This document shows, piece after piece, positions 1-54,128 of a stretch of 54,128 nucleotides of DNA. The notes below the pieces were generated by a model that worked only from the letters and a program-made list of their open reading frames with translations, had not been told where the DNA came from and searched no databases. Within the stretch, counting starts at the first letter, position 1. Each line of letters opens with the position of its first letter. A program made the translations under genes and the position numbers. This DNA is from Euglena gracilis (taxonomy: Eukaryota): assembly GCA_039621445.1 (NCBI GenBank), contig CP154954.1, positions 30,942,395 to 30,996,522 of the forward strand, given 5' to 3'.

Positions 1-2625
1 CCGCAGTGCAAAACGGAAACTTCTCAGCTGTTCCCGAGGCAATTGGGAGTGGGGATTCGGTACGGTGCGGAGACAGTGGGGCTTGCAGTGCAGGCTGCGA
101 TAGCCTCTCTGCCGGTTGATGGCGACTGGGTCGTTTTTCAGGCTGACGTTTCCAATGCCTTCAACACCGTTGACCGATCTGCCTTCCTACAAGCATCCCT
201 GGACCTGTGCCCGTCCCTATACAATTGGCTCCGATTTTCCTACGGGGAAGATGTCCCGCTTCTGTGCCAGGGCGAAGTGGTATGTCACAGCAGGACCGGC
301 GTCCATCAGGGGGACACCTGTGGGCCCATTGCCTTTGCCTTGGGTCTGCACCAGGCACTGCAACAGGCTTCGGCCGCCTTGCCTAACACGGTGTGGCAGG
401 CGTGGTACTTGGATGACGGAACTGTCATCGGCCCTGCCATTGATGTTTTGCCTTTCACAGCTTCTCTAGCCACGGCACTCGGCTCAGTTGGGCTCCGCCT
501 CAACCCCTCTAAATGCGCCCTGTGGGACCAGGTGTACCCTGTGCCACCCCGAAACCCCCAGCCCTTCAGATCCTCCCTCCCGAGCACCTTGCACAAAACT
601 TCCCAATCACTCCCTGGGGACCGGGAACTGGCATCCTGTGCCTTGGAGTGCCATGTGACTACCCCGGTGACAGCACCTTCTCCGACACTACCTGGGCCAA
701 GGCATCCGAAAAATTTCAAGCTACCATCTCGTGCCTCCAACAGCTGCCGGACCCCCAACTTCAACATTGTTTACTACGCAATTGTCTGGACGGCTGTCGC
801 GTGACACACCTGCTACGTCAAACAAACATTTCCTCTGGTACAGAGAGTGTGCAAATGATCTCAGATTCTATCCGGCGTGCGGCCTGTGACATTGTGGGAG
901 CACCCCTGTCTACCCTGCATTGGAACCAAATCACCTTGCCATGCAACAAGACGGGATGGGGTATCACAGACCCCTCGTTGGAAAGACCAGCTGCCCGTCT
1001 GGCTGCCTGCGTGGGTTTTTCCCAACGGGCGCCTGGCTTCAATATCCCTCCACTCTGGTGCTTGAAGCCGCTACCAGACACCATCCCTGTTGCCCAATTG
1101 GCTCGTGATATGGGCCCGCACGGCGAACCACTGGCTTCCTGGATCGCCAACCCTTCCTCCTTGGCTCATTCCACCCCAGATCATTCCACTCAATCGTGGT
1201 GGGCCGAACGTTTCCACGTCGTTCGCGTGGCAACCCTGGAGGAAGGTGCACCTCTTCGGGACATCGCCAGACTTCGTTGTCAGTCCTCTGCCTTCCTCCA
1301 GAATTGGATGACCGTCCTACCGTCCAGGTCGGTGAACACTGTCCTAGCACCGGACGAATACAGACTACTATTGCGCTTCTGGACCGGTTTGCCCCTTATC
1401 CCAACAACAGATATGCTTTTGTGCCCCCTGTGTGCTGAGGCGGTCGATCCGTTCGGTGACCACCTCCTGGCTTGCAGGAGGAATGGCATAACAGAAAGAC
1501 ACAACTGCGTTCGCGACGCCATCTTTGATCTCTGCCAACGCTCAGGCATCACCCTGCGCAAAGAACAGGGGTGTGAGGCTGGCACCCGTGACGCAGATCT
1601 CCTCCTCCCAGGGTTGACGTTTTTTTTGTTTTTTTAAAAAAAAACAAAAAACATGTTTTTTTAAAAAAACACAAAAAACATGTTTTTTTGAAAAAGCAAA
1701 AATTGACCTTTTTCCTTGTGAAATACCCATTTTTGAAGAAAATTTTTCGGGGGTGGTTCGGGTCACGGGGGGGGGGGTCACGAGGGGGGTAACGGGGGGA
1801 AGGGGGTCACGGGGGAACATCACATTTTCGGTGGCCAAATTAGGAATCACCAAAAACGAATTTTTTGGGGAAAATATTTTTTAGGCTCAAATTAGGAATC
1901 CCCAACCTAAAATTAGCATTTTGACACCAAATTCGACATCACCATTCCAAATTTGGCGAAATTTATGCCTTAAAATTAGGAATCAACCTGAATATTTTGT
2001 CAATTAAGCATCACAGGCCCTTTAATTTTTTTATGTGTGAAAATATTTCCAAATCTGTGTTTTCTGGTGCGAAAAATCATGCTTTCAACCCAAAAAAAAA
2101 CAAAAAAATGAATGTTGCAGAGATAAAAAAATGAACTTTTTTCTAAAAAAAAACATTGCAAAAAAATTTTCCCCCAAACCCTCCATGACGTTTTTTTTGT
2201 TTTTTTTAAAAAAACTTATTTTTTTAAAAAAACATGTTTTTTTGTTTCAAAAAAAACAAGCCGTCAACCTTGCCTCCTCCTGGGGTGGAACAAAGGGAAG
2301 CACCTCGCTGTGGATGTCACTATTGAACACCCGCTGGCCCCTTCACGGTGGCCTCTGAATTTGACCCGAGTTCAACGTACTTTACCAGATGCTGAAATGC
2401 ACAAACGATCCCAAGCTGAAGACCGGTGCGCCCGCCACCAATGGGAGTACATTGGGGCAGCCTTTAACCCCTGGGGATGCACGGGGCCAGCGGCCTCCAA
2501 ACTCTTGCGTGATGTCCTCCGCCTCGCGACCAACTCTTACTCTGGAACAGCCAAACAGCGAAAGTTTCAGGAATTGACTGAAAACTTGGCCATCACCCTG
2601 GCCTGTGCAGTAGCACGGCAGCCGG
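1..2625 (+). pseudogene. CRE/SLACS-clade non-LTR retrotransposon ORF (RT + CCHC + restriction-like endonuclease); 5' end outside the window, frameshifted near 525, split by a MITE at 1609-2272
   Basis: RT motifs QLGVG, QADVSNAFN, GVHQGD..GP, WYLDDG. After a 1-nt shift the 513 frame gives CPLC..DPFGDHLLAC and RHNCVRD. Removing the MITE restores RDADLLLLGWNKGKHLAVDVTIEHP...E..K (REL endonuclease). Confidence 0.9.
1609..2272. mobile_element. hAT-like MITE (664 bp)
   Basis: TIR CAGGGTTGACG...CGTCAACCTTG; 8-bp TSD CCTCCTCC at 1601-1608 and 2273-2280; excision restores the host reading frame. Confidence 0.9.
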
Positions 2626-3025
2626 TTGGCCGAAAGAACCACGGATCGCATGATCCTGACCTCGTAAGGCGACTATATCTCGTCACACCGCCCTCGAGGT
2701 GCCAGATCCCCACGCAAGCCATGCATGCACGCATGCACACCAAACACGTCACACCTCTCCCGCCACCCCCTCCTCTCCCCTCGCTTGGGCCTTGCCCTTG
2801 CCCTTACCTCATCACAACGCGGCTTTGTCTATAGCCTTGCACCTGAACACTCAAGATTTGTACCCTGAGAACCTGCTATGTACATTTCTCACCCTGACAG
2901 GACTTCGGCTCGGAGTGATCCTCCAGGCCGCGGGGTGCCTAATTACATGTCTTCTCTACATAACGGGACATATAACGGGGACATAACGGCTGCTGGGACA
3001 TAACGGGACACACCATCTTTGGGAA

Positions 3026-3882
3026 TTTCCAAAGGCAGTGCTTTGCCCGCTGAAGCGCGGTGGCAAAGCCCATTGGGCACAGGTGGGCCGCAAGGTCGCT
3101 GAGCGCGCCAAGTTGTACCTTCAACGGCCTGCCGTTGAAAGTTGGGAGGAATCCGCATTGCCTGACTTACCACCACCAGCCCTGCGAACTAGGTCCGCTT
3201 CTGCAAGGGAAGAAGCTTTGGATACCGAGCGAATGGTGAATCGTGTGAGCACTCTCGTTGGACACGGGGCGATCTCGAAGGCCTGCCGTGTGCTGACCTC
3301 TGATGGGGTTCGTGATTCTTCTGACCCAACCGTGATGGCACAACTTCAGGCCCTCCACCCCCATGAGGAGCCTCCCGGCTTTGGACCTTGGGATCCCTCC
3401 CACAAATTGCAGTTCCCCCGGGATGCCGAATCTCTACGCGAAAGGACGGTGGCCCTCCGCAAAGCTATCTGTTCTTTCCCAAAGGACTCCGCCGCAGGCC
3501 CTTCTGGCCTGCGGCCAGACCACCTTCGGAGCCTGCTCGCAGACCTCCCCGGATCCCAAGCGGAAGAGCTGTTGGAAACCTTGGATTTCTTTATTTGCAA
3601 CTGCATTTCAAAGGGTGTCCATCCTCACATGGCACCAATTCTTGCGTCTGCCACACTCACGCCGCTCAGGAAAGCGGCCCCCTCCCCAAGCAACGGTAAT
3701 GGCGCAATTGGAGAGGGAACCCGACCAATCGCCGCAGGGGAGTGCCTCAGACGCCTTGTGGCCAAGGTACTCATGCACCACCAAGCCATCACGCAGACCC
3801 TCAAAGACCTCAGTCCCATGCAATGCGGTGTAGGGGTCCGCAACGCCTGTAGCCTCACCGCAATTGGCCTGCAACAGATGAC
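3026..3882 (+). pseudogene. Second CRE-clade element, N-terminal half of RT region, truncated at a TA/CA microsatellite
   Basis: FPKAVLCPLKRGG, GAISKACRVL, LHP, SFPKDSAAGPSGLRPDHL, RPIAAGECLRRLVAK, QCGVG are typical CRE RT subdomains 0-2; similarity ends at about 3882. Confidence 0.85.
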
Positions 3883-3884
3883 TA

Positions 3885-4176
3885 TGTGTGTATTTAATAT
3901 GTATAAATAAATATATAAATAAATATATACAAGATATATATATGTATATATAGAGATTACATAAACACACACACACACACACATATATATATGTATATAT
4001 ATATATATTATATTTATATATTTATATACATGTATATATATGTATGTATATGTGTATATGTGTGTATATATGTTCATTAATTATTATATATATATATATT
4101 GTATATATTATACATTAATAAAATACACACACGCACACACACACACACATCACCAACACACACACACACACACACA

Positions 4177-4207
<31 letters not shown>

Positions 4208-4210
4208 CAT
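3885..4210. repeat. Compound (TA)n/(CA)n microsatellite
   Basis: Visible dinucleotide runs. Confidence 0.95.
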
Positions 4211-5938
4211 CCGGCGTGGTGGGTTAAAAATGTACCTTCCACATCGTCTCGAGGGGACTCATTGGGGCGTTCTATGCACAACATGTACAACACGGGTAGA
4301 GGTCAAGTTTCGTGTGCAAAAGTTGCAAACGGTAGATTGTGAGCGTGCTTGTTACAAAGGGCCAGGAAGTCAATCCGCGTGGGATGATCCGAAGGGCAGA
4401 CAAGGAACAAATGGCCCCCTTCCGTCAGAAGTTTGCGAAGGACGAGAGGAAGGAGCGAGAACGGAGGGTTGACCCAAATAGGGCGCGGCCTGCTCCAATC
4501 CTGGAGGAAGGCGTTCTGGTATTTATCCCAGAAGGCTGGGCATTGACTGTTGTGCGGCGCCGCAAAGGCGTCAATAATGGGGGGGGACGCAGGCGAAAGC
4601 GTTTGGACGGCGACACGGAACCACCCAGGTTCGAGCATGTAGTCATCCGTGAGAGGCAGTCCGGTATCGGAGGCTCCCACTGGGAGGAGGGGGGAATCTA
4701 GGCGGGTTGGGCCGTCGTGGTTTGAGTGACCCACTGGTGGTGGACACACGGGGGGATGGTACGGCGGTATCAACAGATACCCCTGCCCCGTCATAGGAAC
4801 CACCCGGGTCTGTACAGGGGGGTAGACGGCGTGATGTACATGGTCTACATTCGGGAGAGAGGGTTGGCCTTCTGGGCCAGGAGAGGCGGCAGGCGGGCTA
4901 TCGACAGGGGTGGCCAGGTGTTCCACGGTGCAGCAGGAAGTGTGAGTTGAAAGAAGGAGGAGAGTGTTCGGAAGGGAGGAGGCCTGAGGTAATTTGCACA
5001 AACAGAGCGTGCAGAGGAAGAATCTCCCTTCCGTTGGGCGGAAGAGAAAGTTTCCCCAGCGTCGCAGCCAAATTTGTGCTGCTACAAAATTTCTGTTCCG
5101 CGCGTAAATTCTTTTCCGCAGGCAGATGGTCCAAAAACGTGCGGATTGGCTACGCCAATGACTCAGGTACACCCCTTTGGGGACGTCGGGCTGAGAGGCT
5201 AACCAGCGTCGCAACGACGCGACGGTCAGGGGAACGCGCCGGCCGCCGAAGGACACCGACCCGGAAAAATCCCCCCATTCATTGGATGACACCGTGCCAG
5301 GTGAGAACAAAATCGGTGGAGACGGATCCCGGACACCCGATGAAGGTTGGTCCGAGAGGGATGGAGGACCCAGATAGCTTGTGGGGAAGCCATCCGGGTC
5401 CCCATCCCCCCCCCCCCCGGGCTCCGAGGCTGAGGGGACAGGACTCGGCGGGGGAGGGCAGGGCGGGTGCTCGCCCGAAGGCCAGGGCTGGTCCGGAAGC
5501 CGGGGGGAGGGCCGAAACTTGCACCGAAAAAACCGTGCAGTCTTCCGAGCCCTGGCCTTCCCACAGCAGTGCCTGCTGCCAAGTCTGTATGGGGATGGGC
5601 CCATACCGACTCGGCAGAGCCATCCCAGACCAGCTGCGGGGCACCACAACTTTAATCTGGGGCCCCCCTACCGGGCTGGGCAGGCCAGGTGTGGTGGAAG
5701 GGGGGGGGCCAGGGCAGGGGGGGGGGCCAGGGCAGGGGGGAGACCAGGAGGGGGAGGGGGCAGCTGAAAACCGCCCCCAGGGCGGTTGGGGCCAGAAAAC
5801 TGGGGAAGAGGGGGCTGAGGGGGGGTGTTGTCTCCAAGGCCTGTTTCTAAAAATGTCGCAAGATCTGTCAAAAGCAGATCTTGCGACATTTTTAGAAACA
5901 GGCCGAGGAGGACCAAACCCAGAAATTGGGACATTTGC
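4211..5938 (-). mobile_element. Copy 1 (5'-truncated) of an unclassified Dam-methyltransferase-encoding repeat
   Basis: Near-identical to 6142-6676 joined to 15009-16209. Confidence 0.75.
4303..5649 (-). CDS. ORF ending in a Dam-like N6-adenine DNA methyltransferase domain, preceded by a Cys/His cluster; true start uncertain
   Basis: DDYML...IDAFAAPHN (DAF 4564-4572), NAFLQDW, IWVNPPF (NPPF 4459-4470), LVCP; CTLC...H...C..H upstream. Confidence 0.75.
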   Translation of the reverse strand: MWCPAAGLGWLCRVGMGPSPYRLGSRHCCGKARARKTARFFRCKFRPSPRLPDQPWPSGEHPPCPPPPSPVPSASEPGGGGDGDPDGFPTSYLGPPSLSDQPSSGVRDPSPPILFSPGTVSSNEWGDFSGSVSFGGRRVPLTVASLRRWLASQPDVPKGVYLSHWRSQSARFWTICLRKRIYARNRNFVAAQIWLRRWGNFLFRPTEGRFFLCTLCLCKLPQASSLPNTLLLLSTHTSCCTVEHLATPVDSPPAASPGPEGQPSLPNVDHVHHAVYPPVQTRVVPMTGQGYLLIPPYHPPVCPPPVGHSNHDGPTRLDSPLLPVGASDTGLPLTDDYMLEPGWFRVAVQTLSPASPPIIDAFAAPHNSQCPAFWDKYQNAFLQDWSRPRPIWVNPPFSLLPLVLRKLLTEGGHLFLVCPSDHPTRIDFLALCNKHAHNLPFATFAHET

Positions 5939-6058
5939 TATATGTATATATATGTATGTATATGTGTATATATGTGTGGATATATGTTCATTAATTATTA
6001 TATATTGTATATATTATACATTAATAAAATACACACACGCACACACACACACACCACC

Positions 6059-6120
<62 letters not shown>

Positions 6121-6141
6121 ACACACACACACACACACACA
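5939..6141. repeat. Duplicated (TA)n/(CA)n microsatellite block
   Basis: Same sequence as ~4030-4210, including the unique spacer gttcattaattatt...cattaataaaatac. Confidence 0.9.
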
Positions 6142-7679
6142 TCCGGCGTGGTGGGTTAAAAATGTACCTTCCACATCGTCTCGAGGGGACTCATTGGGGC
6201 GTTCTATGCACAACATGTACAACACGGGTAGAGGTCAAGTTTCGTGTGCAAAAGTTGCAAACGGTGGATTGTGAGCGTGCTTGTTACAAAGGGCCAGGAA
6301 GTCAATCCGCGCGGGATGATCCGAAGGGCAGACAAGGAACAAATGGCCCCCTTCCGTCAAAAGTTTGCGAAGGACGAGAGGAAGGAGCGAGAACGGAGGG
6401 TTGACCCAAATAGGGCGCGGCCTGCTCCAATCCTGGAGGAAGGTGTTCTGGTATTTATCCCAGAAGGCTGGGCATTGACTGTTGTGCGGCGCCGCAAAGG
6501 CGTCAATAATGGGGGGGGACGCAGGCGAAAGCGTTTGGACGGCGACACGGAACCACCCAGGTTCGAGCATGTAGTCATCCGTGAGAGGCAGTCCGGTATC
6601 GGAGGCTCCCACTGGGAGGAGGGGGGAATCTAGGCGGGTTGGGCCGTCGTGGTTTGAGTGACCCACTGGTGGTGGACATAGGTGTAGGAACAATTTTTTC
6701 CCGGGGGGGGGGCGAGCCAAAAAAAATGTTCTTGGCACAACGAATGTCTATTTTTTTTCTGTCCTCCTGGCCCCGAAGGGGGCGAGACCATGGGTTTTTT
6801 TAGTCTTGGACCCCCTCCCCTGGGGGGTAGCAATGGCCAAAAGTTTTCAAAAGGCCCGAAATTTCAGTAAAGTGAAATTTGCACGGTTTTATTGCATTTT
6901 TCCATATTTTCATGAAATCTCAGAAAACTGAAATCTCAACAGTTTCAAAGCATTCGCGGCGATCGCGGACAGAAGGACTTCCTAATTGGGAGCAAAACTT
7001 TTGTTTTTGGTGTGCTCTCCCCTTGAAATTCGTTGTTTTTCTTTGTCTGGAACTCAGAATCGAACTATTTGAAGGATAAGGAATATATTGATGCAGTATT
7101 TATTGAACGTCGAAGCAGGTATGCCCCCTGAAGGTGACTTTTGAGGAATTGTTCTCCTGGTCTTTTCTGATGCATCTAGACCACTTTCAAAAATTTGCCA
7201 TTTTTTCCAAAATACGCTCCGCTGAGTGACAATTTTGAGTGCCACCCTCTTGTGTGGCAGGTCTTCTATTGTGCGTTCTGTTTTTCTATCATTTTCTGGC
7301 GGTCCATGTGGTTTTCTGGTGGTGTTTTACATGAAGGAACTTTTGCTTCCATTTCACAGAGAACACTTGCTGCAGCTCTGTCTTTGACCCGTTTTTTGGG
7401 AGTGTTTTCACCTGGCATTGTGTGCTTTTAATTTTAGGACATGTGGCTTCATTCTGGAATTTTGCCAGATTTGCCAATGTTCTTTTTTCCGTCCCATTTG
7501 TCCGTCATCCAGGTTGTGTTTCATGTGTGATTCTTCCACTCACAGGTTCCACGTGTGGAATGTGAAGTTAGTGTGAAGTTTTAGTCAAAGAAGGTACAAA
7601 AGAAGAAGAAGACGTGAAGATATTGGCAGCTCTTGTCAGAGTCCTGTGGTGTTTTCAGAAAAAACACAGGACTCTGTTG

Positions 7680-8983
7680 TTAAAACCGTTAACCGTTCAC
7701 GGGCTTCCCCACGTGAGGAAACGGGGTGCGTTCACGGGTGCGCACTACGGCACCCGTGAACGGACCCCGTTTTCACATATGCGCACCCGTGGTCGGTTCA
7801 CGGGTGCACAGACGGCAGCCGTGGACGGAATTTTGCCTTTAAAAAAGGGAAAAGATTTATGCAGTAGGGAAGAGGATTTGAAACAAATGGCGAACCTGGT
7901 GAACTTGAGGGGTGGGGGCAGGAATGCAAGAGGTGGCATAGGGAACTGACACGCGGCAAACTAAATTTCGGTGCGAGGCACATGCTCGCGATGCCTTTCG
8001 GCATGGTCAGAGGAACAACAGGACGGATAACTCAACGACAACCCTGACAAATCCACGCTTTTTTCGGCGCGCGACGCAGCTCAGCACACACAAAATGATA
8101 CGTTCAAAACTGTGAGCAACTCGTCCGCCTGCAAAACTGTGTTTGTCAACCCACCCTTGGCCTCCATTGCTTTTTTGGCCCTTTCGTGCGTGACGAGTGG
8201 CTTCATTAACGCATTGAACTGCAGGAACTGGGACACAGACGATGGTACAATGATGGCATAAACGGGAGCCAATGCCTTGTAAATGTTGCTTACAGCATTT
8301 ACATAGGTCCGAAAACTGGACACTGGCATGGAGCGAAGGCTCCCATCTTTTCCTACCTTCTCCTGCCTTGTCTGGACCCAGGCATCGGCTTCCTGCTGCG
8401 TCTTGAAAAGTTCACGAGCATCAACGCACCATCTGGCCCATCCCACCAAAACTTCGTCCAAAGAGCCAAAAACAACGCCATGCCGGTTGCAAACATCCAT
8501 ATACTCCAAAAAACACTTTACTGCGGCATGGTTCTTGGGGCCCAAGTCACAATTTTGACCACCGGTGGGGAGACTGCCTAAAAGGGCATCCACCGCAGCA
8601 GCTCCTAGGGAGCCGGCACCACGTAAAACAGCCAGAAATTCATCTACGTTGGGGGGGCGGGGCATCTGTGCTTCCATCATGTTGGCAAAACGCTTCATCG
8701 GACTGTGGGGAAAAGCAGCAGACAGACAGAAACACAAATGTTAAAAACCCAAAAAATTCAAATTCCGATCACGGGTAACACCTTGCGCAACCGTGGTCGG
8801 TTCACGGGTGCACGCACGGCAGCCGTGGACGGAAATTCCGTTCACGGGTGCGCACTACGGCACCCGTGAACGGCCAAAGTTCACCCGTGAACGCCAAAAA
8901 CGAGATTTTTGACCCCCTAGGCATCTCGTTAGGAAGCGCTTGCCTACTGCGAGGAAGCCCGTGAACTTGGTTAACGGTTTTAA
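7680..8983. mobile_element. TTAA-bounded element with terminal inverted repeats (possibly Crypton-like)
   Basis: TTAAAACCGTTAACCGTTCACGGGCTTCC ... GGAAGCCCGTGAACTTGGTTAACGGTTTTAA; hairpin GTTCACGGGTGCGCACTACGGCACCCGTGAAC near both ends (7730, 8840). Confidence 0.65.
8081..8737 (-). CDS. Hypothetical protein resembling the N-terminal core-binding part of a tyrosine recombinase
   Basis: 218-aa natural-looking ORF with SSFRTYVNAVSNIYK and VLQADELLTVL; no catalytic R-HxxR-Y seen. Confidence 0.4.
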   Translation of the reverse strand: MCFCLSAAFPHSPMKRFANMMEAQMPRPPNVDEFLAVLRGAGSLGAAAVDALLGSLPTGGQNCDLGPKNHAAVKCFLEYMDVCNRHGVVFGSLDEVLVGWARWCVDARELFKTQQEADAWVQTRQEKVGKDGSLRSMPVSSFRTYVNAVSNIYKALAPVYAIIVPSSVSQFLQFNALMKPLVTHERAKKAMEAKGGLTNTVLQADELLTVLNVSFCVC

Positions 8984-8986
8984 GAC

Positions 8987-9083
8987 AAAAGCGGGGTCCG
9001 ATCACGATTCCCGGTGGAGAAACGGGGGGCGCCTACGGCGCCCCCCGTTTCTCCACCGGGAATCGTGATCGGACCCCGCTTTT
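8987..9083. repeat. Perfect palindrome, 47-bp arms with 3-nt loop
   Basis: AAAAGCGGGGTCCGATCACGATTCCCGGTGGAGAAACGGGGGGCGCC-tac-exact reverse complement. Confidence 0.9.
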
Positions 9084-9972
9084 TCTTATAGTAAATTGCG
9101 CACTTTGTTTTTTGCTTTCTTTATTGGTTTTCTCTTTTGCTGTGTTTCCAGCCTTTATCTTCCTGAAATTTTTATCTGTCAAAAGGGTTTTCTTCTTGCA
9201 GCATGTTCTGAAAACTGGCACCCCCCCCCAAGTGTCAGGGCTGTACGGGAATCCCCTCAACCTGGGAGGTTCCAACCCCCCCCACCAGGGCTTTCCGTTT
9301 TCCTGGCGGCGCCAATTTTTAGTGCCGTGGTGAGCGGTGGGTTTGCCCCCCCCCCCGTACAGCCCAGCCAGTGGATTTCTGTTGAACAAACTTTTCGGAA
9401 GAAAAAGCTAGGATTTCAAGCTGGTGGCTTTGGGAAAGAAGATTGTTGTACCAAAGACCCCCTTTTTTTGAACACGACGGCTTCCGCGGGACTGCTTCCT
9501 AACTGCGAACGTAAGAATTTCTTACATCTAGGCAAGCAAAAAAGTTGTTAGCCCTTACTCCTTTTAAACGTTTTTTTCAAGAGCTAAAAAAGGCACTCGG
9601 CCAGCTCAATGAAGCAGTTCACTTCCGCAGGAAGCAAATATTCACAGTCAATGAAAATCGAACTTTTCATGGTTCACGAAATTACTTACACAAGCCGTGA
9701 AATTTCATGAAAATTACTTACGTGAAAGATTACGGCCTTTGCTACTGGGGGGGGGAGGGGGGTTGTGGGTGGGTCCCTTGGACCCCCTCCCCCCGGGGGG
9801 GGGGGGGGGGGGTTGGGGCTGGTGGGTATATCTTTTTTGGCGCCGAAAATTTTGAAAAGGGTGTTATTTTTGGCCATTTTCGGGCAAAGGTGGGTGGGTC
9901 CTCCGGGACCCTCGCACTCCCTCGAGGCAGACCGAGAAGGGAGGAAGGGACACCGAGGGCGAAGCACAAAGA

Positions 9973-10076
9973 CATTGTGAGGCCATGCCTTGCTCGCCGG
10001 CGGTTTGTTGTGTGATTGTTTTGGTGCGCTGGGTTAGGAGGTCCCGCTTAGTGCCTTTTTTCGCCGGAGTTGGCTG
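9973..10076. repeat. DIRS 3' inverted terminal repeat
   Basis: Reverse complement of 14125-14228. Confidence 0.95.
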
Positions 10077-11262
10077 CTTTGTCTCCGACGTGGCGACCGT
10101 GGCGCTGTTTCTTTGCCTGGGGGGGTCCCCCCCCACCTCCCCCCCCCTGGCCCCCATCTTCTGATCGAGGGCGTTTGAAGACAAATTTTCTTATATGGGT
10201 GGGGGGGTCGGGCTCACAATGTCTTTGTGCTTCGCCCTCGGTGTCCCTTCCTCCCTTCTCGGTCTGCCTCGAGGGAGTGCGAGACACCTCGGGCGCCGCA
10301 CTTTGCCATTGTGAGGCCAGATTGTGCACTGAAAAAAGGGGGGCCAGGGCACTCTCCAAAGCACCTTGTGCACCAAGTCTTTGGTAATGGGCTGTGAAAG
10401 CCTCTACCCCCTTCCACTGACCAATTTCACAAACTTCTTGAGCAGAAAGGCCCATTTTTTTGAGTAAACCAACTCCTGCCCCTCTGGTGGAGTGGGGTCC
10501 CCAAACCTGGGGGGGTACCCCCTGCTGGGCCAAAAAGTGTTTGGTTATCGAAGCAATGGTATCTGCCTTAATGGCTTTATAGGGGGGTTTTAACGTAATC
10601 AGAAGGGGGCCCCCAGGTTTCACCAGGAAACGTGTTGCTGTCACATAAGACATCATCAAACGAAAGGGACTGATTTGGGGGCACTGGGGAATAGAGACAA
10701 CTCTCTCCCACTTATGGAGTTTTTGCCCTTTACGTTTAATTTTGATGTAGGGTGCCCCCCCCAACACACTGGTGGTTCTTTGGACCTGTGCCAAATCAGA
10801 ACTTCTGTATAAACAGAGGATGCGTGAACAGAAAATGAGTTGTGTACGTAATGTACACATATCAGAGGGCAGGGGGGACTGTGCCAGCCCCAGGAGGATT
10901 GGGAGGGGATCCCAGAATGCACCATATTTCTCCAGGTTTTGGTTCCAAAGCCTTTTATAAGGTGCCAACATGGCATGGAACTTCAGGCCACCAAAGCCAG
11001 GGATCAAAAGCATAGCACTGTATGCATTGCGTGCTTGGGCCTTTGAAAATTGGAACAGTTGAATTAAAGCGTCAACCACTTGGTCAGTGGTGGCTTCAGG
11101 GGGGGGTACCCCCATTTTGTCCAAAATTACCCATAAAAGCGTAAAAGCGCTTTGATAACGCTTTAAGCTGGGGTTTCTTCCCAGGAAATCGTTAATGGTT
11201 GTATTTTGTATTTGTTTCCCCTCCAGAATTTGCCTGAGCAAATCATGCAAAGCAGGGGCCAC
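10048..11262 (-). CDS. DIRS tyrosine recombinase
   Basis: Catalytic set R (LYRSSDL), K, HSTR, W (GQWK), Y (AHYQR). Confidence 0.92.
   Translation of the reverse strand: MAPALHDLLRQILEGKQIQNTTINDFLGRNPSLKRYQSAFTLLWVILDKMGVPPPEATTDQVVDALIQLFQFSKAQARNAYSAMLLIPGFGGLKFHAMLAPYKRLWNQNLEKYGAFWDPLPILLGLAQSPLPSDMCTLRTQLIFCSRILCLYRSSDLAQVQRTTSVLGGAPYIKIKRKGQKLHKWERVVSIPQCPQISPFRLMMSYVTATRFLVKPGGPLLITLKPPYKAIKADTIASITKHFLAQQGVPPQVWGPHSTRGAGVGLLKKMGLSAQEVCEIGQWKGVEAFTAHYQRLGAQGALESALAPLFSVHNLASQWQSAAPEVSRTPSRQTEKGGRDTEGEAQRHCEPDPPTHIRKFVFKRPRSEDGGQGGGGGGGPPQAKKQRHGRHVGDKAANSGEKRH
10213..10319. repeat. DIRS internal complementary region (ICR)
   Basis: 10213-10283 is the reverse complement of 9911-9981; 10283-10319 is the reverse complement of 14216-14252 (1 mismatch). 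Confidence 0.9.
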
Positions 11263-13958
11263 CTGGGGGGTGGCATTTTTTCCCCCCTACAATTGGTGAA
11301 CATACCCATGTAGGGGGTGATTTTCAGGCAGGGGGTCCCTGGCACTTTCATTTTTATTAACTGGGGCCACCATGTGGCTGAATCCCAGTAGGGGGTGACC
11401 ATCAAAACTTTGGCCTGTGGAAACATTTTTAATCTGGGGAGAAATTTTTGGATTACAGACCAGGGGGGGTTTGCATAAAGATCCCCCATGTTGTCCAGAG
11501 GACATTGTAATGCACCTACTGCTGTGGCTCCCCAGTGGGGCCACCTGGCCACAAATTGTGGCAGTTTTTTGTTGCCTGGTGAGGCAAAAAGGTCTGTTTT
11601 TAGGCTGATGTAATTTTTGAACTGCTGCCTCAGCCACTGAAAAAGTTGGGGGTCCAGTGAGTAGTCCCCCCTGTCCATTTCCCACCTGCTTATGGGGTCT
11701 GCCAGGCAGTCTTTGGAGGGGACCCACTTTACTTGCAGGTTTATGTTGTGTTCCATGCACCATTTGAAGAAGGGCCTTAGCATGGAATTGAAAGGGTCCT
11801 TTCTGCCCCCCCCTTTTGTTAAGTAATAGTAAATTACTTGATTGTCCACGGATAGGGACACAGTTTCCCCTGGCTGGCTGAGGCTTTGTACTGTGCTTAT
11901 TGCTGCACTTAATTCTTTGACATTTATGTGCAAAATGGAGTTTTCCCTCCAAAATTCTTGCACAATTTTGCCTGTTCGAATGTCCAGCCCCCCCCAGGCA
12001 TGGGTACTGCTGTCTGAGTGCAACTCCCTGGTTGCATTTTGGGGGAAGGGTCTGCCCCCCCAGGTGTCCAGCAGAATTTTTATTTCTCTTAATTGGTCCT
12101 TTATTCTTTGGGAAATGGGATGTTTTGAGTCCCAGGGGGCTGTGGAATTTTCCACCAAAAAATTTGCCAGGGCATCCGTAAAGGCCCTTAGAAAGGGCAG
12201 GGCCATTAGATTGCATCTGATTTGGCCCAAAATGGCAGCCAGCTGCCTTTTTGACATGTTATCTTTTTTCACCATTTTTCCCAGCTCCTTTTTTACTGTT
12301 TTTATTTTCTGGGGGGGCACCTGTAATTTTCCCTCTTGGAGGTTTAGCTGAAATCCAAGATGATTGACGATTTGGGTGGGCTGCAGGGTGGACTTTTTCA
12401 CATTGATTTTGAATCCTGATTTGATTAAATCCCTGACCACTGTGTTCAGGTGATTTTGTAAGATGATTTGTGTTGGGGCCACCAGTAAAATGTCGTCCAG
12501 GTAAATAAATACCTGGATGCCCCTTTTCCTCCACAGTTTCTCGAATGTCTTCATTACTGACATGAAAATTTGGGGCATTACATTCAGGCCAAAACAGCCT
12601 GCCTGGAATTCCCAGGTCTGCCCCCCCACCTGATGCCTTAAAAATGGCCTTAGGCCTGGACTTACTGGAATATGAAAATAGGCATCCTTCAGGTCTATTT
12701 TTGCTGCCCAGTGGCCTTTTTCCAAAACTGGAAAAATGTGCTGGATGTGATCCAGCTTGAAAGGTTTCACTTGGAACCTTTGATTTATTTCCCTGCAATC
12801 GCTTATTAATCTCCATTTTGTCTGCCCCCCCTCTGGTTTTGAAATCAGAAACCAGGGGATCAGGTGCTGGGTGGTTGAATCCCTCACCCTCTTTATGGAT
12901 CCAGATTTTTCGTAATCCAGCAGTATTTTTTCTGCTTGGGGTAAGTTCAAATTTGCCCTGATTTTTGGGTGGGTGGACAATTTTGGTGGGCTGACCCAGG
13001 GGGGTTGAATGCCATCCCTGATGAGTTGACATGTTGTTGGGGGGGCAGTTTTTGCCCACCATTTCAAGCTTTTTTGCAGCCTTCGATGGAGGGGGGTGTC
13101 TCCCCATTTTTCTTCCATGGAATTTATTTCCTGGATAAGATGATTTTGGGGGGGCTGGGCTGGAGATGCTGGGTCATTGAAAGGGCCATTGTGGGTCCCT
13201 TTATCCCCCATTGTTGGCAGAGGGCCACTGTGGGTCCCTCGGGGGATTGCTCCAGCAGCATCCTTAGCTTCTTGGTGGCCACTGTGGGTCCACCCTGCTG
13301 GTTCCTTAGCTTCTTGGTGGCCACTGTGGGTCCACCCTGCTGGTCTCCAAGGTTTCCATGTATAAATTTTTTTCCATAATCCATCTTGTGGTCTTCCAGG
13401 CCTTGATTTCTTCTTGGCCTCCAACCCCATTGGAAATCTGGGGGGGCTGCTGTGGCCCCCCCTTGTCCCCTTGAGAGGGGCTGTTGTGATAGATGAATTG
13501 GGGGGGTTGGACAGACCTTTGCTGCCCCTTCCTGAGGGGATTTCCTTGTGAAACTGGCCCCCATGGCCCCTGTGGTGTTGACCTCCTTGGCCTTGATTCC
13601 ATCTCCCCATCTTCTGGCCAATTTGTGCCCAGGTTGCTGGGCACCTTTGGGGGAGATGCCCTTGATGTGTGGGCTTTGAATGTCCAATTGTGAAGCATTT
13701 TGGGCCCCCATGGCCCAGTCTTTGCCCACCAAGGGTTGGGGCTGGCTTCTGTCTTCTGGGCCTCCTGGCCACAGTGGTCCAAGGACCGTGGCCGTCACTG
13801 GGGGGGGGGTTTGGGCTGTGAAATTTCTGGGGAGGGGGGCTGGGTGGGAAGAACGGCCACGGTTTGCCACGTGTTGACCGCATCTCCAAGGTCTCCAGCT
13901 GCTGCCTCTCCTCCAGGACGTCCGTGGCCATATAATTCCAATTTCTTCTCCACTGCAT
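11163..13958 (-). CDS. DIRS reverse transcriptase - RNase H - Dam-like methyltransferase polyprotein
   Basis: RT: LISDCREIN, IDLKDAYFHI, FGLNVMP, IYLDD. RNase H: SDSSTHAWGG, HINVKEL, VDN, ADPISR. MT: DLFAS..N, LYANPPW, VTPYW...WW. Confidence 0.95.
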   Translation of the reverse strand: MQWRRNWNYMATDVLEERQQLETLEMRSTRGKPWPFFPPSPPPQKFHSPNPPPSDGHGPWTTVARRPRRQKPAPTLGGQRLGHGGPKCFTIGHSKPTHQGHLPQRCPATWAQIGQKMGRWNQGQGGQHHRGHGGQFHKEIPSGRGSKGLSNPPNSSITTAPLKGTRGGHSSPPRFPMGLEAKKKSRPGRPQDGLWKKIYTWKPWRPAGWTHSGHQEAKEPAGWTHSGHQEAKDAAGAIPRGTHSGPLPTMGDKGTHNGPFNDPASPAQPPQNHLIQEINSMEEKWGDTPLHRRLQKSLKWWAKTAPPTTCQLIRDGIQPPWVSPPKLSTHPKIRANLNLPQAEKILLDYEKSGSIKRVRDSTTQHLIPWFLISKPEGGQTKWRLISDCREINQRFQVKPFKLDHIQHIFPVLEKGHWAAKIDLKDAYFHIPVSPGLRPFLRHQVGGQTWEFQAGCFGLNVMPQIFMSVMKTFEKLWRKRGIQVFIYLDDILLVAPTQIILQNHLNTVVRDLIKSGFKINVKKSTLQPTQIVNHLGFQLNLQEGKLQVPPQKIKTVKKELGKMVKKDNMSKRQLAAILGQIRCNLMALPFLRAFTDALANFLVENSTAPWDSKHPISQRIKDQLREIKILLDTWGGRPFPQNATRELHSDSSTHAWGGLDIRTGKIVQEFWRENSILHINVKELSAAISTVQSLSQPGETVSLSVDNQVIYYYLTKGGGRKDPFNSMLRPFFKWCMEHNINLQVKWVPSKDCLADPISRWEMDRGDYSLDPQLFQWLRQQFKNYISLKTDLFASPGNKKLPQFVARWPHWGATAVGALQCPLDNMGDLYANPPWSVIQKFLPRLKMFPQAKVLMVTPYWDSATWWPQLIKMKVPGTPCLKITPYMGMFTNCRGEKMPPPRWPLLCMICSGKFWRGNKYKIQPLTISWEETPA

Positions 13959-14002
13959 TGCTCATCGAAGTCGAAATTGAAATTTGACAATTGAATTCTC
14001 AA
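13124..14002 (-). CDS. Alternative-frame ORF at the DIRS gag position (function unknown)
   Basis: 292-aa open frame overlapping the 5' part of the RT ORF; contains a ~42-bp tandem duplication (13262-13343); no Gag motif recognised. Confidence 0.3.
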   Translation of the reverse strand: MRIQLSNFNFDFDEQCSGEEIGIIWPRTSWRRGSSWRPWRCGQHVANRGRSSHPAPLPRNFTAQTPPPVTATVLGPLWPGGPEDRSQPQPLVGKDWAMGAQNASQLDIQSPHIKGISPKGAQQPGHKLARRWGDGIKAKEVNTTGAMGASFTRKSPQEGAAKVCPTPPIHLSQQPLSRGQGGATAAPPDFQWGWRPRRNQGLEDHKMDYGKKFIHGNLGDQQGGPTVATKKLRNQQGGPTVATKKLRMLLEQSPEGPTVALCQQWGIKGPTMALSMTQHLQPSPPKIILSRK

Positions 14003-14124
14003 TTGATTTTCGTCTGGTTCGTGTTCTTCTGGATATTGAATTGATATTTGACTTCTTTTCTCAGTTCTTCCTCGTTCTTGAACTCTGTTCCTTTCTTCTG
14101 GGTGTCGAAGGGCAAGTTAAGAAT

Positions 14125-14228
14125 CAGCCAACTCCGGCGAAAAAAGGCACTAAGCGGGACCTCCTAACCCAGCGCACCAAAACAATCACACAACAAACCG
14201 CCGGCGAGCAAGGCATGGCCTCACAATG
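14125..14228. repeat. DIRS 5' inverted terminal repeat
   Basis: Reverse complement of 9973-10076. Confidence 0.95.
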
Positions 14229-15000
14229 GCAAAGTGCGGAGCCCGAGGTGTCCCTCCCTCCCCCTCGGGGGGGCCCACCCCAGGGGGTGGTTGGGTGGGT
14301 GCCGACCCCCTCCCCCCCCTGGTCTTAAAAAAAACCCTGGCCGAGACGCTAATGTCTCTTTAAAGTCCAAGGAGCCCGGGTACAGGGGAGGGGGGGGTCC
14401 CGGACCTCCCCTATTCACTTCCGAACTGAACTGAACATGTTGACTTCCCGGAGGAGGGTGTGTCCGGCGCCGAAGGCGCCAAATTTTTTTTTGAAAAATG
14501 CCCTTTTCGGTGTTAACACGTTCAGGTTCACGGGGGGGGGGTCTCGGGACCCCCCCTGTGCACTTCCGAAGTGAAATGAATAGGGGGAGGGGGGAGGGGG
14601 AGTCCGGGGTCCCGAAGTGGACTACCTAGCCTCCAATGCCAAAAAATCAAACTAGAAAGCGAAATCATGGGTAGAATCCCAAAAAAACAATTAGTATCAA
14701 AGGAGGAGCCTCAAGGGCTTTATTTCGGCCGCCAGAGGCGGCCGAGACGGTAATGGATTTTGCAATTTCATTTTCTAGAAATGTGATTTTTACTGGCAAG
14801 GTGGCTGCCGAAGGCAGCCGAGATGGTAACGCCCTTCGAACCATTGATCATGTGCAAAGGAAAATATCATACTCATGCCAAAAAATTTTCTTTCCAAAAT
14901 CCCGGGGGGGGGGGCGCCCGCGGCCGCCCCCCCCCCGGGGGGGGGGGGGGGGGGCGGGCGGCCGCCCCCCCCCCCCCGACCCCCACTTTCTACACCCATG

Positions 15001-15930
15001 GTGGTGGACACACGGGGGGATGGTACGGCGGTATCAACAGATACCCCTGCCCCGTCATAGGAACCACCGGGGTCTGTACAGGGGGGTTGACGCGTGATGT
15101 ACATGGTCTACATTCGGGAGAGAGGGTTGGCCTTCTGGGCCAGGAGAGGCGGCAGGCGGGCTATCGACAGGGGTGGCCAGGTGTTCCACGGTGCAGCAGG
15201 AAGTGTGAGTTGAAAGAAGGAGGAGAGTGTTCGGAAGGGAGGAGGCCTGAGGTAATTTGCACAAACAGAGCGTGCAGAGGAAGAATCTCCCTTCCGTTGG
15301 GCGGAAGAGAAAGTTTCCCCAGCGTCGCAGCCAAATTTGTGCTGCTACAAAATTTCTGTTCCGCGCGTAAATTCTTTTCCGCAGGCAGATGGTCCAAAAA
15401 CGTGCGGATTGGCTACGCCAATGACTCAGGTACACCCCTTTGGGGACGTCGGGCTGAGAGGCTAACCAGCGTCGCAACGACGCGACGGTCAGGGGAACGC
15501 GCCGGCCGCCGAAGGACACCGACCCGGAAAAATCCCCCCATTCGTTGGATGACACCGTGCCAGGCGAGAACAAAATCGGTGGAGACGGATCCCGGACACC
15601 CGATGAAGGTTGGTCCGAGAGGGATGGAGGACCCAGATAGCTTGTGGGGAAGCCATCCGGGTCCCCATCCCCCCCCCCCCGGGCTCCGAGGCTGAGGGGA
15701 CAGGACTCGGCGGGGGAGGGCAGGGCGGGTGCTCGCCCGAAGGCCAGGGCTGGTCCGGAAGCCGGGGGGAGGGCCGAAACTTGCACCGAAAAAACCGTGC
15801 AGTCTTCCGAGCCCTGGCCTTCCCACAGCAATGCCTGCTGCAGGGCTGGAGGAAGGCGCTGCCAAGTTTGTATGGGGATGGGCCCATACCGACTCGCCAG
15901 AGCCATCCCAGACCAGCTGCGGGGCACCAC
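15001..15930 (-). pseudogene. ORF-B of the Dam element (5' part; continues at 6676 into the Dam domain)
   Basis: Same peptide as the 4303-5649 ORF (LRRWLASQPDV...FFLCTLCLC). Confidence 0.65.
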
Positions 15931-15934
15931 AACT

Positions 15935-17064
15935 TTAATCTGGGGCCCCCCTACCGGGCTGGGCAGGCCAGGTGTGGTGGAAGGGGGGGGGGCCAGGGCA
16001 GGGGGGGGGCCAGGGCAGGGGGGAGACCAGGAGGGGGAGGGGGCAGCTGAAAACCGCCCCCAGGGCGGTTGGGGCCAGAAAACTGGGGAAGAGGGGGCTG
16101 AGGGGGGGTGTTGTCTCCAAGGCCTTTTTTGGGGGTGTCAAAAGCAGATCTTGCGACATTTTTACAAACAGGCCGAGGAGGACCAAACCCAGAAATTGGG
16201 ACATTTGCTGAGCCAACACTGGGAGAGCCAAGGCCAGGACCAAACCCAGAACCTTGAACATTTGTTGAGCCAACACTGGGAGAGCCAAAAACAGGATCAG
16301 GAGCATTTGTGCAATCAAAATTGTGGCTGCCAGAACCATTTGCTGCAGAACTCCTTTGTCCAAAATTCAAAATTTGTCCAACATTCGTTGATTTGAAATG
16401 CTTTCCAATGAACCCCACCCCAGACACAGGCACAACAGGGGCAAGGGAAGCCACAGGGACATTGTGACCAGTTTGCTGGGGGGTGCTGTGTGCCACACTG
16501 GGGGGGGGGGCAGATCCTAGCAAATCAGACACATGGGGCACATTTTGGGTGGGAGAGGGGGTGATTGGGCTCACAGGGGGGGGGAAGAACACATTGAACC
16601 AGAGATGGGGGCAGATTGGGGGAGGAGGGGGCAGAGGGAGCAACGTGCCAACCAGCCGAAGCTGGAATCTGGTCAATGGGGGGCTGTGGCACAGGTAAAG
16701 GGGGGTGGGGGGCTGTTGCTGTTGTTGGGGCCACTGGCGTCGTTAGGCGGAGCAGTTGTTCTCGGAGTTCAGCTTCCTCAGCTTTTTGTTTCTTTTCTTG
16801 GGCCTTCATTCTGGCTTGCAATTGCTTCAGCTCCATGTGTAAATTGAAGATAGTGCGATGTCGTTTGTCAGGCCGCTTGCCTTTGCCCTTCAGCACTGCT
16901 TTGGACTGCTCCTCTGGCTGCCTTGGAGGGGGTACAGGCACCTCATTGACGCTCTGTACTGAAGCCGGACTGAGGGTAATGTCCATCGGGTCTTCGACAT
17001 CATCCACAGTAATCTCATCCGGGATATCCTCAGACCCCACCAGGGGCTTTGCATTGTCCGACAT
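15935..17064 (-). pseudogene. ORF-A of the Dam element: acidic N-terminus, coiled coil, Pro-rich region; frameshifts in G/C runs
   Basis: ATG at 17064 (MSDNAKPLVG) lies 10 nt after the spliced-leader copy; MELKQLQARMKAQEKKQKAEEAELREQLLRL is coiled-coil-like; continues in the 15951-16676 frame. Confidence 0.55.
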
Positions 17065-17074
17065 GATATGCAGA

Positions 17075-17099
17075 CGAAAAAAAATAGACACTCAGAAAG
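17075..17099 (-). other. Genomic copy of the euglenid spliced-leader exon
   Basis: Minus strand CTTTCTGAGTGTCTATTTTTTTTCG matches 25 of 26 nt of the Euglena gracilis SL (ACTTTCTGAGTGTCTATTTTTTTTCG, recalled from memory); followed by TCTGCATATCATG, not a GT donor. Confidence 0.85.
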
Positions 17100-17636
17100 C
17101 CCTCCGTGATTTTTTTCCATCTTTCACGGTGGGTAGCACAGCTTCACCCAACCGTGCCCCGGGCCCAGGGAAACGTCTCTTTTGGCCCTCGCCACAAGAG
17201 GAACCCCCTTGTGACTCCCTGTGCCGCCACAGGTCGCGGGTTGCTTATACTATGGGTGTTATGTACAGAAGAGAGGAGAGTGCCGAGTAACTGTGAAGAG
17301 TGTGGGCGGGCAGGGGGGGGGGTGTTTGTACCTCCTTTGCCACGGGATGGCGTGTTTGTGTCGGGATTTTGCTCTTCTTGCCGTGTGCGTTAGGTCCTTC
17401 TTGCATGTGTGCGTCAGGTCCTTAGGTGGTGGGACAGGGAGGGAGTGTCAGCTTGGGCTTGGGCTGTTTTGCTCCATGGATTCATGGGTTGGAGTTAATT
17501 TTTGCCTTGGTCTCGAACATATGGCTACAATGACGATGGCGGCATACCAAGGAGAGGATATAGAGGAAATGAAGCGGGTAGGGTTCAAGTGGAGGGGATG
17601 GGTTAACCAAGGTCAACAGGTGGTTGGCAAAGGTGT

Positions 17637-18194
17637 TTATTGGGAATACGGGAGGTGGCAACCGGCAGACAGGTCAATGTCATTTGACAGGTTGGTGTAG
17701 AAGCTCCATACCAGTTGTTTAGAGATTTCTTTGGCCAGGGTTAGTGAGAGTCCTTGCCACACTTCTGCTTCGGTTTGGCGCTGAAGCCAACCCTCCCTTT
17801 GCCCTATCAAGGCTTTGAGGAGGGTGGACATCAGAGAACGGCCTTGTTGCCCCAGGCCGCCAAAGCAATCAAGCACAAATGGGGTAAGGCGCCAACCTCG
17901 TCTCGAACAAGTTGCGTCATATTTGCGGTGTTTGTCTGCTTCTTGTTTTTCTTGCCAAATCGGAAGTTGTGCGGCACGGCTCAGAGGGTTGCTTGGGGTC
18001 TGTGTGTGACGAATGGTGACGTCGATGGCGACCGGGCCCTCACTGTCAAGGCGAGGGATGAAGATATCACCAGGGCGGGAGTTGTCATCAGCCCGTTGTT
18101 CTTTTTTGGCTTGGAATCCGGCACGTTGAGCCAAGGAGGTAAGGAAGTCTTGGACCGCTGCATGTCGCTTGTAAAGGTTGTTGAATTTGCAACA
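17637..18194 (-). pseudogene. 5'-truncated CRE-clade element: REL endonuclease domain
   Basis: CCKFNNLYKRHAAVQD, RPGDIFIP, AIDVTIRH, EADKHRKY, PFVLDCFGGLG. Confidence 0.85.
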
Positions 18195-20238
18195 TAACAG
18201 CCCTGAACGTTGCTGTTCAGAAATTGTTGTTGTTGTGGAGGTGAGAGTAATTTACAATACACAACTTGATATCTGTCACAGGGTAAGTGGGCCGTTGTCG
18301 ACCTTTTTTGTGTCTCATGTGTCTTTTTCCGATCTTTGTCGGTCATAACTCACTCGAGTGGTTGGCGGTGCCTCAAATTACATGGTCCCTGAATGGGCCA
18401 GCTTGGTGGGCCAAATCCTGTTTTGTCTTCTTGCGTGAAGATGAAGTGTTTTCAGACGAGGCTTTTGTGACTCATCGTTTCTGGGTCGGATACAATGAGA
18501 ATCGTGTGCAATGCAAATGCAAGCTGTTTTTTATAGAGCAAGGGTGATGGGCCGGTGATGGGGGGACCGGAGGAGCTGATGAAGTATTCTCAGACCGGTT
18601 TTTTGTGTGTCATATGCTGGATTTCCGATCTTTGTCGGTTCTGGCTGCTGTCCCAAATTGTGGTATGTTGCTTACATACTATACTGCTGTTCATCATTGT
18701 TGTAACAGCCCTCCCAGCGGCCACTCCTAATTACAAACGCTGTACGAAAAGCGGATCTGATTAAGAAAATTTGGATATGACGAACCAACACATCCACGTT
18801 CAGGTCGAAGATGTGATCTCCTGACAATCCTCATTCCTCATCTTCAGAGTGCTGCTTCATATGGAGATTCTTTTGTGACCGGAAATGCTTTGATTGGGCT
18901 ATTGGTTGGATTCTTCCTGTTGTTCATCGCCTGGAATGGTGTCTCGCGATTGATGGACATCCAGACCAGTGATCGTCTGGGATCTAAAGACCCCAGGGAA
19001 AGCATGCAAAAAATGTGACCTTACCGCCTTTGTTCTCCCTTCCTTTTGCTTAGCAGATGGATGGAAATAAATGTGCAAGTTATTGAAAAAAAATGACAGA
19101 GATGGTCACGCATGTTCCATAGATGTGCCTTGCCACTTTTTGTTGAAAAAAATGCTGAATGAAGCCCCCATACAGATGAATGTGGAGGTTTCCTTCCCGG
19201 GTAGGATGGCTGACCATATTTTTGGCCATTTGTGAAAAAGCCTGTCACATCTTGTCAACCATTTTACTGGTGAACCGGTTAAAAGGGAGTTTGTTGGGTT
19301 CAAGCGTGCAGCAAAACCAAGGGCTGAGGCTCCTCTCGCAGCCAGGTTGCATTGGAGGGTGATGGGGGGTCATGTGGATGGGTCATCAGGGAAAGGCATA
19401 TTTACCGTTGGCCGCATTACGATCACCAAGGGAGACTAGGCAGGGGGGAGAGGTGGTCCAGGGGGGTCCAGGAGGGGTCGAAAAGGGGTCTAGCTGGGGC
19501 GCCCCCCCCTTTTCTAGTTGTTCGGAACTCGACAGGGGGAGTCCACGAGCCCCCCCTGTACATGACCAGTCCAGACCCCGGACCCCCCCTTGAACTCGAC
19601 CTGTCTGGTTGACAGGGCGGTCCCGCGGGACCCCCTGTCGGGTACCCCAGGCACCCCCATGGTACACATGGGGGGACCCTCGCTCGGCGCCTCTTGTTCG
19701 CGACTTGACCCCTACCTCCAAAAATGACAAGTCCCCCAAAATTGGTTAAAAGGAAATTACCACCATACCCCCCCCCTTTATGTTCCCTAAATCCCCTATA
19801 TACCTCTATAAAGCATTTTGGACACTTTTTGGCACTTTTTATTTTGGGTCCCCTGGATGCCGGCTTCACGCCTGAACCGGCTTCCCAGACGCCGGCTTGG
19901 GCGTGAAGCCGGAGCCCCAGACACAGTTTCATATAAAGGGATTTTCCCCTTTGGGAGCCCAAAAGGTCAACGGGCTTTATCTTTCTTTCCCCCTGCCTGC
20001 TCTTTGGGATCACGTCCGGGCCCCAGGGGGGCATCCCCTGGGAGCCCAGGCACATGCACCCCCCCCCATTATGTACCCCCCATCAGGTACCCCCTGGGGG
20101 GAGGTACATAAAAGGGGGGGGGGCAGCACACACCTAGGAATGCAACTTGCCCGGATACTTGTCTGTTATCGTACGACGGACCCCCCCCTTTTGGTTATGG
20201 GACGGCACCCTTTTTTGGGGTCGTTTTAGGGTCATTTT

Positions 20239-20504
20239 AAGGGATAGGGTTAGGCGCTAATGGCCATGTTGCGCCACATGGCCATGTTGCGCTACACAGC
20301 CATGTTGCGCTACGTGGCCGTGCAGCGCTATATGGCCACGTAGCGCAACACGGCCGTATTGCGCTACACAGCCACGTAGCGCAACATGGCCGTGTAGCGC
20401 TACATGGCCACGTTGCGCTACACGGCCATGTAGCACAACATGCCCGTGTAGCGCAACATGGCCATGTAGCGCAACATGCATGTGCGCACCTAACCCTATC
20501 CCTT
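20239..20504. repeat. 18-bp minisatellite (~12 units, TGGCCRTGTWGCGCWACA-like) bracketed by inverted repeats
   Basis: AAGGGATAGGGTTAGG...CCTAACCCTATCCCTT flanks; periodic units between them. Confidence 0.8.
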
Positions 20505-20885
20505 GAAATAACCCTACCCTCCCCCCCCCTATTTGGCTAATGGCCGTGCTCCTTCAGACCCCCAGGGGGTGTTCCCCCCGTGACCCCCCCGTGACCCCCC
20601 CCCGTGACCCCCCCGTGACCCGAACAAGGACCCTTTTCGGCGAGATTTTGTAGGGATAATTTTTGGCCGGTGATGCCTAATTTGATAAAATTTTCAGGCA
20701 GATTCCTGATCTTGAGGCGTAAATTTTTCAAATTTTGGCTTGGTGATTCCTAATTTGGTGTCAAAATCCAAATTTTGGGTGTGGGGATTCCTAATTTGTG
20801 GAAAATTTTCCCAAAAATTCAGGCTCGGTGATTCCTAATTTTGCTACCAAAAAACGTGGTGTTCCCCCCGTGACCCCCCCCCGTC

Positions 20886-21155
20886 GAGCTATTCCCCCCC
20901 CCGAGCTATTCCCATTGGGGGTACGGGAATAGCTCACTGTCATAGCACTTTTTATAAAGAACTTCCTAAGAAAGTGGTCAAAAATCGACGTTTTTGGACC
21001 TTTTTCAAAAATCACCTTTTGGCAAATGTGCACAAAATTGACCATTTTTTGCGAACATCCAAAAAAGTTGCCAAAAATGACCCCTTTTGGGTTGCCCGAG
21101 GGTCGGGTATGGGAATAGCTCGGGGGGGGGGGACCTAGGTCCCCCCCCCCCCCGA
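20886..21155. repeat. Inverted copy of the MITE at 22651-23029
   Basis: Reverse complement of ~22737-23020. Confidence 0.8.
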
Positions 21156-21852
21156 GCTGTTCCCCCCCCCGTACTGTTCCCATTGGGCCGTAAAGGGTCC
21201 CGGGGAGGGGGCTCGAGGACCCCGACCCCATAATTTTTGACGTGTGCAAAATTGGTCGATTTTTTGTGCATTTTTGGATTGGTCATGACTTTTTCTTATC
21301 CGGCAAATTTTAACATTTTCGAAACGGACGTTTTTGGAGGTTTTCTGACCCCTTGCCGAAATTGGCCAAAGTTGGCCAAGGGAACGTCCATTGGCCAATT
21401 GGGCTAACCCCCCCCCCCCTAATTGGCTAATGGACCTCCCTCAAGGACCCCCCAATTAGCGAATTAGGGGGGGGGGGGCAATTAGGGGGGGTGAGGGTAA
21501 TAACCCAAAAACAGGGTGTCACACCATAACCAAAAGGGGGGGGGTCCGTCGTACGATAAAAGACAAGTACCCTTGCCCAGCCATCCGCAGGCATACCCCC
21601 CACATTGTGTACCTCCCCCCCATCTCCCCCCCATTATGTCCCCCCCCCCAGTTTTGGCCTCCCGGGGCATGATGGGCCTGGTTAGGCGCTTCTTTGGGGT
21701 GCTGGTACCCTGTTGGGTCAATTTATGGTACTTGTTCGCTGTATAATAATAACCCAAATATGGGGCACCCCATAATAACCCAAAAATAGGGCGTCGACCA
21801 TAACCAAAATCGGTCGAACTATAACAGACAAGCACAGCCTTTTTTTTTAAAT

Positions 21853-22062
21853 TTCTCCAAGTCGGTTCTTATGGGGTTATTAGAAGGAGTAGGGTTAGGT
21901 GCTAATGGCCGTGTTGCGCTGCATGGCTATGCAGCGCAACCATGCAGCGCATGGCTATGTTGCGCCACATGGTTGCGCTGCATAGCCATTTAGCACAACA
22001 TGGCCATTGGCGCCTAACCCTACTCTTTCTAATAACCCTGAAAAGTCCGACTTAGAATAATT
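21853..22062. repeat. Foldback mini-element related to 20239-20504
   Basis: GGGTTATTAGAAGGAGTAGGGTTAGGTGCTAATGGCC ... GGCCATTGGCGCCTAACCCTACTCTTTCTAATAACCC with the same 18-bp units inside. Confidence 0.7.
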
Positions 22063-22125
22063 CCGAAGTGGAGGTCGTGCAGCGAACACGTACCCAATTT
22101 ATCACATTATTGTGCGATGCACACG

Positions 22126-22205
22126 ACCTAACCCTAACCATAACCCGAACCCTGACCCTAACCCAAAACCCCTAACCCTAACCCCTAACCCAACCCTAAC
22201 CCTAT
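22126..22205 (-). repeat. Degenerate interstitial (TTAGGG)n tract
   Basis: CCCTAA and variants, ~13 units. Confidence 0.8.
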
Positions 22206-22321
22206 TCCTTCCACTGGCCCCATAAAACGTCGTTTCCCAAATCAAGGCAACCAATTTGTAAAATTTTGGGCGGGGGTCGAGTGGCGAACAAGTACCCAAA
22301 ATCCCTTTATGTTATCTATAC

Positions 22322-22425
22322 AAAAATCGGCCGACACTAACAGATTCAGCAGGGGCGCCGGGCGCGAGCGAGCGAAGCGAGCCGCCCGGCGCCCCTGCTG
22401 AATCTGTTGGTGTCGGTCGATTTTT
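22322..22425. repeat. Palindromic mini-element
   Basis: AAAATCGGCCGACACTAACAGATTCAGCAGGGGCGCCGGGCG arm, GAGCGAGCGAAGCGAG loop, near-perfect reverse arm. Confidence 0.8.
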
Positions 22426-22529
22426 TTTAAAAAACCTATTTTGTCTGGGCCCGACGCCTGTCTTGAAATTCATTCGACCGAACCGCCTGGACGGAAATAT
22501 GGCCAAAAAAGTGGTTTTTGGCCCATTTT

Positions 22530-22650
22530 GCCTGAATGGAAAACGCTAGACATAAACGGGCGCCTGAATGGAAATCGACTGACATAAACGGGCGCCTGAA
22601 TGGAAATCGACCGACATAAACGTGCGCCTGAATGGAAATCAACTGACATA
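22530..22650. repeat. ~32-bp tandem repeat (GCCTGAATGGAAATCGACTGACATAAACGGGC)
   Basis: About 4 units; the last is split by the MITE at 22651. Confidence 0.8.
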
Positions 22651-23029
22651 CCATGCCCCCCCCCCCCCCCCCCGAGCTATTCCCCCCCCCCGGACCCCTT
22701 ACGGCCCCAAAGGGAAAGTACGGGGGGGGGGGGAAACCTCGGGGGGGGGGGGGACCTAGGTCCCCCCCCCCCGAGCTATTCCCATACCTGACCCTCGGGC
22801 AACCCAAAAGGGGTCATTTTTGGCAACTTTTTTGGATGTTCGCAAAAAATGGTCAATTTTGAGCACATTTGCCAAAAGGTGACTTTTGAAAATGGTCCAA
22901 AAACGTCGATTTTTGACCACTTTCTTAGGAAGTTCTTTATAAAAAGTGCTATGACAGTGAGCTATTCCCGTACCCCCAATGGGAATAGCTCGGGGGGGGG
23001 GGGAATAGCTCGGGGGGGGGGGGGCACGG
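22651..23029. mobile_element. Tc1/mariner-like MITE
   Basis: TIR CCATGCCCC..CGAGCTATTCCC / GGGAATAGCTCG..GGGGCACGG; TA TSD; removal restores GACATAAACGG. Confidence 0.8.
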
Positions 23030-23544
23030 TAAACGGATTCCGATGTCATGGAAATCGACCAACCTTTTGGGCCCTTTTTCTGAATGCTTTTTTGTTCCGT
23101 TTTGGGACATTGTCAATTTCAGCCTGAAATACGTTAATGTCGGCCAACCTTTTTTCAACAGGTTTTAACAGTTGCCACCCCAAATAATCTTAAGTTCCGT
23201 CCTTCCGTCCGTTCCATCCAAAATTCAGCCAGTTGTGATGACCTGACCCCCTCCCCCTCCCACCCCCTCCAAAAAAATTCATCCAAATATGCAGGAAAAT
23301 GACTCGAAACCCACCCAAATGCCTTCCAGAACCCCCAACCCAACCACCAATGGTCAGTAGCCATGGCCGCCAACGACTCGTCGCTAGCGACCATGGTCGC
23401 TAGGGACCGGTTGCTGCAGAAAACTCCCCCTCCACCCCCATCCGAGCCTTAAATAACAAAATACTCGGGGGCTAAGCCGTTTTTTTGTGGCTCACTTTGG
23501 CATAGGCGGGGGGGGGGGCTCCGCCCCCCCCGCCCCCCCCCTCT

Positions 23545-24508
23545 ACTACAAAAAAGGGGGGCGGACGCCGGTTCTGTCCAAAACCCGGCGTTCCGGACAC
23601 CGGTTCCGTCCGAAGGACGGAACCGGCGTCCGGAACGCCGGGTTTTGGACAGAACCGGCGTCCGCCACCCCTTGTTTAAAGCGGCGTTTTAGAGACGCCG
23701 GGTTCAGGACAGAACCGGCGTCCCCACCCTTCGGTCAAAGGACACTCCCAGGACCAATCTCCGACCACTTATCTGCAATGTCACGCCACTTTGCATTTCA
23801 CCAAATTCCGGCGATCGCGAGGGTATTTCTGGCTGTGTCGATCGTCCTGGTACAAAGTCACCCCTCAATCAAAAGCTCTTTTCATCAGACGACTGGCGAT
23901 CACCACCAAATTCAGCCACGCCGCCTGGAGCTCTTACTTTTTGTCACTGGGAAATCCTAATTTCACAACTCTCGTGCCCCCTGGAACCCCTCAGGTGGTT
24001 GATTCGAAGAGAAAAAACGTTTCTGTAAGGTTTATTAAGCATCTTAAACCAAAAATCACTGAAAATCACCACACATTTCGACTCAGATTCTGGCCGATCC
24101 GACGATCGCGAGCGTATCTCGGGCTGCGTGCAACGTTAGGGTACCAAGTTACCCCTCGATCGAAAGCTCTTTTCAACAGACGACCAGCGGTGCTCATCAG
24201 ATCTTTCCACGCTGCACGGTACTCTATTTCCAAATCTGGGCCAATTTTCACCAAATTTGGATATCCACCCCAGTGGTCCCCAAATGGCAAAATTCATTGT
24301 CCTAGATGGTTGAAACAGTCATACCAGCACCTTAGGGCCACTTTTGGGCACTTTTGGTGACATTTTTAGGAATGAAAACCGGACGCCGGGTTTTGGACAA
24401 AACCGGCGTTCCTAACGCCGGGTTTTAGGACAGAACCGGCGTCCGTAAAACCCGTGGGGGGGGACGCCGGTTCTGTCCTGAGCCCGGCGTCTCAAACGCC
24501 GGTTTAAA
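23545..24508. mobile_element. Non-autonomous ~960-bp repeat with a terminal long hairpin and asymmetric inverted repeats, copy 1
   Basis: Hairpin at 23554-23673 (GAA loop); IR 23677-23725 vs 24460-24508; homologous to 26341-27305 and 36368-37433. Confidence 0.7.
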
Positions 24509-26340
24509 TAACAAAATCCCTTCTATGTTGGCAACATACTCGGGGGCTAAGTCGTTTTTGTGGCTCACTTCCATAGGCGGGGGGGGGGGGCTCTGGCCCC
24601 CCCACACCCCCCCCCTCAAATAACAAAATCCCTTCTATGTTGGCAGTATACTTGGAGGGATAAGTCCTTTTTGTGCAAATTTTGACTTATATATTGAAAA
24701 TCCAATGGGGAGAGGTGTTCTTTTGCCAAAAGTGGCCCAAAATGGACATTTCCCCCCCATTTTTTTTGCTTATTCACCCCCGATTGGGGGTTCTGGAGCT
24801 ATTTGGGTCACTGCCCCCCCCCTCCCGTCTCGCCGACTGGCTACCGACCAATTGGTCGGCCGACCAATTGGGTAGTCGGCCGACTACCCACTACCGTTCG
24901 GCACTAATTTACGCCCAGGGACTGTAGAAACACAGATTTTGACCAAAGCCATGTTGCTATACACAGCCTTAATGGCTTCCTGCTCATCAAACAAAAAAAC
25001 TGCCTGAATGCAGCGACGTCCCCACGCACGCAAAAACTCACCAATTGATAAGTATTTCACACCCAGTTGATTGCAAAGATCAAACTATGACAAAAAAAAA
25101 CGAGCCAAACTAGCTCGCTACACGTTCTGAGAACCAGGCATTTGGGGGGGGGGGGGGCGGAGACGTGAAAAGTGGGCCATTAACAGGGTCCTCGGATGAG
25201 TGATGTGATGAAATTGGTCAGGTGAAAAGTGAAATTTGGATTCTTTATTTTTTTCATAGATTGTTCTTGATGGCCAAGCGGCAAAACCTCGTGTGGGAGG
25301 CCAGTCTGAAAGCCCCTCCATCCCTGGAGTTTTTCGTGGCTGAGAGACAAAAAGCTGCTGCTATGGTGAAAAAAAGATCCATTTCAACATTAACGGATTT
25401 AGCAAGGGGCGCCGTTACAATGAAACGTTTTTCTGTATAAAAACTGTTAGTGTAGTCAATTGTTCTAAAACCTATTTCGCAGGGCCCGCACGCTTGAACA
25501 ACGTTCGACAGCGGGGGGGGGGCGGGGGTTTCGCCAGGGGTAAGCTTTGCTCTTACCCTAAAGGGATAAGAGCTCAGCGACCCCCCCCCCAACCCCCCTG
25601 CCCCCTAACCACCCCTCTAACCAGGGTGTGACGTAGAGCTGAGCTCTTTGGGAGACCACCCCGGCCCGGCCCGGCCTGCCAGCGGCCCAGCGGCGCGGCC
25701 CGGCCCGGCCCGGCCCGGCCCGGCGGCCGGCAGCCCGGCGGCCAGGCGGCCCGGCCAGCGGCCGGCAACCCGGCCCGGAGGCCCTTTTTTTTGGTTTCAG
25801 CAAAATTTCATTGGATTTTCGCCGTTTTGGGACCCCCCCCCCACAACCCGACCAGGGCGGGTAGCAGCCTGGCCATGGGGGGGGGTTCTGGGGGAGGTAC
25901 GTACCTGGTATAAGGTGCGTACCTGGTACAAGCAGGTACTGGGGGGGGGGTACGTACCAGGTACGACCCCCCACACCGGCGCCTACAAGGCCTATGTCTA
26001 AAGAGGTACGTACCCCCCCCCAGGACCTGTGTGTACCTTTACAGGTACAACAAGCAGGTACACGATGGGTACTGGGGGTACGTACCTGGTACGTACCCCC
26101 CAGGACCTGCGTGTACCTGTACAGGTACACGCAGGTAGGCAACAAAAGGACTTGGTAACACAAGGGATTTTGTTATTTTGGGGCCCTCCAATAGTTGAGC
26201 AACAAAGGGGATTTGTCCACCAAAATGACTCGGAAACACAAGGAATTTTGTTATTTTGGGGTCTCCAACAATTGTGTATCCCCCCTCCCAGGACCTGTAC
26301 CTGTATAGGTACAACAGGTACTGGGGGGTCGTACCTATTT

Positions 26341-27305
26341 TACTACAAAAAAGAGGTGTCGGACGCCGGTTCTGTCCAAAGCCCGGCGTTCCGGACGCCG
26401 GTTCCGTCCGAAGGACGGAACCGGCGTCCGGAACGCCGGGCTTTGGACAGAACCGGCGTCCGACACCTCTTGTTTAATCCGGCGTTTTAGAGACGCCGGG
26501 CTCAGGACAGAACCGGCGTCCCCAACCTTCGGCCAAAGGACACTCCCAGGACCAATCTCCGACCACTGATCTGCAATGTCACACCACTTTGCACTTCACC
26601 AAATTCCGGCGATCGCGAGGGTATTTCTGGTTGTGTCAATCGTCCAGGTATAAAATCACCCCTCGATCGAAAGCTCTTTTCATCAGACGACTGGCGATCA
26701 CCACCAAATTCAGCCACGTCGCCTGGAGCTCTTATTTTCTGTCAGTGGGGAATCCTAATTTCACAACTCTGGTGCCCCCCCAAGGCCCTCAGGTCGTTGA
26801 TTCGAAGAGGAAAAACGTTTCTGTAAGGTTTATTAAGCATCTTAAACCAAAAATCACTGAAAATTGCGACAAATTTCGACTCAGATTCTGGCCGATCCGA
26901 CGATCGCGAGCATATCTCGGGCTGCGTGCAACGTTAGGGTACCAAGTTACCCCTCGATCGAAAGCTCTTTTCAACAGACGACCAGCGGTGCTCATCAGAT
27001 CTTTCCACGCTGCACGGTACTCTATTTCCAAATCTGGGCCAATTTTCACCAAATTTGGATATCCACCCTAGTGGTCCCCAGATGGCAAAATTCATTGTCC
27101 TTGATGGTTGAAACACTCATACCAGCACCTTAGGGCCACTTTTGGGCACTTTTGGTGACATTTTGAGGAATGAAAATCGGACGCCGGGCTTTGGACAAAG
27201 CCGGCGTTCCTAACGCCGGGCTTTAGGACAGAACCGGCGTCCGGAAGCCCGTGGGGGGGGGGACGCCGGTTCTGTCCTGAGCCCGGCGTCTCAAACGCCG
27301 GCTTA
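26341..27305. mobile_element. Hairpin/IR repeat, copy 2
   Basis: Perfect 59-bp-arm hairpin at 26351-26471. Confidence 0.7.
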
Positions 27306-27383
27306 GATATGGGCCTTGTCGGCGCTGGTGTGGGGGGTACATACCTCCCCCCCGTGTGCCCCCCCCCAGGACCTGCGTGTACC

Positions 27384-28109
27384 CAGGGTTGACGTTTTTT
27401 TTGTTTTTTCCAAAAAAAACAAAAAAACATTTTTTTTTTCAAAAAAAAATGCAAAAAAAACATTTTTTTTTGAAAAAGCAAAAATTGACCTTTTTTGAAG
27501 AAAATTTTTCGCGGGTGGTTCGGGTCACCAGGGGGGGGGGTCACGGGGGGGTCACAGGGGGGGGGTCACGAGGGGGGGGTCACATTTTCGGTGGCCAGAT
27601 TAGAAATCACCGAAAACGAATTTTCGGGAAAAAATTCCTTTTTATGCTCCTTATAATCCTTATAATCCTTTTTAGGCTCCAAAATAGGAATCCCCCAAAC
27701 GAAAATTAGGAAATCTACCGGAATTAGGCATCACCGTGTCAAATTAGGCAAATCATGTCAAATTAGGCATCACCGGCCAAGTTTTTCAGAAAAAAATGGC
27801 CGAAACGGGTCTTAGGTCGGGTTGGGGGAGGGGGGTCATGGGGGGAACACCCCCTTTGAAGTTTTTTTTTTCAAATGTGTGAAAGTATTTCCAAATCTGT
27901 GTTTTCTGGTGCGAAAAATCATGCTTTCAACCCAAAAAAATGAATGTTGTAGAGATAAAAAATGTACTTTTCCCCCAAAAAACATTGCAAAAATTTTTTC
28001 CCCCAAACCCTCCATGACGTTTTTTTTTGCTTTTTTTAAAAAAAACATATATTTTTTTTAAAAAAAACATGTTTTTTTTTGTTTCAAAAGAAACAAGCCG
28101 TCAACCTTG
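27384..28109. mobile_element. hAT-like MITE, same family as 1609-2272
   Basis: CAGGGTTGACG...CGTCAACCTTG; 8-bp TSD CGTGTACC. Confidence 0.9.
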
Positions 28110-28925
28110 CGTGTACCCCCCCAGGACCTGACAGGTACAACAGGTACTGGGGGGGGTACGTACCTATTTAGACATGGGCCTTGTCGGCGCCGGTGTGGGG
28201 GGGTACGTACCCCCCCAGGACCTGCGTGTACCCCCCCAGGACCTGGACAGGTACAACAGGTGCTGGGGGGGGGTTGTACCCCAGGTACGTACCCCCCAGA
28301 ACCCCCCCCCCCCAGGCCCAGACCGACACCCGACCGGGGCCAGGTTTGGAGATTTGAGAATGCATTTTCTTGTTTCGTGGGAAACGCATAATTCTTGTTA
28401 AAACTTGGTGGTGGTGCCAGATTTGGAATTTGGCAAAATAATTAGGTTTGGTGACCCTTAATTTGGTCCGTGCTATTTGCCTGCCATTCTGAAATTCCTA
28501 CAGACCCCCCCAAATTTCTGGTGATTTTGGTGGTTTTTTGAAATGGTGACGAAACCCCCGAAAATCCCCCCCCCCTTCAAAAGAGGACCTGGGAGTGCTT
28601 TTGGGGGTTTTTTCCACAACCGTCAGGCAATTATTGCAGATGATCTGAACAAATTTTGGGACATTTTTTTCCCTCAATCATTGAGCTCGAAAGGTGCATA
28701 TTTTGCCAGCATCCCACAATTGAAAGAATTTACATTTTTTTTGACCAATTTGGATGGAAAAGTGCGGTTGGCTTGTGCCTGAAAATGCCCCCGCCTGATT
28801 TTGGACGAAAAACGCGGCCGCAGGGGGGGGGAGCTCTCGATGCGCTACTGTAATTCGAGGTTCAAGCCAACTGGGACAATTAGGGCGGGGGGGGGGGCTC
28901 GAGGACCCCAGCTGACCCATTTTTA

Positions 28926-29174
28926 CCCCCCCCCCCTAGTCGTATGACCGGGTTCCTGCAACCTGTGACCGGGGGGGGGAACACCCCCATAACCTGCAAC
29001 CTGTGACCGGGGGGTGGTCATAAATGAGGTGGCGGTCATAGGTAAGGTGGTGTTAAATTTTTCGCAACCTGCAACCTGTGACCGGGGGTGGGGGGTCATA
29101 ACACCCCCATGACCTGCAAACTGTGACCGGGGGGTGGTCGTAAATGAGGGGTGGTCGTACGACTAGGGAGGGGG
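28926..29174. mobile_element. TA-flanked MITE present only in duplicate copy A
   Basis: TIR CCCTAGTCGTATGACC / GGTCGTACGACTAGGG; TA TSD; empty site TTTTACCGCAC at ~39048. Confidence 0.85.
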
Positions 29175-29829
29175 TACCGCACAAAAAAACTGGTGCATCG
29201 TTGGACAGCTTTTTCTGATGCAAACTCCAAAATCTTTCAAAACAAACATTTTTTGGAGATTTCCTGAGCCTTTTTTGCCGGCTTGTCAAATTTAGCTGGC
29301 CTTGCCTTGAGCATACATTTTTTTAAGGTTCTCCCCCCCCCCGTGGTTGCAGCCAGCCCTGATTTTGGCCCAGCCCAGCCGCAGCAGCAGCAGCACCCCC
29401 TCGGGGGATGCTGCCAGCCCTTCGAGCCAGCCAGTTTTGCCGCTTGGCCATCAAGAACAATCTATGAAAAAAATAAAGAATCCAAATTTCACTTTTCACC
29501 TGAACAATTTCATCACATCACTCATTTCAACATTAACGGATTTAGCAAGGGGCGCCGTTACAATGAAACGTTTTTCTGTATAAAAACTGTTAGTGTAGTC
29601 AATTGTTCTAAAACCTATTTCACAGGGCCCGCACGCTTGAACAACGTTCGACGGCGGGGGGGGGGGGCGGGGGTTTCGCCAGGGGTAAGCTTTGCTCTTA
29701 CCCTGAAGGGATAAGAGCTCAGCGCCCCCCCTCCCCAACCCCCCTACCCCCTAACCCCCCCCCCCCTAACCAGGGTGTGACGTAGAGCTGAGCTCTTTGG
29801 GAGACCACCCCGGCCCGGCCCGGCCTGCC

Positions 29830-32800
29830 GGCCCCGGGCGGATTCCTGTGGGTGCTCATCCTGGGGGTGATGCCGACCTGGTCGGCCCGACCACCTGGTC
29901 GGCCCGACCATGGTCGGGCCGACCAGGTCGATAACTACCCCTGGGGGTGATACCGACCAGGTCGGTATCACCCCCAGAAATCTGCATTACCCCCCCCCTC
30001 TTTGGAAATTAAACACCCCCCCCCCCCCCGGGTTTCCAAAAGACGAGATCAACATGGACCCGAAAAGGGGTTGGCAGATAAAAGGGGTTTATTTTGTTAA
30101 TGAAAGGGATAGGGTTAGGTCGACTTGCACCCGAAAAGGGGTTGGCAGATAAAAGGGGTTGGCAGATAAAAGGGGTTTATTTTGTTAATGAAAGGGATAG
30201 GGTTAGGTCGACTTGCACCCGAGAAGGGGTTGGCAGAAAAATGGGGTTTATTTTGTTAATGAAAGGGATAGGGTTAGGTCGACTTGCACCCGAAAAGGGG
30301 TTGGCAGATAAAAGGGGTTGGCAGATAAAAGGGGTTTATTTTGTTAATGAAAGGGATAGGGTTAGGTCGACTTGCACCCGAGAAGGGGTTGGCAGATAAA
30401 AGGGGTTGGCAGATAAAAGGGGATTATTTTGTTAATGAAAGGGATAGGATTAGGTCGACTTGCACCAGAGAAGGGGTTGGCGGATAAAAGGGGTTTATTT
30501 TGTTAATGAAAGGGATAGGGTTAGGTCGACTTGCACCCGAAAAGGGGTTGGCAGATAAAAGGGGTTGGCAGATAAAAGGGGATTATTTTGTTAATGAAAG
30601 GGATAGGATTAGGTCGACTTGCACCCGAGAAGGGGTTGGCGGATAAAAGGGGTTTATTTTGTTAATGAAAGGGATAGGGTTAGGTCGACTTGCACCCGAA
30701 AAGGGGTTGGCAGATAAAAGGGGTTTATTTTGTTAATGAAAGGGATAGGGTTAGGTCGACTTGCACCCGAGAAGGGGTTGGCAGATAAAAGGGGTTTATT
30801 TTGTTAATGAAAGGGATAGGGTTAGGTCGACTTGCACCCGAAAAGGGGTTGGTAGATAAAAGGGGTTGGCAGATAAAAGGGGTTTATTTTGTTAATGAAA
30901 GGGATAGGGTTAGGTCGACTTGCACCCGAGAAGGGGTTGGCAGATAAAAGGGGACAAAAGGGGATTATTTTGTTAATGAAAGGGATAGGATTAGGTCGAC
31001 TTGCACCCGAGAAGGGGTTGGCGGATAAAAGGGGTTTAGGGGTTTATTTTGTTAATGAAAGGGATAGGGTTAGGTCGACTTGCACCCGAAAAGGGGTTGG
31101 CAGATAAAAGGGGTTGGCAGATAAAAGGGGTTGATTTTGTTAATGAAAGGGATAGGGTTAGGTCGACTTGCACCCGAAAAGGGGTTGGCAGATAAAGGGG
31201 TTTATTTTGTTAATGAAAGGGATAGGGTTAGGTCGACTTGCACCCGAAAAGGGGTTGGCAGATAAAAGGGGTTGGCAGATAAAAGGGGTTGATTTTGTTA
31301 ATGAAAGGGATAGGGTTAGGTCGACTTGCACCCGAAAAGGGGTTGGCAGATAAAAGGGGTTTATTTTGTTAATGAAAGGGATAGGGTTAGGTCGACTTGC
31401 ACCCGAAAAGGGGTTGGCAGATAAAAGGGGTTGGCAGATAAAAGGGGTTGATTTTGTTAATGAAAGGGATAGGGTTAGGTCGACTTGCACCCGAAAAGGG
31501 GTTGGCAGATAAAAGGGGTTTATTTTGTTAATGAAAGGGATAGGGTTAGGTCGACTTGCACCCGAAAAGGGGTTGGCAGATAAAAGGGGTTGGCAGATAA
31601 AAGGGGTTGATTTTGTTAATGAAAGGGATAGGGTTAGGTCGACTTGCACCCGAAAAGGGGTTGGCAGATAAAAGGGGTTTATTTTGTTAATGAAAGGGAT
31701 AGGGTTAGGTCGACTTGCACCCGAAAAGGGGTTGGCAGATAAAAGGGGTTGGCAGATAAAAGGGGTTGATTTTGTTAATGAAAGGGATAGGGTTAGGTCG
31801 ACTTGCACCCGAAAAGGGGTTGGCAGATAAAAGGGGTTTATTTTGTTAATGAAAGGGATAGGGTTAGGTCGACTTGCACCCGAAAAGGGGTTGGCAGATA
31901 AAAGGGGTTTATTTTGTTAATGAAAGGGATAGGGTTAGGTCGACTTGCACCCGAAAAGGGGTTGGTAGATAAAAGGGGTTGGCAGATAAAAGGGGTTTAT
32001 TTTGTTAATGAAAGGGATAGGGTTAGGTCGACTTGCACCCGAGAAGGGGTTGGCAGATAAAAGGGGACAAAAGGGGAGTATTTTGTTAATGAAAGGGATA
32101 GGATTAGGTCGACTTGCACCCGAGAAGGGGTTGGCGGGTAAAAGGGGTTTATTTTGTTAATGAAAGGGATAGGGTTAGGTCGACTTGCACCCGAAAAGGG
32201 GTTGGCAGATAAAAGGGGTTGGCAGATAAAAGGGGTTGATTTTGTTAATGAAAGGGATAGGGTTAGGTCGACTTGCACCCGAAAAGGGGTTGGCAGATAA
32301 AAGGGGTTTATTTTGTTAATGAAAGGGATAGGGTTAGGTCGACTTGCACCCGAAAAGGGGTTGGCAGATAAAAGGGGTTGGCAGATAAAAGGGGTTGATT
32401 TTGTTAATGAAAGGGATAGGGTTAGGTCGACTTGCACCCGAAAAGGGGTTGGCAGATAAAAGGGGTTGGCAGATAAAAGGGGTTGATTTTGTTAATGAAA
32501 GGGATAGGGTTAGGTCGACTTGCACCCCAAAAGGGGTTGGCAGATAAAAGGGGTTTATTTTGTTAATGAAAGGGATAGGGTTAGGTCGACTTGCACCCGA
32601 AAAGGGGTTGGCAGATAAAAGGGGTTGGCAGATAAAAGGGGTTGATTTTGTTAATGAAAGGGATAGGGTTAGGTCGACTTGCACCCGAAAAGGGGTTGGC
32701 AGATAAAAGGGGTTTATTTTGTTAATGAAAGGGATAGGGTTAGGTCGACTTGCACCCGAAAAGGGGTTGGCAGATAAAAGGGGTTGGCAGATAAAAGGGG

Positions 32801-35575
32801 TTGATTTTGTTAATGAAAGGGATAGGGTTAGGTCGACTTGCACCCGAAAAGGGGTTGGCAGATAAAAGGGGTTTATTTTGTTAATGAAAGGGATAGGGTT
32901 AGGTCGACTTGCACCCGAAAAGGGGTTGGCAGATAAAAGGGGTTGGCAGATAAAAGGGGTTGATTTTGTTAATGAAAGGGATAGGGTTAGGTCGACTTGC
33001 ACCCGAAAAGGGGTTGGCAGATAAAAGGGGTTTATTTTGTTAATGAAAGGGATAGGGTTAGGTCGACTTGCACCCGAAAAGGGGTTGGCAGATAAAAGGG
33101 GTTGGCAGATAAAAGGGGTTGATTTTGTTAATGAAAGGGATAGGGTTAGGTCGACTTGCACCCGAAAAGGGGTTGGCAGATAAAAGGGGTTTATTTTGTT
33201 AATGAAAGGGATAGGGTTAGGTCGACTTGCACCCGAAAAGGGGTTGGCAGATAAAAGGGGTTGGCAGATAAAAGGGGTTGATTTTGTTAATGAAAGGGAT
33301 AGGGTTAGGTCGACTTGCACCCGAAAAGGGGTTGGCAGATAAAAGGGGTTGGCAGATAAAAGGGGTTGATTTTGTTAATGAAAGGGATAGGGTTAGGTCG
33401 ACTTGCACCCGAAAAGGGGTTGGCAGATAAAAGGGGTTGGCAGATAAAAGGGGTTGATTTTGTTAATGAAAGGGATAGGGTTAGGTCGACTTGCACCCGA
33501 AACGGGGTTGGCAGATAAAAGGGATTGGCAGATAAAGGGGTTGATTTTGTTAATGAAAGGGATAGGGTTACGTCGACTTGCACCCAAGAAGGGGTTGGAG
33601 GATAAAAGGGGTTTATTTTGTTAATGAAAGGGATAGGGTTAGGTCGACTTGCACCCGAAAAGGGGTTGGCAGATAAAAGGGGTTGGCAGATAAAAGGGGT
33701 TGATTTTGTTAATGAAAGGGATAGGGTTAGGTCGACTTGCACCCGAAAAAGGGGTTGGCAGATAAAAGGGGTTGGCAGATAAAAGGGGTTGATTTTGTTA
33801 ATGAAAGGGATAGGGTTAGGTCGACTTGCACCCGAAAAGGGGTTGGCAGATAAAAGGGGTTGGCAGATAAAAGGGGTTGATTTTGTTAATGAAAGGGATA
33901 GGGTTAGGTCGACTTGCACCCGAAAAGGGGTTGGCAGATAAAAGGGGTTGGCAGATAAAAGGGGTTTATTTTGTTAATGAAAGGGATAGGGTTAGGTCGA
34001 CTTGCACCCGAAAAGGGGTTGGCAGATAAAAGGGGTTTATTTTGTTAATGAAAGGGATAGGGTTAGGTCGACTTGCACCCGAAAAGGGGTTGGCAGATAA
34101 AAGGGGTTGGCAGATAAAAGGGGTTGATTTTGTTAATGAAAGGGATAGGGTTAGGTCGACTTGCACCCGAAAAGGGGTTGGCAGATAAAAGGGGTTGGCA
34201 GATAAAAGGGGTTGATTTTGTTAATGAAAGGGATAGGGTTAGGTCGACTTGCACCCGAAAAGGGGTTGGCAGATAAAAGGGGTTGGCAGATAAAAGGGGT
34301 TGATTTTGTTAATGAAAGGGATAGGGTTAGGTCGACTTGCACCCGAAAAGGGGTTGGCAGATAAAAGGGGTTGGCAGATAAAAGGGGTTGATTTTGTTAA
34401 TGAAAGGGATAGGGTTAGGTCGACTTGCACCCGAAAAGGGGTTGGCAGATAAAAGGGGTTTATTTTGTTAATGAAAGGGATAGGGTTAGGTCGACTTGCA
34501 CCCGAAAAGGGGTTGGCAGATAAAAGGGGTTGGCAGATAAAAGGGGTTGATTTTGTTAATGAAAGGGATAGGGTTAGGTCGACTTGCACCCGAAAAGGGG
34601 TTGGCAGATAAAAGGGGTTGGCAGATAAAAGGGGTTGATTTTGTTAATGAAAGGGATAGGGTTAGGTCGACTTGCACCCGAAAAGGGGTTGGCAGATAAA
34701 AGGGGTTGGCAGATAAAAGGGGTTGATTTTGTTAATGAAAGGGATAGGGTTAGGTCGACTTGCACCCGAAAAGGGGTTGGCAGATAAAAGGGGTTTATTT
34801 TGTTAATGAAAGGGATAGGGTTAGGTCGACTTGCACCCGAAAAGGGGTTGGCAGCTTTAAAAGGGGTTGCAGATAAAAGGGGTTTATTTGTTGTTAATGG
34901 AAAGGGATAGGGGTTAGGTCGACTGCCACCCGAAAAAGGGGTGGTTGGCAGAATAAAAGGAGTGTTAATTTGTTAATGAAAGGGATAGGGTTAGGTCGAC
35001 TTGCACCCGAAAAGGGGTTGGCAGATAAAAGGGGTTGGCAGATAAAAGGGGTTGATTTTGTTAATGAAAGGGATAGGGTTAGGTCGACTTGCACCCGAGA
35101 AGGGGTTGGCAGATAAAAGGGGTTTAATGTGACCCCCCCCTATTTGTCACCCCCCCCTAATAGTCGCCCCCCCCTTGGGGGGCGACAATTAGGGGGGGTT
35201 ACCCATGGACCCATGGAAATGTGGGGTAAATTGAGTAACGCCCCCCTAATTGTCACCCCCCCCCCCCCTAATAGTCGCCAGGGGGGTCAAAACACTCCCG
35301 AGGGGGTGCCATATAGGGTGGGGGGTCACGTTATTAAATTTTTTAATTAAATTTTTACCTTAATTAACAATTGACCTATTCAAACGAAGGGGGGGGGGGC
35401 TTAAATTTCCAAAAGGTGGGGGGGGTAATGCGGATTTCTGGGGGTCGGGCCGACCAGGTCGGCATCACCCCCAGAGGTCGGTATCCCACCAACAGGGGTC
35501 GGGCCGACCACAGGTCGGGCCGACCAGGTCGGCATCACCCCCAGGATGAGCGCCCACAGGAATCCGCACGGAGCC
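29830..35575. mobile_element. Mutator-like foldback element carrying a satellite array
   Basis: ~190-bp imperfect TIRs (GGCCCCGGGCGGATTCCTGTGGG.../...CCCACAGGAATCCGCACGGAGCC); 9-bp TSD CGGCCTGCC at 29821-29829 and 35576-35584; empty site at ~25672. Confidence 0.85.
30058..35126. repeat. Satellite, 71-bp and 88-bp units, roughly 60-65 copies
   Basis: Unit CCCGAAAAGGGG(TTGGCAGATAAAAGGGG)1-2 TTKATTTTGTTAATGAAAGGGATAGGGTTAGGTCGACTTGCA; no unique spacers. Confidence 0.97.
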
Positions 35576-36367
35576 CGGCCTGCCAGCGGCCCAGCGGCGC
35601 GGCCCGGCCCGGCCCGGCCCGGCGGCCGGCAGCCCGGCGGCCAGGCGGCCCGGCCTGGCCGGCGGCCCGGCCAGCGGCCGGCAGCCCGGCCCGGAGGCCC
35701 TTTTTTTTGGTTTCAGCAAAATTTCATTGGATTTTCGCCGTTTTGGGACCCCCCCCCCCCACAACCCGACCAGGGCGGGTAGCAGCCTGGCCATGGGGGG
35801 GTTCTGGGGGAGGTACGTACCTGGTATAAGGTGCGTACCTGGTACAAGCAGGTACTGGGGGGGGGTACGTACCAGGTACGACCCCCCCACACCGGCGCCT
35901 ACAAGGCCTATGTCTAAAGAGGTACGTACCCCCCCAGGACCTGTGTGTACCTTTACAGGTACAACAAGCAGGTACACGATGGGTACTGGGGGTACGTACC
36001 TGGTACGTACCCCCCAGGACCTGCGTGTACCTGTACAGGTACACGCAGGTAGACAACAAAAGGACTTGGTAACACAAGGGATTTTGTTATTTTGGGGCCC
36101 CTCCAATAGTTGAGCAACGAAAAGGGATTTGCCCACCAAAACGACTTCGAAAAAGAAGGGATTTGCCCCCCAAAATGACTTGGAAACACAAGGGATTTTG
36201 TTATTTTGGGGCCCTCCAACAATTGAGCAACAAAGGGAATTTGCCCACCAAAATGACTCGGAAACACAAGGGATTTTGTATTTTGGGGTCTCCAACAATT
36301 GTGTATCCCCCCTCCCAGGACCTGTACCTGTATAGGTACAACAGGTACTGGGGGGTCGTACCTATTT

Positions 36368-37433
36368 TACTACAAAAAAGAGGTGTCGGACGCCGGTTCT
36401 GTCCAAAGCCCGGCGTTCCGGACGCCGGTTCCGTCCGAAGGACGGAACCGGCGTCCGGAACGCCGGGCTTTGGACAGAACCGGCGTCCGACACCTCTTGT
36501 TTAATCCGGCGTTTTAGAGACGCCGGGCTCAGGACAGAACCGGCGTCCCCAACCTTCGGCCAAAGGACACTCCCAGGACCAATCTCCGACCACTGATCTG
36601 CAATGTCACACCACTTTGCATTTAACAAAATTCTGGAGATAGCGAGGGTATTTATGGTTGTGTCAATCGTCCAGTATAAAATCACCCACGATCGAAAGCT
36701 TGGGTGAGGCGGAGGGCGGGGGGCCGGTGGAGGAGGCGATCGCGAGGGTATTTCTGGCTGTGTCAATCGTCCAGGTATAAAATCACCCCTCGATCGAAAG
36801 CTCTTTTCATCAGACGACTGGCGATCACCACCAAATTCAGCCACGTCGCCTGGAGCTCTTATTTTCTGTCAGTGGGGAATCCTAATTTCACAACTCTGGT
36901 GCCCCCCCAAGGCCCTCAGGTCGTTGATTCGAAGAGAAAAAACGTTTCTGTAAGGTTTATTAAGCATCTTAAACCAAAAATCACTGAAAATTGCGACAAA
37001 TTTCGACTCAGATTCTGGCCGATCCGACGATCGCGAGCGTATCTCGGGCTGCGTGCAACGTTAGGGTACCAAGTTACCCCTCGATCGAAAGCTCTTTTCA
37101 ACAGACGACCAGCGGTGCTCATCAGATCTTTCCACGCTGCACGGTACTCTATTTCCAAATCTGGGCCAATTTTCACCAAATTTGGATATCCACCCTAGTG
37201 GTCCCCAGATGGCAAAATTCATTGTCCTTGATGGTTGAAACACTCATACCAGCACCTTAGGGCCACTTTTGGGCACTTTTGGTGACATTTTTAGGAATGA
37301 AAATCGGACGCCGGGCTTTGGACAAAGCCGGCGTTCCTAACGCCGGGCTTTAGGACAGAACCGGCGTCCGGAAGCCCGTGGGGGGGGGGACGCCGGTTCT
37401 GTCCTGAGCCCGGCGTCTCAAACGCCGGCTTAG
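36368..37433. mobile_element. Hairpin/IR repeat, copy 3
   Basis: Duplicate of 26341-27305 with an internal ~110-bp duplication near 36630-36800. Confidence 0.7.
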
Positions 37434-37510
37434 ATATGGGCCTTGTCGGCGCTGGTGTGGGGGGTACATACCTCCCCCCCGTGTGCCCCCCCCCAGGACC
37501 TGCGTGTACC

Positions 37511-38238
37511 CAGGGTTGACGTTTTTTTTGTTTTCAAAGAAACAAAAAAACAAGTTTTTTTTTCAAAAAAAAAAAACGCAAAAAAAACATGTTTTTTTTG
37601 AAAAAGCAAAAATTGACCTTTTTTGAAGAAAATTTTTCGCGGGTGGTTCGGGTCACCAGGGGGGGGGGTCACGGGGGGGTCACAGGGGGGGGGGGTCACG
37701 AGGGGGGGGTCACATTTTCGGTGGCCAGATTAGAAATCACCGAAAACGAATTTTCGGGAAAAAATTCCTTTTTATGCTCCTTATAATCCTTATAATCCTT
37801 TTTAGGCTCCAAAATAGGAATCCCCCAAACGAAAATTAGGAAATCTACCGGAATTAGGCATCACCGTGTCAAATTAGGCAAATCATGTCAAATTAGGCAT
37901 CACCGGCCAAGTTTTTCAGAAAAAAATGGCCGAAACGGGTCTTAGGTCCGGTTGGGGGAGGGGGGTCATGGGGGGAACACCCCCTTTGAAGTTTTTTTTT
38001 TCAAATGTGTGAAAGTATTTCCAAATCTGTGTTTTCTGGTGCGAAAAATCATGCTTTCAACCCAAAAAAATGAATGTTGTAGAGATAAAAAATGTACTTT
38101 TCCCCCAAAAAACATTGCAAAAATTTTTTCCCCCAAACCCTCCATGACGTTTTTTTTTTGCTTTTTTTAAAAAAACATATATTTTTTTAAAAAAAACATG
38201 TTTTTTTTTGTTTCAAAAGAAACAAGCCGTCAACTTTG
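37511..38238. mobile_element. hAT-like MITE (duplicate of 27384-28109)
   Basis: Same TIR and same TSD CGTGTACC. Confidence 0.9.
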
Positions 38239-39678
38239 CGTGTACCCCCCCAGGACCTGACAGGTACAACAGGTACTGGGGGGGGTACGTACCTATTTAG
38301 ACATGGGCCTTGTCGGCGCCGGTGTGGGGGGGTACGTACCCCCCCAGGACCTGCGTGTACCCCCCCAGGACCTGGACAGGTACAACAGGTGCTGGGGGGG
38401 GGTTGTACCCCAGGTACGTACCCCCCAGAACCCCCCCCCCAGGCCCAGACCGACACCCGACCGGGGCCAGGTTTGGAGATTTGAGAATGCATTTTCTTGT
38501 TTCGTGGGAAACGCATAATTCTTGTTAAAACTTGGTGGTGGTGCCAGATTTGGAATTTGGCAAAATAATTAGGTTTGGTGACCCTTAATTTGGTCCGTGC
38601 TATTTGCCTGCCATTCTGAAATTCCTACAGACCCCCCCAAATTTCTGGTGATTTTGGTGGTTTTTTGAAATGGTGACGAAACCCCCGAAAATCCCCCCCC
38701 CCTTCAAAAGAGGACCTGGGAGTGCTTTTGGGGGTTTTTTCCACAACCGTCAGGCAATTATTGCAGATGATCTGAACAAATTTTGGGACATTTTTTTCCC
38801 TCAATCATTGAGCTCGAAAGGTGCATATTTTGCCAGCATCCCACAATTGAAAGAATTTACATTTTTTTTGACCAATTTGGATGGAAAAGTGCGGTTGGCT
38901 TGTGCCTGAAAATGCCCCCGCCTGATTTTGGACGAAAAACGCGGCCGCAGGGGGGGGAGCTCTCGATGCGCTACTGTAATTCGAGGTTCAAGCCAACTGG
39001 GACAATTAGGGCGGGGGGGGGGGGCTCGAGGACCCCAGCTGACCCATTTTTACCGCACAAAAAAACTGGTGCATCGTTGGACAGCTTTTTCTCATGCAAA
39101 CTCCAAAATCTTTCAAAACAAACATTTTTTGGAGATTTCCTGAGCCTTTTTTGCCGGCTTGTCAAATTTAGCTGGCCTTGCCTTGAGCATACATTTTTTT
39201 AAGGTTCTCCCCCCCCCCCCCCCCGTGGTTGCAGCCAGCCCTGATTTTGGCCCAGCCCAGCCGCAGCAGCACCCCCTCGGGGGATGTTGCCAGCCCTTCG
39301 AGCCAGCCCCTTTTTGCTGGGTCCAGCCCAAAATTTTTTGGCAATTGTCAAAAAAAATGGACAAATTGTTCAAAGCTGGCCAAAAATGGTGTTTCGGGGC
39401 TGTTTTGGGTGTGTTTTTGGGGGGCTTGTCAGATGCTCATTTTTTCTGTATCGAGAATTGTGTCGCAGATGTTGGTTTGGGTGTCAGCCCAAACTGGCGT
39501 CCCAGCGCTCATCACCACATGTCAGGTGATGGGGAAATATGCAACTTGCATATTGGCATTTTTTGCAAATGAAAATTTTATGAAAAAGCATTTTTTTTAT
39601 TTTTTGCATATTTTGCCTTTTCCAGTTTTGTTCAGGCATTTGCACAGGCAAATTACTCCGCAGACAACTGGAGTTTGC

Positions 39679-41366
39679 GGCCCCGGTCGGAAAATCGCGG
39701 ATGACCAAATTGCGGGTCGGCCCGACCATGGTTGGGCCGACCACCTGGTCGGCCCGACCATTGTGGGTCGGCCCGACCTGGTCGGTAGGAAACGCAATTA
39801 TCCGCACAACCCCCCCCCCCTTCAGCCCCCCCCCCCCGCTAGACGACCAAGGGCGCCAAAGGCGCCCTCCGTCGTCTGGGCGTCTGATTGTGCATGCTCA
39901 CCAAACGTGTCCGGCAGCGAATGGATTTTGTTATTGGGGGCGGGGGGGGTGCGGGGGGGGCGGCAGCCCCCCCCCCTGTTAGACGACCAAGGGCGCCGAA
40001 GGTGCCCTCCGACAATGGGTGTCTAATTGGTTAATACACATGGGGGGGACCCTCGCTTGGCGCCTTCGGCGCCTCGCTCAGGTCCCCCCACGTTTTTAAC
40101 CCTAGTTGGGCGGCTCTTTGAGGTAGCTGGTACCTTGTAGGGGCCAATTTATCACGTTTCTGAACAGCCGGCTGTTGTCCTCAAAATTGAAATTTTTCTC
40201 AGCCAGTTAATGAAGGAGTAGGGTTAGGGTTAGGGTTGGGGTTAGGGTTCGGATTAGGGTTAGGTATATGGTTAGGGTTAGGGTTTCGGGTTAGGGTTGG
40301 GGTTGGGGTTCGGGTTACGTTTAAGGTTAGGGTAAGGCTCACCAAACGGTCCGGCAGCGAAGGGATTTTGTTATTGGAGGCGGGGGGGGGTGGGGCGGGG
40401 GGGAGGCGACAGCCCCCCCCCCCCGTTAGACGACCAAGGGCGCCAAAGGCGCCCTCCGACAATGGGTGTTTGATTGGTTAATACACATGGGGGGGGGGAC
40501 CCTCGCTTGGCGCCTTCGGCGCCTCGCTCGGGTCCCCCCACGTTTTTAACCCTAGTTGGGCGGCTCTTTGAGGTAGCTGGTACCTTGTAGGGGCCAATTT
40601 ATCACGTTTCTGAACAGCCGGCTGTAGTCCTCAAAATTGAAATTTTTCTCAGCCAGTTAATGAAGGAGTAGGGTTAGGGTCAGGGTCAGGGTTAGGGTTT
40701 GGGTTAGGGTTCGGATTAGGATTAGGTTTGCCCCCCCGCCCCCCCCCCCCCCCCCCCTCCCCCCCCCAATAACAAAATCCCTTCGCTGCCGGACCGTTTG
40801 GTGAGCTTAACCCTAACCTTAAATGTAACCCGAACCCTAACCCAAACCTCAAACGAAACCCGAACCCTAACCCCAACCCTAACCCGAAACCCTAACCCCC
40901 CCCCCCCGCTGGACGACCAAGGGCGCCGAAGGCGCCCTCCGACAATGGGTGTCTGATTGCGCATGCTCACAAAACGGTCCGGCAGCGAAGGGATTTTGTT
41001 ATTGCGGGCGGGCGGGCGGGGGGTGCGGGGGGGCGGTTGGGGTTGAACAGAAACCAAATCTCCGTGTTTTTTCCAATGCTCTGCCCTTTTGTCGGTTCTG
41101 CCATGTCCGTAGCTCAGGGGTGCCTGTTGCTTTTGGATACAGTCATTTCTGCGATCATTCCATCACGGTGTGAACTGGACTTATTCTCTCAGGATCCCGC
41201 CGGGGGGGGGGGGGGGTAGTGCGGAATACTGCGGGTCGGCCCGATCTGGTCGGCCCGACCCACACTGGTCGGTAAGCTATACGCAGTGGTCTGGCCGACC
41301 AGTGGTCGGCCCGACCAGGTCGGCCTGACCCGCAATTTGGTCATCCGCGATTTTCTGGACGGAGCC
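39679..41366. mobile_element. Second Mutator-like element with TTAGGG-rich tandem cargo
   Basis: Termini GGCCCCGG...CGGAGCC; TIR with AAAATCGCGGATGACCAAATTGCGGGTC; 9-bp TSD GGAGTTTGC at 39670-39678 and 41367-41375. Confidence 0.85.
40219..40897. repeat. Degenerate TTAGGG tracts (40219-40335 +, 40669-40728 +, 40808-40897 -) within a ~450-bp tandem duplication
   Basis: 39980-40230 is repeated at 40427-40680. Confidence 0.8.
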
Positions 41367-41648
41367 GGAGTTTGCATTTTTCACGTTTTTGGTCTAATTT
41401 CACATAAGCAGTAGTTGCATAATGCAATACAAGTGGATGCATCTGGGTCAACCATATCGCTTCACCAGTTTGCATCACAGTTTTCTTTTATGTTGCATTT
41501 TAGGGCAGGTGAAACTTTTCGACGTCCTCTCCAGTGGAAAGGTGCACACCCGGGGAGCTCCTAAAGGAATTCATCCACAACTTGAAATTTTTTTTTTATT
41601 TTCCTTTCCCCCTTTTTTGATTTTTTTTGCCTTTTTTTGCGTTGCATA

Positions 41649-41725
41649 CCATGCCCCCCCCGATAGTGTCCCCTACCCGCCTGCCGTTGGGCCGGGTATG
41701 GGACACTATCGGGGGGGGGGCATGG
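41649..41725. mobile_element. 77-bp TA-flanked hairpin MITE
   Basis: CCATGCCCCCCCCGATAGTGTCCC ... GGGACACTATCGGGG..GCATGG; same terminus as the 22651 MITE. Confidence 0.75.
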
Positions 41726-42615
41726 TACTTTGAGGAGCCTTGTGGCATACTCCCCCCTTGCATACGTTCAAAAAAAAAGACAAAAAACCCGATTTTCAAG
41801 ACACCAGAAAATGAGGAGAAAAGGGTTCTGGACCATGAAAGGGTTTTGGAGGGTTGTAATGTTTTTGCCAACAGATCAACAAAAGAATTGAGAACAAGGG
41901 CGTTCGCTTTGTCCCTTTGTCATTCTCTCTCAAGACAATCCATCTGACCACTGTTTGCCACCTTGCACCTTTTTCTGCATTTTGGAACATTGTTGAGTGA
42001 CCCAGTGTTGACTCAGCATTTTTTCGTTTGGCACCCCCCCAATGCCCTCCAAAAAAGACCAGCGCAAAAAAACTGGTTTCTGTAGGGTTTGCAGTCCAAA
42101 AAAAAAAGGGAACCAGATTTTGGAAATTGCCAGGTCCGCTGGTTCAGGAAGTGCTTTTTTTAAATTGAAACAAAGAAAACATCTTCAATTTAAACAAATT
42201 TAGGGGACTTGAAAAGTTTGGATTCGACCAACCAGGCCGGCGCCGGGCTGTGCGGATCCCCGCAACCCCATGGCAGGGTTCGATATAAGGAGGGCGTGCA
42301 TGATTTAGGTGGGGGGGTGCCCCCACCCCCTCCTGGCCCGCAGGGGGGGGTCTGGACCACCCCCCCCACCTGCGGGGTCCGAAATAATTGACCCAAAAAG
42401 GGCAATTATTTTCTCCGGCGCTTCGCGCCCGAGTGTCTCGTGATTTTCAGCCATTGACCTGATGAAAAACAAAATGTGCTGCTTGCGCTTTGATGTCGCT
42501 GGACGTCAAATTTTTGGCCCGTCGCTTCGCGCCGGGGCGAAAATCGGTCACCCGGACCGCGCCACCTGGGGGGTTGCCCCCCCCACACCCTCCCCCCTGG
42601 CCCGCAGGGGGTCCG

Positions 42616-43980
42616 GACACCTCGGGCTCCGCACTTTGCCCTTGCGAGGCCATGCACTGCTCGCCGGCGGTTCGCTGTATGATTGCTCGCTTCGAGCAGC
42701 TCTGTCACAACCTGAACTCTGAGCGTAGTCTCAGAATTAGGATTTTTCAGAGCTTAGGGACATTCGTGATCACAATCACGTGTGATCAAGTGGCCTCCTC
42801 TCTGCAGGTGGTATTTTTTTCTTTTTGGGATTTCAAGTTTTGATTTGGTCATTGAAGTTCTTACAGGACAGCAAAATCACTTGGCTTTGGTTCCAGCTCC
42901 AAAGGAGCTCTTTTGCCTGCTTTGTGCACTGCCTCTTATTTGGGGGAAAGGGCTTACAGCTTTTATATTATTATGTCTTCTGTTACTCCAACTTTTAACT
43001 TTATGCGCGCCAAAGGGCGAAAGCAAGGAGAGGGTTGGACGTACACTGGCAGCCCCGGGAAGATGCCCCCAAAGGGGCAGTGGATGACAAGGGGGCAACC
43101 CCCTCTCAACTTTCCTTGTCAATGCCCATGGCAGGGGCAAGCCAAAACAAGGGGAAGACCCAACAAGGGGCCCCTATGGTATGTCAATCGACAGCACCAA
43201 TGACAAACTGGAGGATCAGAGAGCCTGTGAGCAGAGCATGCACCCCCCAGCCACCTTTAGAGAATGCACAATCCACAGGGGCACCAGGGGAGCAATGTCC
43301 AACAACCCCCACCCAGCACCCAGAAATCATCTAGTTGGGAGAATAAATTCCATGGAGGAAAAATAGGGAGACACCCCGCTTTACCAGAGACTTAAGAAAA
43401 GTCTAAAATGGTGGCTAAAAAATTCCCCCACCCAGCAACATGTCAATTGATCAAAAACGGAATTCAACCCCCCTGGGTGAATCCCCCAAAATTGTCCACC
43501 CACCCAAAACCCAGAGCCAACCTGGACCTGAACCAGGCAGAAAAAATTCTGCTGGATTAAGAAAAAACTGGGTCAGTGAAACGAGTTTTGGATCCAGAGA
43601 CCCAGCATTTGATCCCATGGTTGTTAAAATTTCAAAACCACTGGGGGGAACAACCAAATGGAGAATGATCAGCGGCCGCAGAGAAATAAATCAGCAGTTT
43701 CAAGTAAAACCGTTCAAGCTGGGTCATATCCAACACATTTTTCAAATTTTGGGCAGCAAAAATTGACCTAAAGGATGCATATTTTCATATTCCATTAAGT
43801 CCAGGCTTGAGGCCATTTTTAAGGCATCAGGTATGGGGGCAGACCTGTGAATTTCAAACAGACTGATTTGGGCTAAATGTAATGCCCCAAATTTTCATTG
43901 CAGTAATGAAAACGTTCGAAAAGCTGTGGAGGAAAAGGGGCATCCAGGTTTTTATTTACCTGGACGACATTTTTCTGGTG
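42616..43980 (+). pseudogene. Decayed, 3'-truncated relative of the DIRS element
   Basis: Begins GACACCTCGGGCTCCGCACTTTGCC (DIRS 5' end); RT remnants INSMEEK*GDTPL, VKPFKL.HIQHIF, IDLKDAYFHI, IYLDD with stops and frameshifts. Confidence 0.9.
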
Positions 43981-44469
43981 TTTACCGGGCCAGCCACCCC
44001 CGGGCTGCCGGTCGCCCCCGCGACCGCCGAGTCCCTTCGGGCCGAGGGCCCCGGGGGGTCCTCGCCGGTGGGGAGGACCACCGACAGGGGGGGTGGTGTT
44101 TCCGGGGTGGGGCCTGCGCTTTCTCCGGGGGTTGGTGGGCTCAAGTCAAACCCCTTTTTTTCACCCAGGTGGTTTCCCCAACCCCAGCCGGTGCGTAGGA
44201 TCGTTTTTTGAACGGTTTCCGAAAATTTGGTGAAAACTTAAAAATCTGCCGTTTTGATTGCAAATCTCACTTCTCTCTCTCTCTCACTCACTCACTCTCA
44301 CACTCTCTTGCACACCTTGGAGACAAAACCAACCCACAAACCAACCCACTGAAACTTGAAACTCTTGAAGTCAAAACTGAAAGAAACTTGAATTCTGAAA
44401 CTCCGAGACTTGAGTGAGAACACACTTGAAACCGAAACTGTGAAATGTGAATGTATGAAATGTGCAAAC

Positions 44470-45345
44470 CTTCTTGGTCACTCGAAATGACCGAGGGAAC
44501 CCGAAAAGGCCTCCACTGATTTTTCACCATTTCCTTAGCCAACTTGGCACCGGTTAATCCCTTGTCCTTGCATGCAACCCCCACAATCCAACCCGAATGC
44601 CTATCCACACAAAGGGCTAGGGTGTCATACTCCCCCCCGTCGTGTAAAACCCTTGGCATTCGAAACAAATCGATGGCAACACTTGTCATTAGTGCAGGGG
44701 GTATGGGTGTGGACTCGATCGGTCGTTTCAAACTCTCCCCCCTCACACTCGCTTGGCATGTGGAACAATTTTTGCTGCAATTTTGGTTGAGTTGCTTTGC
44801 AGCCTTTTCATCAGCCCAAACAAAACGGATTGTCATGTGTTTCCAAACTTTTTCAGGGCCAACGTGCCCCAAAAACTCGTGATTTTCTTGAATCACAAAG
44901 GGTTGGAAACTTTCAGGCACACACAACTTTTCCTCGAAAAACAGTTGACCGTTCAAGACTTTATAGCTTTTGGGCCAAACTGAACCACCTTTGGTAGCCT
45001 CCCATTTTTCTTTCCATGTGGGGCATCGGGAATATGCTTCCCCCCAATCACGCTCCCATACGGGCATAATATCCTTAGGGGTCGTGCTTGGCAGGGCGTC
45101 CCCAACTTCCATACGAGTGTCCCCCCTCGAACTTTCAGCCGTCTCCGGGAAAGGGGTCGTCTCCCCCCCCACTTTCTCATCCCAAAAATGAACTCGTTTC
45201 TTTTCTTCCTGGGCCCTTGTGAGTGGGTGTCCACAGGGGTGTCTTTTCCTCCTGGGTCTACCCCACCCTCGGTTCCCCTCTTTGTGCACTCTCCTTTTTC
45301 CTCCTCAGGTGTTACGTTTTTGCCACTACGGGTTGTCACCCCCTG
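44470..45345 (-). pseudogene. Ty3/gypsy integrase fragment
   Basis: VTTRSGK linker; LCVP; HHCC finger (HEFLGH...CSTC); first D (VAIDLF), CVDRHSG, second D (ISSDQ); truncated before the E. Confidence 0.88.
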
Positions 45346-46149
45346 TGCGCGGTCCGAGGGTGCCCGCCCCAAGGAGGGGGCCCAAAGGGGCCACGAAGGG
45401 CCGCGAGGGGGATCCAAGGCCCCCAAGGGCCTTTTGAGGCCCCACTGGCCCCCAAGGGGGCCCCACAGCCCATTTTGACCAAGCCAAGGGAAGGTAAAGG
45501 AGGGGGCAGGTTGAGGGGGCCAACAGGCAACCCCCAAGGGGATGCGCAAGCCCTGCTGGGCTTTGCGCAAGCATGCGCACCCCCTTGGTGGGCGCTCAGA
45601 TGGCGCAATTCATTATGAATTGCGCAAAGTATACCAAGTAGCCCCCCCAGCTGTAGCCACCCTCCAATTGTACATTTTCTGTTCACAGGGCTCTGTTCAC
45701 ATACTGTCATTTGTGTTCACCAATTGTTTGCTTGCAAGGGAATTCAAGGACATATCAAGGAAATACAAATAACAAATTTCAAGTTCAAGTCTCATTGATC
45801 AAGAATTCAAGTTCATTTGTTGAGGCAAAAGTATGTCATTTTCAACGCCACCATCCTTGCCAACACCCACCCCCTACACAAACTGAACACTGCCAGTCAA
45901 ACAACATGCCTACCAGCCACGTGGCGGCTGTCCGCCATGCCGGGATCAGGCATGGCATGTGCCTGCAGGAGATCATCAAGAAGGCGTGGACTGAAGGGGT
46001 GAACATCAACCTGATGGAGTATTATTCAAGTTTTGATGCAGATTGTGGCTGTTCGTGGTGTGCCAGTCGTGCAGCAGCAGCCGCTGCTGGCAGGCTCAGG
46101 GCCCATGGCAGGGTGGCCTCTGATGCCAGGCTGGTGGATGCTGTGGAAG

Positions 46150-46400
46150 GACATGTCAGAGACGGGAATGCCAAGGATGGAAATGCCAGAGATGCGAATG
46201 CCAAGGATGGAAATGCCAGAGACAGGAATGCCAAGGATGGAAATGCCAGAGATGGACATTCCAGACATGCAGATGGGCGAGATGGACATTCCAGACATGG
46301 AGATGGGCGAGATGGACATTCCAGCCATGGAGATGGGCGAGATGGGCATTCCAGACATGGAGATGGTCGAGGTGGACATTCGGGAGATGGTGATGACGGA
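46150..46400. repeat. 15/30-bp tandem repeats (ATGCCAAGGATGGAAATGCCAGAG; GAGATGGACATTCCAGACATG)
   Basis: Frame-preserving periodic units. Confidence 0.8.
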
Positions 46401-46509
46401 AGTTGGCATTGGGCCCCAGTGGGGCATGGCGAGGGCGGAGGCTCGCCGGGGAAGTCAAGAGGAAGGAGAAGGAAGGAGCGCCGACAGAAGGCGAAGGAGG
46501 CCCCGAGGG

Positions 46510-46730
46510 GCTGAGGCTGAAGCCCTGCCTGGGATGATGTGGGCTGGGTCCCCCTCCCGCATGCCCTGGGCCGAAGCCCTCACCAGCTGTGGCCGAAGCC
46601 CGCCGGGATGGTGTGGGCTGGGTCCCCCTCCCGTGTGCCTGGGCCGAAGCCCTCAGGCGTTGTGGCCGAAGCCCGCCGGGACGGCGTGGGCTGGGCCCCC
46701 CTCCCAGGCCTGTGGCCGAAGCCCTCCCCG
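46510..46730. repeat. ~75-bp GC-rich tandem repeat x3 (GGCCGAAGCCC / GTGGGCTGGG)
   Basis: Visible periodicity. Confidence 0.7.
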
Positions 46731-46952
46731 CGGTAACCCTCTCCCGCTGCACCTGCGAGCCCCCTCCCCAGGACCCCCACCAGCCCCTGGACCCCCATCT
46801 CTGGACGGGCAAACAAGGGCAAAAAAGAGGGGAAAAACGAGAAAAAAATTCCAGAGATGACGGCCCAAGGGGTATCTTTGGGCTGTTCTGGGGGGAAACC
46901 CCTGCCAGAACGGCCCAAGGCGGTGCGGGTGCCTGCTGCTCCCCCCTGCTGC

Positions 46953-47613
46953 TGTAGGAGACCGACCCCCCTAAGGGTCGGCCTTCGACCCCCGCCCCGC
47001 CCCACAGAGAAAAAAAAATAAAACAGACAGACAGAAAGAAAGATTAAAGATTGTGTTCGTGAACGAAAAAAAAAAAAAACCTCAGCGCCTTTTTGCCGAA
47101 GGCAGGTTTAGCTGCCCGGGGCAGCTTTTTAAGGAGGGGAGTGTGGGCGCTGGGAAAGCGATTAAGATTCCAGCAGGGGAATTAGGAATTACACAAAATT
47201 CTGTCTGTGTTTGTGTTTACAGTGGCAAGCAGCATGTTCAGTTTGACTTTGGTAGTTCAGTTCTGGGAAGTTTATTGATTTGTGCCAGCGCTGGGATTTG
47301 GGAAGTGGGATTACAATGAAAAGTTCCAAGGAAAGTCCCAGGTGGGTGCCAGGCCCCCTGGGTGAATTGATGGATCCCAGCCAGTGGCAGGGCCTGCAGG
47401 CGCCAAGGTCCAGCCGCCAGGGGGTTGTGGGAGTGGTGAGGCCCACACCCCTTCAACGCCACCATCCTTGCCAACACCCACCCCTACCCCACTTTTCCTC
47501 CAAGGGGAAAACCCCCACCAGGTGGGCCCGATGGGCTCAAATTTAAACGATCCTACGCGGGTTGCGCCGCCAGGGGTCCCTTCACAGGGACCTCAGGAGG
47601 GGCAACCCCTACA
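46953..47613 (+). repeat. Putative 5' LTR (661 bp)
   Basis: TGTAGG...CCTACA termini immediately followed by the PBS. The partner LTR is not in the window, so the left edge is inferred. Confidence 0.7.
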
Positions 47614-50600
47614 TGGTAGCAGAGGAGGGTTTGAGCCCTCTGGGCTCACACTATGTGAGCCTGGGGAGCCACTCCCCAATTATGAATCACAGGAGGAGGA
47701 CGAGGACGAAGCAAGCCACAGCCATGACAGCCCCAGCAATTACGGCCAGGCCCAGCAGCTCCTGGCCATCGCCGGGCATGCCCAGCCGGACCCCCAGCAA
47801 CCTGAACCATCTGGGTGGGGCATGGCATTGCCCAGCAGCCTGGGACTGCTCTCCGGCATGCCCAGCTTGGTCATGCCAGGGTTTGTGCATGACATGACCA
47901 GGCAGGTCATGTGGCAATTTGCAATGCGAGGGAAGATCAAAGAAGAAGAGGAAGAACCAGCAGAAGAAGAAGACGAAGAAGAATTTGCAAGCCATGCCCA
48001 GCCCCTTCTATTGGAGGCGGGGCCCTGGCAGAACCCTGGGGATGCCGGGCCGGCACATGCGCCGGTGGGCCATGTCGGGTCTGGGCATTTCCCAGCCGGA
48101 CCAGACCATTGCTCGCTGGTGCATGCCGGTCCCGGGCATGATGGGCCCCAAGGACATGCCCCAGACCCAGCCACCCAGTGGCAGCTGCAGGAGCTGCCCC
48201 CAGCAGGGGATTTGATGGAGGACGAGGACCAGACAGCCCAGGGGGGGTTGGTGCCAGAACAGAGCGCGAAGGGGAGGCACCCCGCGCACCCCGCACAGAG
48301 GCTGTGGGAGGAGGCGGAGGCACAGGCCGCTGCCTCGGTGGTTCTGGGGCAGGAGATCCAGCGGTTGGACGGTTGGGTTGGCGACCTGCAAAGTCGGCTT
48401 GCTGAAGCGGGGGCCACCACAGCTGCTTCAGTTAGCCGCCTGGAGCAGTTGGTGTCCCTGCAGTTTCAGCGGGTCACGGAAAACTTTCAAGGAGTGGTGG
48501 AGCAAATGGAAAGAACCCAGGCTGGGCTAGCGTCCCAGCTGGCTGAAAATTTTCAAAGGCTGCAGCAGGGGCAAAGGGAAAATTTTGCTGGGGGAATGAC
48601 AGCCCTCAGCGAGCTGGTGACCAGCCGGCTGAGCGAAGGCCTCGGGACGGTGGCCCAACTAGCCCAGCGGGTCCAGGGGCTCGAGGCCATCGCCAGCCGG
48701 GGTCACCAGCCAGCTGAAGGGCAGGGGTTTAACGAGGCGATGGCTGGGCGGGTTAAAAATTTTGAGGAGCTGCTCATCACCTCCGTCCGGACAACGGAGG
48801 AGGTGATGAGGAGCCAGGAGCTGGCCAGCGGGCGGCAGCAGGCCCAGGCCGAGGCCCTGGACCAAAAATTAAACCAGCTGACGGGTGAACTCGGGGGGCT
48901 GCGAGAAAGAAATGCAGGGATTGCACAGGCCCTGCAAAATTTTCGAGCAGAGCTGGATGGACAGGCCACAGCCATCGCTGAACAACAAGGGACCATAAGG
49001 GAAGACATAAGGGAGCTAAGGGCCAGGGCTGAGGGGCAGGGCCACAGCCTGCATGAGCTGTGGGCCGAGGTCACCACCCACGGGCAGGTGATCCAGGCCC
49101 ACAACGCCCTGCTCATGGAGGTGGACTCAACAATAAGGGGGACACCAAAAGAAAACGCCGAAATAAAAAATCGGCTCTTCGTTCTGGAAAACGAAATCGA
49201 GAATTTTGGAAAATTTTGCCCCCCCCATCCAGGAGCTACCAGGGCCACCCAGAGGAGCGGGGCCGGAGAGCGAGGACCCCCGAGGCCCTGAAGCCAGAGT
49301 GCCCCCGGCAACCACAGACCCCCAGACACAGACCATGCCGGGGGCCCAGATGTCCAATGGCTCGGGTGCCGCGGGGGGCAATATGCCTCCTGGCCCCCAG
49401 CAACAGCTACCAGCCCATCCCAGTCTGTTGGGAGGCAAGGGGCCTGTGGCCCCCCAGGGGCTCTCTGCTGGCCCCAGCAGCCGGGCAGCGGAGACAGCAG
49501 CCCAAACACCCGGGGAAGTGGTATCCCCGGGCCCAGCTTCTGTGACTGCAGTTTTTCCCAGTGGGTTCTCGGGTTCTGGCCCCCAGAGGGGCAGGAGTGT
49601 TGTCCCTGGTTCTTCGGCAGAGGGGAATGCAGCACCCCCAGCCAGCGGGGGCCCTTCGGCACCAAGGGGCAGCCAGCCCCAGGGTCCCATGGCTGCGGGG
49701 GGCAGCCAGCCCCAGGGCCCCATGGCTGCGGGGGGCAGCCAGCCCCAGGGTCCCATGGCTGCGGGGGGCAGTCCGGTCCAGGTCCCCGCTGCTGGAGGGA
49801 CCCCAGCTGCCCAAACACCTGGCACGTTCGGGTTCCAGGGGGTGGATTGGGAGGAAGCGGAACGCCAGATTAAGGCTCACGGATTTTTTAATTTTTTGGC
49901 CAGGTTGGGAGCCCAGGAGCAGCAGCAACAGTCTCAGCAAAATTCACGAACAACGGGACAGTCCAGCACAGCGAAACCACAGGCAGCAGGCACAGCAGAT
50001 CTACAGGGCCAGGGCAGGGGTCAACCAGGGGTGAAAGCAGCCGAGCACCAGTGGCCCCCCCAGCCCCGTGGGTTCCCCGCAGGAGGGGAGTTCACGGGGG
50101 CAATGGACCCTTTCGCCTGGGCCCCTGAGGCTGGGGCAGCATCGTGCAGCGCTGCCCCTCTGGCCTTTGGGTCCCAGGACACGGGAGCCTGGGTCCGGGG
50201 GGTCCAGGCAGCTCCGGTCCACGTGGCGCCAGCAGCCCCCAGCCCAGCAGCCAGCATGTTTTTGGGGCCGCTGGCGACACTCCTCACCAAAGACCTTGTA
50301 AAACCAGAGCTGAAAGGGGATTTTCATGATTTTTCAGTAAAATTTCAGCTTTACATGCAGCAGGTTTCCATGGGACAGCCAGTGGGGGAGGAATTTAAAA
50401 TGCTTGTTCTGACCGGCTGCCTGGACCACAGCAGCCGGCTGGAACTCCAGCGGCGACAGGAGATGGGGGAACGGGTCAGGTTCCAGGATTTCTGGAACTG
50501 GCTGGCCCAGAAATACGGCGGTGACATCCAGGCCTCGCTGCATGAGCAGCTCAGGGCCCTCAGGCCGGCAAACGGGCAAATTAACCCTCCCAGCGTGGCG

Positions 50601-51597
50601 TGAATATGAAAGTCAGTTTAAATTAATTTTCTGCCGGATGGAAAACCCCTCTGAGGAGGAAGCACAGGCCCTGGTTTTGCAACAGCTCCCAGATTCCATG
50701 CGAAGGGCCATAATCAGGGAACAGACACGAAAAAATCAGGATGCGCCCACAGTGCGGCTGTGGCACATCCCTGGGTTGACGGTGGAAAAGGCAACACAAC
50801 TCGCCCAGGAGGCTGTGGGGGAAGGGGAGCCGGTGACAGTCAGGGCACACCGGGACTCCTTCCTCATCAAGCTCTACAGCCGGCGGGCGCTGGAGAGGCT
50901 GATGATGAGGAACGGGGCCACGCTGCAGGGGGGCAATACAGTGAAAATCACCCCCCACGAAACAAAGCTGGGACTGGAGGAGGTTTTTCGACATGCTGAA
51001 AATGAGCTGCGGTGCCAGGAACGGTCTGACAGCTATGGCCGTTCTTGGGGTGGACGGGGGGTCCCAGCCCACCAGGAGGACCACTGGGCTGGGGGCCTCG
51101 ACAATTTTTCAGTCTCTGAGGTAAAATCCCAGGAAGCCAGGCCAGCCCAGCCCCAGAAAACGGTTTCACAGCCAGCTGAGGGAGGAGCAAAGGCAGGACC
51201 CCCCAAAGGCCCTGAGGGGCCACAGGACAGGCAATCACGGCACCGGGGCGGGTCACCTGGAAAGGGACGGGAGGGACGCAGGTCACCCAGCCCGGGGCAA
51301 AAGGGAAAGGGGTTCGGCAAGGGGGCTGGCAAGGGCGGCCCGGATTTTCGCCCAGCCAGGTCCCCAACCCCTCACCCAGCCACCAACAGGGAACAAACCC
51401 CCCCGAGGAGCCCACGGAGTGGCCCCTCGGTGGACCAGCCCTGCAGCCAGTGCGGGGCCACAGATCACTGGTCTCGGGAATGCCCTGGAAAGAAGTGTTA
51501 TGATTGCGGGAAAACGGGACATCTGGCACGACAGTGCTGGTGGAGAAGGGGAAAGGGGAAGGGGACTTCCACGCCACCACGGCGGGGGAGTGCCTGA
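47531..51597 (+). CDS. gag: Very large Gag (~1300 aa) split by two +1 shifts (~49205, ~50577); start uncertain (47531 or 47822)
   Basis: Long coiled-coil region (48300-49200), capsid-like helices (FHDFSVKFQLY...FQDFWNWLAQKYG...WREYESQF...LPDSMRRAI), zinc knuckles CSQCGATDHWSREC (51442) and CYDCGKTGHLARQC (51496). Confidence 0.8.
47614..47632 (+). promoter_or_regulatory. Primer-binding site, initiator tRNA-Met
   Basis: TGGTAGCAGAGGAGGGTTT vs TGGTAGCAGAGGATGGTTT (complement of the AGCAGAG-type tRNAiMet 3' end), 18/19 match. Confidence 0.88.
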
Positions 51598-52027
51598 AAA
51601 TGCGGGGGCCAGAAGGGAGGGGACGGGGGCCCAGGGTGCCCCCAGCACGGCCCTCGGAAGGAGGGTGAGGAAAGGGTTCACGGAGAGGGTTGGGTTTTGG
51701 TCAAGGGAAGGTCCAAAGGCAGATCCGGACCTGGACCTGCACGGTCCCCCCAGCCCCCCCTGACTGAGACACGAAAAGGGGCTGGGGGGGGCCAGCAGGC
51801 CCTCCCATTCGACTCTGCCAACCCCTGGTCTGCGCTTTTCACCAGTGAGGGCAGTCCAGGGGGGGGCTCGGGTCAGAATTCAGGCACGGGACAAAAGGAG
51901 AAGGGACACAAGGCGGCTGGCCCTCCGCAGCAAGCCGCCCAGGGGTCTTCGGGTTCCAGCACACCCGGTCTACCGCAGATCACAACACCAGGAAGGGAGG
52001 GGAAAAACCCAACAAACAAAAAAATGA

Positions 52028-54108
52028 AAAAGAAAAAACAAAACGCTCTCACAGGCATCAATCAGGGAGGCAGCGAGGGAGGTCATCAACGTTCCCCAAA
52101 CCAGCAAGGGCACGGATGAAACCGCCCCCAGCACGGAAAGGGATTCAGGGTTTTCGATTCGCCAGGTGAGGTGCGTCAGGGCCGCACCTTCCACCTCAGC
52201 CCCCACACCACAGCCAGCCCCAGCACCACTCCCAGCCCGTTCCTCAGGGTTTGGGAGGTCGCCCTCCCGGTGGATCTCCCAGGACTACCACGTCCGGGAG
52301 GAGTACGTCAGGGACGTACTCCGCCGCCTGGGGGTCCAGCCGGAGGTCGACGCCTTTTCTGCCAAAGAAAACCGCAGGTTCGTCCGCTGGTGGGGGCCAG
52401 GGAGCAGGGAGGGAGAAGATGCCTTCAAGCAGGACTGGGGCAGGGAGGTTTTGTGGATCAACCCACCTTATAAAAAAATACAGGAGGTTCTCGAAAAAAT
52501 CAGGAGGGATCAGGCCCATGCCATCCTGGTGATCCCCAGGTGGCCAGGCCGGCGTTGGTACAGGGAGGCCAGGGGCTTGGCAGTGCGCCAAGTCACGTTC
52601 CCTCAGGGAACACGATTTTTCGGCAGAGGGGAGGAGTTGTGCCGGGGGACCAAGTGGCCCATCACAGCCTTTTTGCTGTGCGGGCACCCAGACCGGTGCA
52701 CGCTGGAGGAGGTGACACGAAGGGGGAGGGAGAAAAAAACCAGGTTCGGGACACATTTTTCAGGGCCACCCCCAGGGACCGGGGGGGCCACAGGGGAGGT
52801 CAAGCCGGCACACCTGGGGCAGGTGGGGAGAGCGGACCAGCCCAGGCGGATGCTGGACCTGTTCTGCGGGACAGGTTCAGTGGGGGACGTCTACCGCAGC
52901 CTGGGTTACCAGGTTACGTTGGTGGACGTGGTCCCCAGGTGGCGGCCAGACATTTGTGTTGACGTTCTGAAATGCAATTTTAAAAAACAGTTCCAGCCTG
53001 GGGATTTTGAGGTGGTGGTGTGCGGGGTCCCCTGCACCGAATTCAGCCTGGCCCTGACCACCAGGGAACGGGATTTAAAATTGGCTGATCGGCTGGTGCA
53101 GCGGGCCCTGGCGATCATCAGGTACCTCTGCCCACAGCGGTGGTGGCTGGAAAACCCCCGGTACGGGTACCTGCGGACCCGCAGGTACATGGCAGGGATC
53201 CCACACGTGGACGTGGATTACTGCCAGTATGCAGACTGGGGCTACCAGAAGCCCACCAGGATATGGGGCAGCCCCCATGTCCTGGGTCTCCGGCCACGGG
53301 TGTGTGACGGCCGGACCTGCACCAACCTGGAAAGCCCAGTACCTGAGGGGGGACGAAAGGGACGGCACAAAATTCGGCTCAGCAGCAAACACCAAAACCT
53401 GCCCAGGCACCTGAAATATCGGATCCCAGAGGCGCTCATCCGTGACCTGGCCACAGCACCGGCACCGGAGGCCCACGCTGCCGGGTCTCCGGAGCCAGAG
53501 CGGGACCCCCAGACAGAACGAGGGGTGCCCTCGGTCTTGCTCCGTGAGGTGGGGCAGGGTGCCAGTGAACGGCAGCTGCTGATGCGGGTGCAGGCCAGGG
53601 GGCCAGACGGACAGACCCACTTCATCAACGCCCTCATTGACACAGGGGCAGAGGTGAACCTGGTCCGAAGAGGCATGCTACCCAGCACATACCTCCTGCC
53701 TGCCCCCAAGCCCCTGTCCCTGGTGACGGCTAGTGGAGCCAATATGGAAGGGGGGGAACGTGAGGCAACCCTGGGCCTGGTCCTCCGGCAGGAGGGGGGC
53801 CTGGGTCAGGGGGAAGGGGCCCTGTGGACGGCCCCAGCCTCCTTCTATGAGGCAGAAATCCACGTGGAGGCCATCATCGGCTTTCCGTGGCTGGAAGAAA
53901 ACCAGCTCGGGGTGTTTCCACATCTCCGAGCCTTGGCATTGAGGGGAGAGCAGGTGGTCCTCCTTCGGGGACATGATGCGGAGGGTGAGCAAGTTCAGCC
54001 AGCAGCCCACAAAAAGGCACAAAAGCGAGTGAGATACCTGAAAATGGTGGAAAAAGTCAGAGCACTGCGGCTTGCTTTGCCAGAGGCGGCCCTGGGGGAG
54101 GACACCGA
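52028..54108 (+). CDS. pol: pol N-terminus: Dam-like N6-adenine MTase + C5-cytosine MTase + aspartic protease, open to the N gap
   Basis: Hand-translated with no stop from 52028 to 54108. Dam: QDY, VDAFSA (52349), DAFKQDW, WINPPY (52460), LVIPRW...WY. C5: MLDLFCGTG (52850), GVPCTEFS (53030), WLENP (53150), DYCQY..QKPTRIW, YRIPEALI. Protease: ALIDTGA (53639), AIIGFPWL. Confidence 0.92.
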
Positions 54109-54122
54109 NNNNNNNNNNNNNN
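54109..54122. other. Assembly gap
   Basis: 14 N bases. Confidence 1.
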
Positions 54123-54128
54123 CTCGTG

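Follow-up and report, generated by a model that had tools for sequence, protein, structure and literature searches.

Non-LTR (LINE-type) retrotransposons copy their own RNA up to its 5' end, and 5' truncation of the copies is usual for target-primed reverse transcription. Template jumping by the reverse transcriptase (RT) yields head-to-tail joins with a few extra bases. Some of these elements are tied to the spliced leader (SL), the short exon added to mRNAs by trans-splicing; elements of the SLACS/CRE type insert inside the SL exon itself.

Retro-copied SLs have been described in dinoflagellates, where retrogenes carry relicts of the DinoSL (available text of PMC6050394, PMC5585692 and PMC12014239), and end-to-end template jumping is known for the R2 retrotransposon protein (see also PMC8594491). 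For Euglena gracilis, the accessible part of a preprint (10.64898/2026.05.21.726589) presents a set of Dam retrotransposons, including DAM-DIRS, DAM-LTR with LINE-like RTs, and EpiLTR. The E. gracilis SL is given as ACTTTCTGAGTGTCTATTTTTTTTCG in the accessible part of PMC6242988, and that of PMC5654406 also gives an SL primer for this species.

Here, we describe a stretch of E. gracilis DNA (contig CP154954.1, positions 30,942,395 to 30,996,522; 54,128 nucleotides, hereafter the window) in which an SL is encoded in the DNA, at the head of a putative retrotransposon and directly behind the tail of another.

The encoded spliced leader

The SL lies on the minus strand at 17099-17075 and reads CTTTCTGAGTGTCTATTTTTTTTCG, an exact match to nucleotides 2-26 of the 26-nt E. 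gracilis SL (25/26). The first A of the SL is absent from the genomic copy, position 17100 being a G instead. The 25-mer occurs only once in the window, even with 3 mismatches tolerated, and was matched in 0/100 dinucleotide-preserving shuffles. A 10-nt 5' UTR, TCTGCATATC (17065-17074, minus), leads from the SL to an ATG at 17064 that opens ORF-A, and the first two bases 3' of the encoded SL are TC, not GT. A preliminary description, made from the letters alone, had reported this arrangement of leader, 10 nt and ATG with no GT donor, and had recognized the leader as the Euglena SL exon; the window sequence bears out the former, and the agreement with the published SL at 25 of 26 nt the latter. 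Its assignment of the host to the euglenids is likewise supported, because the encoded SL is identical to that of E. gracilis over the nucleotides present. The SL alone cannot name the species, since a 24-mer of it is common to at least four different types of SL-RNA gene from metagenomes. Viral contigs scanned with this 24-mer gave no match.

The encoded SL is not an SL-RNA gene. In all seven SL-RNA genes from metagenomes (7/7, on 6 contigs), the same 24-mer is followed by GTAT and, further on, by an Sm-like AATTTTTG(G/A), and the window SL has neither the GTAT donor nor an Sm site, TCTGCATATC standing in their place. In the reference genes, ..TTACA(C) or ..GGTACAC precedes TTTCTGAG, with a 5S rRNA gene nearby in some. 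No upstream flank of this type is present in the window, which reads ..CACGGAGGGC before the SL, and an Rfam search found neither 5S nor any other Rfam family around it. Matches between the loci L001-L006 and the window are confined to the SL, (GT)n and telomere-like repeats. The possibility, raised in the preliminary description, that the match is a remnant of an SL-RNA gene finds no support, with donor, Sm site and flank all absent.

The SL-headed unit and its copies

ORF-A (16525-17064, minus; 179 aa) has an acidic N-terminus followed by a lysine/glutamate-rich, helix-like stretch, and forms the start of an ORF1-like region, the remainder of which (14994-16524, minus) includes ORF-B (15055-15906). 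The ORF1-like region is orphan and proline-rich, and in this remainder the open frames change near C/G homopolymer runs of 9-12 nt. No relatives of ORF-A or ORF-B were found in a word-indexed search at near and longer lengths, no Pfam or PHROG family was matched, and the best score in an Atlas search, 0.86, is a lead only.

A second copy of the ORF1-like region, without an SL, lies at 4729-5939 (minus). It is 95.9% identical to 14994-16209, and begins at the equivalent of 16209, which represents a 5' truncation. Copy 2 continues into a degenerate 2A-like site, PPYHPPVCPPP, and a Dam-like methyltransferase domain (4303-4746, minus; Pfam PF05869, E 1.4e-8), and a single stop-free open frame of 454 aa (4303-5667) joins the ORF-B-type sequence to the Dam domain. 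A third fragment (5939-6678, minus; 93.9% identity to 4027-4746) consists only of the Dam-like part and a (GT)n/AT-rich stretch. In copy 2, this stretch cuts the Dam domain short; it was considered as a LINE tail and rejected, being 94% shared with the third fragment by local duplication. Copy 2 breaks off after the Dam part with its 3' end not retained, and the SL-bearing copy is broken at 14994, where its homology with copy 2 ends. The lower limit of 15001 proposed in the preliminary description is therefore close to the end of homology, but 14994 is a break and not a natural 3' end. The idea of a self-contained element of ~2.1 kb does not hold; judged from its sequence relationships, the unit appears to be the 5' part of a non-LTR (LINE-type) retrotransposon.

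A HMMER scan with the copy-2 ORF returned 318 relatives, and among the 150 listed none begins before residue 252, the match running through the Dam part. The best Dam relatives include P0007 (1294 aa) and P0010 (1273 aa), in which an N-terminal Dam domain is followed by GDIESNPGP / GDVEANPGP motifs, RVT_1, a CCHC motif and a C-terminal nuclease part. In P0001, P0005 and P0009, a 2A-like motif is found ~30 aa before the Dam domain, matching the place of the degenerate site in copy 2 (alignment A1). RT, CCHC motif and PD-(D/E)xK nuclease are combined in one polyprotein in P0007, in P0010 and in a LINE of the window itself, LINE(a), at 1-2600. It is because these relatives of the Dam domain are LINE polyproteins that the SL-bearing family is assigned to the LINEs, its Dam-side part being the only one present in the window, without RT and endonuclease. 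PDB sequences searched with P0007, profile A2 and the 355-aa ORF gave no meaningful match, and viral contigs scanned with P0007 gave none.

Neighboring elements and head-to-tail junctions

A separate retroelement is found at 9911-14262, with inverted repeats of its own (9939-10079 and 14122-14262, 92% identity), RVT_1 and a weak Dam match (Pfam). A tyrosine recombinase was not confirmed in it by Pfam, PDB sequences or PHROGs; the only sign of one is a motif in ORF 10048-11115, for which no recombinase identity is claimed. ORF-A was considered as the gag of this element and rejected, given the separate set of inverted repeats that delimits the element and the different continuation of copy 2: copy 2 is not followed by the RT/Dam element, and the other copy of that element (42615-43980) has no preceding SL unit. 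Of the DIRS-like features (inverted repeats, internal complementary copies, RT/RNase H, recombinase), none was found in the SL unit.

On its upstream side, the SL is separated from the tail of another LINE by a 24-nt spacer, AAGATGGAAAAAAATCACGGAGGG (17100-17123, minus), in which an AG occupies 17103-17102 and an A7 run lies 10 nt ahead of the SL. A similar A7 run stands 10 nt before the SL in a contig of read set X15, and some similarity upstream of the SL therefore exists. The 3' UTR of the upstream LINE fragment, placed at 17124-17636 (minus) from the depth table and the loose ends of the read sets, contains very abundant repeats in those sets, namely its last ~150 nt (17124-17273) and 17344-17430. 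No Rfam family and no tRNA was found in this abundant module, and the predicted RNA fold of 17100-17290 is not unusual (z = -1.35). The module was considered as an LTR and rejected, as it occurs only once in the window and follows a LINE endonuclease ORF. This ORF (17637-18251, minus) corresponds to the C-terminal restriction-like endonuclease part of a 5'-truncated LINE, and is 29-31% identical to the C-termini of P0007 and P0010 (E 1e-21 and 3e-22). Foldseek, given a model of 17640-18209 (pLDDT 65.6), placed R2 retrotransposon proteins at ranks 1-6 and 9, a weak fold match (E 5e-3 to 1.4e-2, probability 0.96-1.0). The upstream LINE is truncated 5' to P0007 residue ~1120 and another, LINE(b), to residue ~405; variable 5' truncation is thus seen in copy 2, LINE(b) and the upstream LINE.

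With the 3' end of another LINE directly upstream, the SL therefore marks a LINE|LINE junction of head-to-tail type. Each of the window's LINE 3' ends (2/2) is followed by a LINE piece in the same orientation, at 17124|17099 (24-nt gap) and at about 3010|3026, the latter directly behind tail repeats. The preliminary description had regarded homology extending into 17100-17330 as a sign of a hard-wired SL, but this check is confounded because the stretch is another LINE's 3' end and itself a very abundant repeat.

Copies in public read sets

The SL-bearing family is represented by many diverged copies in public read sets, here X1, X3, X15 and X21; that X1 and X3 consist of DNA is a guess. The diverged copies lose homology at 17098-17100. 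For instance, X1 record 7 (16961-17099) and X3 record 24 (16938-17099), both ~91% identical, each carry 56 non-fitting letters beyond 17099, and the contig of X15 record 12 (17034-17098) has 93 unlike letters beyond the SL end. Homology stopping at the SL is what the preliminary description had expected of a retrocopy, and it is what the X1, X3 and X15 contigs display, as judged from the loose ends among the matches listed (428 others lie outside these). Three joints begin at 17099 or 17100, with short sides of 20-26 letters that may be unreliable. In addition, read depth on the two sides of the SL 5' end differs more than 10-fold.

RNA reads (X21) contain the SL followed by differing UTRs that lead into one and the same ATG region, as in ..TTTTTTTTCG+CATAATA before 17065, and the SL has therefore been joined at more than one position in the family. 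The SL and the next 42 nt (17033-17099) reach a summed depth of 2-3 x 10^5, as against ~10^4 for the ORF body, and most of this depth carries 17051 G>C and 17052 C>A, creating a TGA at codon 5 of ORF-A. Given the excess depth and the TGA-bearing variant, these 67 leading nucleotides may be part of another, much more abundant family, and translation of ORF-A may not really begin at this ATG.

Origin of the encoded leader

The template of the SL-bearing copy was probably a trans-spliced mRNA of the element, copied to its capped end. In the DNA, the SL is joined to a UTR at the exact end of the exon, as a retro-copy should be. Reverse transcription from a trans-spliced mRNA, as put forward in the preliminary description, is the best-supported reading by virtue of this exon end, the missing donor, the LINE class and the point at which homology ends; it has to be amended in that the element involved represents no more than a LINE's 5' portion. 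The SL would then mark the true 5' end of a full-length LINE copy of the Dam / 2A-like / RT / restriction-like-endonuclease kind. The transcript of the element would have been trans-spliced like any Euglena mRNA, with an acceptor 10 nt before the ATG receiving the SL, and its own RT would have copied the mature RNA by target-primed reverse transcription to the cap or one base short of it, thereby fixing SL nucleotides 2-26 in DNA. The copy would have come to lie, in head-to-tail order, after the 3' end of a second LINE from its own superfamily, either because the RT, on reaching the 5' end of one RNA, jumped to the 3' end of a further RNA, or through insertion of LINEs at each other's tails. 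The break at 14994 and decay by frameshifts would have come later. With the 3' end, tail and target-site duplication lost at 14994, end-to-end retroposition of this copy is not demonstrable. A parent locus carrying an AG acceptor where the SL now stands has not come to light, which counts against a retro-copy; SL-less masters, if present with ..AG|TCTGCATATCATG or ..AG|CATAATACATG, would support trans-splicing of the template.

A possible but doubtful alternative, compatible with a retro-copy origin, is that the SL is hard-wired and heritable, having been acquired once and passed on through cycles of retrotransposition, perhaps as a ready-made 5' end. Such inheritance is suggested by the recurrence of the same junction in 32 contigs of X1 and 22-24 contigs of X3, and by the depth over the SL, UTR and a further 32 nt, which sums to 2-3 x 10^5 as against 22-60 for single contigs. 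Moreover, X15 record 12, an RNA-type contig, runs from its unlike upstream sequence into the SL, and encoded SLs can therefore be transcribed by read-through. However, the UTR is preceded by CG and not AG, so that splicing cannot re-make the same junction. Going upstream from the ATG, the nearest AG falls within the SL (17092-17091), and re-splicing there should leave a full SL plus a 16-nt relict; no such relict is present, the only other 17-mer match (6744-6760) having 2 mismatches and lying on the opposite strand. The RNA reads also contain more than one SL-UTR junction, and none was seen across 17099-17124.

On a broader and speculative view, which we regard as having a small chance of being correct, Euglena might harbor a large SL-headed retroposon family in which the SL works as an inherited 5' module. 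Both the full-length LINEs and a much more abundant short derivative that shares the SL plus 42 nt would start with the SL, and head-to-tail arrays would arise from recognition of SL ends or LINE tails by endonuclease or RT. If so, every full-length insertion would make a landing site, and possibly a splice or translation context, for the next.

It is unlikely that ORF-A and ORF-B derive from a cellular mRNA retroposed by LINE machinery, as in a family of processed pseudogenes. The lack of detectable relatives or domains for either ORF would fit such an origin, as would the fact that neither copy has an RT attached. On the other hand, the frame of copy 2 runs stop-free into the 2A-like remnant and the Dam domain, an arrangement typical of LINE polyproteins, and the family has many diverged copies and undergoes 5' truncation.

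Derivation of the SL from an SL-RNA gene in the manner of SLACS, CZAR, CRE or NeSL-1, or targeting of SL sequences by the upstream LINE, is also quite unlikely. Both flanks are LINEs with restriction-like endonucleases, a group that includes SL-gene-specific clades (available text of PMC4640811), and the upstream LINE tail is 24 nt from the SL. RNA reads show the tail end at 17124 followed by C+TGTCTGTTTTTTTT, which resembles SL nucleotides 11-24 with one mismatch, but which could equally be an ordinary polypyrimidine tract and AG. The window lacks a promoter-type flank of SL-RNA, a donor, an intron and an Sm site, and the exon ends exactly at the splice point, where an insertion into a gene would arrive only by chance. 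Unlike the situation with SLACS/CRE, the SL is not split by the element, and there is no second SL part in the window. Finally, an assembly artefact, such as a cDNA-derived or chimeric join, is very improbable, for while the local assembly quality is made doubtful by long palindromes of G/C homopolymers (14901-14990) and by changes of frame at such runs, contigs from two separate runs and studies (records 7 and 24) cross the SL-ORF-A junction and continue past the SL.

Comparison with known systems

A trans-spliced element mRNA copied to its cap would place the Euglena unit beside the DinoSL relicts, as these are presented in the available texts: an SL normally added to RNA stands in the DNA at the start of a retro-copied unit, which it tags as reverse-transcribed from mature mRNA. 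The differences from the described relicts are that the host is a euglenid, that the tagged unit would be a retrotransposon itself and not a cellular gene, and that there is only one SL, lacking its first base and not accompanied by stacked truncated relicts, which adjoins the 3' end of another LINE. Given an SL-headed LINE copy, donor-less genomic SLs could therefore serve in euglenids, much like DinoSL relicts in dinoflagellates, for cataloguing and dating retroposition events in a repeat-rich genome.

With SLACS, CZAR, CRE1/2 and NeSL-1, as covered in the accessible part of PMC4640811, the Euglena unit shares a euglenozoan or SL-using host, an association with the SL, and a kinship with LINEs that have a C-terminal zinc finger and a PD-(D/E)xK-type endonuclease. 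Those elements interrupt SL-RNA genes, whereas here the complete exon is followed by the element's own UTR, and the relatives of the Euglena unit differ from them in carrying an N-terminal Dam domain and 2A-like sites. The modelled nuclease part of the upstream LINE has its best predicted fold matches in R2 (structures 9dou, 8gh6 and 9nl2). Unlike R2, there is no detectable sequence similarity and no rDNA target, and template jumping is something that we infer at this locus.

The same Dam-like domain is found in the elements of the E. gracilis preprint (10.64898/2026.05.21.726589), some RTs of which branch with LINE/L1-like RTs in the portion available. There, the LINE-like cases are read as Ty3-like structures, nested insertions or artefacts. 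The term 'spliced leader' occurs 0 times in its main text as available, and one of two passages with 'trans-splic' concerns promoter methylation, not the 5' ends of retroelements. The window links these Dam-carrying, LINE-like elements of E. gracilis, noted only recently, to real arrays in which LINEs follow one another head to tail, and makes testable whether Dam-carrying LINEs target each other's tails or SL sequences.

Lastly, L1Tc/ingi of trypanosomatids, with Pr77, also represents LINEs facing the problem of a 5' end in a trans-splicing euglenozoan host. In the available text of PMC1874656 and PMC8190864, the solution of L1Tc/ingi is an internal promoter and unspliced transcripts, whereas for the Euglena LINE the SL itself would be the 5' end. 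The template of a Euglena LINE could thus be an ordinary trans-spliced mRNA, as opposed to the unspliced, Pr77-driven LINE transcripts of trypanosomatids, and the SL would mark, to the exact base, where retrotransposon RNA begins in an organism that uses trans-splicing.

The encoded spliced leader and its junction

The minus strand reads ...CACGGAGGG CTTTCTGAGTGTCTATTTTTTTTCG TCTGCATATC ATG..., with a 25-nt spliced leader (SL) sequence at 17099-17075, a 10-nt spacer at 17074-17065, and the ATG at 17064 of ORF-A (179 aa, 16525-17064). The leader is followed by TC and not by GT, in agreement with the preliminary description of a leader, 10 nt and an ATG without a splice donor. With up to 3 mismatches allowed, the 25-mer occurs once in the window, and matched 0 of 100 shuffled controls. 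According to PMC6242988, the published E. gracilis SL is ACTTTCTGAGTGTCTATTTTTTTTCG; the encoded copy corresponds to its nucleotides 2-26, with the G at 17100 standing for the first A, and the earlier recognition of a Euglena SL exon is borne out to that extent. An SL primer for E. gracilis is given in PMC5654406.

A scan of metagenome contigs with the SL 24-mer returned 7 matches on 6 contigs. Every one continues from the SL into GTAT and, at some distance, AATTTTTG(G/A), with ..TTACA(C) or ..GGTACAC ahead of the SL; in two of the seven (one each in contigs L002 and L006), the SL lies behind a 5S rRNA gene, on its 3' side. All of these features are absent at the window SL, an Rfam search of the window region gave no match, and the six contigs share sequence with the window only at the SL, (GT)n and telomere-like repeats. 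Judged from its sequence, the encoded SL at 17099-17075 is not an SL-RNA gene, nor does the window carry the features of the 7/7 reference genes that would mark the remnant of one, as had been considered. At least four different SL-RNA gene types in these contigs begin with the same 24-mer, and the SL therefore indicates a Euglena-type euglenid; the earlier identification of a euglenid host stands, but the leader does not name the species.

The unit downstream of the leader

The region 14994-16209 is repeated with 95.9% identity at 4729-5939 in a second copy (copy 2) that is 5'-truncated and lacks the SL. In the SL-headed unit (copy 1, minus strand, 17099 to 14994), the open frames shift at three points, close to C or G runs 9-12 nt long, and copy 1 was probably once a single long ORF1-like frame starting at 17064. 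One uninterrupted frame of 454 aa in copy 2 (4303-5667) joins ORF-B sequence to a Dam-like methyltransferase domain (PF05869, E 1.4e-8), and a third fragment (5939-6678) repeats only the Dam part and the subsequent (GT)n/AT-rich stretch of copy 2. Sequence, domain and family searches found neither relatives nor domains for ORF-A and ORF-B. A HMMER scan of 1.84 billion representatives with the copy-2 ORF gave 318 protein matches at E <= 1e-3, and none of the best 150 of the 318 starts before residue 252; therefore, only the Dam part is recognised.

Of twelve relatives scanned, 11 contain Dam and two (P0007 and P0010) also contain RVT_1, approximately 600 residues further on, in the order N-terminal Dam, D(V/I)ExNPGP motifs, which we take to be 2A-like, RT, Cys/His motif, and C-terminal domain. 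In P0001, P0005 and P0009, a D(V/I)ExNPGP motif lies ~30 residues ahead of Dam, where copy 2 has PPYHPPVCPPP (alignment A1), and the point at which copies 1 and 2 diverge (14994/4729) coincides exactly with this position. The relatives P0001, P0004, P0005, P0007, P0009 and P0010 are LINE-type polyproteins in which 1-3 such motifs flank the Dam domain. The continuation of the copy-2 frame into Dam, together with relatives that carry Dam, 2A-like motifs and RT, suggests that the SL-headed unit is the 5' portion, ending at 14994, of a LINE-type element encoding a polyprotein, whose RT is known from relatives only. Thus, what had been described as an element at 15001..17099 is SL-headed, but would be a part broken at 14994 and not the whole.

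Where the unit breaks off, 14901-14990 consists of near-palindromic G and C homopolymer runs of 10-18 nt each, and may represent a breakpoint hairpin or an assembly problem. In copy 2, 5823-5890 (minus strand) contains an inverted duplication of the snap-back type (CTGTTTCTAAAAATGTCGCAAGATCTG ... CAGATCTTGCGACATTTTTAGAAACAG); the sequence of copy 1 at this place is unrelated.

The LINE tail upstream of the leader

Upstream of the SL lies a minus-strand frame of 204 aa (17637-18251) that aligns to the C-termini of P0007 (31% identity, E 1e-21) and P0010 (29%, E 3e-22). A structure model of this frame (pLDDT 65.6, 4-row alignment) matched R2 retrotransposon proteins at Foldseek ranks 1-6 and 9 (E 5e-3 to 1.4e-2, probability 0.96-1.0), with PD-(D/E)xK nucleases next, a weak but coherent support from the predicted fold for a nuclease; PDB sequence searches found nothing. 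On the alignment and the R2-like fold, 18251-17124 is read as belonging to a 5'-truncated LINE from the superfamily of the SL-headed unit, with the endonuclease end followed by the 3' UTR and then, before the SL, a 24-nt minus-strand spacer, AAGATGGAAAAAAATCACGGAGGG (17100-17123). A second LINE 3' end, on the plus strand, is coding to ~2600; its tail comprises four ACATAACGGG-like units and stops at ~3010. At 2940-3026, this tail leads directly into a 5'-truncated LINE piece in the same orientation (3026-3880, equivalent to P0007 residues 405-676), so that both LINE 3' ends in the window (2/2) lead head-to-tail into another LINE.

Copies in public read sets

Four of four public runs were compared with 14995-17600 at 88% likeness: X1 and X3 (contigs, DNA by the tool's guess only), X15 (contigs guessed to be RNA) and X21 (raw RNA reads). 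In X1 and X3, all 30 bins are covered, at single-contig depths of ~22-240. Across the ORF body, summed depth in X1, and similarly in X3, is 10^3 to 2 x 10^4, apart from bin 15082-15168 (~170-460); it is 1.5 x 10^5 at 16996-17082, 3.7 x 10^5 at 17083-17169, 9.6 x 10^5 at 17170-17256, then 4 x 10^4 and 10^5 for the two bins that follow, falling to 2-4 x 10^3 beyond 17431. The ORF body is therefore a many-copy repeat, and the sequence ahead of the SL is a distinct repeat of much higher abundance. The modules 17124-17273 and 17344-17430 are extremely abundant (summed depth up to ~10^6, versus 10^3-10^4 nearby), gave no Rfam, tRNA or fold signal, and may represent the tail of a SINE-like element that partners with the LINE.

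Among the matches listed, the SL-ORF-A junction recurs in diverged copies on one contig each of X1 (record 7, 16961-17099) and X3 (record 24, 16938-17099), both with 56 letters past 17099 unlike the window, and an X15 contig (record 12, 17034-17098) has 93 more letters, ending ..GACAGAAAAAAACCCACCCCAG before TTTCTGAG. Homology, which it had been proposed to follow across the SL, is thus lost in these matches at 17099 (X1, X3) and 17098 (X15). At least three listed joints lead from 17099 or 17100 to 17150, 17154 or 17167, weak evidence given that the shorter side of each spans just 20-26 letters. At 17123/17124 the tail module stops, followed elsewhere, in contigs among the matches listed, by 8-30 unrelated letters and another partial tail; listed tail joints run from 17172, 17189 or 17197 back to 17124, as tandem truncated tails.

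Among the X21 RNA matches listed, 12 reads lose fit at 17099 and probably come from SL-RNA genes or precursors, given their consensus end ..ACA, as in the published SL primer, and low agreement (0.57). A further 11 lose fit at 17124, and no listed RNA read bridges 17099-17124. Ahead of 17065, 12 listed RNA reads have ..TTTTTTTTCG+CATAATA, and RNA indels at 17065-17072 affect 7-9 of 17-29 reads; the SL-UTR junction is thus variable within the SL-headed family.

The SL and next 42 nt (17033-17099) are >10 times commoner than the ORF body. In the majority of depth over 17033-17074, 17051 G>C and 17052 C>A create a TGA at ORF-A codon 5, and 23 of the listed RNA reads continue differently below 17033. 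Thus, the first 67 nt may occur also in, or be taken from, an SL-headed family that is far more abundant and perhaps non-coding, and the ORF-A ATG may not be the functional start.

Origin of the SL-headed copy

The simplest account of the SL-headed copy has four steps. The element transcript would be trans-spliced 10 nt upstream of its ATG, and the element's own reverse transcriptase would copy the mature mRNA, target-primed, to within one base of the cap; stalling and untemplated addition at a modified cap could account for the missing first A and for the Gs that precede the SL. The next step would link the 5' end to another LINE's tail, through either an end-to-end template jump or insertion at a LINE tail; later, the copy would break at 14994, next to the G/C homopolymer palindrome, and accumulate frameshifts. 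Reverse transcription from a trans-spliced mRNA, as proposed in the preliminary description, thus remains the simplest reading of the exact exon end, the lack of a donor and the loss of homology at the SL, although the trans-splicing step is one that we infer.

Alternatively, the SL may be heritable and reused by the element, as the high abundance of the SL plus 42 nt hints; however, re-splicing at the same place is impossible because the junction dinucleotide is CG. The nearest upstream AG falls within the SL (17092-17091), and no relict SL was found in the window. It is also possible that these LINEs target SL or LINE tails, since LINE tails are repeatedly near SL-like sequence and an RNA-supported locus has C+TGTCTGTTTTTTTT after 17124. 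Since the frame runs on into a 2A-like remnant and Dam, a cellular processed pseudogene is unlikely; an assembly chimera is unlikely too, given that two runs show the SL-ORF-A junction. Origin from an SL gene, as in SLACS/CRE, fails, the window lacking the donor GTAT, AATTTTTG(G/A) and the SL-gene upstream flank.

Neighbouring elements and repeats

A separate retroelement at 9911-14262 (minus strand) has 141-nt inverted terminal repeats (9939-10079 and 14122-14262, 92%), repeat ends that recur internally (10210-10319), an ORF with RT and a weak Dam match (11163-13958), and a 355-aa ORF (10048-11115) that is only a putative recombinase; a partial second copy lies at 42615-43980 (plus strand). 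The window also contains 11 units of 18 nt (ATGGCCATGTTGCGCYAC-like) in a self-complementary array (20242-20493), a satellite array (29900-35500) of at least 76 copies in which 71- and 88-nt spacing alternates and GC is strongly skewed (+0.55), and interstitial blocks of degenerate, telomere-like (TTAGGG)n sequence in both orientations (40209-40349, 40659-40738 and 40740-40905). A segmental duplication (23550-24225, 26348-28730 and 36375-38730) has an offset of ~10.1 kb and up to 100% identity over 300 nt, with a third partial copy 2.8 kb away.

Comparison with known systems

A large plus-strand retroelement occupies 46000-54128. Its ORFs include a coiled-coil one (47366-49291), a gag-like one carrying two zinc knuckles (50413-51597), and one that is still open where the window ends (52028-54127); the last has Dam-like, weak C5-methylase and weak aspartic-protease matches. 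The element agrees with the E. gracilis 'EpiLTR' type presented in preprint 10.64898/2026.05.21.726589, which also describes Dam-carrying retroelements of this species, some with LINE-like RTs; the term 'spliced leader' is absent from its main text. Genome-encoded SL copies or SL-headed retroelements in Euglena were not found described in a literature search that covered few subscription journals. In trypanosomatids, the internal promoter of L1Tc yields unspliced transcripts (PMC1874656), and LINEs with restriction-like endonucleases target SL exons in trypanosomatids and nematodes (PMC4640811). In dinoflagellates, DNA-encoded SL relicts are an accepted mark of retrogenes, as stated in PMC6050394, PMC5585692 and PMC12014239.

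What the first reader, a model, noticed from the sequence alone, without database searches (positions are those of the whole stretch)
52028..54108. LTR retrotransposon polyprotein carrying both an adenine and a cytosine DNA methyltransferase upstream of the protease
Seen: one uninterrupted + frame, absent from the ORF track because it has no stop before the gap. It encodes (1) a Dam-like amino-MTase, ~52271-52680 (VDAFSAKEN, DAFKQDW, WINPPY, LVIPRWPGRRWY); (2) a compact ~200-aa C5-cytosine MTase, ~52850-53450 (motif I LDLFCGTG, catalytic PC in GVPCTEFS, ENP, QKPTRIW, terminal YRIP); (3) a retropepsin (LIDTGA...IIGFPWL). It lies downstream of an LTR, a tRNAiMet PBS and a CCHC Gag. Established: Dam-like domains are normal in DIRS elements after RNase H, and C5-MTases have been reported in retrotransposons of dinoflagellates and charophyte algae. 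Inference: I do not know of a protease-containing LTR element with both MTase classes in tandem between gag and PR, or one in a euglenid. The protease could release both enzymes in the particle to mark new cDNA or integration sites with 6mA (or 4mC) and 5mC, giving the element its own epigenetic system. Catalytic motifs look intact.
Basis: partly seen in the sequence, partly recalled or inferred. Interest (0 to 1): 0.93.

Follow-up and report, generated by a model that had tools for sequence, protein, structure and literature searches.

The report
Retrotransposon carrying two DNA-methyltransferase-like domains
This is the front half of a jumping gene (an LTR retrotransposon) whose polyprotein carries an adenine-methyltransferase-like and a cytosine-methyltransferase domain ahead of its protease; it is real and striking, but a May 2026 preprint already describes this kind of element.

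Summary
Window 52028-54108 (+) is one open frame of 693 codons that runs into the N gap. It encodes three domains in order:
- a DIRS/Dam-type N6-adenine-MTase-like domain with NPPY;
- a compact but complete C5-cytosine MTase core with motifs I, PC, ENP and QKPTR (M.HhaI Z 14.9, DNMT3A Z 14.4);
- a DTG retropepsin.

Upstream lie an LTR end (47613), a PBS and a long gag with two CCHC knuckles.

It is not an assembly chimera. Independent contigs bridge the domain junctions, the family has very many copies, and relatives have the same order followed by RT-RNaseH, or other orders followed by RT-RNaseH-integrase-chromodomain. This copy is frame-broken and cut by the gap.

The novelty claim fails. 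bioRxiv 10.64898/2026.05.21.726589 (22 May 2026) names such elements "EpiLTRs" (DAM + DNMT + chromodomain) in Euglena gracilis and Cymbomonas.

Three points are absent from the parts of that preprint I could read:
- all six orders of DAM/DNMT/PR occur among relatives;
- the "Dam" fold is closest to the RNA cap m6Am enzyme PCIF1;
- the mini-DNMT has stand-alone relatives in virophage-like contigs.

No activity of either enzyme is shown.

The parts
45652..45845 (+). candidate left part of the 5' LTR; the start at TGTAG is inferred
   Evidence: In other copies the letters before 47452 are those of window 45816-45845 (12 X1 and 2 X4 contigs). TGTAG at 45652 mirrors the LTR end CTACA (read). The start itself was not tested.
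45846..47451 (+). 1606-bp stretch that other copies lack at this junction, bounded by an exact 33-nt duplication (45846-45878 = 47452-47484)
   Evidence: Its nature is unexplained. X1 depth over 47000-47451 is also very high.
47452..47613 (+). right part of the 5' LTR, ending ...CTACA
   Evidence: 35 X1 contigs leave the window sequence right after 47613 with unlike continuations (agreement 0.35), as expected for 3'/solo LTR copies next to different flanks.
47614..47631 (+). primer-binding site TGGTAGCAGAGGAGGGTT
   Evidence: Read. It directly abuts the LTR end. The match to the 3' end of initiator tRNA-Met is recalled, not tested; no tRNA gene lies in the window.
47822..49291 (+). first open segment after the PBS (window frame 2), a coiled-coil-like gag N-terminal part
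   Evidence: No Pfam family passes its cut-off. In other copies a 1-nt loss at 49219 joins it to the next segment.
49167..50603 (+). second gag segment (frame 0), low complexity
   Evidence: No Pfam hit. In other copies an AC inserted behind 50571 joins it to the CCHC segment (X4 depth 13 of 13; X1 7062 of 37361).
50413..51597 (+). gag segment with two CCHC zinc knuckles (51442-51483, 51496-51537), ending in TGA 51595-51597
   Evidence: zf-CCHC E 5.9e-9, 2 stretches; coordinates.
51598..52119 (+). open segment in the gag frame after the TGA, overlapping the pol frame
   Evidence: In other copies a 2-nt loss at 52012 plus an A gained behind 52032 put it in frame with 52028 onward (X4 depth 12.7 of 12.7).
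52028..54108 (+). open frame of the finding (693 codons), cut by the gap
52244..52714 (+). DIRS/Dam-type (PCIF1-like fold) N6-adenine-MTase-like domain; NPPY at 52460-52471
   Evidence: PF05869 E 3.7e-6. AF2 model pLDDT 88.5. PCIF1 Z 11.2, T4 Dam Z 8.1. N76-P77-P78 is invariant in 17 sequences; the residue after it is Y or F.
52838..53452 (+). compact C5-cytosine MTase domain: motif I 52853-52876, PC 53030-53035, ENP 53150-53158, QKPTR 53246-53260
   Evidence: PF00145 in 16 of 17 relatives. DNMT1 profile hit 8.2e-5. Model pLDDT 88.0. Foldseek DNMT3A E 1.2e-8. M.HhaI Z 14.9 over model residues 10-224.
53588..53947 (+). retropepsin-like protease; DTG at 53639-53647, IIGFPWL at 53873-53893
   Evidence: RVP E 0.016, below the cut-off. 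D-T-G is invariant in 4 sequences. ESM-Atlas nearest clusters are all retropepsins, score 0.95. It stands before RT in relatives.
54109..54122 (.). assembly gap (14 N) that cuts the element before RT

Best explanation
The stretch is the 5' half of a Ty3/gypsy (chromovirus-type) LTR retrotransposon of the 'EpiLTR' kind. Its layout is LTR end, PBS, a long gag with two CCHC knuckles, then the start of pol. Pol carries, in order, a small DIRS/Dam-type adenine-N6-MTase-like domain, a compact but complete C5-cytosine DNA MTase core, and a retropepsin. RT, RNase H, integrase and (by analogy with relatives) a chromodomain would follow but lie behind the assembly gap.

This copy has frame breaks. Other copies of this very abundant family carry small indels that fuse gag and pol into one frame.

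Inferred mechanism: both MTase modules are made as parts of the gag-pol polyprotein. Each is an independently folding cassette. After cleavage by the element's protease, or within the particle, they act on the element's own nucleic acids. The DNMT puts 5mC on new cDNA or on the integrated copy. The adenine module puts N6-methyl on DNA, on RNA:DNA intermediates or on RNA.

Shown here: domain identity, folds, motif integrity, conservation, contiguity and copy number. Not shown: any catalytic activity, the substrate, or processing by the protease.
For: - Open frame and motifs.
- DAM domain: PF05869 E 3.7e-6 in the window, 16 of 17 relatives hit it, and one relative (P0008) scores 31.7 bits against the 28.1 cut-off. 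The model has pLDDT 88.5 and a class-I MTase fold.
- DNMT domain: 16 of 17 relatives hit PF00145, four of nine scanned relatives are above the cut-off, and the profile hits DNMT1 at 8.2e-5 with motifs I, IV and VI aligned. The model (pLDDT 88.0) aligns end to end with M.HhaI (Z 14.9, 202 residues, chain 10-327) and DNMT3A (Z 14.4, chain 626-905).
- Retroelement context: zf-CCHC; LTR end and PBS. Relatives P0158 (DAM-DNMT-PR-RT-RH) and P0164, P0166, P0167, P0159 and P0171 (continuing through RT-RH-IN-chromo) are single open proteins.
- Not a chimera: an independent run (X4) has one contig across 51487-52965 and one across 52970-53717. X1 gave 15260 laid contigs, of which 5737 were >=99% alike. 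14 of 24 listed runs hold half or more of the sampled words.
- Selection: identity to P0002 / P0158 is DNMT 68/57%, DAM 56/46%, PR 46/45%; the linkers are 43-55% / 16-20% and the ends before DAM and after PR 13-26% / 25-34%, so the contrast with the linkers is clear for P0158 and weak for P0002, where the DAM-DNMT linker is as conserved as DAM.
- Literature: the preprint describes the same kind of element.
Against: - In the window copy itself all three Pfam scores are below the curated cut-offs.
- RT, RNase H, IN, the chromodomain and the 3' LTR are not in the window, so class membership rests on relatives at 42-58% identity.
- This copy cannot make the polyprotein as it stands. It has four frame changes and an in-frame TGA, and most X1 depth shares these breaks (68-81% at the four places).
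- RNA raw reads gave only 15 reads, 14 of them only partly on the stretch, so expression is not shown.
- The preprint found no 6mA gain in E. coli from eukaryotic DAMs.
- Iyer et al. 2016 regard DIRS1 MTase domains as probably inactive.
Confidence: 0.85

Rival explanations
1. The adenine module is not a DNA 'Dam'. It is a PCIF1/CAPAM-type domain that methylates RNA (the cap-adjacent A or another A of the element's own transcript, or the RNA strand of replication intermediates), or it only binds RNA or RNA polymerase II without catalysis. Only the DNMT would then be a DNA-modifying enzyme.
For: - The best solved-structure match is PCIF1: Foldseek 6irw E 2e-5; VIA-align 6irx Z 11.2, 148 of 166 residues, 2.8 Z units above the next row. 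T4 Dam scores 8.1 and E. coli Dam 8.0.
- The DIRS-type MTase in the same window hits both Dam (E 0.0078) and PCIF1_WW (E 0.014).
- Iyer, Zhang & Aravind 2016 (PMC4738411, passages read) place DIRS1 MTase domains in the PCIF1 clade and suggest they bind transcripts.
- The preprint's E. coli assay gave no 6mA.
Against: - At sequence-profile level the window domain hits Dam PF05869 (E 3.7e-6). PCIF1_WW did not appear at E<=1 for P0001 or at E<=0.01 for the 17 aligned domains.
- No solved PF05869 member turned up in the profile search, so the fold ranking may only reflect what has been solved.
- N-P-P is invariant in 17 sequences and the next residue is Y or F, which argues against a merely structural role.
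- The preprint reports more 6mA on DAM-LTR copies than on other LTRs.
Confidence: 0.3
2. The layout is new to science: a protease-containing LTR element with both MTase classes has not been described.
For: - The preprint's main text never mentions protease, gag, PCIF1 or virophage (0 occurrences each), so the exact order DAM-DNMT-PR is not stated in the text I could read.
- A search for Euglena + retrotransposon + methyltransferase + chromodomain found only that preprint.
Against: - The preprint explicitly describes LTR retrotransposons with DAM + DNMT + chromodomain in E. gracilis and C. tetramitiformis and names them EpiLTRs.
- Its Fig. 2B is said to show the domain architectures. Figures and supplements could not be seen.
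Confidence: 0.08
3. The tandem MTases are an artefact: a mis-assembly, or nested insertions of unrelated elements that happen to keep one frame open.
For: - The window is a mosaic of transposons.
- The element abuts an assembly gap.
- The preprint itself warns of nested insertions and assembly artefacts in E. gracilis.
Against: - Contigs of an independent run bridge gag-DAM-DNMT (51487-52965) and DNMT-PR (52970-53717).
- Two independent relatives (P0002, P0158) have the same order in one open protein.
- 19 relatives carry all three modules without stops.
- Domain order is clustered on the DNMT tree: the window with P0002, P0158 and P0165 at SH-aLRT 97.
Confidence: 0.02

Closest known systems
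EpiLTRs of Euglena gracilis and Cymbomonas tetramitiformis (Fernandez-Moreno et al., bioRxiv 10.64898/2026.05.21.726589, 22 May 2026; outline, Results and Discussion read)
   Same: A Ty3/gypsy-like LTR retrotransposon whose polyprotein carries a DIRS-derived DAM domain and a DNMT. Relatives of the window element also end in a chromodomain. The window also holds DIRS-type DAM elements, as the preprint describes for Euglena.
   Different: The organism of the window is not known to me. The chromodomain, RT and IN are not in the window. The order DAM-DNMT-PR, the six permutations, the PCIF1-like fold and the virophage-type relatives of the DNMT are not in the preprint's main text. Its figures and supplements were not seen.
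DIRS1-type retrotransposon MTase domain (Iyer, Zhang & Aravind 2016, PMC4738411, passages read)
   Same: A small NPP[YF] MTase-like domain embedded in a retroelement polyprotein. BLASTP of the window domain against the DIRS-like ORF of the same window gives 27% identity, E 5e-6, and against another Dam-like ORF 31%, E 7e-11.
   Different: In DIRS elements it follows RT/RNase H, and the element uses a tyrosine recombinase (window ORF 11166-13961). Here it precedes the protease of an integrase-type LTR element.
DNMT-carrying retrotransposons of dinoflagellates and charophytes (de Mendoza et al. 2018, PMC5890265; search listing and start of abstract only)
   Same: A C5-MTase encoded inside a retrotransposon.
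   Different: According to the preprint those are DNMT3-type or SymbioLINE DNMTs and a separate acquisition. They carry no adenine MTase.
PCIF1/CAPAM, the cap-specific m6Am RNA methyltransferase (PDB 6irw, 6irx)
   Same: Best structural match of the adenine module: Z 11.2, rmsd 3.9, 148 residues aligned. Both have an NPP[FY] catalytic motif.
   Different: 12% identity. No WW or helical domain. No PCIF1_WW profile hit for the window domain. RNA as substrate is not shown.
Small stand-alone C5-MTases of virophage / polinton-like-virus contigs and of phages
   Same: The same compact core of about 200 aa with the GYQKPTR motif, at 27-40% identity. L014's 236-aa ORF passes PF00145 at 26.1 bits. Phage records are annotated as DNA (cytosine) methyltransferase.
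   Different: These are stand-alone genes in AT-rich dsDNA virus contigs, not part of a polyprotein. The direction of any transfer is unknown.

Membership tests
Ty3/gypsy (chromovirus-type) LTR retrotransposon | Long terminal repeats, TG...CA, at both ends | tested here: inconclusive
   The 5' LTR end at 47613 (...CA) is supported by 35 contigs that diverge there. The LTR start is only inferred, and the 3' LTR lies outside the window.
Ty3/gypsy (chromovirus-type) LTR retrotransposon | tRNA primer-binding site next to the 5' LTR | tested here: met
   TGGTAGCAGAGG begins at 47614, directly after the LTR end. That it fits initiator tRNA-Met is recalled, not tested.
Ty3/gypsy (chromovirus-type) LTR retrotransposon | Gag with CCHC zinc knuckle(s) | tested here: met
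   zf-CCHC E 5.9e-9, two knuckles.
Ty3/gypsy (chromovirus-type) LTR retrotransposon | pol order PR-RT-RNaseH-IN, with a chromodomain at the IN end | not testable with these tools
   These parts lie behind the gap at 54109, and no genome is held. Relatives carry RVT_1, RT_RNaseH, rve and Chromo in that order.
EpiLTR (preprint definition: LTR element with DAM + DNMT + chromodomain) | DAM domain and DNMT domain in one LTR-element polyprotein | tested here: met
   Both lie in frame 52028-54108, downstream of the LTR, PBS and gag.
EpiLTR (preprint definition: LTR element with DAM + DNMT + chromodomain) | Chromodomain | not testable with these tools
   It would lie beyond the gap. It is present by my domain map in P0159, P0164, P0166, P0167 and P0171. 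The precomputed Pfam lists show Chromo in the same five proteins, but both Dam and DNA_methylase only in P0159, P0164 and P0166.
Pfam PF05869 Dam (N6-adenine MTase) | Score at or above the gathering cut-off (28.1 bits) | tested here: not met
   The window domain scores 27.2 bits, E 3.7e-6. 16 of 17 relatives match, P0008 at 31.7 bits. Two other Dam-like ORFs of the window pass at 35.1 and 36.8 bits. I file it as 'Dam/DIRS-type, PCIF1-like fold', not as a proven Dam.
Pfam PF05869 Dam (N6-adenine MTase) | Catalytic (D/N)PP(Y/F/W) motif after strand 4 | tested here: met
   NPPY at 52460-52471. N76-P77-P78 is invariant in 17 sequences and the next residue is Y or F. In the model it follows strand 72-75.
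C5-cytosine DNA methyltransferase (PF00145 / DNMT fold) | Score at or above the gathering cut-off (22 bits) | tested here: not met
   The window domain scores 17.1 bits, E 0.0038. Relatives pass: P0026 25.3, P0116 29.2, P0055 27.2, P0008 29.1 bits. 16 of 17 match.
C5-cytosine DNA methyltransferase (PF00145 / DNMT fold) | Motif I (FxGxG), motif IV (PC, catalytic Cys), motif VI (ENV-type Glu) | tested here: met
   LDLFCGTG, GVPCTEFS and LENP are present. P74, C75, E77, E114 and P116 are invariant in 17 sequences. They align to DNMT1's FSGCGG, PPCQGFS and LENVRN.
C5-cytosine DNA methyltransferase (PF00145 / DNMT fold) | Complete catalytic fold through motif X | tested here: met
   Model residues 10-224 align to M.HhaI 10-327 (Z 14.9, rmsd 4.5, 202 aligned), and residues 3-217 to DNMT3A 626-905 (Z 14.4). 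Foldseek probability is 1.00. The target-recognition region is minimal; its Cys/His cluster was not examined.
Retropepsin (aspartic protease A2) | D-T/S-G active-site motif in a profile-recognised domain | tested here: inconclusive
   DTG is present and invariant in 4 sequences. RVP has E 0.016, below the cut-off. The PDB profile search gave only repeat-protein artefacts and Ddi1 at E 0.1. The Atlas feature search gave retropepsin clusters at 0.95.

The most novel reading that the evidence does not exclude
The two MTase modules are freely permutable, protease-flanked cassettes of different origin and different substrate. The 'Dam' module would be a PCIF1/CAPAM-type adenine-N6 enzyme acting on the element's RNA or on RNA:DNA replication intermediates rather than on dsDNA, which would explain the negative E. 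coli assays. The mini-DNMT would belong to a viral pool of small C5-MTases shared with virophages and polinton-like viruses. It would have been captured once and then shuffled with DAM and PR into all six possible orders.
Probability: 0.2. Interest if true: 0.75.

Novelty: already known. Interest (0 to 1): 0.45.

Why it matters
A retrotransposon that carries its own 5mC writer and an adenine-methyltransferase-like module could set the epigenetic state of its new copies instead of merely suffering host silencing. That idea is now in print as a preprint, so the window adds an instance rather than a discovery.

Tried and rejected
RT/RH/IN and the 3' LTR of this copy could therefore not be recovered.
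- Rfam and tRNA scans of the window found nothing. There is no tRNA to test the PBS against and no marker of the organism.
- Self-BLAST of 45000-54108 against the window found no second copy or second LTR in the window.
- PDB sequence-profile search with the DAM alignment returned only a lectin at E 0.39.
- PDB profile search with the protease alignment (4 sequences) returned designed armadillo-repeat artefacts and Ddi1 at E 0.1.
- Earlier findings of this scan: three look-ups, all empty.
- The genome search on the records of L020 and L014: not held. I therefore had no cellular DNMT outgroups and could not test the preprint's 'sister to DNMT4' result.
- The 'near' homologue search with the DNMT domain gave 93 proteins, none with an informative name.
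- Expression: the RNA raw-read run gave 15 reads, 14 of them only partly on the stretch. Runs X15-X19 are only guessed to be RNA.
- Host-gene domestication was considered and rejected because of the very high copy number, the LTR/PBS/gag context and the frame breaks.
- I did not build a frame-corrected sequence. The joining of frames in other copies is argued from indel positions and frame arithmetic only.
Full report
**1. The observation**

Window 52028-54108 (+) is open for 693 codons and runs straight into the only N run of the window, 54109-54122.

Pfam on the whole frame gives three weak hits in the right order: Dam PF05869 (E 4.1e-5, residues 107-183), DNA_methylase PF00145 (E 0.028, residues 311-376) and RVP (E 0.093, residues 532-572). 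Scanned as single domains, the scores are Dam 27.2 bits (cut-off 28.1), DNA_methylase 17.1 bits (cut-off 22) and RVP E 0.016. Taken alone, then, the window copy is sub-threshold for all three families.

**2. Relatives settle the domain calls**

phmmer of the frame against 1.84 billion cluster representatives found 5609 proteins at E<=1e-3, 1754 at <=1e-10 and 204 at <=1e-30. The best is P0002, 58% identical, E 3e-193.

I aligned 16 mostly single-domain relatives to each MTase domain.
- In the DAM alignment (A1), N-P-P and 15 further positions are invariant, and the residue after N-P-P is Y or F.
- In the DNMT alignment (A2), the invariant positions include P74-C75-x-E77 (motif IV), E114-x-P116 (motif VI) and K147-P148-T149.
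- 16 of 17 A1 members hit PF05869 (best 9e-9) and 16 of 17 A2 members hit PF00145 (best 1.2e-8).
- Of nine longer relatives scanned, four pass the PF00145 cut-off and one passes the Dam cut-off.

**3. Folds**

*DNMT domain.*
- The AF2 model has pLDDT 88.0 and pTM 0.84.
- Foldseek matches DNMT3A/3B, DIM2 and M.HaeIII with E about 1e-8 and probability 1.00.
- In a second look it aligns end to end with M.HhaI (Z 14.9, rmsd 4.5, 202 residues, model 10-224 on chain 10-327) and with DNMT3A (Z 14.4, model 3-217 on 626-905, 22% identity).
- The A2 profile hits DNMT1 at E 8.2e-5, with motif I, PC and ENV aligned.
- This is therefore a whole C5-MTase catalytic core in about 205 residues, with a minimal target-recognition insert.

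*DAM domain.*
- The model has pLDDT 88.5 and is a class-I MTase fold.
- Its best solved match is not a DNA Dam. It is PCIF1/CAPAM, the cap-specific m6Am RNA methyltransferase (Foldseek E 2e-5; VIA-align Z 11.2, 148 of 166 residues).
- An RNA MTase follows at Z 8.4, T4 Dam at 8.1 and E. coli Dam at 8.0.
- The sequence profile of A1 finds nothing in the PDB, so no close family member appears to be solved, and the ranking must be read with that in mind.

*Protease.*
- It rests on an invariant DTG, the weak RVP hit, retropepsin clusters as nearest neighbours in the ESM Atlas (score 0.95) and its place before RT in relatives.
- A PDB profile search was uninformative.

**4. What the element is**

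*Upstream structure.*
- The gag segment 50413-51597 has two CCHC knuckles.
- When contigs of public runs were laid on 47000-54108, 35 contigs of run X1 left the window sequence exactly after 47613 with unlike continuations. That is what 3' or solo LTRs next to different flanks should do.
- The next bases are TGGTAGCAGAGG, a PBS. That it fits initiator tRNA-Met is my recollection, not a test.

*Copy number.*
- X1 laid 15260 contigs: 5737 at >=99%, 5735 at 95-99% and 3788 at 90-95% likeness.
- 14 of 24 listed runs, from several studies, hold at least half of the sampled words.

*Contiguity.*
- One contig of an independent run (X4) spans 51487-52965, covering gag end, DAM and DNMT start.
- Another spans 52970-53717, covering DNMT and PR start.
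- A third covers 53688-54108 and runs on beyond it.
- Mis-assembly is therefore excluded.

*State of this copy.* The open segments lie in window frames 2, 0, 1, 1 and 2, and a TGA stands at 51595-51597. Other copies carry four small indels, each inside the overlap of the two frames concerned. By frame arithmetic they fuse everything from 47822 to 54108 into one frame.

| Place | Change in other copies |
|---|---|
| 49219 | 1 nt lost |
| behind 50571 | AC gained |
| 52012 | 2 nt lost |
| behind 52032 | A gained |

- In X4 the last three changes take all the depth at their places. The loss at 49219 takes 12.1 of 18.6, and a further 6.46 of that depth shows a 1-nt loss at 49208 instead. In X1 the four changes take 19-32% of the depth.
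- I could not see whether the TGA is shared: only 40 of 288 differences were listed.
- The 5' LTR is also odd. Other copies join window 45845 directly to 47452. The window has 1606 bp in between, bounded by an exact 33-nt duplication.
- The LTR start at 45652 (TGTAG, mirror of the end CTACA) is an inference.

**5. The missing 3' half, from relatives**

A search among longer proteins gave 22 polyproteins.
- P0158 (1443 aa, 42% identity over 87% of the query) reads DAM-DNMT-PR-RT-RNaseH, the window's order.
- Others continue through integrase and chromodomain.
- P0026 has RVT_1 6e-25, RT_RNaseH 9e-22, rve, Chromo 1.8e-6 and DNA_methylase above its cut-off.
- This is a chromovirus-type Ty3/gypsy architecture.

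I mapped seven domains on 177 relatives.
- 34 carry both DAM and DNMT.
- 19 carry DAM, DNMT and PR, and all six possible orders occur: DAM-PR-DNMT 5, DNMT-DAM-PR 4, PR-DNMT-DAM 3, PR-DAM-DNMT 3, DAM-DNMT-PR 2, DNMT-PR-DAM 2. In the polyproteins long enough to reach RT the three modules lie upstream of it, and none of the 14 proteins I checked holds a stop or an X.
- Two further proteins read RT-RH-DAM-IN-DNMT. This resembles the Cymbomonas layout described in the preprint.

Conservation argues that both MTases matter to the element. Identity of the window frame to two relatives by region:

| Region | vs P0002 | vs P0158 |
|---|---|---|
| DNMT | 68% | 57% |
| DAM | 56% | 46% |
| PR | 46% | 45% |
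| DAM-DNMT and DNMT-PR linkers | 43-55% | 16-20% |
| Ends before DAM and after PR | 13-26% | 25-34% |

The contrast between domains and linkers is clear for P0158 and weak for P0002, where the DAM-DNMT linker (55%) is as conserved as DAM itself.

**6. Literature**

A full-text search found bioRxiv 10.64898/2026.05.21.726589 (22 May 2026). I read its outline, Results and Discussion. It reports:
- DAM-carrying LTR retrotransposons in several eukaryotes;
- 'EpiLTRs' in Euglena gracilis and Cymbomonas tetramitiformis that combine DAM, DNMT and a chromodomain;
- a DNMT clade sister to DNMT4;
- more 6mA on DAM-LTR copies;
- low or undetectable LTR expression in E. gracilis.

Its main text has no occurrence of 'protease', 'gag', 'PCIF1' or 'virophage'. 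Figures are not held and supplements are closed, so the drawn architectures may well show the order found here.

Iyer, Zhang & Aravind 2016 (PMC4738411, passages read) place the DIRS1 MTase domain in the PCIF1 clade and consider DIRS1 copies probably inactive. My fold result agrees with the PCIF1 affinity. The invariant NPP motif argues against inactivity in this lineage.

De Mendoza et al. 2018 (PMC5890265) was seen only as a search listing with the start of its abstract.

I could not establish the organism. No genome is held and run labels are coded. The window's mix of DIRS-type DAM elements and a DAM+DNMT LTR element fits the preprint's description of Euglena.

**7. Side result on the DNMT**

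A metagenome scan with A2 returned 36 loci.
- Seven (GC 0.50-0.56, 43-49% identity) are of the retroelement type or sit on short contigs. L002, for example, reads DNMT-PR-RT-RH.
- Twenty-nine (GC 0.23-0.38, 27-40% identity) gave no PR, RT, RH, IN, chromo or DAM hit. The five longest that I checked (L008, L013, L014, L020, L033) are densely coding.
- L020 encodes a Sputnik-type virophage major capsid protein (E 4e-86) and the minor capsid protein.
- L013, L015, L016 and L021 share genes with L020.
- L014, L015, L022, L032 and L033 have D5-type primase-helicases. L019 has a weak hit.
- In all, at least 10 of the 29 carry such a marker. The rest were not classified.
- Phage genomes also hold 23-31% identical genes annotated as DNA (cytosine) methyltransferases, in 10 records.

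I built a quick tree (77 rows, 253 columns, SH-aLRT only, rooted on three phage rows). 113 of the 188 domain-bearing rows were left out as context-less fragments, and L037 was left out because its gene is split.
- 33 of 35 retroelement rows, including the window, fall in one clade (support 99).
- The virophage-type rows form a neighbouring clade (support 90).
- Both are separated from the phage rows by a starred branch.
- Domain order is clustered within the retroelement clade: the window groups with P0002, P0158 and P0165 at 97.
- No cellular DNMTs were available, so this neither confirms nor contradicts 'sister to DNMT4', and it gives no direction of transfer.

**8. Verdict**

The feature is real, well supported and biologically striking. 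It is an instance of a kind described six months before the library's cut-off. Catalysis, substrate and proteolytic release remain inference.

Noticed in passing
window 10051-13961 (-): A DIRS-like element. ORF 11166-13961 has RVT_1 (E 1.8e-21) followed by a C-terminal MTase-like domain that weakly hits both Dam (0.0078) and PCIF1_WW (0.014). The adjacent ORF 10051-11286 looks like a tyrosine recombinase by eye but has no Pfam hit. CpG observed/expected over it is 0.20.
   Followed up: partly
window 4306-5667 (-) and 6238-6747 (-): Two further Dam-like domains (IIDAF..., VNPPF) pass the Pfam Dam cut-off at 35.1 and 36.8 bits. The first is 31% identical to the LTR element's DAM, E 7e-11. The window therefore holds four Dam-like domains.
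   Followed up: partly
window 44291-45304 (-): An integrase fragment (Integrase_H2C2 E 8.6e-6) lies on the opposite strand, directly upstream of the element. It resembles the integrases of the relatives by eye, which suggests the element sits inside another chromovirus-like copy.
   Followed up: no
window 45846-47451: A 1606-bp stretch inside the presumed 5' LTR that other copies skip. It is bounded by an exact 33-nt duplication, contains short tandem repeats and an A-rich run, and is itself at very high depth in run X1 over 47000-47451. Unexplained.
   Followed up: partly
window 29900-35000: A large tandem array with periods of 71, 88 and 17 nt, 74-76 copies by the repeat finder. Not examined.
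   Followed up: no
L020 6447-7226; L014 9995-10705; 29 loci L008-L036: Stand-alone compact C5-MTases related to the retroelement DNMT sit in virophage-type contigs (Sputnik-like MCP in L020) and in contigs with D5-type primase-helicases.
   Followed up: partly
P0116 and P0008 (NCBI EPS61993.1, EPS62093.1): Two relatives with gag/DAM-PR-DNMT layouts are filed as hypothetical proteins of the carnivorous plant Genlisea aurea, on contigs of 3460 and 2531 nt. They may come from organisms living in its traps rather than from the plant. This is my inference and was not tested.
   Followed up: no
window 47614-54108 versus 1-45000: CpG observed/expected is 0.46 in the element against 0.63 in the rest of the window. 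This is in line with a genome in which CpG methylation is common, as the preprint reports for E. gracilis, but it is not a test.
   Followed up: no
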